Below the pieces are notes generated by a model that saw only the letters and a list, made by a program, of their open reading frames with translations, was not told the origin of the DNA and ran no database searches. A stretch of DNA of 64,000 nucleotides, taken from NCBI GenBank assembly GCA_949358305.1, contig OX442314.1, positions 6,820,001 to 6,884,000 on the forward strand. Direction: 5' to 3'. The position numbers were made by a program, and so were the translations under genes. Below, in pieces: positions 1-64,000 of this stretch. Every line of letters begins with the position of its first letter. The stretch's first letter is position 1. The stretch comes from Strigamia acuminata (taxonomy: Eukaryota).

Positions 1-3000
1 CCGGACGTTGCTGTCGGATAAAACTTGTTTCTCCAATGCTTGGTAGTAAGGCAGGACTTTTGAAGAGCAGGCCACCGGTAAGAAAGACATGGCATATTTC
101 AGATGTGTGTTGTTCGGCTGGGCTTTACTCAAAAAGCCGATATCCGTTAAATAGTGAAGTATCGTGTAGACGGCGTTGTGCAAAGTGCAATTCCTTGGAA
201 TATCCTGGCATGACTCTTCATTTTCAAAGCAGTCAGGTTTCAGCTCCAGCTGGTGGTAAAATTTTGAACATCCTTGAATAATTTTCACTAAATAGTCAAC
301 GTCTTCTTGCACAAAAGCATGACAACTAGTTTTGTTCCTCAGTAGGAGGAGATAGTTGGGCAAAGACCAACTAGGACAACACTTGCCATTCATTCTCAGT
401 TCACATAAGTCATAAAATTCAGGTACAGATTTCAGTTTCAGTTGCTCAACAAAACACATGGATTGGAGGGAATGGACCGTCAGGAGACTTTCATCGCTGA
501 CACTTTCAAATATCACTCTTGAGTAACTGCTGGCTGAAATAGAAGAACATAATTACTAATGTTTTAAATGCTCCAAATTGCTAAACACATGCACAAATTT
601 TCATTATAATTGTCAATTACTATTAAGGGATACCCAAAAATAACAGGCCTCTTCTACTACTAACCGCACCCATGTGTATTGGGGCCGCAAGTATTTTTTA
701 ATGTTGCAAAAAATAAAATGTTAAAATTCAAACCCTAAAAAATGCTTCTAATCAAACCAAATAAAAGTAGCTTAAAGAACAAACATTGGGCTTTATTTTT
801 TTTAAAAAATGAATTTTTAACTTAAATGGGCCAAAGGTTATGTCTATTTGAATATGCGGTACTTGGCACAAGTGTATTTGGCCACCACGCTAATTGCCTC
901 AAGTGAGTTGGGCCGGCAGAAAAAGCTTAGCACCACATTCAAAAAATCACAAAAAAAAACGGTTTCTGCAGAAAATCATTGTTTATTTGAACAATACATT
1001 TCAATATTTTGTTGCATAACCAAAATTTTGTATGTGATTGTGCAGGCCAAGTCAAAACCTAAATGTGATAGGTTGGATCACTGAGCAATTGACTTGACTT
1101 TATGCTTAGAATCATTTTTCTGCTGAAATATCCATGTCAAAGGCAGTTTATCATCTGCAAATGGAAGCATAACAATTCTCCAATACTTTTTTATAAGTAT
1201 ATTGGTCCATGATACCCTTAATTTAATGTTGTGGACCGATACACATACAGGAAACCATCCCCAAGCCACCGCAATAGTAAACCTACCATAAGACACACTC
1301 GATTTTAGAAATGTTTGTATGGAGAAAATATGCATCTTAAAACTGAAGAAATACCATATTAAATGTAAATTTCTTGTGCTTGAATGTTTAAAGAAAAATT
1401 TTGCAGTTTTGGATTTGTCACGTGATTTCAATTCTACCAATCATGTGCATAATTGCAAAAACACAAAATCAAGCAAAAGATAGTTTTTGCTCTTTTGGCA
1501 AGCAATTTTGAGACTTGTCAAACACAAAACAAAATGGCAGTGGCCAAGGTCATTCCTAGCAGCCATCACAAATAATTTGCAAAGTACAAAGCAATTGCAA
1601 CTAATTTAAAAAAAATTTCATTTTGTCGTATGAATTGTGAAAAGTTTTTTCTACATCACATCATATTAAGGGGTTTCATATATGATGCGCTGAAAGCGCT
1701 GAAGTTATTATTCCAATAATCACAATCGCTCTATTATTGAAGACCCACGCCAGGTTCAATTGATTATACTACTGTCACATGACTTCCGGTTATGTTCTGT
1801 TATGTTTTAAGCATGAAAAGCTCCTTTTTCAGTGATTATAAATAAGCGCTGAAACGCTGAAGCGATTATTCATGTGATTGGCCCACGCAAGTCACATGAT
1901 AATCACTTCAGCAGAATAATCGCCATAATCACTTCAGCACTTTCAGCGTATCATTTATGAAACCTCAAGTCGCATGAAATCCTGCGATTTGATTTCATCA
2001 AAAATTTTTTGATTAATACAAAATTGCAGAATCGTACATTTAATGAAACCCCTTTCGTATTGGATTTCCCACTAGGTCGGAGCCTAAAGCCGCAACTTTT
2101 AAGTTTACTTTATTTTTATATTTCTGCTATTCCACATTATTGCTAAGCTCCACAGTAGCATGAAATGAAAAATATTTTATTTACAAGGTTCTCCGCAGAA
2201 GAAATCCGACGAAAGAAAATGTTGAGGAAGCGATTCATCTTGCACCAGCAAGTGCCCATTTTCTTTTAAATTTTCCAACATCACCCAGTCATTCTCCATC
2301 AAATGATCCCTGGCATGAGACTTGGTTTCATTCCCAGTAACAATGCCAAATTCTCTCACAGGATCATCTTTCTGCATCTAAAAAAAAAATAAAAAAAAAA
2401 AAAAAGAAAAATCAATAAATTGGATCAATTGCTGATTGGTGTTCCATACTGATGTTTCCTTCATCTTGGTTGTTGGTAATGATGATGATGCAGCAAATTT
2501 TTTGAAAAATTTAGAAACATAAGCATGTTCAATTGGATTAAGGGTAAAAGGTCCTGAATATGTTGCAGCTTCTATCAAATTATTCCAAGCAGTTTCCCTT
2601 TGTGAATAAACAGTGCCTCTAGGAGAAAACCCCTTTTGAAAAAATAAAAAAAATTAAAAAAATTAATAAAATAAATTAGTTTAAGTCTGTTTATGTTATT
2701 TTTTTTTTCTTCTAATTTTTCATGTAACTGATAAAATTCTAGTTTTCATTTCTAAGAAATTCCCAAGGGCATTCCAGAGCTTGTAAAATAAAAAAAAAAC
2801 TCATGGCAAAGCATTCATTTTTCCAAGAGTAAACAAACATTAAAGGTTAAATGTTTGTAAACAAAACTCTCAAAAATCATTTAGCAACTAATTATAAGCA
2901 ATCAATCTGAGACAAACAAGAGAAAACACTTATTTTCCCAAATTTTCAAGAGTTTCTTTGCTTTTACTGCAGCTCCCCCTTAGCTTTTCTGCATTGCTTA

Positions 3001-3485
3001 AGCGGTAAACATATACAATATTCAGCATTAATTTTTTTTTAAATTAATTATTAAAGGAAACATTTTTAAAAAAATATTTTCCAACTAATTACACTGTGCT
3101 CTACAACTTTTCTATTGAAAATTTTCCTCTAAACCTCACGGTTTTTGAGTTAAAAAATAAAATATGTCAAAAAAGAATCTTTATCGAATTTTTAAAATTT
3201 TTTTTTTTAAAAAAACTTACGTTAGCAAAAATAATATTTTTTTATTGAGCAATTTTTTTTTTACCAATTGAGGATCCTCGAAATTGGGAAAACTGTGCAG
3301 AGCAAACACAGAAACGAAGCAAACACCGACCACAAGCGCCACGGTAGCAATGACAGCATACGGATGGTGAGCGAGCAACCTGGCATAACTGTCAAATCAA
3401 AAGATTAATTGCAACATCTCATCCACCTCGATTCCAATTAACTATTCAACGTTCTAATTAATAAAACAAAAACCCACCAATTCAT
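1..3485 (-). CDS. disp: Dispatched (Hedgehog release protein), 5' part; exons 3478-3485, 3265-3388, 2450-2632, 2185-2377, <1-533; runs off window
   Basis: Manual splicing at GT-AG junctions with consistent phases gives MNCYARLLAHHPYAVIATVALVVGVCFVSVFALHSFPNFEDPQLGFSPRGTVYSQRETAWNNL...DFFCGEPSSSYSRVIFES...SMC...CCPSWSLPNYL...CTLHNAVYTILHYLTD...LKYAMSFLP. This matches Dispatched TM1 and first extracellular-domain motifs as I recall them (DP.LGF.PRGT, CCPSW.L.NY, NAVY.ILHYL.D). Confidence 0.92.
1670..1965. mobile_element. PIF/Harbinger-like MITE (GGGGTTTCAT termini)
   Basis: Imperfect ~35-bp terminal inverted repeats GGGGTTTCATATATGATGCGCTGAAAG / CTTTCAGCGTATCATTTATGAAACCTC, preceded by TAA; similar termini at 34041-34512. 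Confidence 0.55.
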
Positions 3486-3778
3486 TATGTGATAAAATTA
3501 ATCAACTAGAAACACGAATGATAAAATGTGATGACAAAACTCCTCTTCAGGTGAAAATTATTCATTTCAATTGTGTTCATAATGACATTCCATGAGTACT
3601 CTAACAAACAAACAACACAATTTAATTCAATTTAAAAAGAAATATATTAAAACAACAACAGAATTTACCTCTAATTTTGTGCTTTTCCCAAGGATTGTCC
3701 CAAAAACCTACAAACAAAACAAAAAAAATATAAATAGATTTAGACTAAATCAACTTCAATTGCAGTAAATGAATTGTA

Positions 3779-4199
3779 CAGTCGAACCTCGTTATAACGA
3801 ATCGCAAGGGACCCGAGAAATCGAGACAAACAAGCTGAAAAATTTCAACTTTATCGTAAAAAATTATTAATTATTCATGTAGTGATTTTTATGTGAATGG
3901 AAGTTTTTTCAGTAGCTGCATTGATTATAATTCGTTATAACGAATAATTCGTTATATCAAATTTTTTTTAACATGGTCTTCTCCGGCTGGCCAACCGTGT
4001 CAATTTTAACAATTCGTTATATCAAAAATCCGTTGTACAGTCGAGCCTCGTTATAACGAAAAATTGGTTCGTTGTAACGAAGGTTTGGTATATCAAAATT
4101 TTTTAACATTCGATAAAACAACGATCGCGACTAATTTTCAACTATTCTTAATAACAAAAAATTTGTTATATCGCGATTCGTTATAACGAGGTTCGACTG
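3779..4199. mobile_element. Tc1/mariner-pogo-type MITE
   Basis: TIRs CAGTCGAACCTCGTTATAACGAATCGC / GCGATTCGTTATAACGAGGTTCGACTG with TA on the left; an extra left-TIR copy at ~4038 and a fragment at ~5487. Confidence 0.75.
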
Positions 4200-4404
4200 T
4201 TTCGTCCACCTGTGGTGACCACGTTTGTTTGGGCCTTATTTCGTGCGATATTGATTGGCAGAAAATTGTCAGGAATAACAGGTGTTGACAAAAGATGGGT
4301 TTCAAAACTTGTTTGTCAAAATTTCATATTTTGACCTTATGCGTGCAGGTAACGATGATAATGAAATAATTGTTTTGATGTTGCAACACTTTACGGAGAT
4401 ACAC

Positions 4405-4790
4405 TTCATTAAAACGAGTTTTTAACCGTTTTATATATTTTTTGCAATCAAAACACATCCGAAACGAGATTTTACCAGTTTTAATCACGTTTTAAGCATT
4501 TTTTTTGGCTACAAACACACCTAAAACGAATTTTTACCCGTTTTAATCATGTTTTAGTTTTTTTTTTCCAATAAATACACATCCAAAGGAAATTTTTGCC
4601 CGTTTTAATCATGTTTTAGGTATTTTTTGCAATAAAAACCATCCGAAACGAGCTTTCACCCGTTTTAATCTCGTTTTAATCACGTTTTAGGCATTTTTTT
4701 TCCAATAAATACACATCCGAAACCAGCTTTTACCCGTTTTAGGCATTCTTCGCAATAAAAACACATCCGAAAAGACTTTTTATGCGTTTA
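4405..4790. repeat. Degenerate tandem repeat, unit ~55-60 bp
   Basis: Recurrent AAACACATCCGAAACGAG..TTTTACCCGTTTTAATCACGTTTTAGGCATTTTTT units. Confidence 0.7.
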
Positions 4791-6206
4791 GTCACATTTC
4801 ACCCATTTTTGCAACCATAACAAATTTTCCATCGATTTTAACAAACGTGAAAATATGCTAATTTCCCATTAAACCAAAAAAAAAAAAAAAAAAAAAAAAA
4901 CATTTTTTTTTTTATTTAATTAATTAATTTTTACGACAAAACCAACCACTATAAATACCTTAAATAGATGCAGTGGCCCCACAACGCGAGTATTCAATCG
5001 CATATACTCAGCAAATTCTATTTACATCTCGAGAGGACCAGAGATGCTGACGCAGATGCAGCCCCTGGAATTTCCACGTCTCCCACCAGACGAGTTTCGC
5101 TGCACAGCAGATGAATTCAACACGCAGTCACACGCCGCGTGAGAGCGAGTGCTGGCCCACGATGATCACGATGCATTGCGGGCGAACACGGACGAAATCT
5201 GGGCAATTGCGAATGCTGCACGAACCTATTCCATCCTCGTATAACTCACGTGTATCCGAGCAGCTAAGGTTGCTGCGCGCGCGCTGCACGTTGCTATGAC
5301 AACGACATTGGCATAGAAACCCAAAGTAAATCAAAGCCACGGCTTGGCGACACCTCCGTCATCGAGTAGAAGCAAACAATGTGCGAGTTTTAAATTAATT
5401 TACAGCGATATCGTTTAAACTTGTTTGTGTTTTTTTAAATCGGTCTAAATGTAAAATTTTACGCGTTAAATTTCACTTGTTGAATACAGTCTAAACTCTT
5501 TATAACGAATCGCGATACAACGAATTATCGATATAATGAATACCTAAAAACGGTGCGTCCAAAAAGTCCGTGGAATGACGAAAAATTTGAAAAAAATTAA
5601 CTTCTAATATTTTGATTTAATTTTCCTTTTAGGATTATTAAATATAACACTCAAGTAATGTCTGATTAAATTTTCAGACTGATTCAATAATATTTATTTA
5701 AAATATCAAAAATAAATGATTTATTTATTTATTTATTTAGGCCTAAAAATTCATTTGGAGACCAAAATCATTCTACCGACCAGAATCGTAATATTTTTGT
5801 CCGATCCCTCGACCTAACTTTCAAAGCAGCCATTTTGACTTCGAGTGTAAAAAGTTCAGCAATTAAAAGACGTTTAAAGCCAAAATTTTTTCCAGTGCAG
5901 AGAATAATTGATTTTAATTAAAAAAAATATAAAAATTTAATCTCGTGGATGGAATCAATTAAACTATTCATACGTGGCCATTAAATAAATCCATATACAA
6001 CTCCGGCAGTCACATCCGGCAAAGATAATCTTACACAAGCCACCAGTCAAGTTCTGTTACCTGTTTCATCCGTCAAAAATGAAATATCTGATTATTTTGG
6101 TCTTAGTTATGGGTAAGTTGACTTATATTTTGTACAAAAATAATTCATTCAATATTCTGCATTGGCATGTTTTATTCTGATTAGCAACCACGGTTCATTC
6201 ATACTA

Positions 6207-6935
6207 GGCGCATTCGAAAAGTCATTAAAACGAGTGTAAACGTGTTTACACTCGTTTTCACACGACATTTACACGAATTAGTTCGTGTAAATGTCGTGTA
6301 AACTGGTTAAACGGAAACGGCCTGTACGCCACGTTTCCGTTTAAAATCTCCGTGCAACGAGTTTTCTCGTTGAAATCGGGTCTTGCTGGCAGCCATCTTG
6401 GATTTTCGTTAGATCGATTGGAACGATGTCGATCACAAGAACAATTTTTTAGCAGGTATTAGCCGCATTCTTGCGATCGAATGCGGCCGATGTTCGACCG
6501 CATTTGTACGATCGAATACGGCCGACGTTCGACCGATGTTCGGCCGCATTTGTACAATCGAATGCGACCGACGTTCGGCCGACGTTCGGCCGCGTTTGTG
6601 CGATTTAATGCGGCCGGTGTTCGGCCGCATTTGTGCGATTGAGGCGGATGTTCAGCCGATTCCCGTTCGGAAATAAATATTAATAATACAAATAATTAAA
6701 ATAAATTTACATTTTATAATCATGTTTTTATAATCTCCTGTTTTTTTTTTAGAGTAAACAACAACAATAATGACTATGGTTATTATTTGGACTAATTTAA
6801 TATTTACACTTGAATTTACACTACTGAATTTTACACAGAAATTTATTTTGAAACTCGAAAATTGGGTCGTTTAACTTGAAATTTACACTACCAGTTGCAC
6901 TGGTCGTTTAGTGCAAATTACTTTTCGAATGCGCC
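6207..6935. mobile_element. Non-autonomous TIR element with internal GC-rich tandem repeats
   Basis: TIR GGCGCATTCGAAAAGT / ACTTTTCGAATGCGCC flanked by TA on both sides; internal GTTCGGCCGCATTTGT repeats at 6460-6660. Confidence 0.7.
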
Positions 6936-7684
6936 TACTGTATCAAAGATGGTGACTGCGGAAAAGGGTGCGGATGTCTCAATGGTGGCTGCATGTGCGG
7001 TGGATAAACATAAGGAAAGGGCCAAAAGTGTCCAAACCCCGAGACGAACAGGACACCATCGTAAAAATAAAAATGTAAACAATTTAAAATTTAATAAAAA
7101 TTAAAAAATAAAATGATTATGAATTTTGTCGCTTAAATTGATCCATTTAATTTATCAGCCCGATTGGCATTTACTTATTATACTGACAAGGAGACCGCCG
7201 GAGTGTGATTCTTTACTGTGTGTATACTCAAAACCACCACAACGTTGATATATTTCCCTATTGGTCGAGCTATATCACTGGTGTAGTGGCACAAAAAAGT
7301 AGCTCGTAACACCAGAATTGTATTCTAACTAGGCATAAACAACCAATAAAAAATAAAACTTGTTTACCTTACATTAATTGATCGATTAAAAAGGAAAAAA
7401 GGTTCTTTAGCAAATAAAATAAACATTTTATTACCAATTAAATAAAATCCATCTATGTAATCACTTTTTATACTTAAATTTATTGAAAATAAACAGAACT
7501 ACTTTTTCACGTAGCAGAACACAGTACACAGTTAGACGTAAACAGGCTGAAATAGATCAACGTTGTGGTGGTTTTGAGTATAGAAACTTCATTTTTTGAC
7601 TTTTTTGAGGAAAAAAGTCAAATGTAACACCACACTTTGTTCACCCACATGACAGCCTGCATCAAGACAATAATAGTTTGTAGT

Positions 7685-7745
7685 GATTCACCGTGGTTAA
7701 GGCAATGGACTAGGAATCTTTCCACACAGATTCAAATCCTGTTGC
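7685..7745 (+). mobile_element. tRNA-derived (SINE-like) repeat, degenerate copy
   Basis: GTGGTTAAGGCAATGGACTAGGAATCTTTCCACACAGATTCAAATCC; a near-identical inverted copy with shared flanks lies at 40408-40472. Confidence 0.45.
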
Positions 7746-8122
7746 GTGTAAAGAATTTTACTTTTATTTTTTTTTTTTTTTAGCAGTAATTTTAATGTTT
7801 GTAATTTTATATTTGTTAAAAAATTAAAATTGTTAAAAGTTGTCTGTAAAGGCGGAAACACAAGGGGGCAGGTAAGATTTAAAAGCTTGCTTTTACTTGA
7901 AAAAATGGCTAAAAACTCGCCCGCTTGAGCAAACACAAGCTTGCGTTTATATTCAAAGCTTTGCTCTGATCAAACTGAGTTTGATTTACCAACTTCAAGC
8001 TTGCTGGTGTTTTGGACATGTGACTTTGACAGCCAATCAGAATCGTGAGGAAATTCTTGGAGGAGATTTTGGCGAGAATGTCTGGCAGCCATGTTTTTTG
8101 TAGCAAGCCAATAGCTAGCTAC

Positions 8123-8667
8123 CTAAACTCTATTCCGAAAAGTACTTGAAATACTCCCATTGGTTGGGAGATTCATAACACCAGTATAAATGCATTGCGA
8201 GAAATAGTTCCCAAAATGCAGCAATTTGCCACTACATGGTGGTGTTTATGACGCACCATTTTTCAACTTTTAATTGTTAGCTGATAAGAAATGGCGTCAT
8301 TACCAACACCATCATCTTCATCATCATCATTGCATGAACGTCCAGTGCACGTTCTCGTTACAATTTCGATTCGGTTACGTTCTGTACACGTAGTCCTCGT
8401 CGTTCTAATCTCATTTTGATTTTAATTCATCTCTTTATTCTCTCACCTAGTAATACAAAAATGCCCCGATTGATTTGTTTATCGAGTTGATCGATTTGGT
8501 CTCACCGTGTATAATGTCAGCAGCCATTTTGTGTATTTGTTGTGTGTTTGCATAGTGACGCACCAGGATTGGTTGACTTACAAGTTAGTCATGTGATTGT
8601 AGTCATCCGCAATGTGAATCTCCCAACCAAGGGGAGTATTTAAAGTACTTTTCGGAATAGAGTTTAG
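8123..8667. mobile_element. MITE with ~55-bp TIRs, nested in another repeat
   Basis: CTAAACTCTATTCCGAAAAGTACTT...CTCCCATTGGTTGGGAGATTCA and its reverse complement at the right end; the flanking repeat recurs, inverted and uninterrupted, at ~44810-44980. Confidence 0.7.
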
Positions 8668-10421
8668 CTAGCTTAAGTTTGCCAGTTAAGCTGATAAGAC
8701 ACCACAGTGTTAACTGCATGAAAGATATTATCATATTTCTTTGCAAAATATTATTGATGTTTGCTGTGCAAAAAAAAAAACACCAAAAAAACGTTTTTAA
8801 GTCGTAAAACCTCGATTATTGATTATCAAAAACACAAGAAGTATAATTCATGAATCATAAATGATTAATGTCTTTGGCTCTTTTAACTACGCACAAACAA
8901 CATCATAAAATGAAAAATTCAATAATTTTTTTTTAACTTGCGTACAGAAGAAAGCAATAGTATTCAGCAGCTATTCGCGATGCCAGTCAGCCGGGTCAAG
9001 CTGTTGCAAGATATCAGAGCAAGTAAAAGTGTGTTTACATGAAATGTGCCTAATAATGTGTGGATTATATGACTGAACAGGCGATAAAACGTGAGTATAG
9101 TTTTGAATTTACCAATCTTATACTATGGGGGGGTTTACATGCACCGAATATTTCGAGCGGTGAATAATTCGAGTAATAAAAAAATCAAATTGTTGTGTTT
9201 ACATGCAGAAAATAATTCGTGATCACAACAGGAAGTATCAAGTTTAACTAAAACCTAAAGTGATATATTTTTTTGTAAAAAGGAAACCAGATCACGTTTT
9301 CGTATTTCCCATCAATAAAATAGAAGATGTGTATATTGTATTAACTTTACTTGTGACAGTTAAGATGAGGACCTCGGCTATTCCTCCACTCTTGTTCACC
9401 ATGGTAACACTCAGGGAATGTGCCAGTATGACATTCCCAGGGCCGTGAGTGGCATATGGATTAAGGACCCAGTCCCAATGAACAGTGATAAGCCGATCTT
9501 AGTTACCCCTAACTGCATGGTCAACATGCATTGCTACACCATAAGCAATGGGAAAAAATGTGACCGCTTGGCCACCCACGGTGACCTGCGTTACTCCACA
9601 CACTGCCTAGTGACCCAAAAGTCGTCCCGCTTCGCAGGGTGGATTGACCCAGCTAAGAAAGGAGGGAGCTGAGTAGTGTGGTGAGAGAGACGTTGCTGAG
9701 AGAGCAGAGGAAGGACGTGAGGTAAAAAGAGAGAAGTGTGCGCTGCTAAGGTCCCAATGCAGGGAAAGGCAACCGTGCCTAATGCCGACTCTGCTCCTCT
9801 CATCATTCACCACTGTGACGCTCAGTAACATGACGATGTGCCTGTTGCAGCCTCTATGAGCTGCTACATGGCGTAAATACGGCAAAATGTTCGTCCGAAG
9901 TAACCGACTACTTCACCTGTGGTGTTCCAGCCCTGTGTGTGACGGGACGGTTGCTGGTGTAGCGTGCCTAACATCACTGCCACACATGGGTAGATGGTAG
10001 ACTCCGACCCTTAGACAGCGATTAAAGGTCAAAACCCAACAATCCGGAGTCCCTGTCTCAATCATTTACATGAGTATGCGTCCCTCTGATGGAAGTCAAT
10101 CCCCAGACTGTCGTGGGTAAGACCATACCAGTCACAAAGACATGAGAAGCTAACCCCTTAGCAACTGAATGAAGGCCTAATTGTTCGTGCCACTTGCTTT
10201 GGTCAGCAGTCAAATTGTCCAAAATGCTCGAAAAGTACTCAAAAGCGACTATAAACTCACGCAGTGGAAGCCTGCTGGGCCCATAACCCTTTGTTAAATT
10301 GTTAGAAGGGATTCGCCACGATTGTTTTTGATTGAAGCGGTTTATTTCATTTGCACTCGTATCACACGACCTGCAAGCGTTGTTGGTCAAAACCAGAAGT
10401 CCCAGATTACAATATCACCCC

Positions 10422-10865
10422 CCCCCGGAATTGACGACAAAATCAGAGTGTCCACCCGAAGTAACCGACTACTTCACCTGTGGTGTTCCAGCCCTGTGTG
10501 TGACGGGACGGAACGAAATCAGAGTGTAACACCCGAGGTCGGGTCATTTCGTCGCCGCTCCTTTCGTTGCCGGTCATTTAGTCGCCGGTCATTTCGTTGT
10601 TTGTATTACGTTACACCGTAACGCACGCCGAACGTAACACCCTGGGAGACCAATAGCCAACGAAATAACCAATAGGCGACGAAATGACCGGCGACAAAAC
10701 GACCAATAGCAAACGAAATAACCAACGAAATTACCAATAGGCGGCGAAACGACCGGCGACGAAACGACCGGCGACGAAACCATCGGCGTCGAATTGACCA
10801 TACAAGAAAAAGAAACAAACATTTACCAACGCTGAAATACACTCTGATTTCGTCGTCAATTCCGG
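10422..10865. mobile_element. Foldback/MITE-like element with CGGCGACGAAA subrepeats
   Basis: Inverted ends CCGGAATTGACGACAAAATCAGAGTGT / ACACTCTGATTTCGTCGTCAATTCCGG; internal arrays in opposite orientations. Confidence 0.5.
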
Positions 10866-13039
10866 CGACGAAATAATCGGCGACGAATTGTGGGCGACGA
10901 AATGATTGAACACCGGGACCCCGATACGGGATTTTACAACATTTCAGCCAGGTGACACCATTTAAACAACACTAATAACAAATAAACCAGTTTGTCATTT
11001 TCTTGTTAAGTGTCATGCATCCGGCGCTATTCAAGCATTTTGTGCCTACATGGAATCCGTCAACGCTCACAAGTTTGCATAGCTTGGGGTCAACTACTAG
11101 TATTAACAATGGGGGTGTTTTCTAACAATATTGGACCGTTAGCAGAGTGATACAGTGGGAACATGTTTGGCCCCTAACCCAGGTGCCGATGGATCAAAAA
11201 CTATCCTCTGCTTAATGTGTTCTTTTTTTATATTGCAAAGCCGATGCTGTGTGCGTACAATGTTTTTCTACATAGACCCAATAGTTATGTCGATAATAGC
11301 CCTCCAGTGATCAGATATGTTTTTGCTATAATCTTTCCACACTCAAGAGGATCCCTGGAAGCTTGGCTCCCATTGGCCGAGCCATTTCACTTGTGTATTG
11401 ATACAGAAAAAAGAACCAAAACACCAGAAATGCATTATACAGACATACAGATATAAATAGAAGTCAGGACATTGCAATCGATTTCCTATTGTTTGGAAAT
11501 TGCATTTTAATTAAAAACAACATAAAACTTTATTTCAAAAATAGAAAACATATTTCATTTCTATTATTGTTATTATTATTGTTATTATTATTATTATTAT
11601 TTATATTTTTCTGGAAAAGACTAAAAATCATAGGGAACTACTTTTCCTCGTAGCAGTAATTCAACTGCAGTTCTGAGTAATCAGACTAGGCCAATGTGAG
11701 CCAAGCTTCCAGTGATCCTCTTGAGTGTGGAAAGAGTATAGCATGTTTGCTTAACAAACGACTAAAAAAGATATAAAAAAAAACAACTATTTATGACAGA
11801 AACATACAAGAGTAGAAGTAATAGTTTATTTACACAACAAACAAAAAGAGCCTGTCATTAAACTAGAAAGACATTTGGTTACAGAACCTTTCAGTGTTGA
11901 TCGGTTGATAAACAAAGAATAAAAATGAAAAATAAACATGTTTTATGACACATGATTAGTTTAAGACACCTTTACTTCGATCATGTGAATCAGAAAGAAG
12001 CTAGGGGTCAGAAAAGCGCCTTAATGCCAAGTAGAGTATAAATTGCATGAGAAAATTTTAGTGTAATTTCATTTTCTTCACTGGTAAGTTAATTCATGCA
12101 CAGGAACCGACACGCGTCCAATGGACGTCAGGCACTACCAATTCTAAGACGTTTCTAAGAGTTGTGTATATGGAAAAAATGTCTTAGAATCGGTATTAAT
12201 CCTAATAGCACTAACCTAAAACAAAATCCAGTACTCACCCAACCCATTTTTGACCCAAGTTGATATCTATGTTGAGTGTTTCCAAGTAAAACCACTTATT
12301 TTTAGAGCTGATTTATTCTACATTACTTTTACATTTGGAGGCAAAACCAAAACTAAAACTAAAACTTGAGTCAAGCCCAAACCTGAACTTGAGTCAAACA
12401 TAAACATAAACAAATCTGAACTGTGGGTACATAGCGCCAACTATTGGCAAAGGATACAATAATTAAAACTACAAATATCAAACTAATGACTAATGATAAT
12501 AATAATCTTCAATTCTGCATTCCCTCACAATCTATTCTTTGGCTTTTACTGAATCATGACTTAGCCTAGGGGTCGGCAACCTTTTGAGACGGAAGAGTCA
12601 AAAGTTACAATTTACAAAATTGCCCAGTTGTTAAAGAGCCACTACAATATTAAATTAGGTCCCATACAGCTGCATCTTAACATCAAAAGAGCCAACCCCT
12701 GACCTAGCCTAACCTATGACCAAACCAAACCCCATGTGGCAGCAACCATATTCCCCTAGGGTAGGTCAGTTTTAAACCATACTTAATAATTACAAGTTTA
12801 TTTAGAAACATCAAGAGTTTGCGGACATGCTTTTTTCTTAAAAAATTGGTTCTTATGATCTTATAGTGTTATAACCTTTTGAGGTTACGAACTTGGTTGG
12901 GGCAAGGTTCCTTATTATCGTATGTTATGTTCTTAAACTAGTAATTTTGATCACATGATCAAAACAACATGGATAGAGTAAGACTGAAACTCTTGTAGGC
13001 TCTCTCCACAGGACAATACCCAATGTTATAAGCTTTGAA

Positions 13040-13788
13040 CAGTGTTGGGCACGGTACGCGGTATCGTACCGCAGCCTATACCGCGGTACTTTTTGTAGTC
13101 TACGGTAGTACCGTGTACTTGTACCGCAGTACTTTCGGCGCCCTGTAGTACTGGTACCGTGAATTTGCGGTACATCTCGCGGTACATGGGAAAACGCAAT
13201 AAAACACGAGATTCACGTGTTTTCTCCCGTTTTCCACGTTGAAGTTAAAAAGTGTATGTTTATACTCGTTTTTTTAGACTCAAATTCACGATTTTTACTG
13301 ATTAAATGATTAAAACTCGATGCGGATTGCTCAATGAATGAATGAATGCTCAGTGAATGAAATCGCACTAAATCGATGTTTTACCAACTAAATTAATGAA
13401 ATTATTAATTAAAAGCGTCGAAATAAATCCTTTTGATTAAAATTTCGTGATTTTACTGATTTCATTCAATTTTTGAGCAATTCGGATCGGTTTTAATCAT
13501 TTAATCAGTAAAAATCGTGAATTCGGGTCTAAAAAACGAGTGTAAACATACACTTTTTAACTTTAACGTGGAAAACGAGAGAAAACAGGTCAATATCGTG
13601 TTTTCTCGCGTTTTCCCGAGTACCACGAGAGTACCGCAAAATCCCGGTACAGGTACAGTACCGTGACCGCGGTACTTTGTGCGGAAGCAGCAAGTACCGC
13701 ATACTTGTACCGCGGTACATTTCAGCGCCGGCGCAAGTACAGCGTACTTGTACCGCGGTACACGTTAGGTGTACCGCGCCCAACACTG
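13040..13788. mobile_element. hAT-type foldback MITE
   Basis: TIR CAGTGTTGGGC / GCCCAACACTG, perfect 8-bp TSD GCTTTGAA (13032-13039, 13789-13796); the two halves are inverted copies over most of the length. Confidence 0.88.
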
Positions 13789-14363
13789 GCTTTGAAGCAT
13801 CATATTACAACAGAATTTTAATAATTTTGCCAACAAAAGTAGCGGTTTGGTTTATCACACTATGTTTGTTCAAACCACTACTAGATTTCAACAATTCCGT
13901 TTCTCACAAGCTGATCAAAAAAAATTGTTGGCAGCCATTTTGAGAAATCATAAGGAAACGACATCTGATTGGCTGCCTTATTTTGTAAGGTACTCTCATA
14001 AAAATCCTTATAGTCCATCCTTATGCTTATGAGGCCATAAGGTAATAAGGCTGGCCATTTATACGGAAAAAGACATGTCCGCAAACTCTTACGTTTAAGC
14101 TTATATTAACGTAAAATCACAGCTTTTTTCATGACCTACTGTAGTCCCACAGATTTAAATAAGAAATATAATGCAAAATAAGTACTTGACGAGAAGACAT
14201 TGGTTGAGAAGATTACGTCTGACGATTCGCCAATTTATGAATGATGATTCAAATCAACCGCGCTGTGGTTTAATTGGTTTGGATGATGTCGTGTACAGTA
14301 GAAAACGTTGGAGCAAGCGTCACACCTTTTGGCTGCTGTTGTTCTTATTGTGCACAAGCATGC

Positions 14364-15322
14364 TGTGGTGATCTCAAAATATTCACCAACTTAGAAGATT
14401 AAATTAATTATCTTCTAATTAATTTGACTGTGGCACACGCCAAGTCAGATCATGTGACCGAGGGGAGAAATCCTCTCTAGGCACATATCACCCCAGGTTG
14501 TCCGGGGTGAAAACGGTTATTAGCCGTTATGGTGCAATATGGTGTAATAACCACTAGTTGCACCCATTTGAGCTAAGTGCGCAGGTTTTCTGCGCAATAT
14601 TGAAGCGTGCTGGGCTCGCGTCTTGGCTCAAATCGGGACTCTGAAAAATACAACAACAACCTCAACATCACTGCTTTTGCTCCTGAAAGAAAAGTATTGA
14701 TAGAGGACCGTTGTAACTCAGTTTCACCTGCTATCTTTGTGTATCAAACGCACAAAGCCAGCAATCCTGCTTGAATTAGCCGTCGCTAATTCCAGCAATC
14801 GAGAAGAGAAGATTCCCGACGATCGTGAACCATCGCCGTCGCTGTTGCGCGAACGACAGCCACCGCCATCGTACGAAAGCCGGACGCCTACAGCCGTCAA
14901 CCACCGCCGCCGAGCCGTCGCACGAGCCGTAGAAGGAGCCCACGAGAACCATCGTCTTCGACCATCGTTCGTGAGTTCGTAGAACGAAGACAATTTGCCT
15001 TCGCCTAACAACTTCAAGTTGTTTAAGCGCCATTTCTGACGCTTTGTAGCTTGTAACAGTCGTTGCAAGCCCTTCCTTTGTTTCATTGTTTCCCGCTCAT
15101 TTTATTCTGTGATATTCATAATCATAATTAGTATATATTGTAATTTATCGAATAAAACATTTGTGTGATTTTTATTACCATAATAAACTGTCTTTTTATT
15201 CCTATTTCCGTAAACTTAACCCTAGACAAGTTTCGGCCGCGATATAAGTCTTGTAAAGCATTCACCTGCGGTTTCTGCTTAATTTATTAGAAATTAAGTG
15301 GATAAAAACCCGGATCGCAGCA
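14364..15322 (+). repeat. 5' LTR (959 bp)
   Basis: TGTGGTGATC...GATCGCAGCA; no differences seen by eye from 31499-32457; AATAAA at ~15151 and ~15182. Confidence 0.95.
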
Positions 15323-15324
15323 CG

Positions 15325-15342
15325 TGGGGGCCCGTCCGGGAT
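15325..15342 (+). promoter_or_regulatory. Primer-binding site, tRNA-Pro
   Basis: TGGGGGCCCGTCCGGGAT, 2 nt after the LTR; one mismatch to the MLV-type tRNA-Pro PBS TGGGGGCTCGTCCGGGAT. Confidence 0.9.
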
Positions 15343-15436
15343 AGTCATTGTATAAATTTTGATAGTTTAAAATTTACCCGCCATTTTTATCTTGCTTATC
15401 TTTCTTCTCTATCCTTTCTTTGTCTTCATTTGAAAA

Positions 15437-18400
15437 ATGGCGACTCCAGGCGAAAAGAGACCGAGAGGCAGACCAGCGAAGAGACGAGTGGCGATCGATC
15501 TACCAGCCGTGGATCAAGAAGTGACTGAGTCACAAGAACTGTTTGAAACTATGGATCAAACAGCTAACTGTAACTCGGCACAGTTAATCGTGAATGAATT
15601 CACGCAAGCGTTGGAGCGACAACAGCCATCCCCGCCCAGCGGCCAGTTGGACTTAAAAAATCCAACTGGAAGTGGCCGTTCCAAGTCGCAAAACGATGAT
15701 TTGAATTTACGAATTCAATCATCAAGTGCGGAGCACTCGCTGAATTCATCACCGGTTCAAGGTGCAGCACAACAAGATTCTGAGAACTCCAATATGGAAG
15801 TTTCTCATTCTCCCGTGCGTGTTACCATGATGGACGCACTCCGTGAGCAAGCTAGGCTCGAGGGAGTAAAAGTCACTAGCGAAATGACTGTGGAACAAAT
15901 CCACAAAGCTATGGTTCGCAAACAAAGCCAAAAAGACGTTGAAATCGTCAGAACAAGCTTGCAAGCAGAGTTCGAGCGAATGCGTGCAGAAATGCATCAG
16001 CAAAATGCCGAACTAAAACAACAACGTGCGAATGACCATGTTAAGTTGTTACAATTAGAACAGGAAAAAGCTTCCTGGCTAATTACTGACGAAGAGCAAC
16101 AACAAAGGCTCGAGCAACTAAATCAAGCCCAAAAAGATTTAGAAATTGCTAATGAAAATTTGAGATTGGCCAACGCAAATTTGCGAGAAGCCAACACAAA
16201 TTTAATGACTGCCGAACTAACCGCCCCAGTTCGAGCGAGGGAAGTAATTCCCTCCACTTCTCGAAATTACGAGAATCATGCTGCAGAGCAAGCAGCAAGA
16301 GCTAAGAGATTAGCACAACGAGAAAACGAAGTATTTCTCGCTCGACAGCAGTCCGTAATTGATGCTGGTCTAGCCGCCAAAAGTCAAAGTACTGCAGAGC
16401 AGTTATTACGTGCCGACTTAGCTGCGCAAGCTCGTGAAAACGAAATTCTTCGCGCAGATCTATTGACGGTACAAGAGAACTTTGCAGTAGTAGTACAAAA
16501 AGTACAAGACGTTTGTGGCGAAGATAATTTTGCAAAGCCAGCCCCAGTTTTGCAAAAAGGTGCTTCCAAATCACCTGAGTTGATTGATTTAACATCAGCT
16601 AAACCAAAAGTCAGTCGACAATCAAGTTGGACTGACAGTGATGACTCACGCAGTAGTCGTGGAAGCCGTAACAGTCATCACAGTCGCAAAAAGCGAAAGC
16701 GACAACCAGACCCGACCGAATATCATTCCCCAAAAGTTACGCAAGATTCGGATCGATTCTTTAGCAATAGCGACCGATTAATCGGAATGCTAGAGAAAAA
16801 GAATAAAGAACGTGAGAAACCACACGATCGTGGACGGTCACACGATAATCCGCGAGAAGGCTCACCAAAACGAGATTGTCATAACGACATCCGTGATGGG
16901 CCGAGATACCGTGGAAATCCGCCAGGTGGTGACCCACCAGGTGGAGATAGTTCAGATGGACATGGAGGTGGCCACTCACGTGACCACAATTCGAATGGCA
17001 ATCGAAATGGAAGGGGACCACCAAATGGAGACCGTCGTCCGCCAGATGGCGACGATCCTCCGGACCCTGATCCGCCGCCAAATCCGAATCATGAATCTGC
17101 GTCAGATACAGATTCCTCACGTCCCAGTGTGAGAGGGCGATCTCGTCACAGAACACGTAGTAGAACTCAAAGACCCGATTTCTACACGAAAGATGAGATT
17201 GACCAGTTGTTGAGGCAAAATGCTCAACAACAGCGAAAAAGCAGAAGGGATAAAATTATTTTGCAAAAAATAAGTGAATTTACTTCTGATAAATGGACTC
17301 ATCAAACAACAGATGAAAAGTTCATTAGATGGGATCGAGTTATCCCACATGCCTATAATGGAAATTGGCAAGCAGGGTCAAACCTCTTGCTGGAAATATT
17401 CGAACTAGGCAAAGTTCACAGTTTTAGCTGTGAAGGTGCATTGGCCCATCTAGTACCAAGAATACTAGTTGGCGGTGTCAAGGAGTGGTTTCGCAGGAAA
17501 GACTTCACGAAGTGGGATGACTTCGTTAAACAATTTATGTTTAAATTTGGTGAATCGAGCGAAGACATCAAAACGCTCTGGAGATGTCTTAAGCAACGAA
17601 AAGGCGAAAGCTTACATTCGTACATGCTAAGAGCAGAGAATCTGCTTGGCAGAATGCCACATGCTGTTACTGATGCAACAGCAGATGATCAGTTTAGAGC
17701 TGGCCTCACAGAATATAGTAAAAATATTCTGATGATGTCGGACGCTCCCGACCCGGGGAAATTCTCCGAGTTAAACGAATTCATGGAAGTCAATCAATTG
17801 CGCATTGACGAAAAGTACAAAGCTTATCTTACAGAAGCCGAAAGGTCAGCGTACTTAAAGCGAGAGAAAAGACTCGCTGAGCAAAACAATGAAACCTTTA
17901 ATGGTTTGAAATTGTTGCAGCCACCTAGTTACGAAGACTTTCTAGACGAAGTGGATGAGAAGAGTTCGAAAAAAGAATCTTCCAAAAAGGACGTCAAAAA
18001 TCCTCATTCAGTCCCTAAGTTACACGCAAATATAACTGGAGCTGAAACTCCGTCGTCTGAAGCTGAAGAAGCTGAAGAGGAGGAGGAAACAGGAGACGAG
18101 ACGATGGCTTTATTGGCCAAAGCAGCGGCGTTGTTAGCAAAAAATAACCCCGTTGCGGGCAAATGGAAGCCAAGGATGAAACCAAAAAATGTTTCATTTG
18201 ACGCATCAAAGGTGAATACCGAAAGGAATTCAAAGTCACCTGCGGTGTCGCCAGAGCGCCGGTCTGACGCTCGTTCTCGTTCTGCCTCGCCAGCAGCAAC
18301 GAAAAAGAAATCGCCTGCCACTGATCCATGCAATTTATGCAAAAAATTAGGGCATTGGCAAAAAGACTGCCCTTCCTCTAAAAAGGACAAACCAGTGTCA

Positions 18401-18460
18401 ACAGCTGAGTTTGAAAAAGCAGTCAAGATCATAACTGACATGTTTCGAAAAAACTTGTAG
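15437..18460 (+). CDS. gag: Gag polyprotein (1007 aa)
   Basis: Coiled-coil-like N-terminus, capsid-like segment (W..F...F...FG...LKQRKGESLHSY), C-terminal CCHC knuckle CNLCKKLGHWQKDC. Confidence 0.92.
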   Translation: MATPGEKRPRGRPAKRRVAIDLPAVDQEVTESQELFETMDQTANCNSAQLIVNEFTQALERQQPSPPSGQLDLKNPTGSGRSKSQNDDLNLRIQSSSAEHSLNSSPVQGAAQQDSENSNMEVSHSPVRVTMMDALREQARLEGVKVTSEMTVEQIHKAMVRKQSQKDVEIVRTSLQAEFERMRAEMHQQNAELKQQRANDHVKLLQLEQEKASWLITDEEQQQRLEQLNQAQKDLEIANENLRLANANLREANTNLMTAELTAPVRAREVIPSTSRNYENHAAEQAARAKRLAQRENEVFLARQQSVIDAGLAAKSQSTAEQLLRADLAAQARENEILRADLLTVQENFAVVVQKVQDVCGEDNFAKPAPVLQKGASKSPELIDLTSAKPKVSRQSSWTDSDDSRSSRGSRNSHHSRKKRKRQPDPTEYHSPKVTQDSDRFFSNSDRLIGMLEKKNKEREKPHDRGRSHDNPREGSPKRDCHNDIRDGPRYRGNPPGGDPPGGDSSDGHGGGHSRDHNSNGNRNGRGPPNGDRRPPDGDDPPDPDPPPNPNHESASDTDSSRPSVRGRSRHRTRSRTQRPDFYTKDEIDQLLRQNAQQQRKSRRDKIILQKISEFTSDKWTHQTTDEKFIRWDRVIPHAYNGNWQAGSNLLLEIFELGKVHSFSCEGALAHLVPRILVGGVKEWFRRKDFTKWDDFVKQFMFKFGESSEDIKTLWRCLKQRKGESLHSYMLRAENLLGRMPHAVTDATADDQFRAGLTEYSKNILMMSDAPDPGKFSELNEFMEVNQLRIDEKYKAYLTEAERSAYLKREKRLAEQNNETFNGLKLLQPPSYEDFLDEVDEKSSKKESSKKDVKNPHSVPKLHANITGAETPSSEAEEAEEEEETGDETMALLAKAAALLAKNNPVAGKWKPRMKPKNVSFDASKVNTERNSKSPAVSPERRSDARSRSASPAATKKKSPATDPCNLCKKLGHWQKDCPSSKKDKPVSTAEFEKAVKIITDMFRKNL

Positions 18461-18494
18461 ACGCAGATCCATCAGGTCTAGTGGACGCTGCGTC
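18448..18494 (+). promoter_or_regulatory. -1 programmed ribosomal frameshift signal
   Basis: Slippery heptamer A_AAA_AAC in the gag frame just before the gag stop; downstream stem GACGCAG/CTGCGTC; pol is in the -1 frame and open from the heptamer. Confidence 0.85.
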
Positions 18495-21400
18495 ACCTCC
18501 GAAATCGGAATCAGAGAATGAAAATCTGAAGATAATGGAAGATGTTGGAGAAGTTATTGATGAATTAATTCGTCAAACAGAACTAAAAGAAAAAGGATCT
18601 CTTGATGTAAAAAAGGAGATTGTCGGCGAAACCCCGACTGAAGAAGACACTTCCAATATTCAAGATAAAGTCGAAGTTAAAGACGATAGACCAAGCTCAG
18701 TTCCAGAGACACCTGGAATTGAGGAATGCATTAAGTTATTTGCAACTACAACTCTTGATACCAATGAGTTATTAGATGAATTGCCTTTGGAGCCTCCAAT
18801 TACAATTCCTCATAAATTGCGCAAGTTTGAGTGCAAAGTGGCTGGAATACCAAACAGCCAAGACCTTCCGACGTTAAAGTTAGAAACGTTAAAAGGTGTA
18901 ATAACCGGAATGTTGGACTCAGGAGCAAATAAAAGCTTCCTAGCCACTTCAGTTATTAATCAATTAGGTCTAGAAAAATATCTACGACCTATCGGACCTG
19001 GTGTCAGAGTTACGACGGCAAGTGAAGAAGTCACTCCAGATGGAACCATCCATCTTTCATTTCGATGGACACATGGCACGTTACGTCATCCGTTCATCGT
19101 AATACCAAATAAGTATCCAATGGTACTATTGGGTTGCGATTTTATGAATAAATTAAAAATCCAACCTAATCCACAGACGATGTCTTGGAATTTCACGCAA
19201 CCTATGGATGCAGATTTACCCTACATTCCACAAGCGTTGCTGGATCGTTATTTGGAGAAAATAGAGGAACCCGATTCCTCATTTATGACCTTTGCAAAAG
19301 CTTACGCTGCAAGTGTAACTCAAGGCAAAATTGATGAAGAGAATTTCATCCAAAAGTTAGTCGAAGAAGCTAACTTAAATTTGGAGCAATCCAAATTATT
19401 AGAAAAGATGTTATCCAAACATAAAAGGATTATTTCTAAAGATCCAGGTAAAACACACCTGGTTAAGCACAAAATTGAGCTTGACACGGAGAAACCCATC
19501 CGTGTCCCCTTTAAGAGCATAAACCCTCAAAAAAGGGAAATAATCAGACAACTTTGTCAAGACATGATTGACAAAGGCGTAGTCGTCAAAGCTGAAGGCG
19601 ATTACGGAATGCGGCCAGTCCTAGTCATGCGACCAGGAAACGACCCACGCTTGTGCATTGATTTTCGCCCCATCAATACACATACTAAGTACAACCCACC
19701 TCAAATGCCAACAATTGAGGAAATTCTGCGAGAAATCGGAGAATTCGAATGGGTCAGTACTATAGATCTGACCAAGGGATATTGGCAGATAGAATTGCGA
19801 CCTGAAGACAGAGAAAAAACTGCCTTCTGGAGCCCAATGGGAAGACTAATGTTTTTAGTCATGCCTTTCGGATTAGTAAACGCACCAACTACCTTCCAAG
19901 AATTAATGGAAAAAGTTTTGGGTGACGTTTACAGAAAATTTGCATGGGCATATTTGGATGACATAATTATTGTATCCAAATCGTTCGAAGAACACATTAA
20001 ACATTTAGATATAGTGTTTAAAAAATTGGCAGAAGCTAATTTACATGCGCACCCTGGCAAGACGCATCTCTGTAGAAAGGAATTAATTTTTCTAGGCTAC
20101 AAAGTAGGAGTAGAAGGACTTGCAGTAGACCCTAAAAAAGTCGCTGCAATTACGCAATTTCCTGCTCCTACCAATCTTAAGGAATTACAAAGATTTCTAG
20201 GCATGGTGAATTTCTTTCACCGCCTAATCAAGAATTTGGCCACAGTGGCAGAACCACTAAGGCCACTCTTGAAGAAAGATGCGGAGTTCGATTGGGAACT
20301 GCATCATCAAGCAGCATTCGACGCAATAAAAGACCTGCTTACGAATGCTGAAACAATGAAGATGCCTGACTTGTACATGCCATTTATTGTTCATACTGAC
20401 GCCAGTAAACAAGGGTTGGGTGCAGCCCTTACACAAAAGAAAAATGTGGATGGCCAAGAAGTCGAAATGCCATGCGTGTATGCAAGCAGAAGCTTGCAAC
20501 CCGCTGAAAAGAATTATACTGTGACAGAATTAGAATGTCTCGCAGTAGTATGGGGATTACGCAAATTTCGCCCATACTTAGAGTACACTACATTCACTGT
20601 ACAAACGGATCACCAAGCACTTAGGTGGTTGATGTCGTTATCTGACCCGTCGGGCAGATTAGCTCGTTGGCAAATGGAGCTGATGGCGTATTCGTTCGAA
20701 ATACAATACGTCAAAGGTCCGCTAAATGTAATAGCAGACGCATTGTCACGTGCACCTGTCAGCGCACCTGACGAACCAGAAGACGATGGCGATAATGATG
20801 ATTTATTATCATATTGTCCATCTCCTTGCCGAAGTTGGCAAATGGGAAAATTGAACGAATTACCCAAGTCAATAATAGTTAATGACGACGATCAAGCATT
20901 AATTAATTTTTGTATTAACATGCATGATCCGTCAGGAACCCCTGACGTCGAATTAAGAGCTATGATGGCTAAAAAATTCGAGCTGCCAACAACAAATGTT
21001 TTAATTAAAGCATTTGCAGCTAAAATTGCGAAGCAATTAGAATGTGATCCTCCAACGAGAGATGACATTATTGCAGCGCAAAAAGCAGACGAATTTTGCC
21101 AACATATTCGCAATTACTTGCTAAACAAGCAATATCCAAGTTACATAGTAACTCGTCTTCAAAGAAGAAACTTTGAAAGACACGCGAGTACTTATCTCAT
21201 TGAAGAAGATATGCTACTCCATTATCATCCTACCTCCACCGATGAATTGGGAGAGGATGGTAGGGCACTTAAAGTTGTTGTGCCAAGAAAATTGATTTAT
21301 AAAATCATTTGGTTGATGCACGGACATCCACTGTCCGGCCACCCAGGCATTGCGAGGACAATGTACCGAACTCGAAGAGTTTATACCTGGAAAGGTATGA

Positions 21401-22707
21401 AACGTGATATTACACGTTTTATTCAACATTGTCAAGGATGTCAGGCATGTAAGCCGAGATCAAAGACCGAAATTGAAGGCGCTCAAATTGGACCATTTGG
21501 ACCATTTGACTGCCTCAGTGTGGATTTGTCTGGTCCCAAACCAAGAACCAGAAAAAACAATACCCACATTTGCGTCATCGTAGATGTCGCTACACATTGG
21601 CCCGAATTATTTCCAATGTGTAATCCAACGGCAATAAAAGTTGCCAACACAATTTATCACTTATCAATGACTTTCGGATTTCCGAGACAAATCATAAGTG
21701 ATAATGGACCACAATTTCGATCACAGGTCTATAAAGAATTTTGCAAAAAATTCGACATGTCGCGAACACCGACATCGATTTATCATCCACAAAGCAATCC
21801 TGTGGAGAGAACCAATCGAGATATTAAATATTTAGTTTCGATTTATTTAGATATTCATGACCAATGGGATGAGTATCTACGCGAATTTGCATTCAGTTTG
21901 AGAACAACTGTAACAAGAGGCAGAGATTATTCTCCTGCTTTCTTAAATTTTTTCCGAGAATTAAGAATTCCTTGGGATCCAAGAATTCCGGAAGGAATTT
22001 TAGTCATTGATCCAAAAAATCCGCATTTATATGTTCAGAAATTAGAAACAATAATTGCAGAGACGTATCAGCATATGATGTCTCACGTCTTAGATTTGAG
22101 ACGCCGTGTCGAAGCTGAAAAATCAGATAAGAAATTCGACAACTTCAGACAAAATGATTTAGTCTGGCGAGAGTCTCATATTCTCTCAAATGCCGCTAAA
22201 GGAATAGCAGCAGGCATTTCACCGAAAAGGAATGGGCCTTATGTAATTATCAAAAGGTTACAAGGAGGCGCCTTTCAACTTCGACGGCTGAGTGATAATA
22301 AAATTTATCCAGCTGTTCACGGCACTGAATTAATGCCGTACTTTCCCGTTTTCAACCAAGAAATTTGGCTGGAAGGGGAGGAAGTGGGTCAAAAAACAAA
22401 AAATATTGTTAATACCTTGGATGATGCTAAATTATCCAAAATTCCTGTCGAAAACACGGAATCGAGTAAAAAATCGAAACTCAAAAATAACGAAGTCGAT
22501 GAAATAAACCAGCGACTTGAAAATGTTTCTCTTGATGAAAATCTAGAAAAGGAAATGTTTTTAGAAAAAGAGAAAATTTCAAACAATGAAGTATATAACT
22601 CATCTGACATTGGAGACGATGCTGATGACAATCTAAACAAGTTGGATTGTACTTCGCGAAAGTCAAAGTACAACTTGAGATCTCGCGTTCCGCGAGCCAA
22701 GACATAG
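18481..22707 (+). CDS. pol: Pol: aspartic protease, reverse transcriptase, RNase H, integrase
   Basis: LDSGA protease, YLDD RT, TDAS RNase H, HHCC zinc motif, VDLSGP/SDNGPQF/VERTNR integrase triad, GPY motif; no stops or frameshifts. Confidence 0.97.
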   Translation: MDAASPPKSESENENLKIMEDVGEVIDELIRQTELKEKGSLDVKKEIVGETPTEEDTSNIQDKVEVKDDRPSSVPETPGIEECIKLFATTTLDTNELLDELPLEPPITIPHKLRKFECKVAGIPNSQDLPTLKLETLKGVITGMLDSGANKSFLATSVINQLGLEKYLRPIGPGVRVTTASEEVTPDGTIHLSFRWTHGTLRHPFIVIPNKYPMVLLGCDFMNKLKIQPNPQTMSWNFTQPMDADLPYIPQALLDRYLEKIEEPDSSFMTFAKAYAASVTQGKIDEENFIQKLVEEANLNLEQSKLLEKMLSKHKRIISKDPGKTHLVKHKIELDTEKPIRVPFKSINPQKREIIRQLCQDMIDKGVVVKAEGDYGMRPVLVMRPGNDPRLCIDFRPINTHTKYNPPQMPTIEEILREIGEFEWVSTIDLTKGYWQIELRPEDREKTAFWSPMGRLMFLVMPFGLVNAPTTFQELMEKVLGDVYRKFAWAYLDDIIIVSKSFEEHIKHLDIVFKKLAEANLHAHPGKTHLCRKELIFLGYKVGVEGLAVDPKKVAAITQFPAPTNLKELQRFLGMVNFFHRLIKNLATVAEPLRPLLKKDAEFDWELHHQAAFDAIKDLLTNAETMKMPDLYMPFIVHTDASKQGLGAALTQKKNVDGQEVEMPCVYASRSLQPAEKNYTVTELECLAVVWGLRKFRPYLEYTTFTVQTDHQALRWLMSLSDPSGRLARWQMELMAYSFEIQYVKGPLNVIADALSRAPVSAPDEPEDDGDNDDLLSYCPSPCRSWQMGKLNELPKSIIVNDDDQALINFCINMHDPSGTPDVELRAMMAKKFELPTTNVLIKAFAAKIAKQLECDPPTRDDIIAAQKADEFCQHIRNYLLNKQYPSYIVTRLQRRNFERHASTYLIEEDMLLHYHPTSTDELGEDGRALKVVVPRKLIYKIIWLMHGHPLSGHPGIARTMYRTRRVYTWKGMKRDITRFIQHCQGCQACKPRSKTEIEGAQIGPFGPFDCLSVDLSGPKPRTRKNNTHICVIVDVATHWPELFPMCNPTAIKVANTIYHLSMTFGFPRQIISDNGPQFRSQVYKEFCKKFDMSRTPTSIYHPQSNPVERTNRDIKYLVSIYLDIHDQWDEYLREFAFSLRTTVTRGRDYSPAFLNFFRELRIPWDPRIPEGILVIDPKNPHLYVQKLETIIAETYQHMMSHVLDLRRRVEAEKSDKKFDNFRQNDLVWRESHILSNAAKGIAAGISPKRNGPYVIIKRLQGGAFQLRRLSDNKIYPAVHGTELMPYFPVFNQEIWLEGEEVGQKTKNIVNTLDDAKLSKIPVENTESSKKSKLKNNEVDEINQRLENVSLDENLEKEMFLEKEKISNNEVYNSSDIGDDADDNLNKLDCTSRKSKYNLRSRVPRAKT

Positions 22708-22759
22708 TGTTGTCTTTCACCTTTTGGGTTTACCCAAAAGATCCGAGAAAGCAATCTCG

Positions 22760-22872
22760 TGACGTCATTCGTAGTACCCACTCGAATGACAACGTTAATC
22801 ATACGTTATAATTAGTGACGTCACAAAGCGTCTCTAATCCAAGTTCGTGTTTGCAATCAACGAACTTAGTCA
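22760..22872 (+). promoter_or_regulatory. Candidate internal promoter for ORF3
   Basis: Two perfect TGACGTCA (CRE) palindromes (22760-22767, 22816-22823) and Inr-like TTAGTC (22866-22871) about 30 nt upstream of ATG 22897. Confidence 0.45.
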
Positions 22873-22896
22873 CTTTTTCAAAAGTTTCGAGAGTGT

Positions 22897-25692
22897 ATGC
22901 ATCGCATCGCCTACGTTACGACCCGAATAGTTCGACAACCTGATCGTAAGTAATTTTTCTGTATGAAAAATTTGATAAAACATAAGATTTATGTATTATT
23001 TCTCTTTCAAGACGAAAGAATTTCCGAAATTACCGGAAAACGAAAGAGAATGGACGAGGAAGCGATCCAACTCCAGGCGGACGGAGAAATGCCCATGGAA
23101 GGGGCAAATGAAGACGTTCAATTGACGCTTCAACAACGGGTAAATTATTAGAATAAATTTTTACCAAGTGTTTAAGTCAGAAAAATTGAGTAATTTCACT
23201 TTTCCTGACTTCAAACACAAGCCGCTAAAAAATAAAAATGGCGGCTATAAAAGTCACGTGCTTCAAGCATGTGCGAAGGGAGTTGCCATGACAACCAACA
23301 TCCCTTAGTGACTCACAGCCACAAGCGCTAAGCTTAAAAAATATTTCAAATAAGAAATTATTTGTTTATTTTTAAATAAACTAATTTATTTATTTTTCTT
23401 CGAATACAGATCGAGAGGGATCGAGAAACGCCATTCGCGCTTCCCGATCACGTGCCGACTCAGCACCCGCTGATTTTTCGAGCGGCATTGCCCGAAAAAA
23501 TCAGAAGACTGAAGACGGCAAACAATACCTGGTGGAAGTTGCGCCACGACTTCAGCAGATCAGCGCTGCAAGGATTTGGTGCAAAAGGAAGATTCATCGA
23601 GCGCCTTCACGTGGACGGTGTCGACGAAATCGAGTGGACGCTCGACGAGAGCCCCCCAGGACCGCTTGCAGCAGAGTTGCTGCACAACCAGTGGCCAGTG
23701 ACGCCACGAGAGCGTCACGAGCGCAGAAGAGCGCTAAAGAGTACCGGAATTAATTACGGTGCTCTAACCCAATTGAGGAAGAACCTCAAGACGACACAAC
23801 GCGAAGTCGTTAAACGGTATCGCAAATCCGTTCGTGACGGGAACCCACAACTTCCCGTCACACAAACCGAGCTCCACCAGTTGGCGCTCGCCGGGTGTTT
23901 TAACGATTTTCCGGGATTTTTCCCGTCCAAAGCACTCAGAGCTGCCGCGGTGCAGCTTCGCGTCGACGAAAATCGACAACTGGCTCGAGAACACGAGGCA
24001 GAGGAGCAAGCGCGTTGCGCTCTCCCTTTTTATCAAGAAGATGAAATTCCGGCCCCAGCGGCCATCAATCCTCCGCCGCAAGACGAGGATTTGAGGGTGG
24101 GGCAACTCCCTCCGCCGGTTCCAGTCCGACCGATGTTCCGCGAATCAAGCCGCGATCGAGAGGAACGTCAGAAGCGATCACGCCCATATTCGACTGACGC
24201 GCAGCCATCACGCCCGCAGTCGCGACGAGGACGGACACCAGAGTCGTTTGGCTCGTCGTCTTCGCTGAGTTTTGAATCGGACTCCACAATTAAGTCCGCC
24301 CGAAGTAGCCGAACCGCCTCCACGTTCAAAGTGGACAACTCGGCTACTCCATACGCCATGAGACGTGTTGTCGGTGATATTTCTCCCGACTGTAGCGTGC
24401 CAGTACCTGGACATGCTAGCCGCTTGCCCGAACAAGGATATGTTTCCCGCTTGCCGGCTGGAGTTAGCAACCTGCAACTCCGGCCATTTTTTAGTGAGTC
24501 ATTCGGCCCACAATGGACCTGCTACGAGCAGCAACCCATTAGAGCACAGCAGGAAGTGCTCCAGAAGCTGGACGCATACCAAAGCGCCCAGATCGCCGAG
24601 TCGCAGAAGGACTGGCAGAGACTAGCTGAAAGGCTAGAAGTCTCCGACATCAATACCATTGATGATCCCCGTCTGATGGATTTTCAGCGTCAGCTAATTC
24701 CGGGGATGACTAGGGTGTTGTACCCTGGTGTTCTTCCTTCGCCAGGACAGGCGTTAGCGGCCATAACGTACCTTTGGACCGCGCCGATGGGCCTGTCGGA
24801 GAAGAAAGTCGAGCTGTGGTACCACCTCAGGCTCGACCCGCCTACGATCTTAGCCGAGCTAATAAAGCAAGTCGTAGCAAACGGTGAGACCGAAGAAGAG
24901 GCCGCCGTTCGGTTGCGAACCGAGTGGTCCTTTGCGAAGGCCACGGCGCGAATGACCGGAAGACCACCGCTTCCAGTTACAAGCGCCACAGCAGCTGCGT
25001 CACTGGCTGTTTTCCAGTCGGCCCAAGAGGGCGCTGGATGTTCATTTTGGCCAGAGAACGCCGGAAGTTCTCAAACTCCAGCCGGAGTTCAACGGGTAGT
25101 CGAAACCCGTCAGCTCCCCGGTGTGGGTCGAGCACCGGGACGAGGCGTCACACCCTCGTCAACCTCCGCACCTGCGTTGGTTTTCTTGGGCCCGCAGTGC
25201 CAGTTTGACGATGCCACGACGGAAGACTCACGTCCGCCGCCGCCGCCGCCAGCCAAGCCGGAGACGAAGGTCAAGCCGCTGAAAAAAGAGTCGGCTTTCA
25301 AGACCCTAATGCGCCTGTATCCGCACTTCTATTTGACGCCGGATACGCGAACACTGCTTAGCAACAACCACAAGTTGTCGAGGCAGGTGTTTATGTGGCT
25401 CGAGGACCACATCCGGGTGTTAAGCCCACCATCGGTGCTCCATGATCGACTCCTGAGAGCACGATTAGCGCCAGAGGATCCAATCGAGTTCGCGGCGCTA
25501 GGATTCTTCAACCGAGCGAACTCGGCAAGAATCATCCAGGTTTGGCTTCATGTCAACCCTGGAATGGTCTCCGGACCAAACGCAGGTCGCGACCTGTGTA
25601 CGGTTAACGAGCGGTCCAACCCGAGGGACGACACCACGGATATGATGCGCCCGTTGACGCCTGAGCGAACTCAGACCATGGACGAATCATAA
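22897..25692 (+). CDS. Spliced accessory gene (ORF3) of unknown function, ~819 aa; exons 22897-22945, 23012-23139, 23410-25692
   Basis: Introns GTAAGT...TTTCAAG (66 nt, phase 1) and GTAAAT...TACAG (270 nt, phase 0) join three GC-richer segments into one open frame that ends in the 746-aa ORF; no signal peptide or TM anchor evident. Confidence 0.75.
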
Positions 25693-25731
25693 ATTGGTTC
25701 GTTCATTTTCTCTCCATGTAAGATTCGTCTT

Positions 25732-25744
25732 AAATGGGGGGATG
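25732..25744 (+). promoter_or_regulatory. Polypurine tract
   Basis: AAATGGGGGGATG directly before the LTR TG; repeated at 31486-31498. Confidence 0.8.
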
Positions 25745-26434
25745 TGTGGTGATCTCAAAATATTCACCAACTTAGAAGATTAAATTAATTATCTTCTAAT
25801 TAATTTGACTGTGGCACACGCCAAGTCAGATCATGTGACCGAGGGGAGAAATCCTCTCTAGGCACATATCACCCCAGGTTGTCCGGGGTGAAAACGGTTA
25901 TTAGCCGTTATGGTGCAATATGGTGTAATAACCACTAGTTGCACCCATTTGAGCTAAGTGCGCAGGTTTTCTGCGCAATATTGAAGCGTGCTGGGCTCGC
26001 GTCTTGGCTCAAATCGGGACTCTGAAAAATACAACAACAACCTCAACATCACTGCTTTTGCTCCTGAAAGAAAAGTATTGATAGAGGACCGTTGTAACTC
26101 AGTTTCACCTGCTATCTTTGTGTATCAAACGCACAAAGCCAGCAATCCTGCTTGAATTAGCCGTCGCTAATTCCAGCAATCGAGAAGAGAAGATTCCCGA
26201 CGATCGTGAACCATCGCCGTCGCTGTTGCGCGAACGACAGCCACCGCCATCGTACGAAAGCCGGACGCCTACAGCCGTCAACCACCGCCGCCGAGCCGTC
26301 GCACGAGCCGTAGAAGGAGCCCACGAGAACCATCGTCTTCGACCATCGTTCGTGAGTTCGTAGAACGAAGACAATTTGCCTTCGCCTAACAACTTCAAGT
26401 TGTTTAAGCGCCATTTCTGACGCTTTGTAGCTTG
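25745..26434 (+). repeat. 3' LTR, truncated by the assembly gap
   Basis: Same sequence as the first 690 bp of the 5' LTR. Confidence 0.92.
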
Positions 26435-26634
26435 NNNNNNNNNNNNNNNNNNNNNNNNNNNNNNNNNNNNNNNNNNNNNNNNNNNNNNNNNNNNNNNNNN
26501 NNNNNNNNNNNNNNNNNNNNNNNNNNNNNNNNNNNNNNNNNNNNNNNNNNNNNNNNNNNNNNNNNNNNNNNNNNNNNNNNNNNNNNNNNNNNNNNNNNNN
26601 NNNNNNNNNNNNNNNNNNNNNNNNNNNNNNNNNN
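26435..26634. other. Assembly gap (200 N)
   Basis: Run of 200 N. Confidence 1.
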
Positions 26635-28461
26635 AATGACGACGATCAAGCATTAATTAATTTTTGTATTAACATGCATGATCCGTCAGGAACCCCTGAC
26701 GTCGAATTAAGAGCTATGATGGCTAAAAAATTCGAGCTGCCAACAACAAATGTTTTAATTAAAGCATTTGCAGCTAAAATTGCGAAGCAATTAGAATGTG
26801 ATCCTCCAACGAGAGATGACATTATTGCAGCGCAAAAAGCAGACGAATTTTGCCAACATATTCGCAATTACTTGCTAAACAAGCAATATCCAAGTTACAT
26901 AGTAACTCGTCTTCAAAGAAGAAACTTTGAAAGACACGCGAGTACTTATCTCATTGAAGAAGATATGCTACTCCATTATCATCCTACCTCCACCGATGAA
27001 TTGGGAGAGGATGGTAGGGCACTTAAAGTTGTTGTGCCAAGAAAATTGATTTATAAAATCATTTGGTTGATGCACGGACATCCACTGTCCGGCCACCCAG
27101 GCATTGCGAGGACAATGTACCGAACTCGAAGAGTTTATACCTGGAAAGGTATGAAACGTGATATTACACGTTTTATTCAACATTGTCAAGGATGTCAGGC
27201 ATGTAAGCCGAGATCAAAGACCGAAATTGAAGGCGCTCAAATTGGACCATTTGGACCATTTGACTGCCTCAGTGTGGATTTGTCTGGTCCCAAACCAAGA
27301 ACCAGAAAAAACAATACCCACATTTGCGTCATCGTAGATGTCGCTACACATTGGCCCGAATTATTTCCAATGTGTAATCCAACGGCAATAAAAGTTGCCA
27401 ACACAATTTATCACTTATCAATGACTTTCGGATTTCCGAGACAAATCATAAGTGATAATGGACCACAATTTCGATCACAGGTCTATAAAGAATTTTGCAA
27501 AAAATTCGACATGTCGCGAACACCGACATCGATTTATCATCCACAAAGCAATCCTGTGGAGAGAACCAATCGAGATATTAAATATTTAGTTTCGATTTAT
27601 TTAGATATTCATGACCAATGGGATGAGTATCTACGCGAATTTGCATTCAGTTTGAGAACAACTGTAACAAGAGGCAGAGATTATTCTCCTGCTTTCTTAA
27701 ATTTTTTCCGAGAATTAAGAATTCCTTGGGATCCAAGAATTCCGGAAGGAATTTTAGTCATTGATCCAAAAAATCCGCATTTATATGTTCAGAAATTAGA
27801 AACAATAATTGCAGAGACGTATCAGCATATGATGTCTCACGTCTTAGATTTGAGACGCCGTGTCGAAGCTGAAAAATCAGATAAGAAATTCGACAACTTC
27901 AGACAAAATGATTTAGTCTGGCGAGAGTCTCATATTCTCTCAAATGCCGCTAAAGGAATAGCAGCAGGCATTTCACCGAAAAGGAATGGGCCTTATGTAA
28001 TTATCAAAAGGTTACAAGGAGGCGCCTTTCAACTTCGACGGCTGAGTGATAATAAAATTTATCCAGCTGTTCACGGCACTGAATTAATGCCGTACTTTCC
28101 CGTTTTCAACCAAGAAATTTGGCTGGAAGGGGAGGAAGTGGGTCAAAAAACAAAAAATATTGTTAATACCTTGGATGATGCTAAATTATCCAAAATTCCT
28201 GTCGAAAACACGGAATCGAGTAAAAAATCGAAACTCAAAAATAACGAAGTCGATGAAATAAACCAGCGACTTGAAAATGTTTCTCTTGATGAAAATCTAG
28301 AAAAGGAAATGTTTTTAGAAAAAGAGAAAATTTCAAACAATGAAGTATATAACTCATCTGACATTGGAGACGATGCTGATGACAATCTAAACAAGTTGGA
28401 TTGTACTTCGCGAAAGTCAAAGTACAACTTGAGATCTCGCGTTCCGCGAGCCAAGACATAG
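26635..28461 (+). CDS. pol: Duplicate of pol 3' part (integrase)
   Basis: Same sequence as 20881-22707 (offset 5754). Confidence 0.85.
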   Translation, partial: NDDDQALINFCINMHDPSGTPDVELRAMMAKKFELPTTNVLIKAFAAKIAKQLECDPPTRDDIIAAQKADEFCQHIRNYLLNKQYPSYIVTRLQRRNFERHASTYLIEEDMLLHYHPTSTDELGEDGRALKVVVPRKLIYKIIWLMHGHPLSGHPGIARTMYRTRRVYTWKGMKRDITRFIQHCQGCQACKPRSKTEIEGAQIGPFGPFDCLSVDLSGPKPRTRKNNTHICVIVDVATHWPELFPMCNPTAIKVANTIYHLSMTFGFPRQIISDNGPQFRSQVYKEFCKKFDMSRTPTSIYHPQSNPVERTNRDIKYLVSIYLDIHDQWDEYLREFAFSLRTTVTRGRDYSPAFLNFFRELRIPWDPRIPEGILVIDPKNPHLYVQKLETIIAETYQHMMSHVLDLRRRVEAEKSDKKFDNFRQNDLVWRESHILSNAAKGIAAGISPKRNGPYVIIKRLQGGAFQLRRLSDNKIYPAVHGTELMPYFPVFNQEIWLEGEEVGQKTKNIVNTLDDAKLSKIPVENTESSKKSKLKNNEVDEINQRLENVSLDENLEKEMFLEKEKISNNEVYNSSDIGDDADDNLNKLDCTSRKSKYNLRSRVPRAKT

Positions 28462-28650
28462 TGTTGTCTTTCACCTTTTGGGTTTACCCAAAAGATCCGA
28501 GAAAGCAATCTCGTGACGTCATTCGTAGTACCCACTCGAATGACAACGTTAATCATACGTTATAATTAGTGACGTCACAAAGCGTCTCTAATCCAAGTTC
28601 GTGTTTGCAATCAACGAACTTAGTCACTTTTTCAAAAGTTTCGAGAGTGT

Positions 28651-31446
28651 ATGCATCGCATCGCCTACGTTACGACCCGAATAGTTCGACAACCTGATCG
28701 TAAGTAATTTTTCTGTATGAAAAATTTGATAAAACATAAGATTTATGTATTATTTCTCTTTCAAGACGAAAGAATTTCCGAAATTACCGGAAAACGAAAG
28801 AGAATGGACGAGGAAGCGATCCAACTCCAGGCGGACGGAGAAATGCCCATGGAAGGGGCAAATGAAGACGTTCAATTGACGCTTCAACAACGGGTAAATT
28901 ATTAGAATAAATTTTTACCAAGTGTTTAAGTCAGAAAAATTGAGTAATTTCACTTTTCCTGACTTCAAACACAAGCCGCTAAAAAATAAAAATGGCGGCT
29001 ATAAAAGTCACGTGCTTCAAGCATGTGCGAAGGGAGTTGCCATGACAACCAACATCCCTTAGTGACTCACAGCCACAAGCGCTAAGCTTAAAAAATATTT
29101 CAAATAAGAAATTATTTGTTTATTTTTAAATAAACTAATTTATTTATTTTTCTTCGAATACAGATCGAGAGGGATCGAGAAACGCCATTCGCGCTTCCCG
29201 ATCACGTGCCGACTCAGCACCCGCTGATTTTTCGAGCGGCATTGCCCGAAAAAATCAGAAGACTGAAGACGGCAAACAATACCTGGTGGAAGTTGCGCCA
29301 CGACTTCAGCAGATCAGCGCTGCAAGGATTTGGTGCAAAAGGAAGATTCATCGAGCGCCTTCACGTGGACGGTGTCGACGAAATCGAGTGGACGCTCGAC
29401 GAGAGCCCCCCAGGACCGCTTGCAGCAGAGTTGCTGCACAACCAGTGGCCAGTGACGCCACGAGAGCGTCACGAGCGCAGAAGAGCGCTAAAGAGTACCG
29501 GAATTAATTACGGTGCTCTAACCCAATTGAGGAAGAACCTCAAGACGACACAACGCGAAGTCGTTAAACGGTATCGCAAATCCGTTCGTGACGGGAACCC
29601 ACAACTTCCCGTCACACAAACCGAGCTCCACCAGTTGGCGCTCGCCGGGTGTTTTAACGATTTTCCGGGATTTTTCCCGTCCAAAGCACTCAGAGCTGCC
29701 GCGGTGCAGCTTCGCGTCGACGAAAATCGACAACTGGCTCGAGAACACGAGGCAGAGGAGCAAGCGCGTTGCGCTCTCCCTTTTTATCAAGAAGATGAAA
29801 TTCCGGCCCCAGCGGCCATCAATCCTCCGCCGCAAGACGAGGATTTGAGGGTGGGGCAACTCCCTCCGCCGGTTCCAGTCCGACCGATGTTCCGCGAATC
29901 AAGCCGCGATCGAGAGGAACGTCAGAAGCGATCACGCCCATATTCGACTGACGCGCAGCCATCACGCCCGCAGTCGCGACGAGGACGGACACCAGAGTCG
30001 TTTGGCTCGTCGTCTTCGCTGAGTTTTGAATCGGACTCCACAATTAAGTCCGCCCGAAGTAGCCGAACCGCCTCCACGTTCAAAGTGGACAACTCGGCTA
30101 CTCCATACGCCATGAGACGTGTTGTCGGTGATATTTCTCCCGACTGTAGCGTGCCAGTACCTGGACATGCTAGCCGCTTGCCCGAACAAGGATATGTTTC
30201 CCGCTTGCCGGCTGGAGTTAGCAACCTGCAACTCCGGCCATTTTTTAGTGAGTCATTCGGCCCACAATGGACCTGCTACGAGCAGCAACCCATTAGAGCA
30301 CAGCAGGAAGTGCTCCAGAAGCTGGACGCATACCAAAGCGCCCAGATCGCCGAGTCGCAGAAGGACTGGCAGAGACTAGCTGAAAGGCTAGAAGTCTCCG
30401 ACATCAATACCATTGATGATCCCCGTCTGATGGATTTTCAGCGTCAGCTAATTCCGGGGATGACTAGGGTGTTGTACCCTGGTGTTCTTCCTTCGCCAGG
30501 ACAGGCGTTAGCGGCCATAACGTACCTTTGGACCGCGCCGATGGGCCTGTCGGAGAAGAAAGTCGAGCTGTGGTACCACCTCAGGCTCGACCCGCCTACG
30601 ATCTTAGCCGAGCTAATAAAGCAAGTCGTAGCAAACGGTGAGACCGAAGAAGAGGCCGCCGTTCGGTTGCGAACCGAGTGGTCCTTTGCGAAGGCCACGG
30701 CGCGAATGACCGGAAGACCACCGCTTCCAGTTACAAGCGCCACAGCAGCTGCGTCACTGGCTGTTTTCCAGTCGGCCCAAGAGGGCGCTGGATGTTCATT
30801 TTGGCCAGAGAACGCCGGAAGTTCTCAAACTCCAGCCGGAGTTCAACGGGTAGTCGAAACCCGTCAGCTCCCCGGTGTGGGTCGAGCACCGGGACGAGGC
30901 GTCACACCCTCGTCAACCTCCGCACCTGCGTTGGTTTTCTTGGGCCCGCAGTGCCAGTTTGACGATGCCACGACGGAAGACTCACGTCCGCCGCCGCCGC
31001 CGCCAGCCAAGCCGGAGACGAAGGTCAAGCCGCTGAAAAAAGAGTCGGCTTTCAAGACCCTAATGCGCCTGTATCCGCACTTCTATTTGACGCCGGATAC
31101 GCGAACACTGCTTAGCAACAACCACAAGTTGTCGAGGCAGGTGTTTATGTGGCTCGAGGACCACATCCGGGTGTTAAGCCCACCATCGGTGCTCCATGAT
31201 CGACTCCTGAGAGCACGATTAGCGCCAGAGGATCCAATCGAGTTCGCGGCGCTAGGATTCTTCAACCGAGCGAACTCGGCAAGAATCATCCAGGTTTGGC
31301 TTCATGTCAACCCTGGAATGGTCTCCGGACCAAACGCAGGTCGCGACCTGTGTACGGTTAACGAGCGGTCCAACCCGAGGGACGACACCACGGATATGAT
31401 GCGCCCGTTGACGCCTGAGCGAACTCAGACCATGGACGAATCATAA
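28651..31446 (+). CDS. Duplicate of spliced ORF3; exons 28651-28699, 28766-28893, 29164-31446
   Basis: Same sequence as 22897-25692. Confidence 0.7.
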
Positions 31447-31498
31447 ATTGGTTCGTTCATTTTCTCTCCATGTAAGATTCGTCTTAAATGGGGGGATG

Positions 31499-32457
31499 TG
31501 TGGTGATCTCAAAATATTCACCAACTTAGAAGATTAAATTAATTATCTTCTAATTAATTTGACTGTGGCACACGCCAAGTCAGATCATGTGACCGAGGGG
31601 AGAAATCCTCTCTAGGCACATATCACCCCAGGTTGTCCGGGGTGAAAACGGTTATTAGCCGTTATGGTGCAATATGGTGTAATAACCACTAGTTGCACCC
31701 ATTTGAGCTAAGTGCGCAGGTTTTCTGCGCAATATTGAAGCGTGCTGGGCTCGCGTCTTGGCTCAAATCGGGACTCTGAAAAATACAACAACAACCTCAA
31801 CATCACTGCTTTTGCTCCTGAAAGAAAAGTATTGATAGAGGACCGTTGTAACTCAGTTTCACCTGCTATCTTTGTGTATCAAACGCACAAAGCCAGCAAT
31901 CCTGCTTGAATTAGCCGTCGCTAATTCCAGCAATCGAGAAGAGAAGATTCCCGACGATCGTGAACCATCGCCGTCGCTGTTGCGCGAACGACAGCCACCG
32001 CCATCGTACGAAAGCCGGACGCCTACAGCCGTCAACCACCGCCGCCGAGCCGTCGCACGAGCCGTAGAAGGAGCCCACGAGAACCATCGTCTTCGACCAT
32101 CGTTCGTGAGTTCGTAGAACGAAGACAATTTGCCTTCGCCTAACAACTTCAAGTTGTTTAAGCGCCATTTCTGACGCTTTGTAGCTTGTAACAGTCGTTG
32201 CAAGCCCTTCCTTTGTTTCATTGTTTCCCGCTCATTTTATTCTGTGATATTCATAATCATAATTAGTATATATTGTAATTTATCGAATAAAACATTTGTG
32301 TGATTTTTATTACCATAATAAACTGTCTTTTTATTCCTATTTCCGTAAACTTAACCCTAGACAAGTTTCGGCCGCGATATAAGTCTTGTAAAGCATTCAC
32401 CTGCGGTTTCTGCTTAATTTATTAGAAATTAAGTGGATAAAAACCCGGATCGCAGCA
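31499..32457 (+). repeat. 3' LTR (959 bp, complete)
   Basis: Matches the 5' LTR and is followed by the TSD ATGC. Confidence 0.95.
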
Positions 32458-34040
32458 ATGCTTACTTATCAGACGTACGACAGAATAAAGCATTACTTAA
32501 GTTATCCTACGGCTGTTGACGTATCAAGTAGATCGGAAAATGTTACTTTGCCAGACTTAATGGTCTGCAGTATGCAGATAATAAATATGCTGTGGGAAGA
32601 AGGTAACAAAACTTCTACATGTGCTAAAATCTTTAACAAACTGATGGACAAAGAAACCACAACTTGCGATATGGATAAATTTTGGAAAGCAACTATAATA
32701 ATACTGATGAAATAGTCAGTGTAAAAATGAAAGTAAAAAAAAAATAATAAAAAAAGCCAAAGAATAAGTAAAAGGAAACAATTAAAAACCACATTTTCAT
32801 AGGGATTTTCAAACAAAACTGCTGTTCAGACTGAAACTAACAGTCCATACGGAATATGCCCAACATTTCGATTTGGTAACTACAAATAAGCATTTATATT
32901 ACCTAACTCTACATTAATATCTATCATTGACACAGCTAAAGCTTCAAGCAAATCATTTGTTGGAAAGTTATTGACAGTAAAGTTTGTCATGCTATGACGA
33001 ATCGTATGGGGTAATTTCAATAAATCACAATTGTAATTATTGTATTAATATTTTTTGCCCTTTTTACTTAGGTTTTTCTGTCATTCTATGATGTTGGAAA
33101 ATTAAAAATAATAACGCAGCAATTGGCCGGTTCAACGTCAAAAATAAATTTGAGTTACAATAAAGTAAAATTGAAGTTTAAAATTAAAAATATTAAGCAA
33201 CACCTTTTAATGTATTAAATTCTAGTTCATATTTCTTAATTCACCAAAAAATTCGTGCTCCAGTGAAAACGAATACAGAGAATGCTGTAGGAGTTGTCTA
33301 TTGAAGCAATTTAAAAAACATTTCACATGCAGGTACGTACATGGCAACAATGCTTCGTGTTTGTGTATCAGCAGTGGCAGTTTTAGAAAATGCCACCCGA
33401 AAATGGCATTTTCGGATTCTGGAACTAGTTCTAGAACTAGATCCAATTCCAGGTTTCATTGAAACCATCTGATTGGCCAGACGCAACATCAATTGTTTCA
33501 GCTCTGTTCCCGCGTGCCCTACAGGGTAAACAGACCGCGTTGCGTTTGACTAAAGCCTAGTTCACATGCATGCGTTGTTGCATCAGCTTCAACGCGCAAG
33601 CATGAAGCACAATGCTCAAGCATGTGCCATCGTGCATTGTCAACGCAGCAACAAACAACGCATGCCAGTTCACATGTCCACATTGTTTTGACAAATAAAA
33701 AGGAATAGGCGAATTGTTTGTAGCTGTAGCCATTTTTGTTGACAATGTATGGTGATATGTAGCAGCGCCGTATCACCTAGCGGGATATTCTGGCAACTAA
33801 ACTTCATTGCTGCGTTGAAGTTGAAAATTTTCAACTCGTGCGTTGTGCGTTACGAAGCACGAAATCACAACGCGCTTTAGTCAACGCGCGTTGGCGCTGC
33901 ATACCCGTTCACATGCAACGCATGTGACGAAGCAGCTTTGGTGCGATAACGCATGCGTTAACGCATCCATGTGAACTAGCCTTAATTTTTCCTTGCGTTG
34001 CATCGCCTCTAGTGTGAATACAAGTGTGAACCTACAGTAA

Positions 34041-34512
34041 GGGGTTTTGAATAAATGAGCGATTATTGTGATTAGTTTATTATTGCAATAATCATAATCA
34101 CTCAATTATTAAGGGCTCAACAAAAATCTGATTATGTAATTATTGCTGAATTGTTTAAATTGTAACCTAAATACGTTGCAATTGTTTAAAAAAAAGTTCC
34201 TACAAATAATAATTGCAACTACCTAACTCGTTTCATGTGTTCAGTTTAACCTAAACTGAGCAGACTTTGTTATATTATGACTTTGTGTAGTTTAAGCGGG
34301 TCTGGCGCCGCCATGTTGGTTTCAGTTGAGAGAGCACTTATAATCGGCCCAAGTCAGCAGAAGATCATGGTTTGGGGTGATTACTTGATTAGTTGCTTAG
34401 TTGCTTATTTGATAAAATGATTATTCTCGTGATTGGTTGAATCCAATCACATGACACATGAAGTAATCGACTAATCAAAGTAATCAACTAATCGCTCATT
34501 TAATGAAACCCC
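34041..34512. mobile_element. PIF/Harbinger-like MITE
   Basis: GGGGTTTTGAATAAATGAGCGATTA / TAATCGCTCATTTAATGAAACCCC with TAA/TTA flanks. Confidence 0.6.
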
Positions 34513-35925
34513 TTAATAGCTTTATGCCTAAAACCGTCACTGGGTATCACACAATCAAAAATCAATTTACATATCTTCTTTCCAAGATTGCCCTTCATGG
34601 AAATAGATTTACCACTTTGCAAATGCTTGAACGCATCCGAAAAATATAAAACTGCATTGGACTTGATTAGATTCACGGAACCAATTGCTGATTGCCTATG
34701 TCAACGTCCGTGTCAACAAATAACCTTTACACCATACACGGATTCAGATTTAGGAGGTAATCTGGGCCTGTTTCTCGGTCTATCCTTAATCTCAATACCC
34801 GAAATCATTTGGTATTTACATTGCATTGCATCAAACAACCAACGAAAAACAACCGGTGAGAAAATCCGCCATCTCTATGAGACCTGCAAAAAGAAAGTCA
34901 CTGAAAGCGTAGAGCAAAAGATCGAAAAAAATAAAGTATTGGAAAAGTTGAAGTTAATACTGTACTCGTGTTACTTAGTACGGGTTTTACTTTAATTTGC
35001 CTGTGCATTCGTTTCAACTACTACACTGATGAACCGGTAACTACAATCGTTGGAATAGCGCACCAACGATATGCAAAGTTTCCTTCCAGCATAGTATGTG
35101 GTGAAAAACAAAACGAAAAGATGTACAAAGGCAGATTGGACTTACTTAAACACACCAATAAAACTTGTAGCACTATATCACCCTGGCATTTGTTCAATAA
35201 CAAATTGTCGGTGGAAGAAATCTGGAATACCCTCAATGTTCATGAAGCAAGTAGTTTGGAGTTGAATGTTCACGAAACAAATCATTCTGAGACAAATGTA
35301 ATGAATATGGTAAATTCTTAAAATATAAACAAGATAATTAAAATGTGTTTTTTCTTAGAAGATACCAATCAATCGAACTCCACTTCCTTTTGGTGACTGT
35401 GCACAAATAAACACAGGTATTCTACAAAATTAAATTATTTTAGTCCAACAGAATTTCACACACAGAATTTCACAAAAGAGCGTTTAGAGTAGCATATAAA
35501 ACTTAACCAACACTTTAATTTCGGTTACCATAATTGCTCGCACTGAGCCTAGGATACTGGTGGAATGCAGAATTCATTATAATGCGGCTGAAAAGTCCAA
35601 TTATCTATTTTTTATGTGCCAAAAATGCATTTTAACCCTCCAAGGCCTTAACTTTCCCAAGCCAAGGTGGGTAAAAAAAATCACAGAAGTGGAAAAACCA
35701 CTAATTCTTTTTTTCCTGAAAATTAATTAAGGAGGACAACTTTTATTCCTAAAAAACTTTTTTTTCTTATTTTATAATGTCTAAATGTAAATAGTTTTTC
35801 AATTATTATTAAGTTAATTTAATATTTATAACATAAAACACCCTTAATGGGAACGCCGTACACCGCTTTGCCATCTGTTTGCACTAGATGGCGTATTAAA
35901 ATTAGTTCTAAAACATCTGCTCCTG

Positions 35926-36060
35926 CCAGGAAAAATGTGATTGCACCAGGAAAAATGTGATTGCACCAGGAAAAATGTGATTGCACCAGGAAAAATGTGA
36001 TTGCACCAGGAAAAATGTGATTGCACCAGGAAAAATGTGATTGCACCAGGAAAAATGTTA
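35926..36060. repeat. 20-bp minisatellite (TTGCACCAGGAAAAATGTGA), ~6.5 copies
   Basis: Direct tandem copies. Confidence 0.95.
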
Positions 36061-36912
36061 TTGTGCAGATGGGCAGAAGGATTTTTGAAAAGGAGATAGA
36101 AATGACCGAACATAGCTGCACACGTGTAGTAACCAGCCTTGGCTATGGGAAGGTTAAGCCTATATGCATTTAGGGACACCCACTTTCATGAAGAGGAAAA
36201 ATTCATTATTTTGCTGAAAAATTTGTGATTTTATTCATGTGATATTGAACCTTCATCTTCGTCTCCAGTGGAATTTGAAGTCATTGGTTATTTACTTAAT
36301 TAATTATACTAAATTGTAATTTTCTGCCCCAACTCCAGCATAACAATTAACCCAGCTTTGCTGCATTTGTAAAGAGCGCTTCAGCTAACATCTTTCAGCA
36401 TTACCAGTAGTGCTTAAAACCACCACCAGTTGATGCAAAATTCTTTGTTATTATTGTTTACGCCCTCTATAATTCTAGCAGAAAACTAAAAAAAAAACTA
36501 AATTGCGGTTTAACCAATGGACCTAAAAAGCATCCTTAAACACGCAAGGCCTATACCAAAACGACATACTGTATTTAACCCTTACACCCCGTTCGCACTA
36601 CAGAGTTAAGCTAGCTTAATTCTTTATAACTATTTGTATGAATGTAGTGCGAACACAACTAGCTTATCTTAAGCTGGATTATCAGTTTTGAAGTTAAGTG
36701 AATATGCACAATTTATATTTGATTTTTATATTGCATATTCCATAATTAAATAAAATAAAATAATAAATAAAATAAAATTTAATTTGTTGGCATTAACTAT
36801 TCCTGGCAATGTATGAACTTATTGCTGAGTAGTGTCTGGATAAGCCTTAAAATATGCTAGTAGTGCTAACGGCCTGGCTCAGCAACATAGGCCAGGCTAT
36901 TCTAGCTTGATA

Positions 36913-38029
36913 TTAGCTATACTCTGGCTTATAGTAAGAGGGGGAGCAGTTCCTATTAGCTGAGCCATTTCACTGGCCATTTCATAGGCCAAAATACATG
37001 TTGAGTGCTTGCCAGACAAAACAATCAATCATAAAATTCAAAAATTGCTTGCTTTCCTGACAAAACAAGCAATAAACTGAACAAACTGAACAAACATGTA
37101 TTTTGAAAAAATAACAGCATAAAACATTGCTTTAAGACTTTTTAAAACATTTTATTATTAAATAAAAGTCTATTTATATCATTTCAACCATCTACAACAG
37201 GGGTCGGCAACTTTTTGAGACAGAAGAGCCAAAAGTTAAAATTTACATAATTTCCCAGTTTTTAAAGAGCCACGTGGCTCTTTAAAAACTGGGAAATTAT
37301 GTAAAAAAAAAATTAAACACCCGGGCGTTTATACGGTACCGTATAAACGCCCGGGTGTTTAATTTTTTTTTTCAGCCGCTTCCCCTGCGCCAATTTGAAA
37401 CTCGGTGCTAAATTGAACCCGGCGCATAACCAAAAATTTGCCGATTTTTTGCAAAAAATGGCGATTTTTCGGCTAAATCATCAATTTTTAACAAAAAAAA
37501 CGGTAATTTTTGGGGGCCCGGCGCTTATTCGGGGCCGGCGCAATTCATTGAACCGCCGATGACTGCCCGGCGCTAAAACGGGGCCGGCGCTTTATTGAAC
37601 CCGGGCGTTTAAACGGGGCAGTAGCGACGCCGTATTTCAGCTGCTTAGATTCAGCTAGGTTAGGTTAGTTTAGGTCAGGTTAGGTTAGTTTGTTTAGGTT
37701 AGGTCAGGTCAGGTTAGGTTCAATTAGATTAAAAAACGGCGTCGCTAAAACGGGCGTCGCTAAAGTGAAGTACATTCTTCCAGTTATATGAATGTACTTC
37801 ACTTTAGGGACGCACGTTTTAGCGACGCCGCATCTCGGAGAGCCCCACCTTGGCATCAAAAGAGCCGCATGCGGCGCGGTTGCCGACCCCTGATCTACAA
37901 TAATCAAACAAATTAAAAACACAACAAAACTACATTTCCTGGTGGTAGTATATAGGCAACAGTTAGGAGTAAACAGGCTCGGCCAATAGGAACTGGTCCC
38001 CCTCTTACGATGAGCCGGAGTATAGCTAA
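36913..38029. mobile_element. MITE with ~48-bp TIRs, hosting a nested hAT MITE
   Basis: TTAGCTATACTCTGGCTTATAGTAAGAGGGGGAGCAGTTCCTATT / AATAGGAACTGGTCCCCCTCTTACGATGAGCCGGAGTATAGCTAA. Confidence 0.7.
37198..37892. mobile_element. hAT-type MITE containing further nested fragments
   Basis: TIR CAGGGGTCGGCAAC / GTTGCCGACCCCTG, 8-bp TSD ATCTACAA; a shorter relative lies at ~12568-12702. Confidence 0.88.
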
Positions 38030-38642
38030 AATACTGCCTAGCCCATGAAGTGCAGATAAAGTATTATGCATCTAATACTATGTTTACACACACGGAATAT
38101 TTCGAGTGAGATGAAATATTTTGTGTGCACAACTGTCATGTAAACACAGATGGCAAGGATTATTCGATTAGTGAATAATCTCTCGCAGAAGTTTGTTTAA
38201 TTCGAGTGAACTCTATTATTGTTGCGCATGCGTGTATCGCTTCCGGCACTTACCCATTGGTCGCAAACCAAAAGTGATCACGAATTAATTAAATTTGATT
38301 TTTTCACCACTCGAATTATTCACCAGACGAGGGTCCCCCAGTAGTGGAACCGTTTTATAGTTCACTCTTGCACCACTCTAGACTTATACAATTCTTTCCA
38401 TAGGTTGTTGGTGATGACATCTAGTTGATCTAAACCTGTGGAAAGTAAATTGATTCCGACTTTTCTTATGCAATTTCAGAAAAAAAATTCAAATTAGCCA
38501 CTCATCTTCATATTACATTTAAAATCCAATTTCCTTCAGAAGTGTGTAATCCGCAACTAATGGTGAGATAAAACATTTTCTCCAAAAAACACCTTAAACT
38601 TTGCATCAATTGCACACAATGTTAGTGATATTACAGTTTGGG

Positions 38643-39112
38643 GCAGGTACTTTTCCCTTATAAAAACTATCGTTAAGCCTATAAGTACAGTAAAAAGCTT
38701 ATAACTCTACCGGAGCTTATACCATAACTGAAAATAGCGTAGCCAATCCGATAGTTTTCCACTACTTACGTCACTGACTAAAATCTGGATTAGCAATGAC
38801 CTCTTTCGCCGTCATTTTGAATCCTCCGCTTCATTCACGCATGAAGCACATGTTAGGGTTTATCTAATTGTTTGTGCTTTTACTTCTTTTAAATCCACAA
38901 TAATAAAGTTGCAGCATCATATTGCAACAGTTAAAAACAGGAATTCTCTCTTTTTATGTGAATGAGACATTACTAGTTTCAGTAATCACATGATATGTAC
39001 AAGGTTATCTCTAATTTCATAACTATAAACTAAAACTTCGACCACAACCCACTTTTACCTTACACTAAATATAGTGTAAAATATGTCATACTTGTAAGGG
39101 AAAAGTACCTGC
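38643..39112. mobile_element. MITE
   Basis: TIR GCAGGTACTTTTCCCTTA / TAAGGGAAAAGTACCTGC. Confidence 0.6.
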
Positions 39113-39625
39113 TGCAAATTGCGTACAAATAAGTACAGGAATACAGTAATGATTTCATTCCCGACTATTTCTCTCTGGAGAGAGAATTGTTAAAAAAAAT
39201 ATCATTAAAATTAAAATTAAACTAAAAAATAAATTCAATAAAATTTAATTTGTTGGCATTAACTATTCCTGGTAATGTCTGGACTTATTGCTGAGTAGTG
39301 TCTGGATGAACCTTAAAATATGCTAATAGTGTGAACGGTCTGGCTCAGCAACATAGGCTAGGCTAATTTTTGTTGAGCAAAGTTAGCTCTAGTTCCATCT
39401 AGCCTGTGTAGTGAAGACAGGGTATTACAATTAAACAACAAACACGCGACACTCTTATAATTGCAAATATAATTATTTTTGCACTAAAATAATATTCAGA
39501 TATACATAAATGATCCGGAAGATGAAGTCAACATTTTGGCACCATTGGATTTGCACTATGGATGGCTAAACATTGAAAAACTTCGAGTATTTAAGGTAAC
39601 AAATTAATCAAATTATATAACAAAA

Positions 39626-40926
39626 GGGAATCCAAAAATAACCGGAATTCTCTTCTGGTGGACAGACCCCGCTAGGAGTTGTGGAGTGAGGCTGGGTTAG
39701 ATTTCTGTGAATTTTTTTCAGAGACTACAGTCTTCACCTGAAAATAACACCATGGTGTTGTGTGGGTTATGTTTATTGGCCCACTAAATGTCCTTGGATT
39801 TCCACTTTAAAAAAACTAAATCTCCCACTTACTGAATTTTCCACTAACGCAACTTTTTTGTCCCACTACTTTTAGCAAGGCAAAAAAAAAAAAATTTCCC
39901 ACTAAAATCAAGTTCGGAAAGCAAAAACTAATATTACCACTACTACTTCTATTTTACTAAAATAGTTTTGCTGCAACTCTGCAAACGTTTAGCAAACGTT
40001 TTGCACACATTAGCATAACGTTTGGTGTCGTGACAGTCATGGACAACCAACTTTCCCCCCGCATGGTCTACGAGCGCCCCAACAGTCTCCCGCTCCCGCA
40101 ACCAAGTCCCCGCCAGTCCTCAGTCCTAGTACCCAGTCCTAGTCACGTGTCGGGACCCAGTTCCAACAAGACCTCGGGGCCCCTCGCCGTGGCCATAGTC
40201 GTCCATCTATGGCCAAATCCTGTTCTCTGTAAAAAATTTTACTTTTATTTTTTCTTTATTTTTAGCAGTAAAGTTAATGTTTGTTATTTTATATTTGTTA
40301 AAAAATTAAAATTAATGAAATTAAAATTTTTTAAAAACAAATATAAAATAACAAACATTAACTTTACTGCTAAAAATAAAGAAAAAATAAAAGTAAAAAT
40401 TTTCACAGACAACAGGATTTGAACCTGTGTGGAAAGATTCCTAGTCCATTGCCTTAACCACTGGGCCACCACTACACACTATTGTTGCCTTCATGCAGGT
40501 AGTCATGTTGGTGAACAAAGTTGTGATGTCATATGTCATGAGATATCAAATTACTTGGGTTCCAGAGTAAGGTTTGAACAAGCTAATCACCAAGTGTAGT
40601 GCTACACCTTTTTACTCAGCCTATTTGCATAAAAAATAAACTCCCTCAGCCAACAAAGTTCTACTTAACTCTAGCTTAAGGAGCAAAATGCTTTGAAATG
40701 GTTAAAGAACTACTTATAATTGTTATCTCACATAATTAATTTTAAAATTTTAAAATAGCTTATTAGTGCTCTCCCCTTGTTAGTTCCAAAATAAATTCAC
40801 TGAAGTGAAACACAGCATCTATCAACTCCAGCTGACAGACTACTTGGAATCGAGATACCGGTAGGTTAGGTTCTATTAAAGGGGTCTGTCCACCAGAAGA
40901 GTATTCCGGCTATTTATGGATATCCC
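39626..40926. mobile_element. TIR element with nested repeats
   Basis: ~45-bp imperfect TIRs GGGAATCCAAAAATAACCGGAATTCTCTTCTGGTGGACAGACCCC / GGGGTCTGTCCACCAGAAGAGTATTCCGGCTATTTATGGATATCCC. Confidence 0.65.
40408..40472 (-). mobile_element. tRNA-derived (SINE-like) repeat
   Basis: A-box-like GTGGCCCAGTGG and B-box GGTTCAAATCC on the minus strand; no complete cloverleaf. Confidence 0.5.
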
Positions 40927-42811
40927 GTGGTATACAGTATTTTATACAAAGGTAACTAACTTTCACTTAACGAAATAGACCATACGAAGAAATACGAATG
41001 CTAAACCATGCGAAAAGAACAAAAGTGACTATTTCAAATGTAAAAAGGCCTGCATCCAAAACAATTTATTTAAATATGTTACCTGCAGGTATTTCACATA
41101 TTTCACTTCTTTCCTCACCCCAGTTCCGATTTTATCCATTAGCACAGCAAATATTCATACATCCAATCATTACCTATGAAACTCAACTGAAACCCGATAC
41201 AAAGTTGTCCTAATTCAAGTCGTATCATAGTTGTTATCTTACTCGGCAAAACAACCAATAAAAAACTGAACCTTTGTTTTTATATTTTTATTTTGTTATA
41301 TATGTTGTTATATTTTATATCTTTATATTCTTTTATACTTCTTTTTATATTTATTCAGATTACCATATGCAGCAAATCTTGATTTGCCAGCTTGCAACAC
41401 TACAAATGACGTTTCTACTGCTCATTTAATCTACTTAAACAATTACAATGCAAATCAAAAGCAATGCATATGTAAACAACCTTGCGAAAATATTTTTTAC
41501 CAAACCATTTCTCTGGGGAGTAAAAGTTTTTATGATCCCAATACATACCTAAACATTCACTTTGCTGATGGTTTAATAGAGACTATAGAGGAGAAGAAGA
41601 TTTATCCAGTATCGCAATTGCTAAGCGATGTAGGCAGCATTCTAGGATTAGGTTTGGGAATGTCATTGCTGTCCCTCTACGCTTGGATTTTAAACGCTTG
41701 TAATTGGTATCAGAATCAGAATATGGGTTGTCAATTCCCACTCGCAATGAGACCATAAAATAGTACTCGTTGATGCTACCCACATTTCAATATTCATTTC
41801 CCAATTAAGGCTAGCTTACAATGCTGCAAAGTGACTAACAACATTTAAATTTGACGTACACCAATGTCCTAAGAGGACAGCCTTTTTGGCGGAAATGTAA
41901 ACCAGCACCAGCAACGGAAAGAGCGACTGGTGGCAAGCTCATAAGTAAACCTCACAATGCCACGATTGGAAACTTTTCTCATCAAGAGATGGCGCTTAAA
42001 CAACCCCCAGAATCTACAATGATTACGTTCAATCGTAAATGGATTTCCGAAATCGTGATTTTCTTGATTTTCAGAAATCAAGGAAATCAGATTTCAACTT
42101 TGAATGACCTTAAAATTTTCCAAAATCCAACTGTTGCACATGCGCAAGTAGAATTGTTTGCAATTTCATACGACACGGAAGAATGCTGAGGCGTGCATCC
42201 TATCAAACGCAGCCGAAATATCGCGATTCGAGAGCTGAAATCCACTTTGAAATCAAGAAAAGCGACCCTACCCTTGGGTTTCCCAAAATTGGATTTTATG
42301 AAATCGGATTTCGTTTTGATCGACACTTCCGGTCTCCCGAAATCACGAAAATCAGCAAAATCCATTTAAGATTAAACGCACCTTTTGTATCAACAACATA
42401 ACAACTTATGCTAAGTTCACACTTGTGTTCACACTAGACGCAAAGCAAGAAAACTGACGTAACGCAAGCTGCTTTCGTCCAAAAATTCTTGACATTGACG
42501 CCAATTCCTGCTTCAAGTCCAAGTTGAAGTAAGCGACGCAACGCAAGAAGGTCGTCTTGAGACCAACCAATCACGATCGACTCCAACTCTCGTCAATTCA
42601 CGTCTGGTTAGCGAGACTTTGCCACATGCAAACAGGCCGTTACTTTCGGATTCTGGAACTAGTTCTAGAACTAGATCCAATTCCAAGTTTCATTGAAACC
42701 ACCTGATTGGCCAGACGCAACATCAATTGTTTCAGCTCTGTTCACAGAGAACATTACAATCGATGATCTTATCCAAACAATACGAATAATACAAATAAAA
42801 CATGTTATTAC

Positions 42812-43339
42812 TAGACCCCGGATAAATGCATAAATGCATACTTCATATGTATTTTGCATATTTGGCCGAAATTGGCTTATATTGCATATTTTCCGAAAAT
42901 CGAAAAATAAATGCATATATTGCCATTTTTCCGGGAAAAAACGGTGATTTATGTCTCTTTTGAACGATACGTAACATATACGTATCAAATTTTGCCTTTT
43001 TTTAAAGACACGTATCATGTACGTATGCTTACGTTCGGAAAACTGAGGATTTCGCCAAAAACAGACACCAGAGGAAGTCACTAAATAAGTGTCTGGAAAA
43101 AGTTTTAATATATAAACAATTAAAAAAATAGAAAAAAATGAATTGTAATTACTAATTTTTGTTCATTTACATCGAGAACACTTTGAAATGGCATTAAGTT
43201 GTTATTTAGCACCTGATTTCACTCGAATACATTTTTTTATTTTGCATATTTCAATTTTTTTTTTGCATATATTGGAATTTTTGGTGCATATTATATGCGC
43301 ATATAACGAAATTTATTTTGCATACATATCCAGGGTCTA
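42812..43339. mobile_element. hAT-type MITE
   Basis: TIR TAGACCCCGGATA / TATCCAGGGTCTA, 8-bp TSD GTTATTAC; a partial inverted relative lies at ~46040-46265. Confidence 0.85.
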
Positions 43340-45011
43340 GTTATTACATTCAAACGACAATAAAGCATAAGCATTAAACAAACTACTTTCATTAATGATC
43401 TGTTTAAAACCATCATTGCATGATTGTGAACAACAATTCGCAGCATTGTAAATTAGCCTTTACAAAAAAATATGTATTTAATCGACACAAATTGTTAGTT
43501 TGACACGCACGTGCAATAATCAATTTTGCCCCGCGTTTAAAAAACATCCATCGAGCCCTTGGGACAAGTTAACATTTCTGGTTCAAGCAACACTTTCTGG
43601 ATCCGCCCTTGATTTTTCCAATAACTTGTTGGTAGGATTTAAATCCACTTTATAACGTACTATTATGTAAATAATAAAAAAATAAAATACTCCGTACAAC
43701 TTATGGACATTAAGAGGCTCATTCAATGCAAGACAATAAAAAAAAATTTCGAAATGACTCACAACCTGTCAGTGAGTTTTTGCACTACCTGGTGGATACA
43801 GCCGAAAACGCTAATTCTGCAGGTGAGCTTCAAGCTGGACTGGGACGATTTTTATGTCCAAGGCTGTACACCGAAAGACAAACAACAATTTCCCTTCCCG
43901 ACAGCCATTTCGTTGACCCATCTCATAGTAAAAAATCTATCTTTTCATGTAAACACTTTACCATTAGCGCACTTCATCGCTTTATCATGTGCTATTTCCT
44001 TTTACAAAGATTGTCACAACAGCTTTAAAGCATCAGTCATTATCAACTAAAAATGTGTAAGAAACATTGCCTACCTTATAAATCAACTGCTTTTTTCCAT
44101 CCCAAATGTATGTATTCTGAAAAAGAAAAGATAAATTGTCAAAAACAAAGTTAAATGTAGACATCATTTATTATTTAATTTAAAAAATCATTAAAAACTT
44201 GCTCAACTTCACCACTGTGATAAATCTATAATTTTTTTTTATATTTATTTTCCTCCTCACCAGTCACCACGCAAGATAAATGAAACCAAACAGTGGAAAA
44301 ACCCTTAAGCAGAAAAACCAATAGTTTTCAATCCACTGACCATCAAAACCACTCTCACACCCTTAGCACTTCAATGAGACATATGATGACATACTCCATT
44401 GAACCACCCAAATAAAATATTAAAACTCTTTCTGCTTTAACTCATTTTCTTCTGCTCTCATGTTCATGGCTTCAGCCTTAAAATGGTGGAGATTAATGTC
44501 TTTTGAAAGCACGAGTCAACTCAAGCGTCCTTTTCTAACATTCTAGAATTTATCAAATATTGGGAAGCAATTTTGTTGTGATTAAGAAACAGTCGTCAAG
44601 CCGTATCTTCCAAATCCGTCATTCAACCCCTAGTGACCAACAACTTATGATTATGTAATACTTAAGCTCTACAACTTTACAATTGACATTTTTCGGATTG
44701 CATCGTTACTTTTTAAGTTAACGAGGAAACACAAGGGAGCGGGTAAGATTCCAAAGCTTGCTACCACAAGTTTAAAGAGGGAGTCATTTACAAGCTCCCT
44801 TGACCCGCTTTTGTCTTATCAGCTTAACTGGCAAACCCAAGCTAGCTACTAAAAAAATGGCTGCCAGAGATTACTGCCAAAATCTCCTCCAAGAATTTCC
44901 TCATAATTCTGATTGGTTGTCAAAGTCACATGACCAAAACACCATCAAGCTTGAAGCTGGTAAATCAAAGTCGGTTTGACCTTTACTATGCGAAAAACCA
45001 TCAAATATTGT

Positions 45012-45339
45012 TAGGGTTTCGGTACCGGGAAACCGGGGTACCGATTTCCCGGAAAACCCGGTGAAAAATCACGGTACCGGGAACCGGGAATTTTCAAAAT
45101 AACCGGTTCCGTCAAAAAACGTCGTTAAAACGTCATTTTCGTCATTGAAACGTTACAACTTGTAATGTTTCAAAGATGAAACTGGCTATTTTTACCATAA
45201 AAAATGGCTAAAATTGGCCATTTTTAGCCATTTTTTGTCGCCTGATTTTAATTCCTGGGAGTACCGACTTCCCGGGAATACAGGCCATTTTGGTACCGAG
45301 AACCGGAAATTGGAAAAGGGCGGGAAAACCGAAACCCTA
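45012..45339. mobile_element. hAT-type MITE
   Basis: TIR TAGGGTTTCGGT / ACCGAAACCCTA, 8-bp TSD AATATTGT. Confidence 0.88.
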
Positions 45340-46954
45340 AATATTGTAAATACAATCGAAGTAGTAAAATTACAACAAAATAATTCTATTTGCTTTATTC
45401 AATGCTGACACCGATAAAAGAAATCAAAACCATCTTGAAATTAATCACTTGCATTGCATGCAGCATCTCTGTAATTAGAAGAGCATAGATGTCCATTTAG
45501 ATAACAGTTAGCCAATACGATAAGCCAGTTTTTAAAGCATGTTATCTCTTAAAGTTTGCATAATGGCTGCATCGATTGAAGCTCTCCCAAATTAGCTCTT
45601 GCTATCTGCATTGATTACTCCAATGTATACTAACAAATAGATAAAACCTAATGATGATCAATAACCAAAGAAATGGGCTGCATCGGATTACTATAGTCGT
45701 TTTAGAATTGGATTAATGAAAACTTTATATGCAGGAAACCTAGACGAAGTTGCTGAAAACTCGCAAGGAAAATTATAAAAGCACTTAACAAACTTAAGAG
45801 CACATTTCTGACTAGAAACAACGGCTTTTCGTGTTTTCTCTAGTGCGATTTGGGTGCACTTCCTGACACTCTTTGACCTCTTCCGCCACGATGTAGTGTA
45901 GAATTCAGAAATGACACTACAAGCCATTTTATTCATTAGGTTTAGTGCCTAAACCATTGCAAAATTTGATATTTATGCAAAATTAAATTCGTTTTACGCG
46001 CGTAAAATATGCACCAAAAATTCCATTTTATGCAAACTAAAAATAAAAATATGCAAAATAAAAAAATTTATTCGAGTGAAATCAGGCGTTACATAACAAC
46101 TTAATGTCATTTCAAAGTGTTCTTGATGTAAATGAATTATAATTAGTAATTACAATTAATTTTTTTCTATTTTTTTATTTTATTATTTCTTAAACCTTTT
46201 TCCAGCCACTATTTTAGTGACTTCCACTGGTGTCTGGTTTTGGCGAAGTCCTCAGTTTTACGATCAAAAAGAAAAAAGCAAATAATAATTTTATATTTTA
46301 TTAACTTGGTTCCAATAGTTGCAGTTTCACTGCACCTGTCATTAGAAGTTAGATATAATGCAGACACACTTGGTGCAATTTGTTTCCTCTTGAGACATTT
46401 GGACCAAAGCCAAGTGTAAGAATTCAAAAAATTTCCTCCCGCTGTATGATGAGTTTCACAGAAGGCATTGTAGAGAAAATGTAATCCACAATTGTAATCC
46501 ACAATTGGTTTTCTTGAGTTTGGAGAGAAAACAGTGCAGACAATGCTAACTTGGACACAATTCAATTCTGGCGTGTTTTTGTAGGCACGAGTTGTTGAAT
46601 TCACAGTTGGGGTGGGACAAAGCTTTTCGATTAAGTTTGTTCAACACTCATATTGTGTATGGGATGAAGTGTAAATTTGAAGTTTTCTATCAAGCGGATT
46701 TCGATGGCAAGAGTTTGGTGAAGTTGTGTATGTCCATTATTAATTAGTTTGTGTTTAAATTTGAAGTTTAAAAGAAATATGTAGTTGGTCATTGAGTAAT
46801 CCATGTTGACAAAATTAAGGTGAGGACTGTTTGAACTATGAAATATGTAATGTCACTAATGAGGTTTATATGGTCAGTAGTGTTTTCAAAAAAAAAGAAA
46901 ATGCAAATTTTGAAAAATTGAAATGTGGTGGCACATTGTTTTGTATGAAACATT

Positions 46955-47510
46955 TAAAATTTGTACAAAATTTGTCTTAAATTTGTCTAAAATTGGTTTA
47001 AAATTTGTCTTAAATTTGTCTAAAATTTGCCTAAAATTTGTTTAAAATTTGTCTTAAATCTATCTTAAACTTGGCAAAAACTTGACAAAAAATAAGTCAA
47101 ACATTTTTACAAAGAAAATTCTCAAATTTCTTAAATTTGTGAAAGAAAATCCATAAATATCTCGAATTTCTAAAAGAAAATTCTAGAAATTCTTAAATTT
47201 GTAAAAGAAAATCCATAATTTTATTAATTTTTAAAAGAAAATCCATAAGTTTCTTAAATTTTTAAAAGAAAAAACATAATTTTCTTAAATTTTTAAAAGA
47301 AAAAACATAATTTTCTTAAATTTTTAAAAGCAAATCCATAATTTTCTAAAATTTCTCAAATTTGTTAAAGGAAATCCATTATTTTCTAAAATTTCTCAAA
47401 TTTGTTAAAGAAAATCCATCATTTTCTCAAATTTGTAAAAAAGAATCAAAAAATTTCTCAATTTGTAAAATGATAAAAACTATTTTCCAAATTTCTCAGA
47501 ACTGATTTCT
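46955..47510. repeat. AT-rich degenerate tandem repeats (11-bp, then ~30-bp units)
   Basis: AAATTTGTCTT/AAAATTTGTCT units followed by TTTCTTAAATTTTTAAAAGAAAATCCATAA units. Confidence 0.75.
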
Positions 47511-48423
47511 CAAACTTGTCAAGGAAACCCATGTAAGGGGCCCCACCAAGGTGGCCCACTCACTACTCCGCACACAATTTACACTTTTACCACAAAAATC
47601 TCACATTTACTGCCTCTAACATTTGTGTTCTCACCTCATCGAACATTTAAAAGAAAACTTCTCACACAAACTTTTCAATTCTCATCCAACCAACAACAAA
47701 ATTAATTTTAAATATTCATCACATTTCCCCGTAATTAAAAAACACTTACCTAGTAACCAATCAACACATTATCTACGCTGTTTTCGATTTCCACTCACAA
47801 AAACACCCTATAAATAGCAAAGAGAAAAATAAATCCAAAATAATACATTCAATAACAACAACATTTTTCCCACATTTTTCAAACTGCGAAATCAGGTTTT
47901 AGTGTTACCCGAGTTGGGAAAGCGAAATTTTACATTTTTAATTTCCACGCGCGCATCACGGAACCCAAATCGCACCATTTTCGGCAACTAATAACGTGGG
48001 AAATTTTTCGTAAACACATAATTTCACACTTACTTGAAAACATCACACAGGAATCGATGTCCGCCTCCTCAACAGGTGCTCGATTAACCAACTGGCCCGT
48101 CGTCCATTCACGGGCCTCGTTTCAAAAAATACAAGCGCAATTTCGATTGGTTCGTTCACCCACGTGAGCAAAATGGCTCCGTTAAAATTAAAAATATTTT
48201 AAGTTTTGAAACTAAGAATCTCGGACTAAATGTATCCAATTAGAATTACCGACAGAAAAATTACTTGAAATAAAAAACTTAAATCACTTTTAAAGAAATT
48301 TAAATGTAAATTAAAAGTTAACAATGACGCCACTAGGGTTTTCTTATTCCAGTAGACATTTGCTTTTCCATTTCTTGATTTAGGCCCAAAAATTAATCAA
48401 AATTTTTTTGGCAGTTTAGGCTA

Positions 48424-48690
48424 TTTTAGGCAAAAAAAATTAATTTTAGGCCAAAAAAATTAATTTTAGGCAAAATAAAATTAATTTTAGGCCAAAAAAA
48501 AATAATTTTAGGCAAAAAAAATTAATTTTAGGCCATAAAAATTTAATTTTAGGCCAAAAAAAATTAATTTTAGGCCAAAAAAAATTAATTTTGGGCCAAA
48601 AAAAATTAATTTTAGGCCAAAAAAAATTAATTTTAGGCCAAAAAAAATTAATTTTAGGCCAAAAAAAATAATTTTAGGCAAAAAAAAATT
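48424..48690. repeat. ~21-bp minisatellite (TTAATTTTAGGCCAAAAAAAA)
   Basis: About 12 tandem copies. Confidence 0.9.
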
Positions 48691-49079
48691 GTACATTTAC
48701 ATTATATTTGTTTCGCTAATAACACAACTAAAATTTCTTTCTTCCGTCTTCAAAAACTTAACCACAATATTGAAATAACAATTTTAATAAACGTTATATT
48801 TACATTTTATTTCTACTGCTACAATATTTATATAATATTGCTTCAACGTATATTGTATTTCAGTTTAAACCATAACATTATTACTACTACACATTAGGTA
48901 CATTTCAACATTATAACCGCACTGTAATTGCCTTCTGTGTATTGTTTCAAACTGTTTATTGCAACTCCCTTAATTGATTTAAATTTAATAGCTTAATAAA
49001 TTCTCAGTCCATTGTTCAATCAACCGTTATTGGCTATAGCACAACCGGAAAGTTTTCAAACATCCAGTTTCCAAGAAAA

Positions 49080-49526
49080 ATGATGTACGCATCGATAATC
49101 GTCCTATTGAGTCTTGTCACACTTGGTAAGTTAAAAATCAATTTTAACTTTATTTTTACGATTTAAGGCCAGAAATATTCGTTTTAGGCCCAAAACGTTC
49201 GTTTTTAGGCCAAAAATGTTCGTTTTTAGGCCCAAAACGTTCGTTTTTAGGCCAAAAATGTTCGTTTTTAGGCCCAAAACGTTCGTTTTTAGGCCCAAAA
49301 CGTTCGTTTTTAGGCCAAAAATGTTCGTTTTTAGGCCAAAATACAAAATACATTAATTATCCTCATTTTAATCTATTTTTTCCAAGCCTTAACAAAGGAC
49401 AAATATTGTGGCGACAAAGGTTTAGGAGAACCAGAATGTGACAAGTACTGCAAAAAAAAAGTTGGTGCAGATAGAATTGGGGATTGTAAGAAACACGGAT
49501 TCTGTTCTTGCTTGCGTAAGAACTAG
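49080..49526 (+). CDS. Secreted CS-alpha/beta defensin / scorpion-toxin-like peptide, 61 aa; exons 49080-49125, 49387-49526
   Basis: MMYASIIVLLSLVTLA-LTKDKYCGDKGLGEPECDKYCKKKVGADRIGDCKKHGFCSCLRKN*; hydrophobic signal peptide, C-x9-C-x3-C-x9-GxC-x5-CxC, phase-1 GTAAGT...CAAG intron, AATAAA at 49667. Confidence 0.85.
49165..49340. repeat. 21-bp minisatellite in the defensin-like gene intron
   Basis: GTTCGTTTTTAGGCCCAAAAC, about 8 copies. Confidence 0.9.
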
Positions 49527-49865
49527 AAACTAACTACTTTTATAAAATTCGCATAATTGGTGTCAAAAAATTCCGTTTAATATTCTGGAGCCTTGTTAAA
49601 ATGACCAACCTCCAACAAATGTGAGCTTCTTTAATTCTTGCAGGATAAAAGCCCCAAATTCAAAAAAATAAAAGATATACTAAAATCTTAGCAAACATTC
49701 TTTGAACATTTTTCAAATTATTGTCCCAAAAAAGAGTTAGACGTGAGACCCAGGCCATATGCCGCTCACGAATTAAGACAAAGCCATTATTATGGGACAT
49801 CTTCAACGCTGTTTAAAAAGTTTATTTAATATATATATATATTTATGTTAATGTAACAACAATAG

Positions 49866-50014
49866 ATCCACCAAAAGGAGCAGCAGCACCAGCAGCACCA
49901 GCAGGAAAGGCAGGAGGCAAAGCGCCTGCAAAGGGAAAAGCTACGACAGCGGCACCTGCTGCAGAGGCAGCTGCTGCAACCGAAGCAGCAGCTACTGATG
50001 CGCCTGATTCGTAG
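49866..50014 (+). CDS. Orphan terminal exon encoding an Ala/Pro/Gly/Lys/Thr-rich peptide
   Basis: After AATAG: (D)PPKGAAAPAAPAGKAGGKAPAKGKATTAAPAAEAAAATEAAATDAPDS*; GC-rich codon-like island, AATAAA at 50086. Confidence 0.5.
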
Positions 50015-50480
50015 TATTAGGTTAGCACGCATTCTAAAAGAAACAAAAAATAACAAATATGATGATGTCGAAGAAATCTAATTTAAATAAAAGTAGAATT
50101 CAAAAACATACAGTTTATATCTATTTTTTTTTACAAACTCACACCAATGCACACAAGAATTTGCGGCGATCCGGCTATTCTATTGTGGTGATCTCGAATT
50201 GTTTCACCACTTAGGAAGTAAATGTGAAATGTCGCAGGTCGAATTTATACTTTGTATATTTTAAAACTGGTTACAATTTGTTGAGATTATTTGTGGATGT
50301 TGTCGTTTGCATTAGATTAGGAAGGGATCGAGAAAGAACACATGTATTGCATTTGCATGTAAAACAGGAAGTAAGATTTATTCTATCTTTAGTTTACATA
50401 TAATCAGTCAAATTAACATAAACGCCACCTGACGGTGACGCACCAAACAAATACCGCCAACACTCCTACTGTTTGGTGTG

Positions 50481-53400
50481 TTACTCGAGTCCCATCTGCG
50501 TGATGCATCTATTGTGTTTTTCACGGTTGAGACTCTTGGTTAAAACATCGCCTATCATCCGGTCTGTTCCGATGAATTCGACTTCAACCATTTTGTTCTC
50601 GATGGTCTCGCGGATGAAATGGTGTTTGATATCTATGTGTTTGGTTCTTGCATGGAACACAGCGTTTTTCCCAAATTTTATCGAGCTCTGATTGTCGTGG
50701 TAAATTTTTAGGGGCTTTGGAGTCTTCGAGAGGTGCAGTTCATCCACTGCAGTTTTTAGCCAAATTGCCTCCTGCGCTGCCATGGTTAGCGCCATATATT
50801 CTGCTTCTGTGGTGGAGGTGGCTACAGTTGGCTGTTTCTTGCTGCTCCAACTTATCGCTCCGCTATTGGACAGGAAAACATATCCTGTTGTGGATCTCCT
50901 AGTGTCGAGGCATCCAGCGTGGTCTGCATCGGTAAAACCAATGATTTCTGTTGGGTTTCCCGCGATGTATTTTAACTTCATGTCGACAGTTCCCTTCAAG
51001 TAGCGCATAATCTGCTTCACTGCGGTCCAGTGTTCCTTCCCGGGGTTGGCATTGTACCTGCTGACGACTCCCACTGCATGTGCAATGTCGGGCCTTGTAG
51101 CCTGGGCCGCGTACAGCAAGCACCCCACTGCTGCTTGATACGGTACTTCGAGCATTTCGTTTCGTTCGTATTCATTTTTCGGCTCCATGGATTTTCGCAA
51201 TTTTATACTTGGGTCCATTGGTGTCGAGGCTGGTTTTCCATTGTCCATACCGAATCGTTTGAGCACGTCCCAAATGTATTTTGTCTGATCAAGCGCAATT
51301 TCTTTTGTCAGCCGGTTTCTACTGATGCGGATTCCGAGGCAGAAGTGGGCTTCACCCAAGTCCTTCATGTGGAATTGTGACATCAGCTCATCCTTCAGCC
51401 ATTTTTTGAGATTTCGATCGGCTGAAAAGATCAATAAATCGTCAACATAAATGGCAACAATGATAATTTTTTTGTTTCTCCAAATGTAGTAGACACAGTA
51501 ATCGAAATTTGCACGTTTCAGTCCGATTTTCTTCAAGCCCGCATCGAGTAGGGTATACCACGCCCGCCCAGCCTGTTTTAGTCCATACAGGGCTTTTATC
51601 AGCCGGCACACTTTATTTGCGTCTACCCCTGGTTGCACAAAACCTTGCGGTTGTTTCATGAAAATCTCCTCTTTGAGCTCGCCATGCAGGAACGCTGTAA
51701 TGGCATCCATCTGGTCTATGTCCCAATTGTTCGCTGCTGCTGCAGCTATTAGCATACGTAACGTCATGTATTTGACGACGGGAGAAAAAGTCTCATCATA
51801 ATCGATCCCATCAATCTGCGAGCACCCTCGCGCCACCAATCTTGCCTTATAACGCTCGAGACCGCCGTCAGCAGTGGTCTTAACACAATAAACCCATTTG
51901 CAAGTCACTGGTTTTCGTCCCGGGGGAAGGTCAACAAGCTCCCACGTTCCGCATTGTTGTAGTGAGCAGTATTCTTCTTCCATCGCTTTTTGCCATTCAG
52001 CTGCATCGTCTCGTTTCAGCGCTTCAGTGTAGGATTTCAGATCATCGCCAACATCTAGGTACGCCATGTACACCACGTAGTCGTCATATTTATCTGGGAA
52101 ACGCTTTTCACGTTGCGGTCGTCCATTTTGAATTTCCAAATTTTCTGGTGGTGGACTCTGCGCATCGTCTCGATCATCATTGTTCTCCACTACGGTGTCT
52201 TCTATCGTGGCCGTAATTCGTTGTGTGGCTGCGTCAGGGGGCTCTGTATTTTTGATTTCCGTAGGCGTTGTGGTGTGCGCATCATTTGGTATCGTCTCCG
52301 GGGATTCATCTGGAAAGGAAATAAAAGGTTGGTTAGTTTTGGAGTCTAAGTGTTCGCCACTCTTCATGTCATTTTCGTTAAAAACGACATCGCGGGAAAT
52401 GGTAACGCGTTTCGTAGCGGTGTTGATCAGTCGGTAGCCTTTGCACTCGTCGCTGTACCCCACAAACATCAATTTTTCAGATTTCGCATCCCACTTCTTC
52501 CGCTTTTCCTTTGGAATGTGCGAAAATGCCGCACAACCAAACACTCTCAAAATGTCCAAGTTCGGTTTTATTCCAGTCCACGCTTCCTCCGGTGTCATGT
52601 TTGATACTGCAATCGTCGGCGATCGATTTTTCAGGAAATTCGCAGTCAAAATTGCCTCTCCCCAATATTCGTTATGCAGGGAAGCTTCCTGAATCATCGC
52701 CCGCGCTTTTTCCACAAGCGTCCTGTTCGTCCGCTCTGAGACGCCATTTTGTTCCGCTGCATACGGCATGGTTAATTGGTGCACAATACCAGCTTGCTTC
52801 AGATACTGCCGCATCAATTCGTTTACATATTCCGTCCCGTTGTCAGTTCTCAGCATCTTAATTTCGCATCCGGTTTGTTTCTCTGCGAACGCTCAAAATA
52901 TTTTGAAGTTTCCAAATACCTCGATTTTTTCTTTCAAGATGTAGATAAACGATTTTCTAGTGAGGTCATCGATGAAGGTGAGGAAATATCTCGCCCCGCC
53001 GATTGATTTCACGTTCATTGGGCCGCACAGGTCCGAGTGGACGAGGCCGAGTTTTTCTTTTGCTCGCTCCACTTTTCGTTTTGGGAATGGTGTTCTGTGT
53101 TGTTTCCCTTTAATGCAAGAAACACACAATTCTTTTTGCACACTCGAATCACATTTGAAGCCCTCAACCATGTCGTTTAGGCGCTTCATTCCGCTATAAC
53201 TCAGATGACCGATTCGTTTGTGTAACAGTTCTTGCGACGGTTTTGAAAGTCGAACGGAATTTGCCCATTCTTTAACAGTGTCCAATCGATAGAGTCTGTC
53301 TGCACCCGTTGGCCTAGTAGCCACAATTAAACGATCCATTTTATCTCGTACAGTGCACACACCGCCCTCAAATGTCAGTTTTAGTCCAACAGATTCTAAT

Positions 53401-54259
53401 TCCCGAACAGATATTAAATTCATGTGCAGGCCTGGCACGTAAAACACATTTGGGATCTCAATTTCCTCTTGGCCCTTTTTGCCAGCACGCACGAAAACAC
53501 TGACAGTCCCCACACCGATAGCTTTTAATTTTCCCCCATCGGCAGTGTTAACATTTATTTCTGGCACACTTTTGAATGTCTTGAACAATTCACGAGATGG
53601 AGTCATATGGTAGCTCCCGAGTCCATGATCCAATCGTCGCTGAACGCATGCACATTTAAAACGCTCATGTGCACCATCGCTGCGCCAAGCACCTTCTTGT
53701 TCGGTTGGGAGACATCCTTCTTATCGCTCTTGCTCCAACAATCTGCCGCCCGATGGCCAGGTTTGCCGCATTTGTTGCACGTCCCCTTGAAACGCGCCTT
53801 CTGCTTGTTATGTCCGCCGGAAAACGCACCAAAAGCTGAGTCAGTCGAGCTGGATTCGGTTCTGGATGCTTCTCTTAGCAGTCGGGACTTGACGGAGTCC
53901 GCCGTGATTTTGGCCTCGCAATTTTCGATCGCCATTATCATCGGTTTGAATGTGTCGGGCAGTGATGCGAGCAGGAATGCTGCAAGCAGTCCGTCATCAA
54001 TCCCGGCACCGACGTCCTTCAATTGTTGCGCAAGTGTTGTTTTCTTCCTGATGTAGTCGGCCATGTCTTTGCAGTCGGAGTACCGCACATTGATCAAATC
54101 TGTCAACAATGTAACCTTGTTAGAAAAAGTTTTACTTTCATACAGCGAGGCCAGATGTTTCCAAACATCCGCCACTTTCTTGTGGGATCTCAATTCAGAG
54201 TAGATTTTCGGATCTACAGACAGTCCAATTGTCGCTAGAGCTTTCTTGCTCTTTTTCAC
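50481..54259 (-). pseudogene. Copia gag-pol broken into three ORFs by frameshifts
   Basis: CNKCGKPGHRAADC knuckle, WIMDSGA protease, HKRIGH..CVSC, HSDLCGP/TDNGTEY/SERTNR integrase, YVDD RT, TDAD/SKKQ RNase H. Confidence 0.93.
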
Positions 54260-54522
54260 GATTTTCGCCCGAATTTGCCGATTTTCGTTCGATTTTGTCG
54301 ATTCTCGTCCAATTTTCGTCCGATTGTCGATTTTGTCGAATGTTCGTTTGATTCACGTCCAATTTACGTCCAATTTTCGTCCGAAATTTGTTTGATTGAC
54401 GTCCGAATCGTTCAGCAATCGTTCCGCGCGCACGTGTCGACTTCTGCCAGTTTTTCTCGAAAAAACTTCCAAAAAACGCAAAAAACTCCTAGTCTTTGGT
54501 CAAAAGCAAACTACTAGAGTAA

Positions 54523-54536
54523 CTGGGCCCATAACC
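54523..54536 (-). promoter_or_regulatory. Copia PBS complementary to an internal part of initiator tRNA-Met
   Basis: GGTTATGGGCCCAG directly after the 5' LTR, the half-tRNA PBS known from Drosophila copia. Confidence 0.85.
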
Positions 54537-54972
54537 TGTTGAGATTATTTGTGGATGTTGTCGTTTGCATTAGATTAGGAAGGGATCGAGAAAGAACACA
54601 TGTATTGCATTTGCATGTAAAACAGGAAGTAAGATTTATTCTATCTTTAGTTTACATATAATCAGTCAAATTAACATAAACGCCACCTGACGGTGACGCA
54701 CCAAACATATACCGCCAACACAATTACTATTTTTGCTGGTTTGACTGCTGCTCGAAATAAGACATGTTTTAAGGTTGAAAACAAGTTTATTGTGTCTAAA
54801 ATATTTGGGGTCTACAGAACTAAAATCAGGCTAAACAAGGTCAAACTTTCCACATCTGGACACACGTCACACCCTCATAAAAGTGTCACTTGCTCATAAA
54901 AGTATTCCCTCAATGTTGAAAACTCTCCTAACCTGTTGCAAACCCACCCTACTCTAACTAAAACTCCAGTTT

Positions 54973-57900
54973 TTACACTGGGGGCGGAGTGGTTACATCA
55001 CTCGATTCGTCTTCGTGCGATTCTAACATGCACAATCTCTGAACTGGTCTACGCAAATTTTTCCCAACTGGTAACTTTAACTCGCAAGTCCTAACACGAC
55101 CGTCTCGTCCTCGAAAAATTTCTACGACACGACCGATCTTCCAAGTCATCCTTGGCTGGTTCAATTCCTCAATGAGGACTACGTCTCCGACTCGTACCTC
55201 ACGTGCATCAATCTTCTTCTGATTATGGACTCGTAATTCGGTGAGATACTCGTGTCTCCACCGATTCCATAAATGTCCTATCTTCTGTTGGCGTGACTTC
55301 CATCGCTTTAACAATGTGACTTGTGATGATGGAAGACTTGAATTTATTTTTTTGCTTGGGTCTGGCAAATTACCGCTTCTCTTCCCAATCATAAAATGAG
55401 ATGGAGTCAAGGGCTGGATGTCTTCTCCTTCTGTATAGACGTACGTGATAGGCCGAGAATTAATGCACGACTCAATTTCTGCTAAAATTGTTATTAATTC
55501 CTCAAAATCTAATGACGCCCTGCCTAAAACTTTCTTTAAACTCATTTTAGTGGACTTTACCATCCTTTCCCAGAAACCCCCCTACCAGGGAGCACGTTCT
55601 ACAATGAATCGCCATTTTATATTTAAATTACTCGAAAATCCCTGCATCTGTTCTCCTTGAATGGCATTTAAAAGAGCACTTAATTCCTTCTCAGTCCGTT
55701 TAAATGTGAGTGCATTATCTAAATAAATTATTGAAGCGACTCCTCTTCTTGCAAAGAATCGCTTCAAAGCTAAAATGAACTTCTCTGTGTTCATACTTGT
55801 CACTAACTCTAAATGTACCGCTCTAATCACGGCACAGGTAAAAACGACGATGTAACTCTTTTCGCCGTTGCGTTGATAAAGCGGTCCCGCAAAATCGATT
55901 CCAACCACTTGGAATGGCTCAGCCTGGGTGACTCGGTCTGGGGGCAGTGAAGCTTCTAACTGATGCACGTTTTGTCCCTGCACACGTTTACAGATGAAAC
56001 AATGTCTCAAAATGTCCTTCACGGTTCTATGCAACTTGGGCATCCAATATTTCTGGCGTATTTCGGACAACATCTCTCCCAAACCTCCATGGAAAACTCT
56101 ACTATGGGACTCTAAAATGATTAATTTTGTCAAAAAATGATTAGACACTAAAATGCACGAATTTTTTCAATCGCTGTCACCGCTCGCCCACTGAATTCTC
56201 GTGTTCAGTCGCATCACATCATTACTGTACAAATGACCCGATACATTATTCAGTGGTGAATTATGGTCAAAACTCTGATGGTTTTTTATGGCAGCTATTT
56301 CTTTTGAATAATATTTTTGTTGCATTACTCGAATCCAATAAGTCTCTGCATCTGCCATCTCTTCTGTAGTCAAAGGAGTCCCGTCTCTAATACGCAATCT
56401 CGTATTGTTGATGAAACGTTTTATCCACCCTGTGACACGCAAAAGTTTCCTCCAACTGCCGTATCTCGAAGGTTCGTTCATCAGCTGCCAGTCTGGAACC
56501 ACGATTGTCGCCACAAAATATTCCTCAGACTCGATGTCATCGTCAACCATGTCTGTGGAATTGCTTGGCCACTTGCTTTCGTCTTTGATAAGCCACTCGG
56601 GACCCTTCTACCATGCGTCTGCTTGAATTAACTTTTCTGCGTTGATTCCACGCGTCAGAAGGTCTGCCGGATTTTGAATCCCTGGACAATGTCGCCAACT
56701 CGCAAAGGGTACATGTAACTGTATCTCGTCCACTCTTCTTGCGACGAACGGAATGGCATTTTTCTTTTCATTCAGCCAACACATCACGATGGTGGAATCA
56801 ATCCATGCTCTGACTTTTGCGGTCGAAAATTGCTTTAATCTGTGAGCGACTCGGGCTAGAAGCAAGGCACCCATCCATTCGAGTCGTGGCAACGTCAATG
56901 TCTTTATTGGAGCAATTCTAGATTTAGAAAGAATAAAAAATGTGTTAACTCTTCCATCTGAGTGACGTACACGATTGTACACCACTACCCCATAAGCTAA
57001 GGGGCTCGCATCACAAAAAAGGTAAATTTCGCTGTCGTCTGAACTCGAATCCAAACCAAAATGTCGTGGCACTCGGATTTTCTCTAGTAATGGCAGTTGT
57101 GCTTTCTAACTTTTCCATGAACCGACCAGTTCTTGTGGTAGGCGATCTTCCCACCCTATTTGTTGTTTCCACAGCTGCTGGAACAGTAACTTTCCTGTGA
57201 CTGTGAATGGCGATGCAAACCCCAATGGGTCGAAGATTTGCGCAACTAGTTGAATGACCTGTCTTTTGGTGATTGACTCCTGTGTTAAAGTTATTTTTAT
57301 GTCTTCAAACTCAAGTGACAAATCGTCTCGGTCGCCATTCCACTTCAGTCCCAGCACCTTCTGCTCGCTGTCGATCACTGCCTCTGCATGGTCGTCTGCA
57401 AACTGTTTTTGAAGTAATTTGGAATTACTATACCACTTAACCAGTTCCATATTCGCTTCACGCATAATGGTTGACACCGTCTTATAATTCTCAATCGCCT
57501 CTTCTTCCGTCGTCACACTGTCGAGACTATCGTCTATAAAAAAATACGTAGAAACGTCGCATCAATTTTGCAATCAATTTGGGCCATTGTTGCTCGTATC
57601 GCTCAAGATGATGTTGAATTGTTCCATTCAGCAAGTATGGACTTGGAGAAGCTCCAAACAGAAGTCGAGTCTGTTGGAGAATTTCCAGTTTGATTGGTCC
57701 TTTCACGTCCCAACCGTCAGCAATCCAAAGGAAACGTACTGCGTCACGATCTTCTAAATGTAACAGGATCTGGTGAAATGCCTGCTTAATGTCACTTATT
57801 ATTGCAATGATAAATTGTCTGAAAAAAAGCAATGCATTAATCAATTCTGGCAATAAGTTCGGTCCGGTGAACAAACAGTCGTTCAAGGAACGACTCTTCT

Positions 57901-60190
57901 GTGCATGAGAGGAGGCGTCGTACACAATTCGCAGTTTGGTGGTGCTACGACGTTCTCGTATTACTGGTCTGTGTGGCAAATAGTAACAGCCACTCTGGTC
58001 ACTGATTTCTGGAGCTGTCTCGATAATCCCATCTGTTTTTTAATCGTCCAAAACCTTTTGATATTGATAATATAATTCTGGTTCCTTCTTAAATTTGCGT
58101 ACGAGGTTCTACAAACGTCGCAACGCAATCTGATAATTGTTGTCCAATTCCGTTTTTTCCATCAGCCACGGCAATCGAACTTCGTATCAACTTCCTGTCC
58201 AGTTGATGGATTCCTTGAATTTGACTTCGGCTTGGCTGTGTTTGTCTTGCGCATCTGTGAGGGTCTCATGGAGAATGCCTACAACTTCTAATTCCCAAAA
58301 CTGGCGCAAGAGCTGGTCTAGTCGGTCTTCGTACCGCACGAGATGGACTTGTATCGCCTGTTGTCTGTCTATTGCTTCTTGGCTAGGGATTCCACCGTGG
58401 AGTGTCCAACCGAGTGAAGTATTTAGACACATTAAATTCTCACCCAATTGTCTGGACTCTCCGGTCACAATGCGCCAAAATTGGTCTGCCCCAATCAAAA
58501 CGGATACTTCATTGTGTGGTGTTGACATCTGGTCAATGTTCAGTCGAATGTTATGTTGTTTTAACATCTTTCTCATGTTCGAACCGGACTGTTTGACGAC
58601 CGAATTGGTGATCCACGGCACTTCAATCAGTTCTAAATCAAAATAATTGTCATGATTATCCAAATTTTGCAATGTGACCTTCACTCTTCGACATTGCACG
58701 GCTCTAGCTTCTGAGTCGCTAAATCCAGAAATCTGCATCATCTGGTCCCCACGACTTGGGCTTCAAGATCTGTCACTAATTTTTGACTGATGAAGGAACG
58801 GTGGCTTCCGCCGTTGAAAAGGCACTGGAGGGTTTTCATTTTGCTCTCTGACTCCACGTTGACCATCAGGACCTGTAAAAACAAATCACTGTTTTCGGCT
58901 GTGATTGCTGCAGCAGTGACGGTTGATTCGATCACAGCTTCTGTTTTGGCTGCTGGTCCCTCACACAACAAAATGTGGTGAAAGCGTTCGCAATTAACGC
59001 ATTTCTCCTTCTTTGGACAGCTACGGGCCATATGCTTACTACCCAAGCATCGGAAACACTTCCGCATCGCCAAGCATTTCTTCAATCGATCCTGAATGGA
59101 GAGTGGGCAGTCCTCTTTTTTGTGCGACACCTCATCGCAAAAAACGCAACTTGATGACGAGATGCTGGTGGTCAGTGAGCTCGCTGACGTCGGTTTTTCG
59201 TTTCTAGTTGACTTCTTGCTGTTGACAAACGTCTTCGAGACGTGCTTGTCGCCCTCCTTCGGTCCATTTTGATTGTTTACCGCTGAGTACTGCTCTCGAA
59301 GCTCCAGTTCGGATCTAGAAAACTCAAGAAAAGCTTTAATGTCATGAGTATTATCGGCATTTTTCCTTGAGAAATCTAATGCAATAACATCCGGTACTGC
59401 AGCTCTTAACAGCAGGCTAAAAATCACTCCAAATGTGGATGTTGGCACTTCTTCATTTTCGAGACTTCTTATGTGTTGCTCACACGTATCATAAAGTTTT
59501 CGCAATTTAACAAAGTCATTAAGTCGTTTGACTGGTTCGAGTTTCATCAGGGTGTGCAAATGTGCATTTATTATCACGTCTTTTCGTCCAAATCGATTTT
59601 GGAGAAGTGTAATGGCTGCCACATAATTCTCGTTGCTGATTTTCAGTCCCTGAATCACTGCTGCTGCTGTTCCCTCGAGCACTGAATTGAGGTAAACAAA
59701 TTTGGCCTTGGCTGTGAGTGAAGTGTTTCCGTGTACACTTAACTCAAAATTTGACCAAAACTGACTCCATTCGATTGGGTTGCCGTCGAATTTAGACATT
59801 TCTAACTTGGGTAGTCGCACTGATCCGTCGCTGGAACCGTGACTCGATCCTCCGCCATTTTGTACGAGTGGATTAGGAGCTGGGAGTACGGGCGTTAACA
59901 ATGCTTCTAATTTAATGTCTATATCGGAAATGGCATCTATTATTTTTTCTCTGTATTGTTCGTTCTCTCCTTCTTCAATTTCCAACTCCTCACGCACGAC
60001 AATGTGTTGTTGAATTTTCTCGTCGAGTTCGCACAACAATTCACTTTTCGCCGATAATTGATTTTTCAACTTACGTATTGCGGCAACATCTGGTTGTAAC
60101 GCGGCTGTGGCTAGAGCGATGGACTGCATGATGCGATCGACGCCACTTCGTGCTGTTTTTTGCTGAGTCTTGAGACGTGTCACTCGCTCA
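54973..60190 (-). pseudogene. BEL/Pao gag-pol fragmented into at least 8 ORFs
   Basis: VRLPKLEMSKFDGNPIEW (DUF1759-type), tandem Zn knuckles, LPHRPV..STTKLRIVYDAS RT, IFDPLG, FCDAS..KSRIAP..TLPRLE, HCPG..NPAD, GIDFAGP integrase, PLTPSHF..W..W..EYL C-terminus. Confidence 0.93.
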
Positions 60191-61180
60191 TAAAAGTATC
60201 CCCTCAATGTTGAAAACTCTCCTGTTGCAAACCCACCCTACTCTAACTAAAACTCCAGTCTTTACAGTAAATATTATTTATTTCCTAATTAATTTGGCTT
60301 GGCACACGCCAAGTCAGATCATGTGACCAAGGGGAGAAATCTTCCCTAGGCACATATCACCTCAGGTTGGCTGGGGTGAAAACGGCGATTAGCCGTTATG
60401 GTGCAATAATCCTTTGTTGCACCAGTTTTAGCTAATTGCGCAGAATATCTGCGCAATATTGAAGCGTGCCGGGCTCGCGCCCTTGCTTCAATCAGGACTC
60501 TGAAATATACAACACAACCCTCAACATCACTGCTTTTTGCTCCTAAACAAAAGTATTGACAGAGGACCGTGTGACCAAGCTTACTTCGTGCAACACCGTA
60601 CGAAGCCAGCTATCCGTGTAAATCAACCGCCGTTGATTTCCGTATTCGAAGTAGAAGTTACCGCTCAACGTAAACCATCGCCTCGGCAAGTTTGCGAACA
60701 CCTGCCAACGCCATCGTACGCTGACCGGACGCCTACCCGACGTGAACCACCGCCTTGTGCCATCGTACGATCGAGTGGAAGAACTCGCGAGAACCATCGT
60801 CGCTCGCCCGATCATCGTTCGTGAGTTTAACGGAAGACTACCGTCTTCAAACAACTTCGTGTTGTTAAGCTCCATTTTAGTGCTTTTGGCTTGCAACAGT
60901 CATTGCAAGCATTTCCATTGTTCCTTCATAATATTTCGCAACTTGTCGCTTTTGTTATTATTGTATCATTATAACTAGTCATTTTTATTGTATTTTTAAC
61001 CGAATAAAAAGTGTGCATTTGAATTGATAAAACTGACTTTTATTTTCCATAAATTAACCCTAGATAATTTAAGGTTGCGATATAAGTCTCAAGTAGCATT
61101 CACCTGCGGTAACTCATGCTTTATTACTAGAATTTAGTGTGATACTATTTAATATTCAAGAGGAATAAGTAAATAATCAC

Positions 61181-61375
61181 CGTTGAGATGCTGTATAGGA
61201 CTTCTATTGTGTATTTATCGTTGATGTAGTTAGTGGTCAAGAAAGCAACATGTCAGGTAAGTTAAACTAAAATGACTGATTTATTGTCGAAATACAATAT
61301 AGGTGGCGCTGCTCTTAAAAGCGCCAAAACATAACGATTGGTCAAGATTGACCGATGGAGTAAGACACTCCAACA
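61181..61375 (-). repeat. 3' LTR (~195 bp) of a second gypsy element
   Basis: Minus strand begins TGTTGGAG right after the purine tract TTAAAGGGGA and ends CTCAACG; the distal boundary is inferred from the terminal inverted repeat only. Confidence 0.6.
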
Positions 61376-61530
61376 TCCCCTTTAATTGGGAGAAACACCA
61401 ATTATACAATCAAGAAAAGGATAAGACAAATTAAACATTAAACACATGTAATAAAGGCTAATAAAGAACAAAGTTGAAATTTAAGCAGATACAAAATGAA
61501 ATCAATTATTTCAAAACACAAACACAAACA

Positions 61531-64000
61531 TCAATTCGGTGGGAAGCCATAAAAGTCCGTTTGTTTCCTGTTTCGGACTGGTCGAGGGCTAAGCGCTGGA
61601 GGAACTGGAGCACTCGAGCCAGCAATTGCAGGTGGCGATGGCGCACGAACGGGCGGTGGCGGTGCGTGTGTCGGAGCAACATTCTGTGGTGCAACAGCAG
61701 GTGGAATGGTGCGTGGCGGATCGGGCACAGGCGCAGGCGGTGCAGTCGGTTGAGAAGTGAGCGAAAAAGGGAGGAGGGAACTTGTACAATCTTTTCCCCC
61801 ATTTTGTGGCAGCAAACTCGGATCTGCGCGGCGTCGCAACTGGTCAATGTGCCGATTCCATGTAACATCGAGAGCGACTTCAACATCGTAAGTAGATGAG
61901 GAAGTTTTCTTTTTAACAATACCAGGTATCCACTTGGGAGTACCCCGATAATCCCGCGCGAACACGAGGTCCCCAACTTCAAAACGGCGCGGAATGTCAA
62001 TTTGGTCGACATCTGGCAGAAGTCGTGGATTCAATAAATGTAAGCGCGTCCGCATCTCACGCTGAAGGAAGGCGACAGCTGGTGAAACTTTCGTCGTAGC
62101 GTGTGGCGTTGAGCGATACGATGCGATGAAACGAGATACGGCGTCCGACAAGGAAAAATTCAATGTTAAAAATTTGTCAATTTGAGTTTTAAAAGTCTTC
62201 ACAAAACCCTCAACCGCGCCATTTGTAGCTGGGTGGTATGGCGGAGAGAGAGTGTGACGAATTCCATTTATCGCCAAGAACTGGCGAAATTCCTGCGAGG
62301 TAAACTGTGGCCCGTTGTCGGTATGGAAATGCAATGGCAAACCGTGATTTTCGAACCAAGACTTGATAACCTCGATAGTGGCGGCGGCCGTCGTCGTTGA
62401 CATCTTGCGCACTTCGCACCATTTGGTTTTGGCGTCAACCGCCAGCAGGAACATCGCGTTGTGGAATGGGCCGGCGAAATCGAGATGTACCCGTCCCCAC
62501 ACCTGGTCTGGAACTGGCCAACTGACGGTGTTTGATTTTGGCGGATCGGGCAAGCTTCGCTGGCATACATCGCAATTCTTAACTGTGCGCTCGATGTCAG
62601 CGTCGATTCCAGGCCACCAAACCGTGGCTCGCGCCAACGATTTGGTACGGACAATGCCGTAATGACCCGCATGGAGCTCGACCAACACCGAACGACGAAC
62701 AGCTTTCGGAATCACCAACCTGTCGGAGAGAAATAAATATTCATCAAAGGTTGAGAATGAGTCTCGCTGTTTATAAAATTCAGCAACATCCAACGTCCGT
62801 GATTCCCATCCGGTGCGAACATGTCGCAAAACCGCTTGCAATACTTCATCAGCTGCATATGCAGCTTTGAGAGAAGTAGCAGTCATGGGAAAATCTGAAA
62901 TGAGAGTTGAATAAATTTTGTTAATGCCGACTTCTAAATCTTCTTTGCTGTCCACACTCGGTTGTGGATTACGAGACAAGCCATCGGCAATGGAGTTGTC
63001 CACGGCAGGCACGTGTTCAATAATAAAATCGTAGGCGGACAGAAATACTGCCCAACGATGCAGTCGTGCAGCCACGATCTGGTTACATCCCTTTTTCTCT
63101 CCAAATATAGAAACAAGGGGTTTGTGGTCCGTACGCAGGAAGAAACGACGCCCAAACAGGTAGTGATGGAATTTCCTGATGCCATAAATAATGGCGAATC
63201 CCTCACGCTCTATCTGTGCGTAATTCTTCTGCGCGGCCGACAAGAGAGAACTCGCAAAAGCAATGGGCTTGTGATTACCATCGGAATCAAGATGAGAAAG
63301 GAATGCTCCCACACCTACCGGGGAAGCATCAACCGTCAAAAATAATTTTTTGGACTGGTCAAAGTGGGCTAGCGCCGACTCAGTGGACACAGCAACCTTA
63401 ACCTTTTTCCATGTGGACTCGTGCTCCTCTGTCCACTTCCACTCGACATCGTCACGTGTTAAACGATATAACGGTTCGAGCAGAGTAGACAAATTTGCGA
63501 CAAAGCGACCGTAGTAATTGATGAGACCAAGGAACGATTTCAAAGAGGTTACATCACTGGGGCGCCTTGCATCTCTGAGTGGAGCGAGCTTTGAATCTAT
63601 CGGGGAAATACCTAGTTTGGAAATGTTTAAACCTAAAAACTGGATCGATTGCTGTAAAAAGTGACACTTCCGGCGATTCAACGTGAGACCGGCTCCACCG
63701 AACGTCGTCAAAAGCACGTCCAAATTTTGCAGGTGAACCGCGTTGGTCGCACCTGTCACGGCGGAGTCATCTATGAATGGTTGCGTACTATTCACCTTGG
63801 CTGTCAACTGGTCCATCGTTTGCTGGAATAGAGCGGGAGCGGACGAAATACCATAAAAGAGCCTATTTACCCTGAAAAGGCCCAAATGAGTGTTAATCGT
63901 GCAGGACATTTTGCTCTCCTCATCTAATTCCAATTGATTGAAAGCTGAATTCATATCCAATACTGAATAAGTTTCCCCTCCCGACAATTTGGCGGTCACA
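61531..64000 (-). CDS. pol: Ty3/gypsy Pol (RT-RNase H-integrase), Mag/K02A2.6-like, 5'-truncated by the window
   Basis: FIDD RT, VDASPVGVGA RNase H, NYAQIEREG, LHAGH..VWWPG..CDVC, HLDFAGP/TDNGPQF/NGAVE integrase, Pro-rich tail. Confidence 0.93.
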   Translation of the reverse strand, partial: VTAKLSGGETYSVLDMNSAFNQLELDEESKMSCTINTHLGLFRVNRLFYGISSAPALFQQTMDQLTAKVNSTQPFIDDSAVTGATNAVHLQNLDVLLTTFGGAGLTLNRRKCHFLQQSIQFLGLNISKLGISPIDSKLAPLRDARRPSDVTSLKSFLGLINYYGRFVANLSTLLEPLYRLTRDDVEWKWTEEHESTWKKVKVAVSTESALAHFDQSKKLFLTVDASPVGVGAFLSHLDSDGNHKPIAFASSLLSAAQKNYAQIEREGFAIIYGIRKFHHYLFGRRFFLRTDHKPLVSIFGEKKGCNQIVAARLHRWAVFLSAYDFIIEHVPAVDNSIADGLSRNPQPSVDSKEDLEVGINKIYSTLISDFPMTATSLKAAYAADEVLQAVLRHVRTGWESRTLDVAEFYKQRDSFSTFDEYLFLSDRLVIPKAVRRSVLVELHAGHYGIVRTKSLARATVWWPGIDADIERTVKNCDVCQRSLPDPPKSNTVSWPVPDQVWGRVHLDFAGPFHNAMFLLAVDAKTKWCEVRKMSTTTAAATIEVIKSWFENHGLPLHFHTDNGPQFTSQEFRQFLAINGIRHTLSPPYHPATNGAVEGFVKTFKTQIDKFLTLNFSLSDAVSRFIASYRSTPHATTKVSPAVAFLQREMRTRLHLLNPRLLPDVDQIDIPRRFEVGDLVFARDYRGTPKWIPGIVKKKTSSSTYDVEVALDVTWNRHIDQLRRRADPSLLPQNGGKDCTSSLLPFSLTSQPTAPPAPVPDPPRTIPPAVAPQNVAPTHAPPPPVRAPSPPAIAGSSAPVPPALSPRPVRNRKQTDFYGFPPN

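Follow-up and report, generated by a model that had tools for sequence, protein, structure and literature searches.

The long terminal repeat (LTR) of a Ty3/gypsy retrotransposon in the window analysed here (the whole 64-kb stretch) opens with a chain of predicted hairpins, which raises the questions of whether this pairing is selected, on which strand and in which part of the transcript it would act, and what it would do. U3, the region in which such a chain would probably lie, is commonly regarded as hypervariable promoter DNA. A first-pass annotation had described about eight covarying stem–loops at 14366-14632, kept in a diverged sister LTR, and had read them as a cis-acting plus-strand RNA, with export, stability, packaging or translation as candidate functions.

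The element has the PR-RT-RNaseH-IN pol order, paired LTRs, primer binding site, polypurine tract (PPT) and target duplication of a Ty3/gypsy LTR retrotransposon (Metaviridae) (Table 1), and the best full-length relative of its pol is 38% identical. Its gag is unusually long, and the only Pfam match in it is the zinc knuckle, with none to capsid. The end of gag carries a slippery heptamer at 18448 with a hairpin behind it (−17.2 kcal/mol; 18448-18500), and pol lies in the −1 frame, so that the junction reads as a classic programmed frameshift. We take the primer binding site to match tRNA-Pro over its full length; no tRNA genes were found in the 64-kb window. The segment 20881-26434 is an exact repeat of 26635-32188 (5,554 bp) flanking a 200-N gap (26435-26634), and the apparent third LTR and second ORF3 probably come from a duplication in the assembly and not from a tandem element. 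Immediately ahead of the 3′ LTR the PPT pairs, by prediction, with upstream sequence, whereas the PPT-containing hairpins for which PMC3601003 (partial text) urges a search are formed with U3. Exons of host DEG/ENaC (ASC) channel genes at 34588-41758 mark the window as animal genomic DNA and, with a CpG observed/expected ratio near 1, point to an animal with unmethylated repeats.

Table 1. Positions of the element, its LTR structures and the sister LTR (window coordinates)
Feature	Position	Strand	Remarks
5′ LTR	14364..15322	+	959 bp; TG...CA; imperfect terminal inverted repeat; 4-bp target duplication ATGC
Ten-hairpin array	14366..14644	+	254 of 281 nt within hairpins; 8 of 9 spacers 1-3 nt; likely U3
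H1 to H5	14366-14388; 14391-14418; 14422-14450; 14452-14486; 14488-14510	+	
H6 to H10	14512-14528; 14531-14564; 14578-14596; 14600-14631; 14633-14644	+	
Second helix chain, first four	14668-14700; 14735-14757; 14769-14796; 14840-14861	+	kept in both copies; likely R
Second helix chain, last four	14936-14978; 14985-15003; 15007-15024; 15049-15070	+	kept in both copies; likely R
Splice-donor-like GTGAGT	14971..14976	+	kept in sister; predicted paired within helix 14936-14978; putative donor
AATAAA and GU-rich tract	15151..15172	+	AATAAA kept in sister; putative poly(A) signal
Hairpin near LTR end	15274..15302	+	in both copies; putative U5
Primer binding site, tRNA-Pro type	15325..15342	+	start resembles the Cer1 tRNA-Pro site (PMC10309623, partial text)
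gag	15437..18460	+	1007 aa; zinc knuckle at C-terminus
pol	18481..22707	+	PR-RT-RNaseH-IN, Ty3/gypsy order; −1 frame
CRE-like palindromes	22760 and 22816		upstream of ORF3
ORF3	22897..25692	+	orphan; predicted coding exons 22897-22945, 23012-23139, 23410-25692; 819 aa
Third LTR copy	25745..26434	+	identical to 5′ LTR; cut by 200-N gap
Two predicted hairpins	31425..31498	+	before 3′ LTR: one spans the ORF3 stop, one pairs the polypurine tract; single copy
3′ LTR	31499..32457	+	identical to 5′ LTR; begins 52 nt past the ORF3 stop
Sister solo LTR, first piece	50184..50222	+	H1 and 5′ arm of H2
Sister solo LTR, second piece	60272..~61144	+	from 3′ arm of H2 on; end uncertain

A Bel/Pao element, inserted with duplication of 5 bp, interrupts the sister solo LTR, whose two pieces were compared separately with the reference. 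Overall the sister is 74% identical to the element LTR; in the array, where 37 of 270 positions differ, the figure is 86%. The whole of 50184-61144 is a set of nested insertions, copia (50279-54732) within Bel/Pao (50223-60266) within the sister gypsy LTR. The gypsy pol at 61531-63999 (minus strand) that neighbours the sister LTR was rejected as a relative of the element (24% identity).

All eight stems named by the first-pass annotation are present, but the array in fact comprises ten hairpins and extends to 14644, and the structure reaches beyond the LTR start: behind the array, nine more homologous helices continue as far as 15302, giving about 20 hairpins in a chain that spans most of the LTR up to a U-rich tract. 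The ten array stems (4-14 bp) are unlike one another, without a repeated unit, their loops vary in length, and they form a flat chain without a long closing stem. The fold of 14365-14640 has a z score of −8.9 on the plus and −8.0 on the minus strand, equalled by 0 of 200 shuffles in each case; the sister array folds no worse (z −10.7; 0 of 200). For the first 200 nt of the LTR z is −7.3, against −6.0 to +2.2 in 15 other gypsy LTR starts (those of the 98 retrieved loci in which a tract could be recognised) and +0.1 and +2.6 in two other LTRs within the window. Among 957 windows of 200 nt behind pol in 55 unrelated gypsy loci, 3 loci reached z −5.3 to −5.7; the present element gave −6.6 and −5.3. 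Strong LTR folding is thus uncommon, not unique. A simple count of hairpins was dropped as a discriminator, as coding regions likewise reach 8 per 280 nt. One of the unrelated gypsy elements (L081, 7152-7450), with an env-like third ORF and apparently errantivirus-like, also has an LTR that opens with strong hairpins (z −5.8), and in three others, probably plant gypsy elements (L090, L091 and L093), a repeated short palindrome after pol forms hairpin clusters in Sirevirus-like style.

With hand-defined helices, 14 of 80 array pairs of the reference are altered in the sister: two are double compensatory changes, nine are swaps between Watson–Crick and G-U pairs, a kind of change that the first-pass annotation had noted, and three are broken. 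Three breaks compare with 11.1 under the null (P = 5 × 10−5), a test that is partly circular in that the helix set was picked with both copies in view; two of the three reflect a register slip in H4, which retains a 7-bp stem. The two double changes named earlier are real, both lie in H2, and they exceed the 0.3 expected for hand-defined pairs (P = 0.035). CpG decay was rejected as the source of the stem changes: 4 of 17 are CpG-type, neither double change is, and the host CpG observed/expected ratio is 0.87-1.05. Each of the five indels between the two arrays sits in a loop, a bulge or a spacer, and paired positions differ between copies at 17 of 162, compared with 132 of 616 in the remaining LTR.

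When pairs were defined from one copy, 8 of 14 altered pairs in 14403-14644 (without H1 and H2) were broken against 9.7 expected (P = 0.27), and the other three settings were likewise not significant (P = 0.33-0.43), because of the H4 register slip, copy-specific outer pairings and helix ends. Covariation, claimed for the array, is accordingly thin there and strong downstream. In 14645-15304, 15 of 34 altered one-copy-defined pairs were broken against 28.2, and 8 double changes were counted against 1.8 expected, a number reached in 0 of 5,000 simulations; this pairwise count was used in place of the MAFFT-based 14-15, which is inflated by a register shift at 15276-15283. Most double compensatory changes fall within the 14668-15070 chain, with the clearest covariation at 14735-15070 and, for instance, three double changes in the helix at 14773-14792, within its 8-bp core.

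Family variants, drawn from the contigs of two sequencing runs on a single organism, both in one study and possibly of the source sample, also avoid the stems. In the array, 8 of 29 fall in paired positions, which make up 59% of positions (P = 0.0006), and one breaks a pair; among the variants listed (40 of 136), 24 lie in 14700-15075, 3 of them paired and none breaking, with the remaining 16 in the array or past 15075. Of the listed variants in 14364-15075 that occur in neither window copy, 4 of 29 are paired where 46% of positions are (P = 0.0002); variants are linked on contigs, which makes these binomial P values optimistic. Taken together, the avoidance of stems by variants, the hand-defined test and the downstream double changes indicate that pairing is very probably under selection across the LTR, the best covariation lying outside the region first annotated.

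By analogy with known LTR response elements, the likeliest role of the array is as an export or stability element for intron-retaining genomic RNA, a role that we propose tentatively. Selection might instead act on structure as such, with no specific partner: folded LTR RNA could evade small-RNA silencing or nucleases, be compacted, or present the donor or poly(A) site. The chain does cover most of the LTR, covariation is free in the downstream stems, whose sequence is not conserved, the donor-like site is paired in the predicted fold, and foamy virus poly(A) choice is set by LTR RNA structure (PMC3694450, partial text). We consider this unlikely, because the predicted accessibility is unchanged whether or not the array is present (donor 0.17-0.22; AATAAA 0.13-0.16) and the high sequence conservation of the array stems suggests recognition. 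In retroviral and foamy LTRs RNA structure regulates expression, and the element resembles them in its predicted LTR RNA structure and in a donor-like site in a helix upstream of AATAAA (PMC2664473 and PMC3694450, partial texts). Unlike the foamy virus donor/poly(A) switch (PMC3694450, partial text), there is no predicted switch between the 5′ and 3′ contexts here, and a poly(A) switch is not supported.

The place of the array in the transcript bears on the export or stability role. The sequence from the polypurine tract to the poly(A) site of an LTR element is carried in genomic RNA; with AATAAA at 15151 as poly(A) signal, the array would thus lie at the 3′ end. The stretch 14645-15436 contains 0 ATG against 9.5 expected (sister, 1 against 8.7) and CAT is not depleted, whereas inside the array ATG and CAT are equally low, so that strand-specific depletion is found only behind it. 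The last ATG is at 14539, and the array ATGs open frames of 1, 15 and 2 codons (sister, 1 and 3). The ATG-free stretch is therefore a likely leader, with a start site at or before ~14700 and, most simply, just behind the array, which probably makes the array U3. The earlier placement in U3, at the 3′ end of transcripts, agrees with this ATG depletion and with the AATAAA.

If transcription instead began near the first base of the LTR, the array would lie in R and its hairpins would be a 5′ leader, TAR-like or serving packaging, ribosome shunting or an IRES. A hairpin-only U3 would offer a promoter little space, behind the array neither TATA nor initiator is clearly conserved between the two copies, the only three ATGs before gag sit in the array and open very short frames, and retroviral LTRs often carry stem–loops where R begins (PMC2664473, partial text). 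That the strand-specific ATG depletion occurs only behind the array, and that this arrangement demands a nearly absent U3, make it quite unlikely. The retroviral R structures, such as TAR, the MLV R loop and the HTLV RexRE, comprise 1-3 stems, unlike the ~20 hairpins here (PMC2664473, partial text).

An intramolecular role was also considered. Cyclisation elements of the Ty1 CYC type rest on complementarity between U3 and the 5′ region; here cyclisation was rejected, with no complementarity of at least 11 nt between the two and duplex energies no better than those of shuffles.

The proposed role in transcripts would have the array act as plus-strand RNA. In two-copy folds the plus strand of the array gives −81.1 (z −10.3; 10 one-sided changes) and the minus strand −55.7 (z −5.6; 3), making the plus consensus 25 kcal/mol more stable, whereas in the mid-LTR (−70.8, z −9.4; −95.7, z −11.0) the strands are comparable and the minus strand folds as well. 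G-U tolerance, from which plus-strand RNA had been concluded, offers no proof: G-U outnumbers A-C by 9 to 2 in curated pairs (P = 0.03) and 5 to 2 in reference Watson–Crick pairs (P = 0.23), but the strand-blind count is 4 to 4. DNA folding parameters also favour the plus strand by 5-6 kcal/mol, and single-stranded DNA is therefore compatible with that tolerance. The plus-strand preference of the array is moderate. A single-strand structure of the plus strand is likely, RNA is its natural carrier, and we think it probable that the array acts as RNA.

Constraint at the level of DNA is a distinctly unlikely account. It would take the stems as palindromes in U3 that serve the promoter or bind factors, or as single-stranded DNA hairpins formed during reverse transcription, as has been proposed for the palindrome-rich cis-region in Sirevirus LTRs. 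The H8 arms do resemble what we take to be a C/EBP-type site, the array stems are kept more by sequence than by covariation, the minus strand folds too (z −8.0), DNA parameters give stable folds and the strand-blind G-U test is neutral. Yet ten unlike stems with variable loops, the H4 slip and the Watson–Crick/G-U swaps fit a single-strand structure better than duplex sites, and the stability of the plus consensus and the downstream double compensation also speak against it. In Sireviruses (plant Ty1/copia; partial text of the report) the upstream half of the LTR likewise carries conserved predicted hairpins, thought to be cis-regulatory, but these derive from one palindrome unit at 7.3 copies per LTR, unlike the ten unrelated stems of this gypsy element; the ten different stems and the gypsy pol order ruled out a Sirevirus-type palindrome region. 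Last, the very improbable idea that the stems arose neutrally, as inverted micro-duplications left by reverse transcriptase and common by descent, can appeal to an alignment of just two full copies, with 86% identity over the array, and to the non-significant automatic array test, but is already largely refuted by variants that avoid stems, eight downstream double compensatory changes and a sister that folds no worse.

A role in export would be called for if ORF3 is expressed as its sequence suggests. Its predicted exons are in phase across two GT-AG introns, and ahead of it lie two palindromes that we take to be CRE-like, found elsewhere in the window only in the duplicate, which suggests an internal promoter. 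Were ORF3 spliced from such a promoter, genomic RNA would need to leave the nucleus with its introns kept, as in Cer1 and HERV-K. The exporter could be a host factor or an accessory protein bound to structured RNA: the first ten hairpins would form a protein-binding RNA platform at the 3′ end of element transcripts, helping intron-retaining genomic RNA to exit the nucleus or survive, with the ORF3 protein as a possible partner.

Many LTR retrotransposons carry 3′ ORFs without assigned function. For ORF3 we found no homologue among candidates of 410-1306 aa or in 1.84 billion representatives, no Atlas hit, no Pfam domain and no fold match in the PDB, the models being of low confidence (pLDDT 40.5 and 61.5). 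A scan for RNA-binding and export motifs gave one basic 15-mer and one weak export-signal-like motif. That ORF3 is the partner of the array is doubtful, and slightly more so is the fuller picture of a ‘complex’ Ty3/gypsy element with its own Rev/RRE-like module, in which spliced accessory proteins of a new family, expressed from an internal promoter, would read an LTR consisting almost entirely of conserved RNA hairpins. The flat chain, an ORF3 without homologue or informative fold and the non-significant array pair test all count against the export reading.

Response elements of the Rev/Rec type have a long closing stem, which the array lacks. A close parallel is the HERV-K (HML-2) RcRE, a multi-stem–loop RNA in U3, at the transcript 3′ end, that with Rec exports intron-retaining RNA (PMC6916052, partial text). 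The present element resembles it in having a multi-stem–loop LTR RNA, putatively in U3 and at the transcript 3′ end, and a candidate accessory protein (PMC6916052, partial text), and differs in being Ty3/gypsy, in its flat chain of short hairpins and in showing no sequence or Rfam similarity; ORF3, at ~819 aa, has no likeness to Rec, and its export role is putative (PMC6916052, partial text). The array may work like a structured LTR response element and is at most a candidate member of any such family.

In C. elegans, export of the tRNA-Pro-primed Ty3/gypsy element Cer1 depends on CERV, the protein of its spliced 3′ ORF (PMC10309623, partial text). The two share the superfamily, the tRNA-Pro primer site, a large spliced 3′ ORF (here predicted) unlike known proteins and, here by prediction, a need to export unspliced genomic RNA; Cer1 differs in having no stop between gag and pol, where the present element has a −1 frameshift (PMC10309623, partial text). 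ORF3 showed no homology to CERV as far as the searched libraries include it. The partial text of PMC10309623 names no RNA response element for Cer1, with 0 occurrences of ‘stem-loop’ or ‘response element’.

The array itself has no counterpart in the collections searched. Against the covariance models of Rfam 15, those of ribozymes, ENE, CTE, pre-miRNA and IRES among them, it gave no match other than two chance-level hits far under the gathering score, and the sister gave none; neither the hammerhead core motif nor a G4 pattern occurs in the array region, and its stems are too short for a pre-miRNA. The 98 distant gypsy loci (27-43% identity) showed no similarity in LTR, gag or ORF3, and a covariance model built on H3-H7 matched none of them. 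An exact-pattern scan of metagenome contigs and a single-protein scan of viral contigs each returned 0 matches, and no homologue of the array was found outside the species in the sequence sets searched. In the literature searched, mostly non-subscription papers, no description turned up of an animal gypsy LTR organised as a chain of conserved hairpins.

How unspliced retrotransposon RNA is exported is posed as a largely open question (PMC10309623, partial text). The family studied here is high-copy, its natural variants chart the structure, and it supplies both a candidate protein and a defined candidate for the RNA element. If the reading holds, the LTR would be constrained as RNA over most of its length, which would change how such repeats are read, including solo LTRs near host genes.

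Follow-up and report, generated by a model that had tools for sequence, protein, structure and literature searches.

A spliced orphan gene and extensive RNA folding, both predicted, in an env-less Ty3/Gypsy retrotransposon of Strigamia acuminata

The nuclear exit of intron-containing genomic RNA is understood in few LTR retrotransposons. Rev, Rex and Rec are small basic proteins with an arginine-rich RNA-binding motif. HTLV-1 Rex and HERV-K Rec are described as exporting RNA through CRM1 (PMC3185809, PMC10746203), and a mass of 14.7 kDa is given for Rec (PMC3185809). The closest precedent for the locus discussed here comes from a Gypsy/Ty3 retrotransposon, not from the retroviruses named as analogies in the preliminary description: CERV, the product of a spliced RNA of Cer1 in C. 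elegans, is reported to be required for export of the genomic RNA, and the extracts of that account name no RNA response element for it (PMC10309623). The element described below lies in a 64,000-nt window, which is the whole stretch of DNA that was analysed, and regulation of the element's own RNA is the most likely role of its third gene, ORF3.

The element, an LTR retrotransposon of the Ty3/Gypsy type without env, is young and intact (Table 1). The features of such elements are all present, namely LTRs with TG...CA ends, a primer-binding site that we take to be tRNA-Pro-like, a polypurine tract, a 4-bp target duplication (ATGC on both flanks) and a pol in which protease, RT, RNase H and integrase domains were identified in that order. 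The 5' LTR, with AATAAA at positions 15151 and 15182, and the complete 3' LTR (31499-32457) show 0 differences over 959 nt. A second copy of the pol 3' end, ORF3 and LTR (26635-32188) is an exact 5554-nt repeat adjoining the 200-N gap; duplication during assembly, across the gap, is its probable origin, and it lends no independent support. In its RT and RNase H regions pol is at most 46% identical to the 120 matches listed, and scans of viral contigs with pol gave no match. No homologue of gag residues 590-830 was found at E<=0.001 among 781 candidates. The hairpin of the predicted frameshift signal has a z of -2.47, with 1 of 200 shuffles equally good. An apparent depletion of splice donors in gag-pol (4 versus 15.4) disappeared under a codon-aware null (P 0.22-0.28).

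Table 1. Coordinates of the element's features and of a related lone LTR, numbered within the window.
Feature	Position	Strand	Description
5' LTR	14364..15322	+	959 nt, TG...CA ends, target-site duplication ATGC just before
Primer-binding site	15325..15342	+	TGG start, 2 bases beyond LTR
gag	15437..18460	+	1007 aa, one CCHC knuckle
pol	18439..22707	+	open frame of 1422 codons, PR-RT-RH-IN (Ty3/Gypsy order)
Predicted -1 frameshift signal	18448..18494	+	heptamer A AAA AAC, spacer 5 nt, hairpin
Post-pol spacer	22700..22880	+	hairpin array; candidate internal promoter
Predicted ORF3 exon 1	22897..22945	+	ATG, 16 codons + 1 nt
Predicted intron 1	22946..23011	+	66 nt, GT-AG
Predicted ORF3 exon 2	23012..23139	+	KRKR, three in-frame ATGs
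Predicted intron 2	23140..23409	+	270 nt, GT-AG, hairpin array
Intron 2 motif cluster	YY1-like 23235, TATA 23246, E-box 23255, X-box 23282, AP-1 23309	+	
ORF3 exon 3	23410..25692	+	760 codons, orphan
Polypurine tract	25736..25742	+	
Hairpin array, start of 3' LTR (probably U3)	25745..26020	+	10 helices
3' LTR (first copy)	25745..26434	+	interrupted by N gap 26435-26634 (200 N)
Repeat	26635..32457	+	exact repeat of 20881-26434, then remaining 3' LTR, then ATGC
Diverged lone LTR, same family	60285..61107	+	hairpin array kept

The splice phases of ORF3 match across its three exons, and the predicted product is 819 aa long. The first internal Met of exon 3 is only at residue 242, so that 241 codons would be startless unless spliced. 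Exon 2 has stops in both remaining frames, and the donor of intron 1 is the sole GTAAGT within 14364-25744. In three sequencing runs, position 23407 is C>T in most of the read depth, which was not taken as copy number; with this change the acceptor is still YAG but the frame is closed immediately 5' of exon 3, and the open frame therefore starts at the acceptor. Both introns are retained in the DNA copies seen: intron removal was found at 0 of the 15 joints among those listed, for both introns, and one 486-nt contig spanning intron 1 carries it intact. Of the multiply spliced basic protein envisaged in the preliminary description, the splicing is a prediction that fits the phase-matched exons and GT-AG introns; the predicted product is near neutral, with 108 K+R versus 100 D+E summed over the exons. 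Basic residues are merely clustered in places, and the K(K/R)x(K/R) motif occurs three times. No clear arginine-rich motif was found in ORF3, the densest stretch having 6 Arg per 17 residues, and a nuclear-export-signal pattern, of a kind for which chance matches are common, matches weakly and once, at exon-3 residue 348. With these properties and its length, the product does not conform to the Rev/Rex/Rec type. Phase-matched exons, NLS-type motifs and the lack of a membrane helix are points for a regulator; a size far above that of Rec and the lack of a clear arginine-rich motif are points against one.

The 3' LTR opens with a hairpin array at its first bases, 52 nt past the ORF3 stop, in which 64% of bases are predicted to be paired (folding energy -115.8 kcal/mol; z -8.58; none of 200 shuffles equally good), in agreement with the structured array already noted about 50 nt after the stop. 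Structured RNA of the Rev/Rex/Rec kind, in a 3' LTR or an intron, is thus present as a predicted fold. A search of Rfam with the array gave 0 matches at E<=1. The array of the diverged lone LTR has a z of -10.3, and the array is conserved above the rest of the LTR (190/219 versus 431/605 positions, p 2.6e-6). Between the two copies, 56 of 74 pairs are unchanged, 6 are kept by a one-sided change, 9 are broken and 3 are gapped, with two-sided compensatory changes in 0 of the 74; changed positions number 19 of 154 paired versus 10 of 65 unpaired (p 0.52). Covariation support for the array is thin. Among the stem variants listed from the runs, the pair is kept in 6 of 11 and broken in 5 of 11. The array also folds as single-stranded DNA (z -10.2). 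Pol III microRNA cassettes, which occur in foamy viruses and BLV, were ruled out, as the array stems are just 5-14 bp.

Similar structure is predicted elsewhere in the element. The post-pol spacer (z -6.3) and intron 2 (z -6.4) also fold, and the first stem of intron 2 pairs the 5' splice site, its donor bases being paired with p 0.91-0.97. In gag, pol and ORF3, the actual sequence outperforms its synonymous permutations in predicted folding in 75 of the 79 coding windows examined (mean z -2.27). Control Copia and BEL elements gave a mean z of -0.11 over 41 windows (p 5e-12 against the element), another Gypsy pol within the 64-kb window gave -0.21 (20 windows), and the pol frames of two Gypsy elements from metagenomes gave -0.26 and +0.12 (20 and 22 windows). 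An RT scan of the metagenome had found 4 short loci of 34-39% identity, which served solely as folding controls. The coding windows fold better as the sense strand (-2.27 versus -1.70, p 0.0014), and the same bias is present in all three noncoding arrays (U3, intron 2 and spacer). The U3 array, being one of three on a genome folded from end to end, is therefore not singled out as a response element. The folding of the coding regions suggests selective pressure, whether from packaging, from the control of splicing or from the need to evade silencing by small RNAs; among the best-ranked literature matches listed, no such pressure was found described for retrotransposons.

We tentatively propose, as a possibility short of probable, that ORF3 regulates the element's own highly folded RNA much as CERV does, having evolved independently. 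A subgenomic RNA would start in the post-pol spacer and be spliced by default, so that ORF3 would be made first. The protein would enter the nucleus via its KRKR-type signals and bind hairpin arrays there. Intron 2 would be no worse a target than U3 and perhaps a better one, since it is exclusive to unspliced RNA and the donor site of the intron lies within its first stem. Once bound, the protein would delay splicing or license the export of full-length, intron-keeping RNA, which would then be packaged, so that progeny retain the introns and the regulatory cluster of intron 2. Such a scheme would resemble those of Cer1 CERV, Rex and Rec while having an independent origin. As both introns lie 3' of the pol stop, splicing would spare gag-pol, and an export factor would be less needed than in HIV or Cer1.

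It is also possible, if rather doubtful, that the hairpins act without ORF3, in packaging, stability, CTE-like export by host factors or shelter from small RNAs, and that ORF3 does something separate, such as anti-silencing. The 75 folded coding windows, against controls of about 0, are consistent with this, and published accounts describe many retroviruses whose RNA leaves the nucleus by way of elements that host factors bind, no viral adaptor being involved (PMC10746203), and additional ORF3s with unrelated functions as common (PMC5408684, PMC7264820). However, hairpins working independently of ORF3 would leave unexplained both the retention of introns in a spliced, NLS-bearing gene and the stem over the splice donor.

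The motifs of the spacer and intron 2 bear on another proposal, that ORF3 is a Tas/Tax-like transcriptional activator made from a post-pol promoter and acting through palindromic DNA sites, whether of the spacer, of intron 2 or of the LTR, with intron 2 as an enhancer; we consider this unlikely. Two TGACGTCA palindromes (CRE sites) lie in the spacer, at 22760 and 22816, and are absent from the LTR; both are mostly paired within hairpins. Against a 20-motif panel the spacer showed no enrichment (p 0.23-0.60), and the internal promoter suggested earlier fares poorly on both counts, the spacer being itself a hairpin array. Intron 2 contains 6 of the 20 panel motifs, a number that none of 2000 shuffles and none of 168 background windows reached, although the panel was chosen after five of these motifs had been seen. 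The five, whose names (YY1-like, TATA, E-box, X-box, AP-1) are our presumptive assignments, fall inside 81 nt; among them, the X-box matches over 14 bp with a single mismatch. Several of the motifs are hairpin arms: the CRE sites, the E-box and the YY1-like site sit in stems, so that what had been described as a promoter and an intron rich in transcription-factor motifs can also be read as RNA structure. The TATA and AP-1 motifs are mostly unpaired, as is the X-box in its 3' half, and hairpins do not explain these. In addition, in two runs a diverged contig matches as far as position 22823, where the second CRE ends, and diverges beyond it, and a promoter between pol and ORF3 has a described precedent in Oikopleura Tor4b (PMC4402516). 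Against an activator, 0 of the 20 panel motifs occur in the U3 array, and no DNA-binding fold appeared among the fold matches of ORF3, which come from low-confidence models: the best were generic helical matches (Z 6.3 over 45 residues, rmsd 2.2, for the model of pLDDT 40; Z 6.8 over 78 residues, rmsd 2.9, for that of pLDDT 51), with a best E of 0.33 in the viral library. A likeness of residues ~470-485 to homeodomain helix 3, noted by eye, received no backing from these searches.

A passenger origin of ORF3, as DNA that was captured or is decaying and whose splice sites arose by chance, is very unlikely, although its orphan status and the pLDDT of 40 would fit. Homology queries consisted of exon 3; no match was found in Pfam, in metagenome contigs or in the ESM Atlas (whole exon and residues 375-540), and no homologue among PDB sequences, 7996 word-sharing candidates near in length or 1.84 billion representatives. 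Nothing is shared between ORF3 and Gag (best BLASTP E 3.0). Among the ORF3 variants listed, 5 of 11 are synonymous and 6 of 11 alter a residue, the latter in line with decay, but 0 of these 11 introduce a stop codon. Similarly, the 760 open codons and the phase-matched exons argue against a passenger, as do the gap-poor diverged copies: over exon 3, 11 of 15 pieces of at least 120 nt are gapless (among the pieces listed, 32 of 5807), whereas 3 of the 3 listed diverged pieces crossing out of intron 2 have 4-10 gaps.

In its layout, exon 3 alternates helical blocks with Pro/Ser/Arg-rich unstructured stretches. No membrane helix was found in it, the highest Kyte-Doolittle mean over 19 residues being 1.0; the first two exons are polar, and ORF3 has no signal peptide; with no hydrophobic helix and no Pfam match, the element is env-less, as first described. 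An Env-like or cell-to-cell transfer protein is scarcely credible, for in spite of the env position and env-style predicted splicing, ORF3 lacks these membrane features and any Pfam match, has 7 Cys, scattered, in exon 3, and carries NLS-type motifs.

The regulator that we prefer can be extended to the lineage, although we give the extension little credence: a deep-branching Ty3/Gypsy lineage would have its own version of the complex-retrovirus switch, with a post-pol promoter, an 819-aa spliced regulator, cognate arrays in the intron and U3, and synonymous sites chosen for end-to-end folding. If true, this full switch would give a retrotransposon with a Rev-like protein, a defined response RNA and ordered RNA structure throughout its genome. 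The element brings together a candidate protein unrelated to CERV and candidate RNA targets that are compact and well bounded, and whether elements other than retroviruses have converged on the Rev/Rex strategy can thereby be tested with small reporters.

Among known systems, the ORF3s described in bdelloids and plants are likewise non-env frames that follow pol and precede the 3' LTR, and copies retain them (PMC5408684, PMC7264820), but those are enzymes, env-like or antisense, whereas ORF3 here has no Pfam match and two predicted introns. Oikopleura Tor3b/4b are Gypsy-type elements with a third-gene promoter in pol or the post-pol spacer, as is a candidate here, although their third gene is described as a membrane Env made from unspliced RNA (PMC4402516). 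As with foamy virus Tas, an accessory gene lies by the 3' end with a possible second promoter (PMC3185809); unlike in foamy virus, env is absent, there is no homology, and promoter and DNA binding are candidates only. Like RxRE and RcRE, the structured RNA of the 3' LTR would be carried by every sense transcript, and, as with Rex and Rec, the accessory gene is doubly spliced, here by prediction (PMC3185809, PMC10746203); the array differs from those elements in being a string of short local hairpins, one of three such arrays, with no Rfam match. CERV was compared by its description; as to homology with its G and M domains and cysteine loop, the sequence searches with ORF3 gave no hit and the low-confidence models gave best Z values of 6.3 and 6.8. 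According to the extracts of that description, exons 1-3 of CERV are common to gag and its cysteine loop is essential, whereas all ORF3 exons lie past the pol stop, with none in common, and its cysteines are scattered; in addition, gag and pol are frameshifted here, unlike in Cer1 (PMC10309623). As in Cer1, however, the genomic RNA is predicted to retain usable splice sites, and ORF3 resembles CERV (517 aa) in being a large orphan protein of a multiply spliced LTR-retrotransposon RNA, as predicted, with a coding sequence at the env position and KRKR where CERV has a KRKK-type NLS (PMC10309623).

What is most surprising about the element, an env-less LTR retrotransposon, is that predicted folding along its whole length is combined with an orphan gene predicted to be spliced; the hairpin array of its LTR alone surprises less. 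The element belongs to Ty3/Gypsy and, by the features tested, is not of the env-bearing type. Its 5' LTR shows no difference from the complete 3' LTR (31499-32457), ATGC flanks the element at either end, and the heptamer A AAA AAC, accompanied by a hairpin, marks a predicted -1 frameshift. The lineage is remote, identity in the RT-RH region reaching no more than 46% with the best 120 of 580 matches. At 1007 aa, Gag is of unusual length; its middle is rich in Gly, Pro and Arg, and a homologue search with its presumed capsid region found none. An exact 5554-nt repeat of 20881-26434, at 26635-32188, adjoins a 200-N gap (from 26435) and is probably an assembly duplicate.

Coordinates of the element's genes and of neighbouring LTR elements
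Feature	Position	Strand	Remarks
5' LTR	14364-15322		959 nt, TG...CA ends
gag	15437-18460		with CCHC knuckle
pol	18439-22707		protease, RT, RNase H, integrase; Ty3/Gypsy order
ORF3 exon 1 (predicted)	22897-22945		49 nt
ORF3 exon 2 (predicted)	23012-23139		128 nt
ORF3 exon 3 (predicted)	23410-25692		760 codons
Copia pol and gag	50481-54352	-	
BEL/Pao	54973-60237	-	stop-broken
Lone LTR	~60285-61107		element's family
Another Gypsy pol	~61500-64000	-	

The element sits within a coding exon of a host gene of the DEG/ENaC (amiloride-sensitive channel) type, close to the first membrane helix, which marks the host as an animal; the protein context agrees across the flanks (14291-14363 and 32458-32580), and the right-hand flank gave a PF00858 match. 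Further PF00858 pieces at 34507-35321 and 41270-41758 indicate that DEG/ENaC genes form a tandem cluster here. Two adjacent perfect palindromes (32- and 35-nt arms) lie at 37242-37372, tandem arrays with 11-, 21- and 31-nt units at 46933-49363, and a nest of other LTR elements at 50184-64000.

ORF3, the third gene, lying after pol, had been proposed to be multiply spliced, and at the level of prediction this holds: three exons with fitting frames alternate with two GT-AG introns, 66 and 270 nt long, exons 1 and 2 together supply 59 codons, and the predicted product has 819 aa. Exon 2 is open in the required frame alone, and the first Met of exon 3 is at 242. As exon 2 itself offers ATGs in frame, intron 2 would be the essential one of the two. 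Run variants and contig ends give independent hints of this structure: C>T at 23407, found in most depth in three runs (15571/18422, 41716/41754 and 2304/2304), leaves a YAG at the acceptor and shuts the frame immediately before exon 3, and exact contig matches start at the intron-1 donor (22946) in one run. A roughly 50-nt intron of the host (approximately 35311-35359), identified by eye, shares its GTAAAT donor with ORF3 intron 2.

The three public runs compared contain 45-75% of sampled words, and none is recorded as RNA; one of them may have supplied the assembly. Since their contigs contain many element variants, 80 to 100% alike, the element is a multi-copy family with subfamilies. None of the 15 joints listed removes either intron, and a 486-nt contig crosses intron 1 without change; the DNA copies seen, from contigs that drop rare forms, retain both introns. 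In a small run under the same species label, X6, the LTR only is covered, by contigs about 87% alike.

Across gag, pol and ORF3 (15437-25689), 75 of 79 windows were predicted to be more stable than synonymous permutations (mean z -2.27), with which dinucleotide shuffles agree, and folding was biased to the sense strand in 49 (p 0.0014). Among 41 windows from Copia and BEL the mean z was -0.11 (p 5e-12 against the element); the BEL copy is decayed, which makes it a weaker control. Gypsy pol controls gave -0.21 (the second pol in the window), -0.26 and +0.12 (two metagenome frames), and two very short loci +0.43 and +0.70. The spacer after pol and intron 2 are also predicted hairpin arrays (z -6.33 and -6.43); the preliminary description had missed both, as well as the coding-region folding. 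Such element-wide folding, which five other sets of retrotransposon frames did not show, may be the element's most unusual property. Neither genome-wide folding in a retrotransposon nor a combination of parts like this one was reported among the matches listed in a literature search that covered few subscription journals.

The array noted about 50 nt after the ORF3 stop in the 3' LTR is borne out in prediction: it begins 52 nt past the stop and comprises 10 helices (25745-26020; z -8.58; 0/200 shuffles as good), and an Rfam search gave no match. The lone LTR also folds (predicted z -10.27) and is 87% identical to the array versus 71% to the remaining LTR (p 2.6e-6). In it, most of one loop has been replaced and the top of one hairpin is shorter, their stems being kept, and one helix re-forms in shifted register. 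Among 74 array pairs, 56 are the same, 6 changed on one side, 0 on both, 9 broken and 3 gapped; the rate of change is the same whether or not a position is paired (p 0.52), and strict covariation is poor. Predicted folding is stronger on the sense than the antisense strand, which favours RNA-level structure; the array is also predicted to fold as single-stranded DNA. Because AATAAA occurs near LTR positions 790 and 820, the array probably lies in U3 and would be transcribed from the 3' LTR alone; setting the U3 border requires RNA (PMC3601003, in part). [quoted passage not shown]

If the introns kept in DNA copies are real, then the RNA that is packaged evades splicing, or else progeny without introns disappear for want of the signals in intron 2. 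The simplest link of the parts, the likeliest of five readings at less than even odds, is that spliced RNA would yield a nuclear protein switching the element to unspliced RNA; intron 2 would be its natural target, because unspliced RNA alone contains it. Against this switch, both introns lie 3' of the pol stop, ORF3 is without Rev-like hallmarks, and folding is present everywhere in the element. The last point suits folding independent of ORF3, an account judged slightly less likely. Overall, the parts first described are partly confirmed and the regulatory interpretation proposed for them is partly supported.

Motifs presumably of YY1-like, TATA, E-box, X-box and AP-1 type occur in intron 2. 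Its description as rich in such motifs stands in that it contains 6 of 20 panel motifs (matched by 0/2000 shuffles and 0/168 background windows), the panel having been fixed after five were already seen. Pairing is predicted for the E-box and for the greater part of the YY1-like site. The TATA motif, AP-1 motif and X-box 3' half are predicted to be mostly unpaired, and the intron-2 donor to be paired (p 0.91-0.97). Motif content lends the post-pol promoter candidate no support: panel-motif enrichment was found neither in the spacer nor in the U3 array, and both CRE palindromes are predicted to be paired in hairpins. An ORF3 acting as DNA-level activator, which the intron-2 motifs would suit and the spacer would not, is doubtful. 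A second YY1-like motif lies in the 5' leader, on the minus strand (15378-15387). This leader contains 3 panel motifs (p 0.014) and, unlike the rest of the element, is predicted to lack folding (z +0.6).

With the exon-3 frame as query, no ORF3 homologues were found, including in Pfam and 1.84 billion representatives, and comparison with Gag found no relationship. ORF3 as passenger DNA is improbable: pieces of at least 120 nt inside exon 3 are gap-free in 11 of 15 listed, many about 15% divergent, and three listed diverged pieces crossing from intron 2 into exon 3 have 4-10 gaps each, the listing covering 32 of 5807 pieces; the 11 exon-3 variants listed (5 synonymous, 6 nonsynonymous, 0 stops) are weak as evidence. 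An Env-like transfer protein is highly improbable, a membrane helix having been looked for in ORF3 and not found. Expected to be basic, the protein is instead near neutral in charge; it carries three motifs of the form K(K/R)x(K/R), Arg numbers no more than 6 in any 17 residues, and a weak export-signal pattern occurs once. Single-sequence models were poor (pLDDT 40 and 51), suggesting helical blocks between unstructured stretches, and fold searches with them gave no informative match.

What was cited earlier on RxRE, on RcRE and on an internal promoter in foamy viruses agrees with PMC3185809 and PMC10746203. In Tor4b elements the spacer from pol to env contains a promoter (PMC4402516), and non-env ORF3s are widespread (abstracts of PMC5408684 and PMC7264820). 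The export-regulator concept is already known for retrotransposons, since genomic RNA export of the Gypsy/Ty3 element Cer1 requires CERV, its 517-aa spliced product (PMC10309623). By the tested features, the ORF3 system is a member neither of the Rev/Rex/Rec family nor of that of CERV, but it may work like either.

What the first reader, a model, noticed from the sequence alone, without database searches (positions are those of the whole stretch)
22897..25692. Gypsy element carries a three-exon, intron-containing, non-Env accessory gene
Seen: upstream of the 746-aa ORF (which the track starts at a GTG) are two short coding-like segments separated by AT-rich introns with canonical ends. Phases match exactly (49 nt + 128 nt = 59 codons, then in frame into 23410), giving ~819 aa starting MHRIAYVTTRIVRQPDHERISEITGKRKRMDEE. 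The protein has basic NLS/RNA-binding-like patches (GKRKR, RERHERRR, RDREERQKRSR), Ser/Pro-rich linkers and globular-looking blocks, with no signal peptide or TM anchor. Known: this is the env position, and sense-strand introns survive reverse transcription only if the genomic RNA escapes splicing, as in complex retroviruses. Inference: a nuclear regulator or anti-silencing factor; I do not recognise the family.
Basis: partly seen in the sequence, partly recalled or inferred. Interest (0 to 1): 0.88.

Follow-up and report, generated by a model that had tools for sequence, protein, structure and literature searches.

The report
Spliced orphan gene in Gypsy retrotransposon
A young jumping gene in an animal genome carries, where a viral coat gene would sit, a conserved extra gene with no detectable relatives that is likely spliced from several exons and likely makes a nuclear protein that would help the element's unspliced RNA leave the nucleus, much as HIV Rev does.

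Summary
The anatomy is confirmed. An intact Ty3/gypsy element (identical 959-bp LTRs, 4-bp target duplication, gag, pol) has a third ORF after pol. The stated exons (49, 128 and 2283 nt) join in frame to 819 aa and use the best-scoring splice signals. Among sister copies, 16 of 18 listed changes just after the exon-3 acceptor are synonymous, far upstream of exon 3's first ATG, so this region is coding and needs an upstream exon. The acceptor keeps YAG. Exons 1-2 rest on sequence signals only, and splicing itself was not observed. The protein has no transmembrane segment or signal peptide, and no match in Pfam, PDB, 1.84 billion representative proteins or fold searches. New here: a conserved candidate donor in the LTR, suggesting a four-exon env-like subgenomic mRNA, and structured RNA blocks after pol and in intron 2, whose variants fall mainly in loops. 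Best reading: a Rev/CERV-like nuclear regulator of unspliced RNA (0.4, inferred). Spliced and non-Env accessory genes of gypsy elements are known (C. elegans CERV, rotifer ORF3s), so this is a new variant of a known kind, not a new category.

The parts
14360..14363 (.). target-site duplication, left copy (4 bp); right copy at 32458-32461
14364..15322 (+). 5' LTR, 959 bp, TG...CA, identical to 31499-32457
14971..14976 (+). candidate major splice donor (GTGAGT) in the LTR, inside a 15-nt block identical in the sister LTR at 60273-61136; inferred
15325..15342 (+). primer-binding site, complementary to a tRNA 3' end (CCA); tRNA-Pro identity recalled, not tested
15437..18460 (+). gag (1007 aa, CCHC knuckle below Pfam cut-off)
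18439..22707 (+). pol in the -1 frame (PR-RT-RNaseH-IN); slippery-type A AAA AAC at 18448-18454
22708..22880 (+). array of short hairpins between the pol stop and ORF3, shared with diverged sister copies; also holds two TGACGTCA palindromes (22760, 22816); candidate cis-acting RNA element
22869..22884 (+). candidate acceptor (pyrimidine tract + AG at 22883-22884) 12 nt before the ATG; inferred
22897..22945 (+). first coding exon (ATG 22897, weak context; a second in-frame ATG in stronger context at 23050)
22946..23011 (+). intron, 66 nt, GC 0.20
23012..23139 (+). second coding exon, holds the KRKR motif
23140..23409 (+). intron, 270 nt; branch-point-like CTAAT at 23381; central structured block 23190-23335 shared with more diverged copies
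23410..25692 (+). last coding exon, 760 codons, under purifying selection; three predicted helical blocks with Pro/Ser-rich linkers
25732..25744 (+). polypurine tract
25745..26434 (+). 3' LTR, cut by the N gap at 26435-26634
26635..32457 (+). identical repeat of the element's 3' half ending in a complete LTR; most likely assembly overlap

Best explanation
The third ORF is a real, selected accessory gene of a young Ty3/gypsy retrotransposon, likely made from a multiply spliced mRNA and likely encoding a nuclear protein that would let the element's intron-containing genomic RNA escape splicing and leave the nucleus, in the manner of CERV or Rev. Shown: the element's anatomy, the open three-exon frame, purifying selection on exon 3 from its first codons, a kept acceptor, no TM segment or signal peptide, no detectable homologue. 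Inferred step 1: the LTR transcript splices from a donor at 14971 to an acceptor at 22884 and then removes the two small introns, so ATG 22897 is the first AUG. Inferred step 2: fully spliced mRNA is exported normally and makes the 92-kDa protein, which enters the nucleus through its basic motifs. Inferred step 3: it binds a structured element that only unspliced RNA holds (hairpin array 22708-22880 and/or the intron-2 block 23190-23335) and so allows gag-pol RNA to be exported, translated and packaged, which is why new copies keep the introns. My odds: about 0.9 that exon 3 is coding and fed by an upstream exon, about 0.75 for the exact exons 1-2, about 0.4 for this function.
For: Frame and signals. 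Selection: 16 of 18 listed changes in 23415-23580 are synonymous in the ORF frame, against 1 and 0 of 18 in the other two frames and 23-31% expected; exon 3's first in-frame ATG is codon 242, so an upstream exon or a non-AUG start is needed. 7 of 10 listed changes in 23766-25676 are synonymous, against 6 of 10 in gag and 5 of 10 in pol. The changes at 23398 and 23407 keep the pyrimidine tract and YAG; the three listed intron-2 indels are not multiples of 3, and the two listed in exon 3 cancel each other. LTR donor: second-longest identical run after 14700 in the sister-LTR alignment, and no ATG in the 897 nt before gag (13.8 expected). RNA structure: 22708-22850 folds with z -6.15 and 23190-23335 with z -3.0; 10 of 12 variable positions in the spacer and 5 of 5 in the intron block are unpaired. 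Protein: three NLS-type motifs (P about 0.011), Arg-rich patches, pI 9.0. Precedent: CERV is a multi-exon, nuclear, non-homologous protein with three structured domains, needed for Cer1 genomic RNA export (PMC10309623, sections 9 and 15).
Against: No functional evidence of any kind, and no sequence or fold link to CERV or Rev. The one NES-like motif is at chance level (1 seen, 0.62 expected). At 819 aa it is larger than CERV (517 aa) and lacks CERV's Cys loop (7 scattered Cys). Exons 1-2 could not be tested for selection, and sister lineages diverge over this region (loose ends at 22823, 22904, 23206 and 23358). 3 of 4 spacer indels fall at paired positions, the variants come from few contigs and are not independent, and several coding windows fold nearly as well (z -5 to -8 in my scan). 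Env-bearing gypsy elements and simple retroviruses keep an intron with no trans-acting factor, and cis elements such as the MusD MTE export RNA alone (PMC4588558, passages), so retained introns do not require a Rev-like protein. The conserved LTR block also holds a repeated CCATCG motif, which may be the conserved feature. Variant tables are cut to the best-supported rows (40 of 734, 40 of 42).
Confidence: 0.4

Rival explanations
1. Same spliced gene, but the protein is a nuclear anti-silencing factor or transactivator acting on the element's chromatin or LTR, and the hairpin array exports RNA by itself through host factors.
For: Nuclear-type motifs, helical blocks and disordered linkers fit equally well. 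The fast-changing N-terminal region among sister copies fits host conflict. Cis-only export is known (MusD MTE, PMC4588558, passages). VANC proteins of VANDAL DNA transposons are the recalled precedent.
Against: No DNA-binding, chromatin-reader or enzyme domain was found; no PxVxL-type motif beyond one weak Pro-rich match.
Confidence: 0.27
2. The protein acts later in the cycle: RNA chaperone or packaging factor, particle trafficking, nuclear import or target-site tethering.
For: Basic, Arg-rich and helical; ORF3s are separate transcription units with varied roles in rotifer elements (PMC5408684, abstract and passages).
Against: No similarity to the element's own gag or pol by tblastn; no zinc knuckle or capsid family hit.
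Confidence: 0.15
3. ORF3 is transcribed from an internal promoter rather than spliced from the LTR, or the upstream exons differ from the model (start at ATG 23050; promoter inside 'intron 2').
For: Two TGACGTCA palindromes and an Inr-like TTAGTC before the ATG; TATAAA (23246), YY1-like, E-box and AP-1-like words in the conserved intron-2 block (motif names recalled). ATG 22897 has weak context and ATG 23050 a stronger one.
Against: These words lie inside predicted stems, and variants favour loops. The first ATG after the intronic TATA box (23288) is not in frame with exon 3 through the one nearby donor (by inspection). This rival changes the route of expression, not the protein's reality.
Confidence: 0.12
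4. A very diverged Env or other membrane fusogen.
For: Position after pol and an env-like donor/acceptor layout.
Against: No signal peptide, no TM segment (best 19-residue hydropathy 1.0), one glycosylation sequon, 7 Cys in 819 aa, all-helical low-confidence model, no Pfam hit.
Confidence: 0.03
5. Neutral cargo: a captured host gene fragment or nested element with no role for the retrotransposon.
For: GC 0.57 against about 0.40-0.45 in gag/pol suggests a different origin.
Against: Purifying selection across diverged copies; no terminal inverted repeats around the ORF; no host homologue found.
Confidence: 0.03

Closest known systems
CERV of the C. elegans Ty3/gypsy element Cer1 (PMC10309623; abstract and sections 6, 9, 15 read)
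   Same: Multi-exon spliced accessory gene inside an LTR retrotransposon; no homology to known proteins; candidate NLS; three structured domains joined by flexible linkers; genomic RNA keeps usable splice sites.
   Different: CERV is 517 aa, shares exons 1-3 with gag and has a Cys loop and a G-protein-like domain; this gene lies wholly after pol, has its own exons, 819 aa and no Cys cluster. No sequence relationship was detected (no hit of any kind). CERV's function is shown; here it is inferred.
Non-Env ORF3s of bdelloid rotifer LTR retrotransposons (PMC5408684; abstract and passages)
   Same: Third ORF in the env slot that is not Env; the paper notes that ORF3s are typically expressed from spliced messages.
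   Different: Those are recognisable enzymes (DEDDy exonuclease, GDSL esterase) or TM proteins; the word 'intron' does not occur in that paper's main text. This one is an orphan with two introns inside its coding region.
sORF1 and sORF2 of Drosophila 412/MDG1 elements (10.1101/2025.03.14.642691; passages)
   Same: Selected accessory ORFs; sORF1 is nuclear and of unknown role.
   Different: About 110 and 70 aa, upstream of gag, unspliced; sORF2 is a TM fusogen.
Env of errantiviruses and other env-carrying Ty3/gypsy elements (PMC13524379; abstract, passages, section 5 part 1)
   Same: gag-pol-ORF3 order; probably the same LTR-donor subgenomic splice.
   Different: No F- or gB-type features, no signal peptide, no TM anchor.
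Rev/RRE and Rex/RxRE of complex retroviruses; MusD MTE (PMC4588558, passages; Rev details partly recalled)
   Same: Proposed logic: a protein from fully spliced RNA and a structured element in unspliced RNA.
   Different: Different virus family, far smaller proteins, no sequence similarity; the hairpin array matches no Rfam family at its threshold.

Membership tests
Ty3/gypsy LTR retrotransposon (Metaviridae) | LTRs with TG...CA ends, PBS, PPT, target-site duplication | tested here: met
Ty3/gypsy LTR retrotransposon (Metaviridae) | pol order PR-RT-RNaseH-IN | tested here: met
   Pfam RVT_1, RT_RNaseH, Integrase_H2C2, rve above cut-off, protease below cut-off
Ty3/gypsy LTR retrotransposon (Metaviridae) | clade by RT phylogeny | not tested
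   No tree built; nearest Pol proteins are about 37-47% identical over half the region
Env (F-type or gB-type) | signal peptide and C-terminal TM anchor | tested here: not met
   hydropathy scan
Env (F-type or gB-type) | profile match to an Env or fusion-protein family | tested here: not met
   no Pfam family at E<=0.1 for exon 3
Env (F-type or gB-type) | fusogen fold | tested here: inconclusive
   model pLDDT 40.8, single sequence; fold searches uninformative
FAST/sORF2-type fusogen | small single-TM protein with polybasic tail | tested here: not met
   819 aa, no TM
CERV family | sequence homology to CERV | tested here: not met
   no hit at E<=0.001 among 1.84 billion representatives; CERV itself was not fetched for a pairwise test
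CERV family | shares exons with gag; Cys loop | tested here: not met
   gene lies after pol; 7 dispersed Cys
CERV family | G-protein-like domain | tested here: inconclusive
   low-confidence all-helical models
Rev/Rex/CERV-like regulators (works like) | encoded by a multiply spliced mRNA | tested here: inconclusive
   DNA signals and selection support it; spliced RNA not observed
Rev/Rex/CERV-like regulators (works like) | NLS / Arg-rich motif | tested here: met
   three K[KR]x[KR] motifs, P about 0.011, motif level only
Rev/Rex/CERV-like regulators (works like) | leucine-rich NES | tested here: inconclusive
   one pattern match, 0.62 expected by chance
Rev/Rex/CERV-like regulators (works like) | structured response element in unspliced RNA | tested here: inconclusive
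   candidates at 22708-22880 and 23190-23335; binding untested
Rev/Rex/CERV-like regulators (works like) | required for export of unspliced RNA | not testable with these tools
   needs experiments

The most novel reading that the evidence does not exclude
An independently evolved complex-retrovirus-style regulatory module in an animal Ty3/gypsy element: a four-exon subgenomic mRNA encodes a new nuclear protein family that recognises a hairpin array kept only in unspliced RNA and licenses its export, while the N-terminal exons change quickly between sister lineages and the RNA element and C-terminal exon are conserved.
Probability: 0.3. Interest if true: 0.8.

Novelty: new variant of a known kind. 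Interest (0 to 1): 0.56.

Why it matters
How LTR retrotransposons export intron-containing genomic RNA is known for very few elements; among gypsy elements, CERV is the one protein-based case my searches found. A second, unrelated protein with candidate response elements at defined coordinates would show that Rev-like regulation arose more than once outside retroviruses, and it can be tested with small reporters. If the protein instead counters silencing, it would be a rare retrotransposon-encoded anti-silencing factor in an animal. Either way it is a large selected protein with no detectable relative, and ORF-based annotation would miss its start.

Tried and rejected
No host genome is held for this window, so full-length sister copies and a proper dN/dS were out of reach. 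No RNA holder listed; the two runs found (X1, X2; one study; kind not on record) cover the element evenly, introns included, and may be the window's own source. No joint at either intron was listed among 157 and 363 contigs laid (one joint, 22879 to 23566), and 19 of 34 joints were not shown; contigs drop rare variants, so this does not show that intron-less copies are absent. Homologue searches with exon 3 were all blank: 5.8-billion set, near lengths and shorter lengths at E<=1, 7994 candidates scored each; phmmer on 1.84 billion representatives; PDB sequences; Pfam whole and by block, only sub-threshold hits; PHROGs and NCBIfam; viral and metagenome contigs with ORF3, Pol or Gag. Exons 1-2 were not part of these queries, except exon 2 alone against Pfam. 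Structure: single-sequence models had pLDDT 40.8 and 44.1; Foldseek gave no match at E<=0.001; VIA best Z 6.2 and 6.5, generic helical bundles; the first and third helical blocks were not folded alone. The ESM Atlas gave no answer. Rfam: 13 matches at E<=10, all far below gathering score. Nested DNA transposon rejected. The second ORF3 copy rejected as independent evidence. Contig depth was not used as copy number. Eight literature searches (listings read, six papers opened) showed no description of this protein or of a multi-intron orphan ORF after pol in an animal gypsy element; the library lacks most subscription papers, and no supplements were read, so element catalogues in supplements (such as those of PMC13524379) may hold relatives.

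Full report
Context. The finding lies in a complete LTR retrotransposon. The 5' LTR (14364-15322, 959 bp, TG...CA) is identical to the LTR at 31499-32457, and a 4-bp duplication flanks the whole. A primer-binding site follows at 15325-15342 (tRNA-Pro identity recalled). gag (15437-18460) and pol (18439-22707, -1 frame) are open, and Pfam places PR, RT, RNase H and integrase in Ty3/gypsy order. The stretch 26635-32457 repeats the 3' half without a single difference across a 200-N gap, so I treat it as an assembly overlap. The insertion splits a DEG/ENaC exon, so the host is an animal. The nearest Pol proteins are only about 37-47% identical over half the region searched and come from arachnids, insects, a fish and unnamed assemblies; I did not place the element in a clade or identify the host.

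The observation. The introns are AT-rich (GC 0.20 and 0.31) against 0.51, 0.48 and 0.57 for the exons. Scored by consensus alone, the two donors and the intron-1 acceptor rank first in the region, and exon 2 is open only in the required frame. An alternative in-frame intron 1 (22950-23018) has a weaker donor, and a second in-frame ATG (23050) has better context than ATG 22897, so the extreme N-terminus is less certain than the rest.

Is it a gene? Two public runs hold the element. Their contigs cover it evenly, introns included, and show many variant copies. Of the 40 rows shown (2 more not shown), 18 fall in exon 3 at 23415-23580. 16 of these 18 are synonymous in the ORF frame, 1 and 0 in the other frames, against 23-31% expected (binomial P below 1e-6; the variants are not independent). 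This region lies up to 240 codons before exon 3's first ATG, so it is translated from an upstream exon or a non-AUG start. The changes at 23398 and 23407 keep the pyrimidine tract and the YAG acceptor. The three listed indels in intron 2 are 1, 1 and 2 nt, and the two in exon 3 cancel. Over the rest of exon 3, 7 of 10 listed changes are synonymous, compared with 6 of 10 in gag and 5 of 10 in pol (40 of 734 rows shown). Against this: no variant was listed in exons 1-2, one 486-nt contig spans them unchanged, and other lineages leave the sequence at 22823, 22904, 23206 and 23358. The N-terminal exons are therefore untested and apparently variable between lineages. Splicing was not observed in RNA.

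Additions to the model. First, a GTGAGT donor at 14971 in the LTR sits in a 15-nt run identical in a sister LTR elsewhere in the window, the second-longest such run after 14700. An acceptor-like site lies 12 nt before ATG 22897, and the leader has no ATG for 897 nt. Together these suggest an env-like subgenomic mRNA with four exons. The same block holds a repeated CCATCG word, so the donor reading is inferred. Second, the 170 nt after the pol stop fold into a row of hairpins (z -6.15, 0 of 200 shuffles as stable); this was the best of 120 windows in the element, although several coding windows came close. 10 of 12 variable positions are unpaired (57 of 159 positions unpaired, P 7e-4, few contigs), while 3 of 4 indels touch stems. 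The middle of intron 2 also folds (z -3.0), is shared with more diverged copies, and has 5 of 5 listed substitutions unpaired. Neither block matches Rfam at threshold. Both also contain promoter-like words, so a DNA-level role is not excluded.

The protein. It is 92 kDa with pI 9.0 and three predicted helical blocks joined by Pro/Ser/Gly-rich linkers. It has no signal peptide or TM segment, one glycosylation sequon and 7 scattered cysteines, so it is not Env or a FAST-type fusogen. Three K[KR]x[KR] motifs occur where 0.46 are expected (P 0.011); the single NES-like match is at chance level. Every homology search with exon 3 was blank, and the single-sequence models were too poor for fold searches to mean anything.

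Mechanism. The genomic RNA must keep gag-pol and these splice sites to make new full copies, while ORF3 needs them removed. The reading I favour is that default splicing makes ORF3 mRNA, and that its nuclear product binds a structured element found only in unspliced RNA and lets that RNA out. This is the logic shown for CERV of Cer1 (PMC10309623, abstract and sections 6, 9, 15). I give it 0.4. An anti-silencing or transactivating role with cis-only export, as for the MusD MTE (PMC4588558, passages), is the main rival at 0.27. A later-cycle role (0.15), a different promoter or exon layout (0.12), Env (0.03) and neutral cargo (0.03) follow. Nothing here tests function directly.

Comparison and novelty. 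It belongs to the Ty3/gypsy elements by anatomy. It is not a member of the Env, sORF2/FAST or CERV families by the features tested. Non-Env ORF3s are known from rotifers (PMC5408684, abstract and passages), accessory sORFs from Drosophila (10.1101/2025.03.14.642691, passages), and accessory ORFs from planarian and fish elements (PMC6431247, passages). Env-carrying relatives are surveyed in PMC13524379 (abstract, passages, section 5 part 1). Unchecked notes from this scan report other orphan ORF3s in other genomes; they suggest the kind recurs and are not support, and none was found by sequence. Eight paper searches showed no description of this protein or of two introns inside a post-pol ORF of an animal gypsy element; supplements were not read. 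Verdict: observation confirmed, interpretation partly supported, new variant of a known kind, interest 0.56.

Noticed in passing
window 14180-14363 and 32458-32715: The element is inserted into a coding exon of a DEG/ENaC (amiloride-sensitive channel) gene: both sides are open and the right side matches Pfam ASC (E 3e-5). Further ASC pieces lie at 34507-34995 and 41270-41758. This marks the host as an animal and the insertion as gene-disrupting.
   Followed up: partly
window 26435-32457: 200-N gap followed by a 100% identical repeat of 20881 onward; one target-site duplication flanks the whole, so most likely an assembly overlap.
   Followed up: yes
window 60273-61136: LTR of a sister family, 74% identical by blastn, with ragged ends and no adjacent internal region seen; lies beside a BEL/Pao gag (DUF1759, 58738-60237, minus strand).
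   Followed up: partly
window 14825-14977: The word CCATCG recurs several times in the LTR and is conserved in the sister LTR; a possible protein- or RNA-level signal.
   Followed up: no
window 14540-15436: 897 nt with no ATG on the + strand (13.8 expected, 17 on the - strand): a long, selected 5' leader.
   Followed up: partly
window 14364-14483, 25764-25983, 19464-19583: Other strongly folding windows in the element (LTR U3 and inside RT), z about -5 to -8 in my scan.
   Followed up: no
window 50279-54732: Ty1/copia element on the minus strand with 97% identical terminal repeats.
   Followed up: no
window 62050-63975: Pieces of another gypsy-type pol on the minus strand, 27-29% identical to this Pol.
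   Followed up: no
window 20730-20960 (approximate): Pol has an unusually long stretch between RNase H and the integrase zinc domain, and an acidic C-terminal tail of about 110 aa.
   Followed up: no
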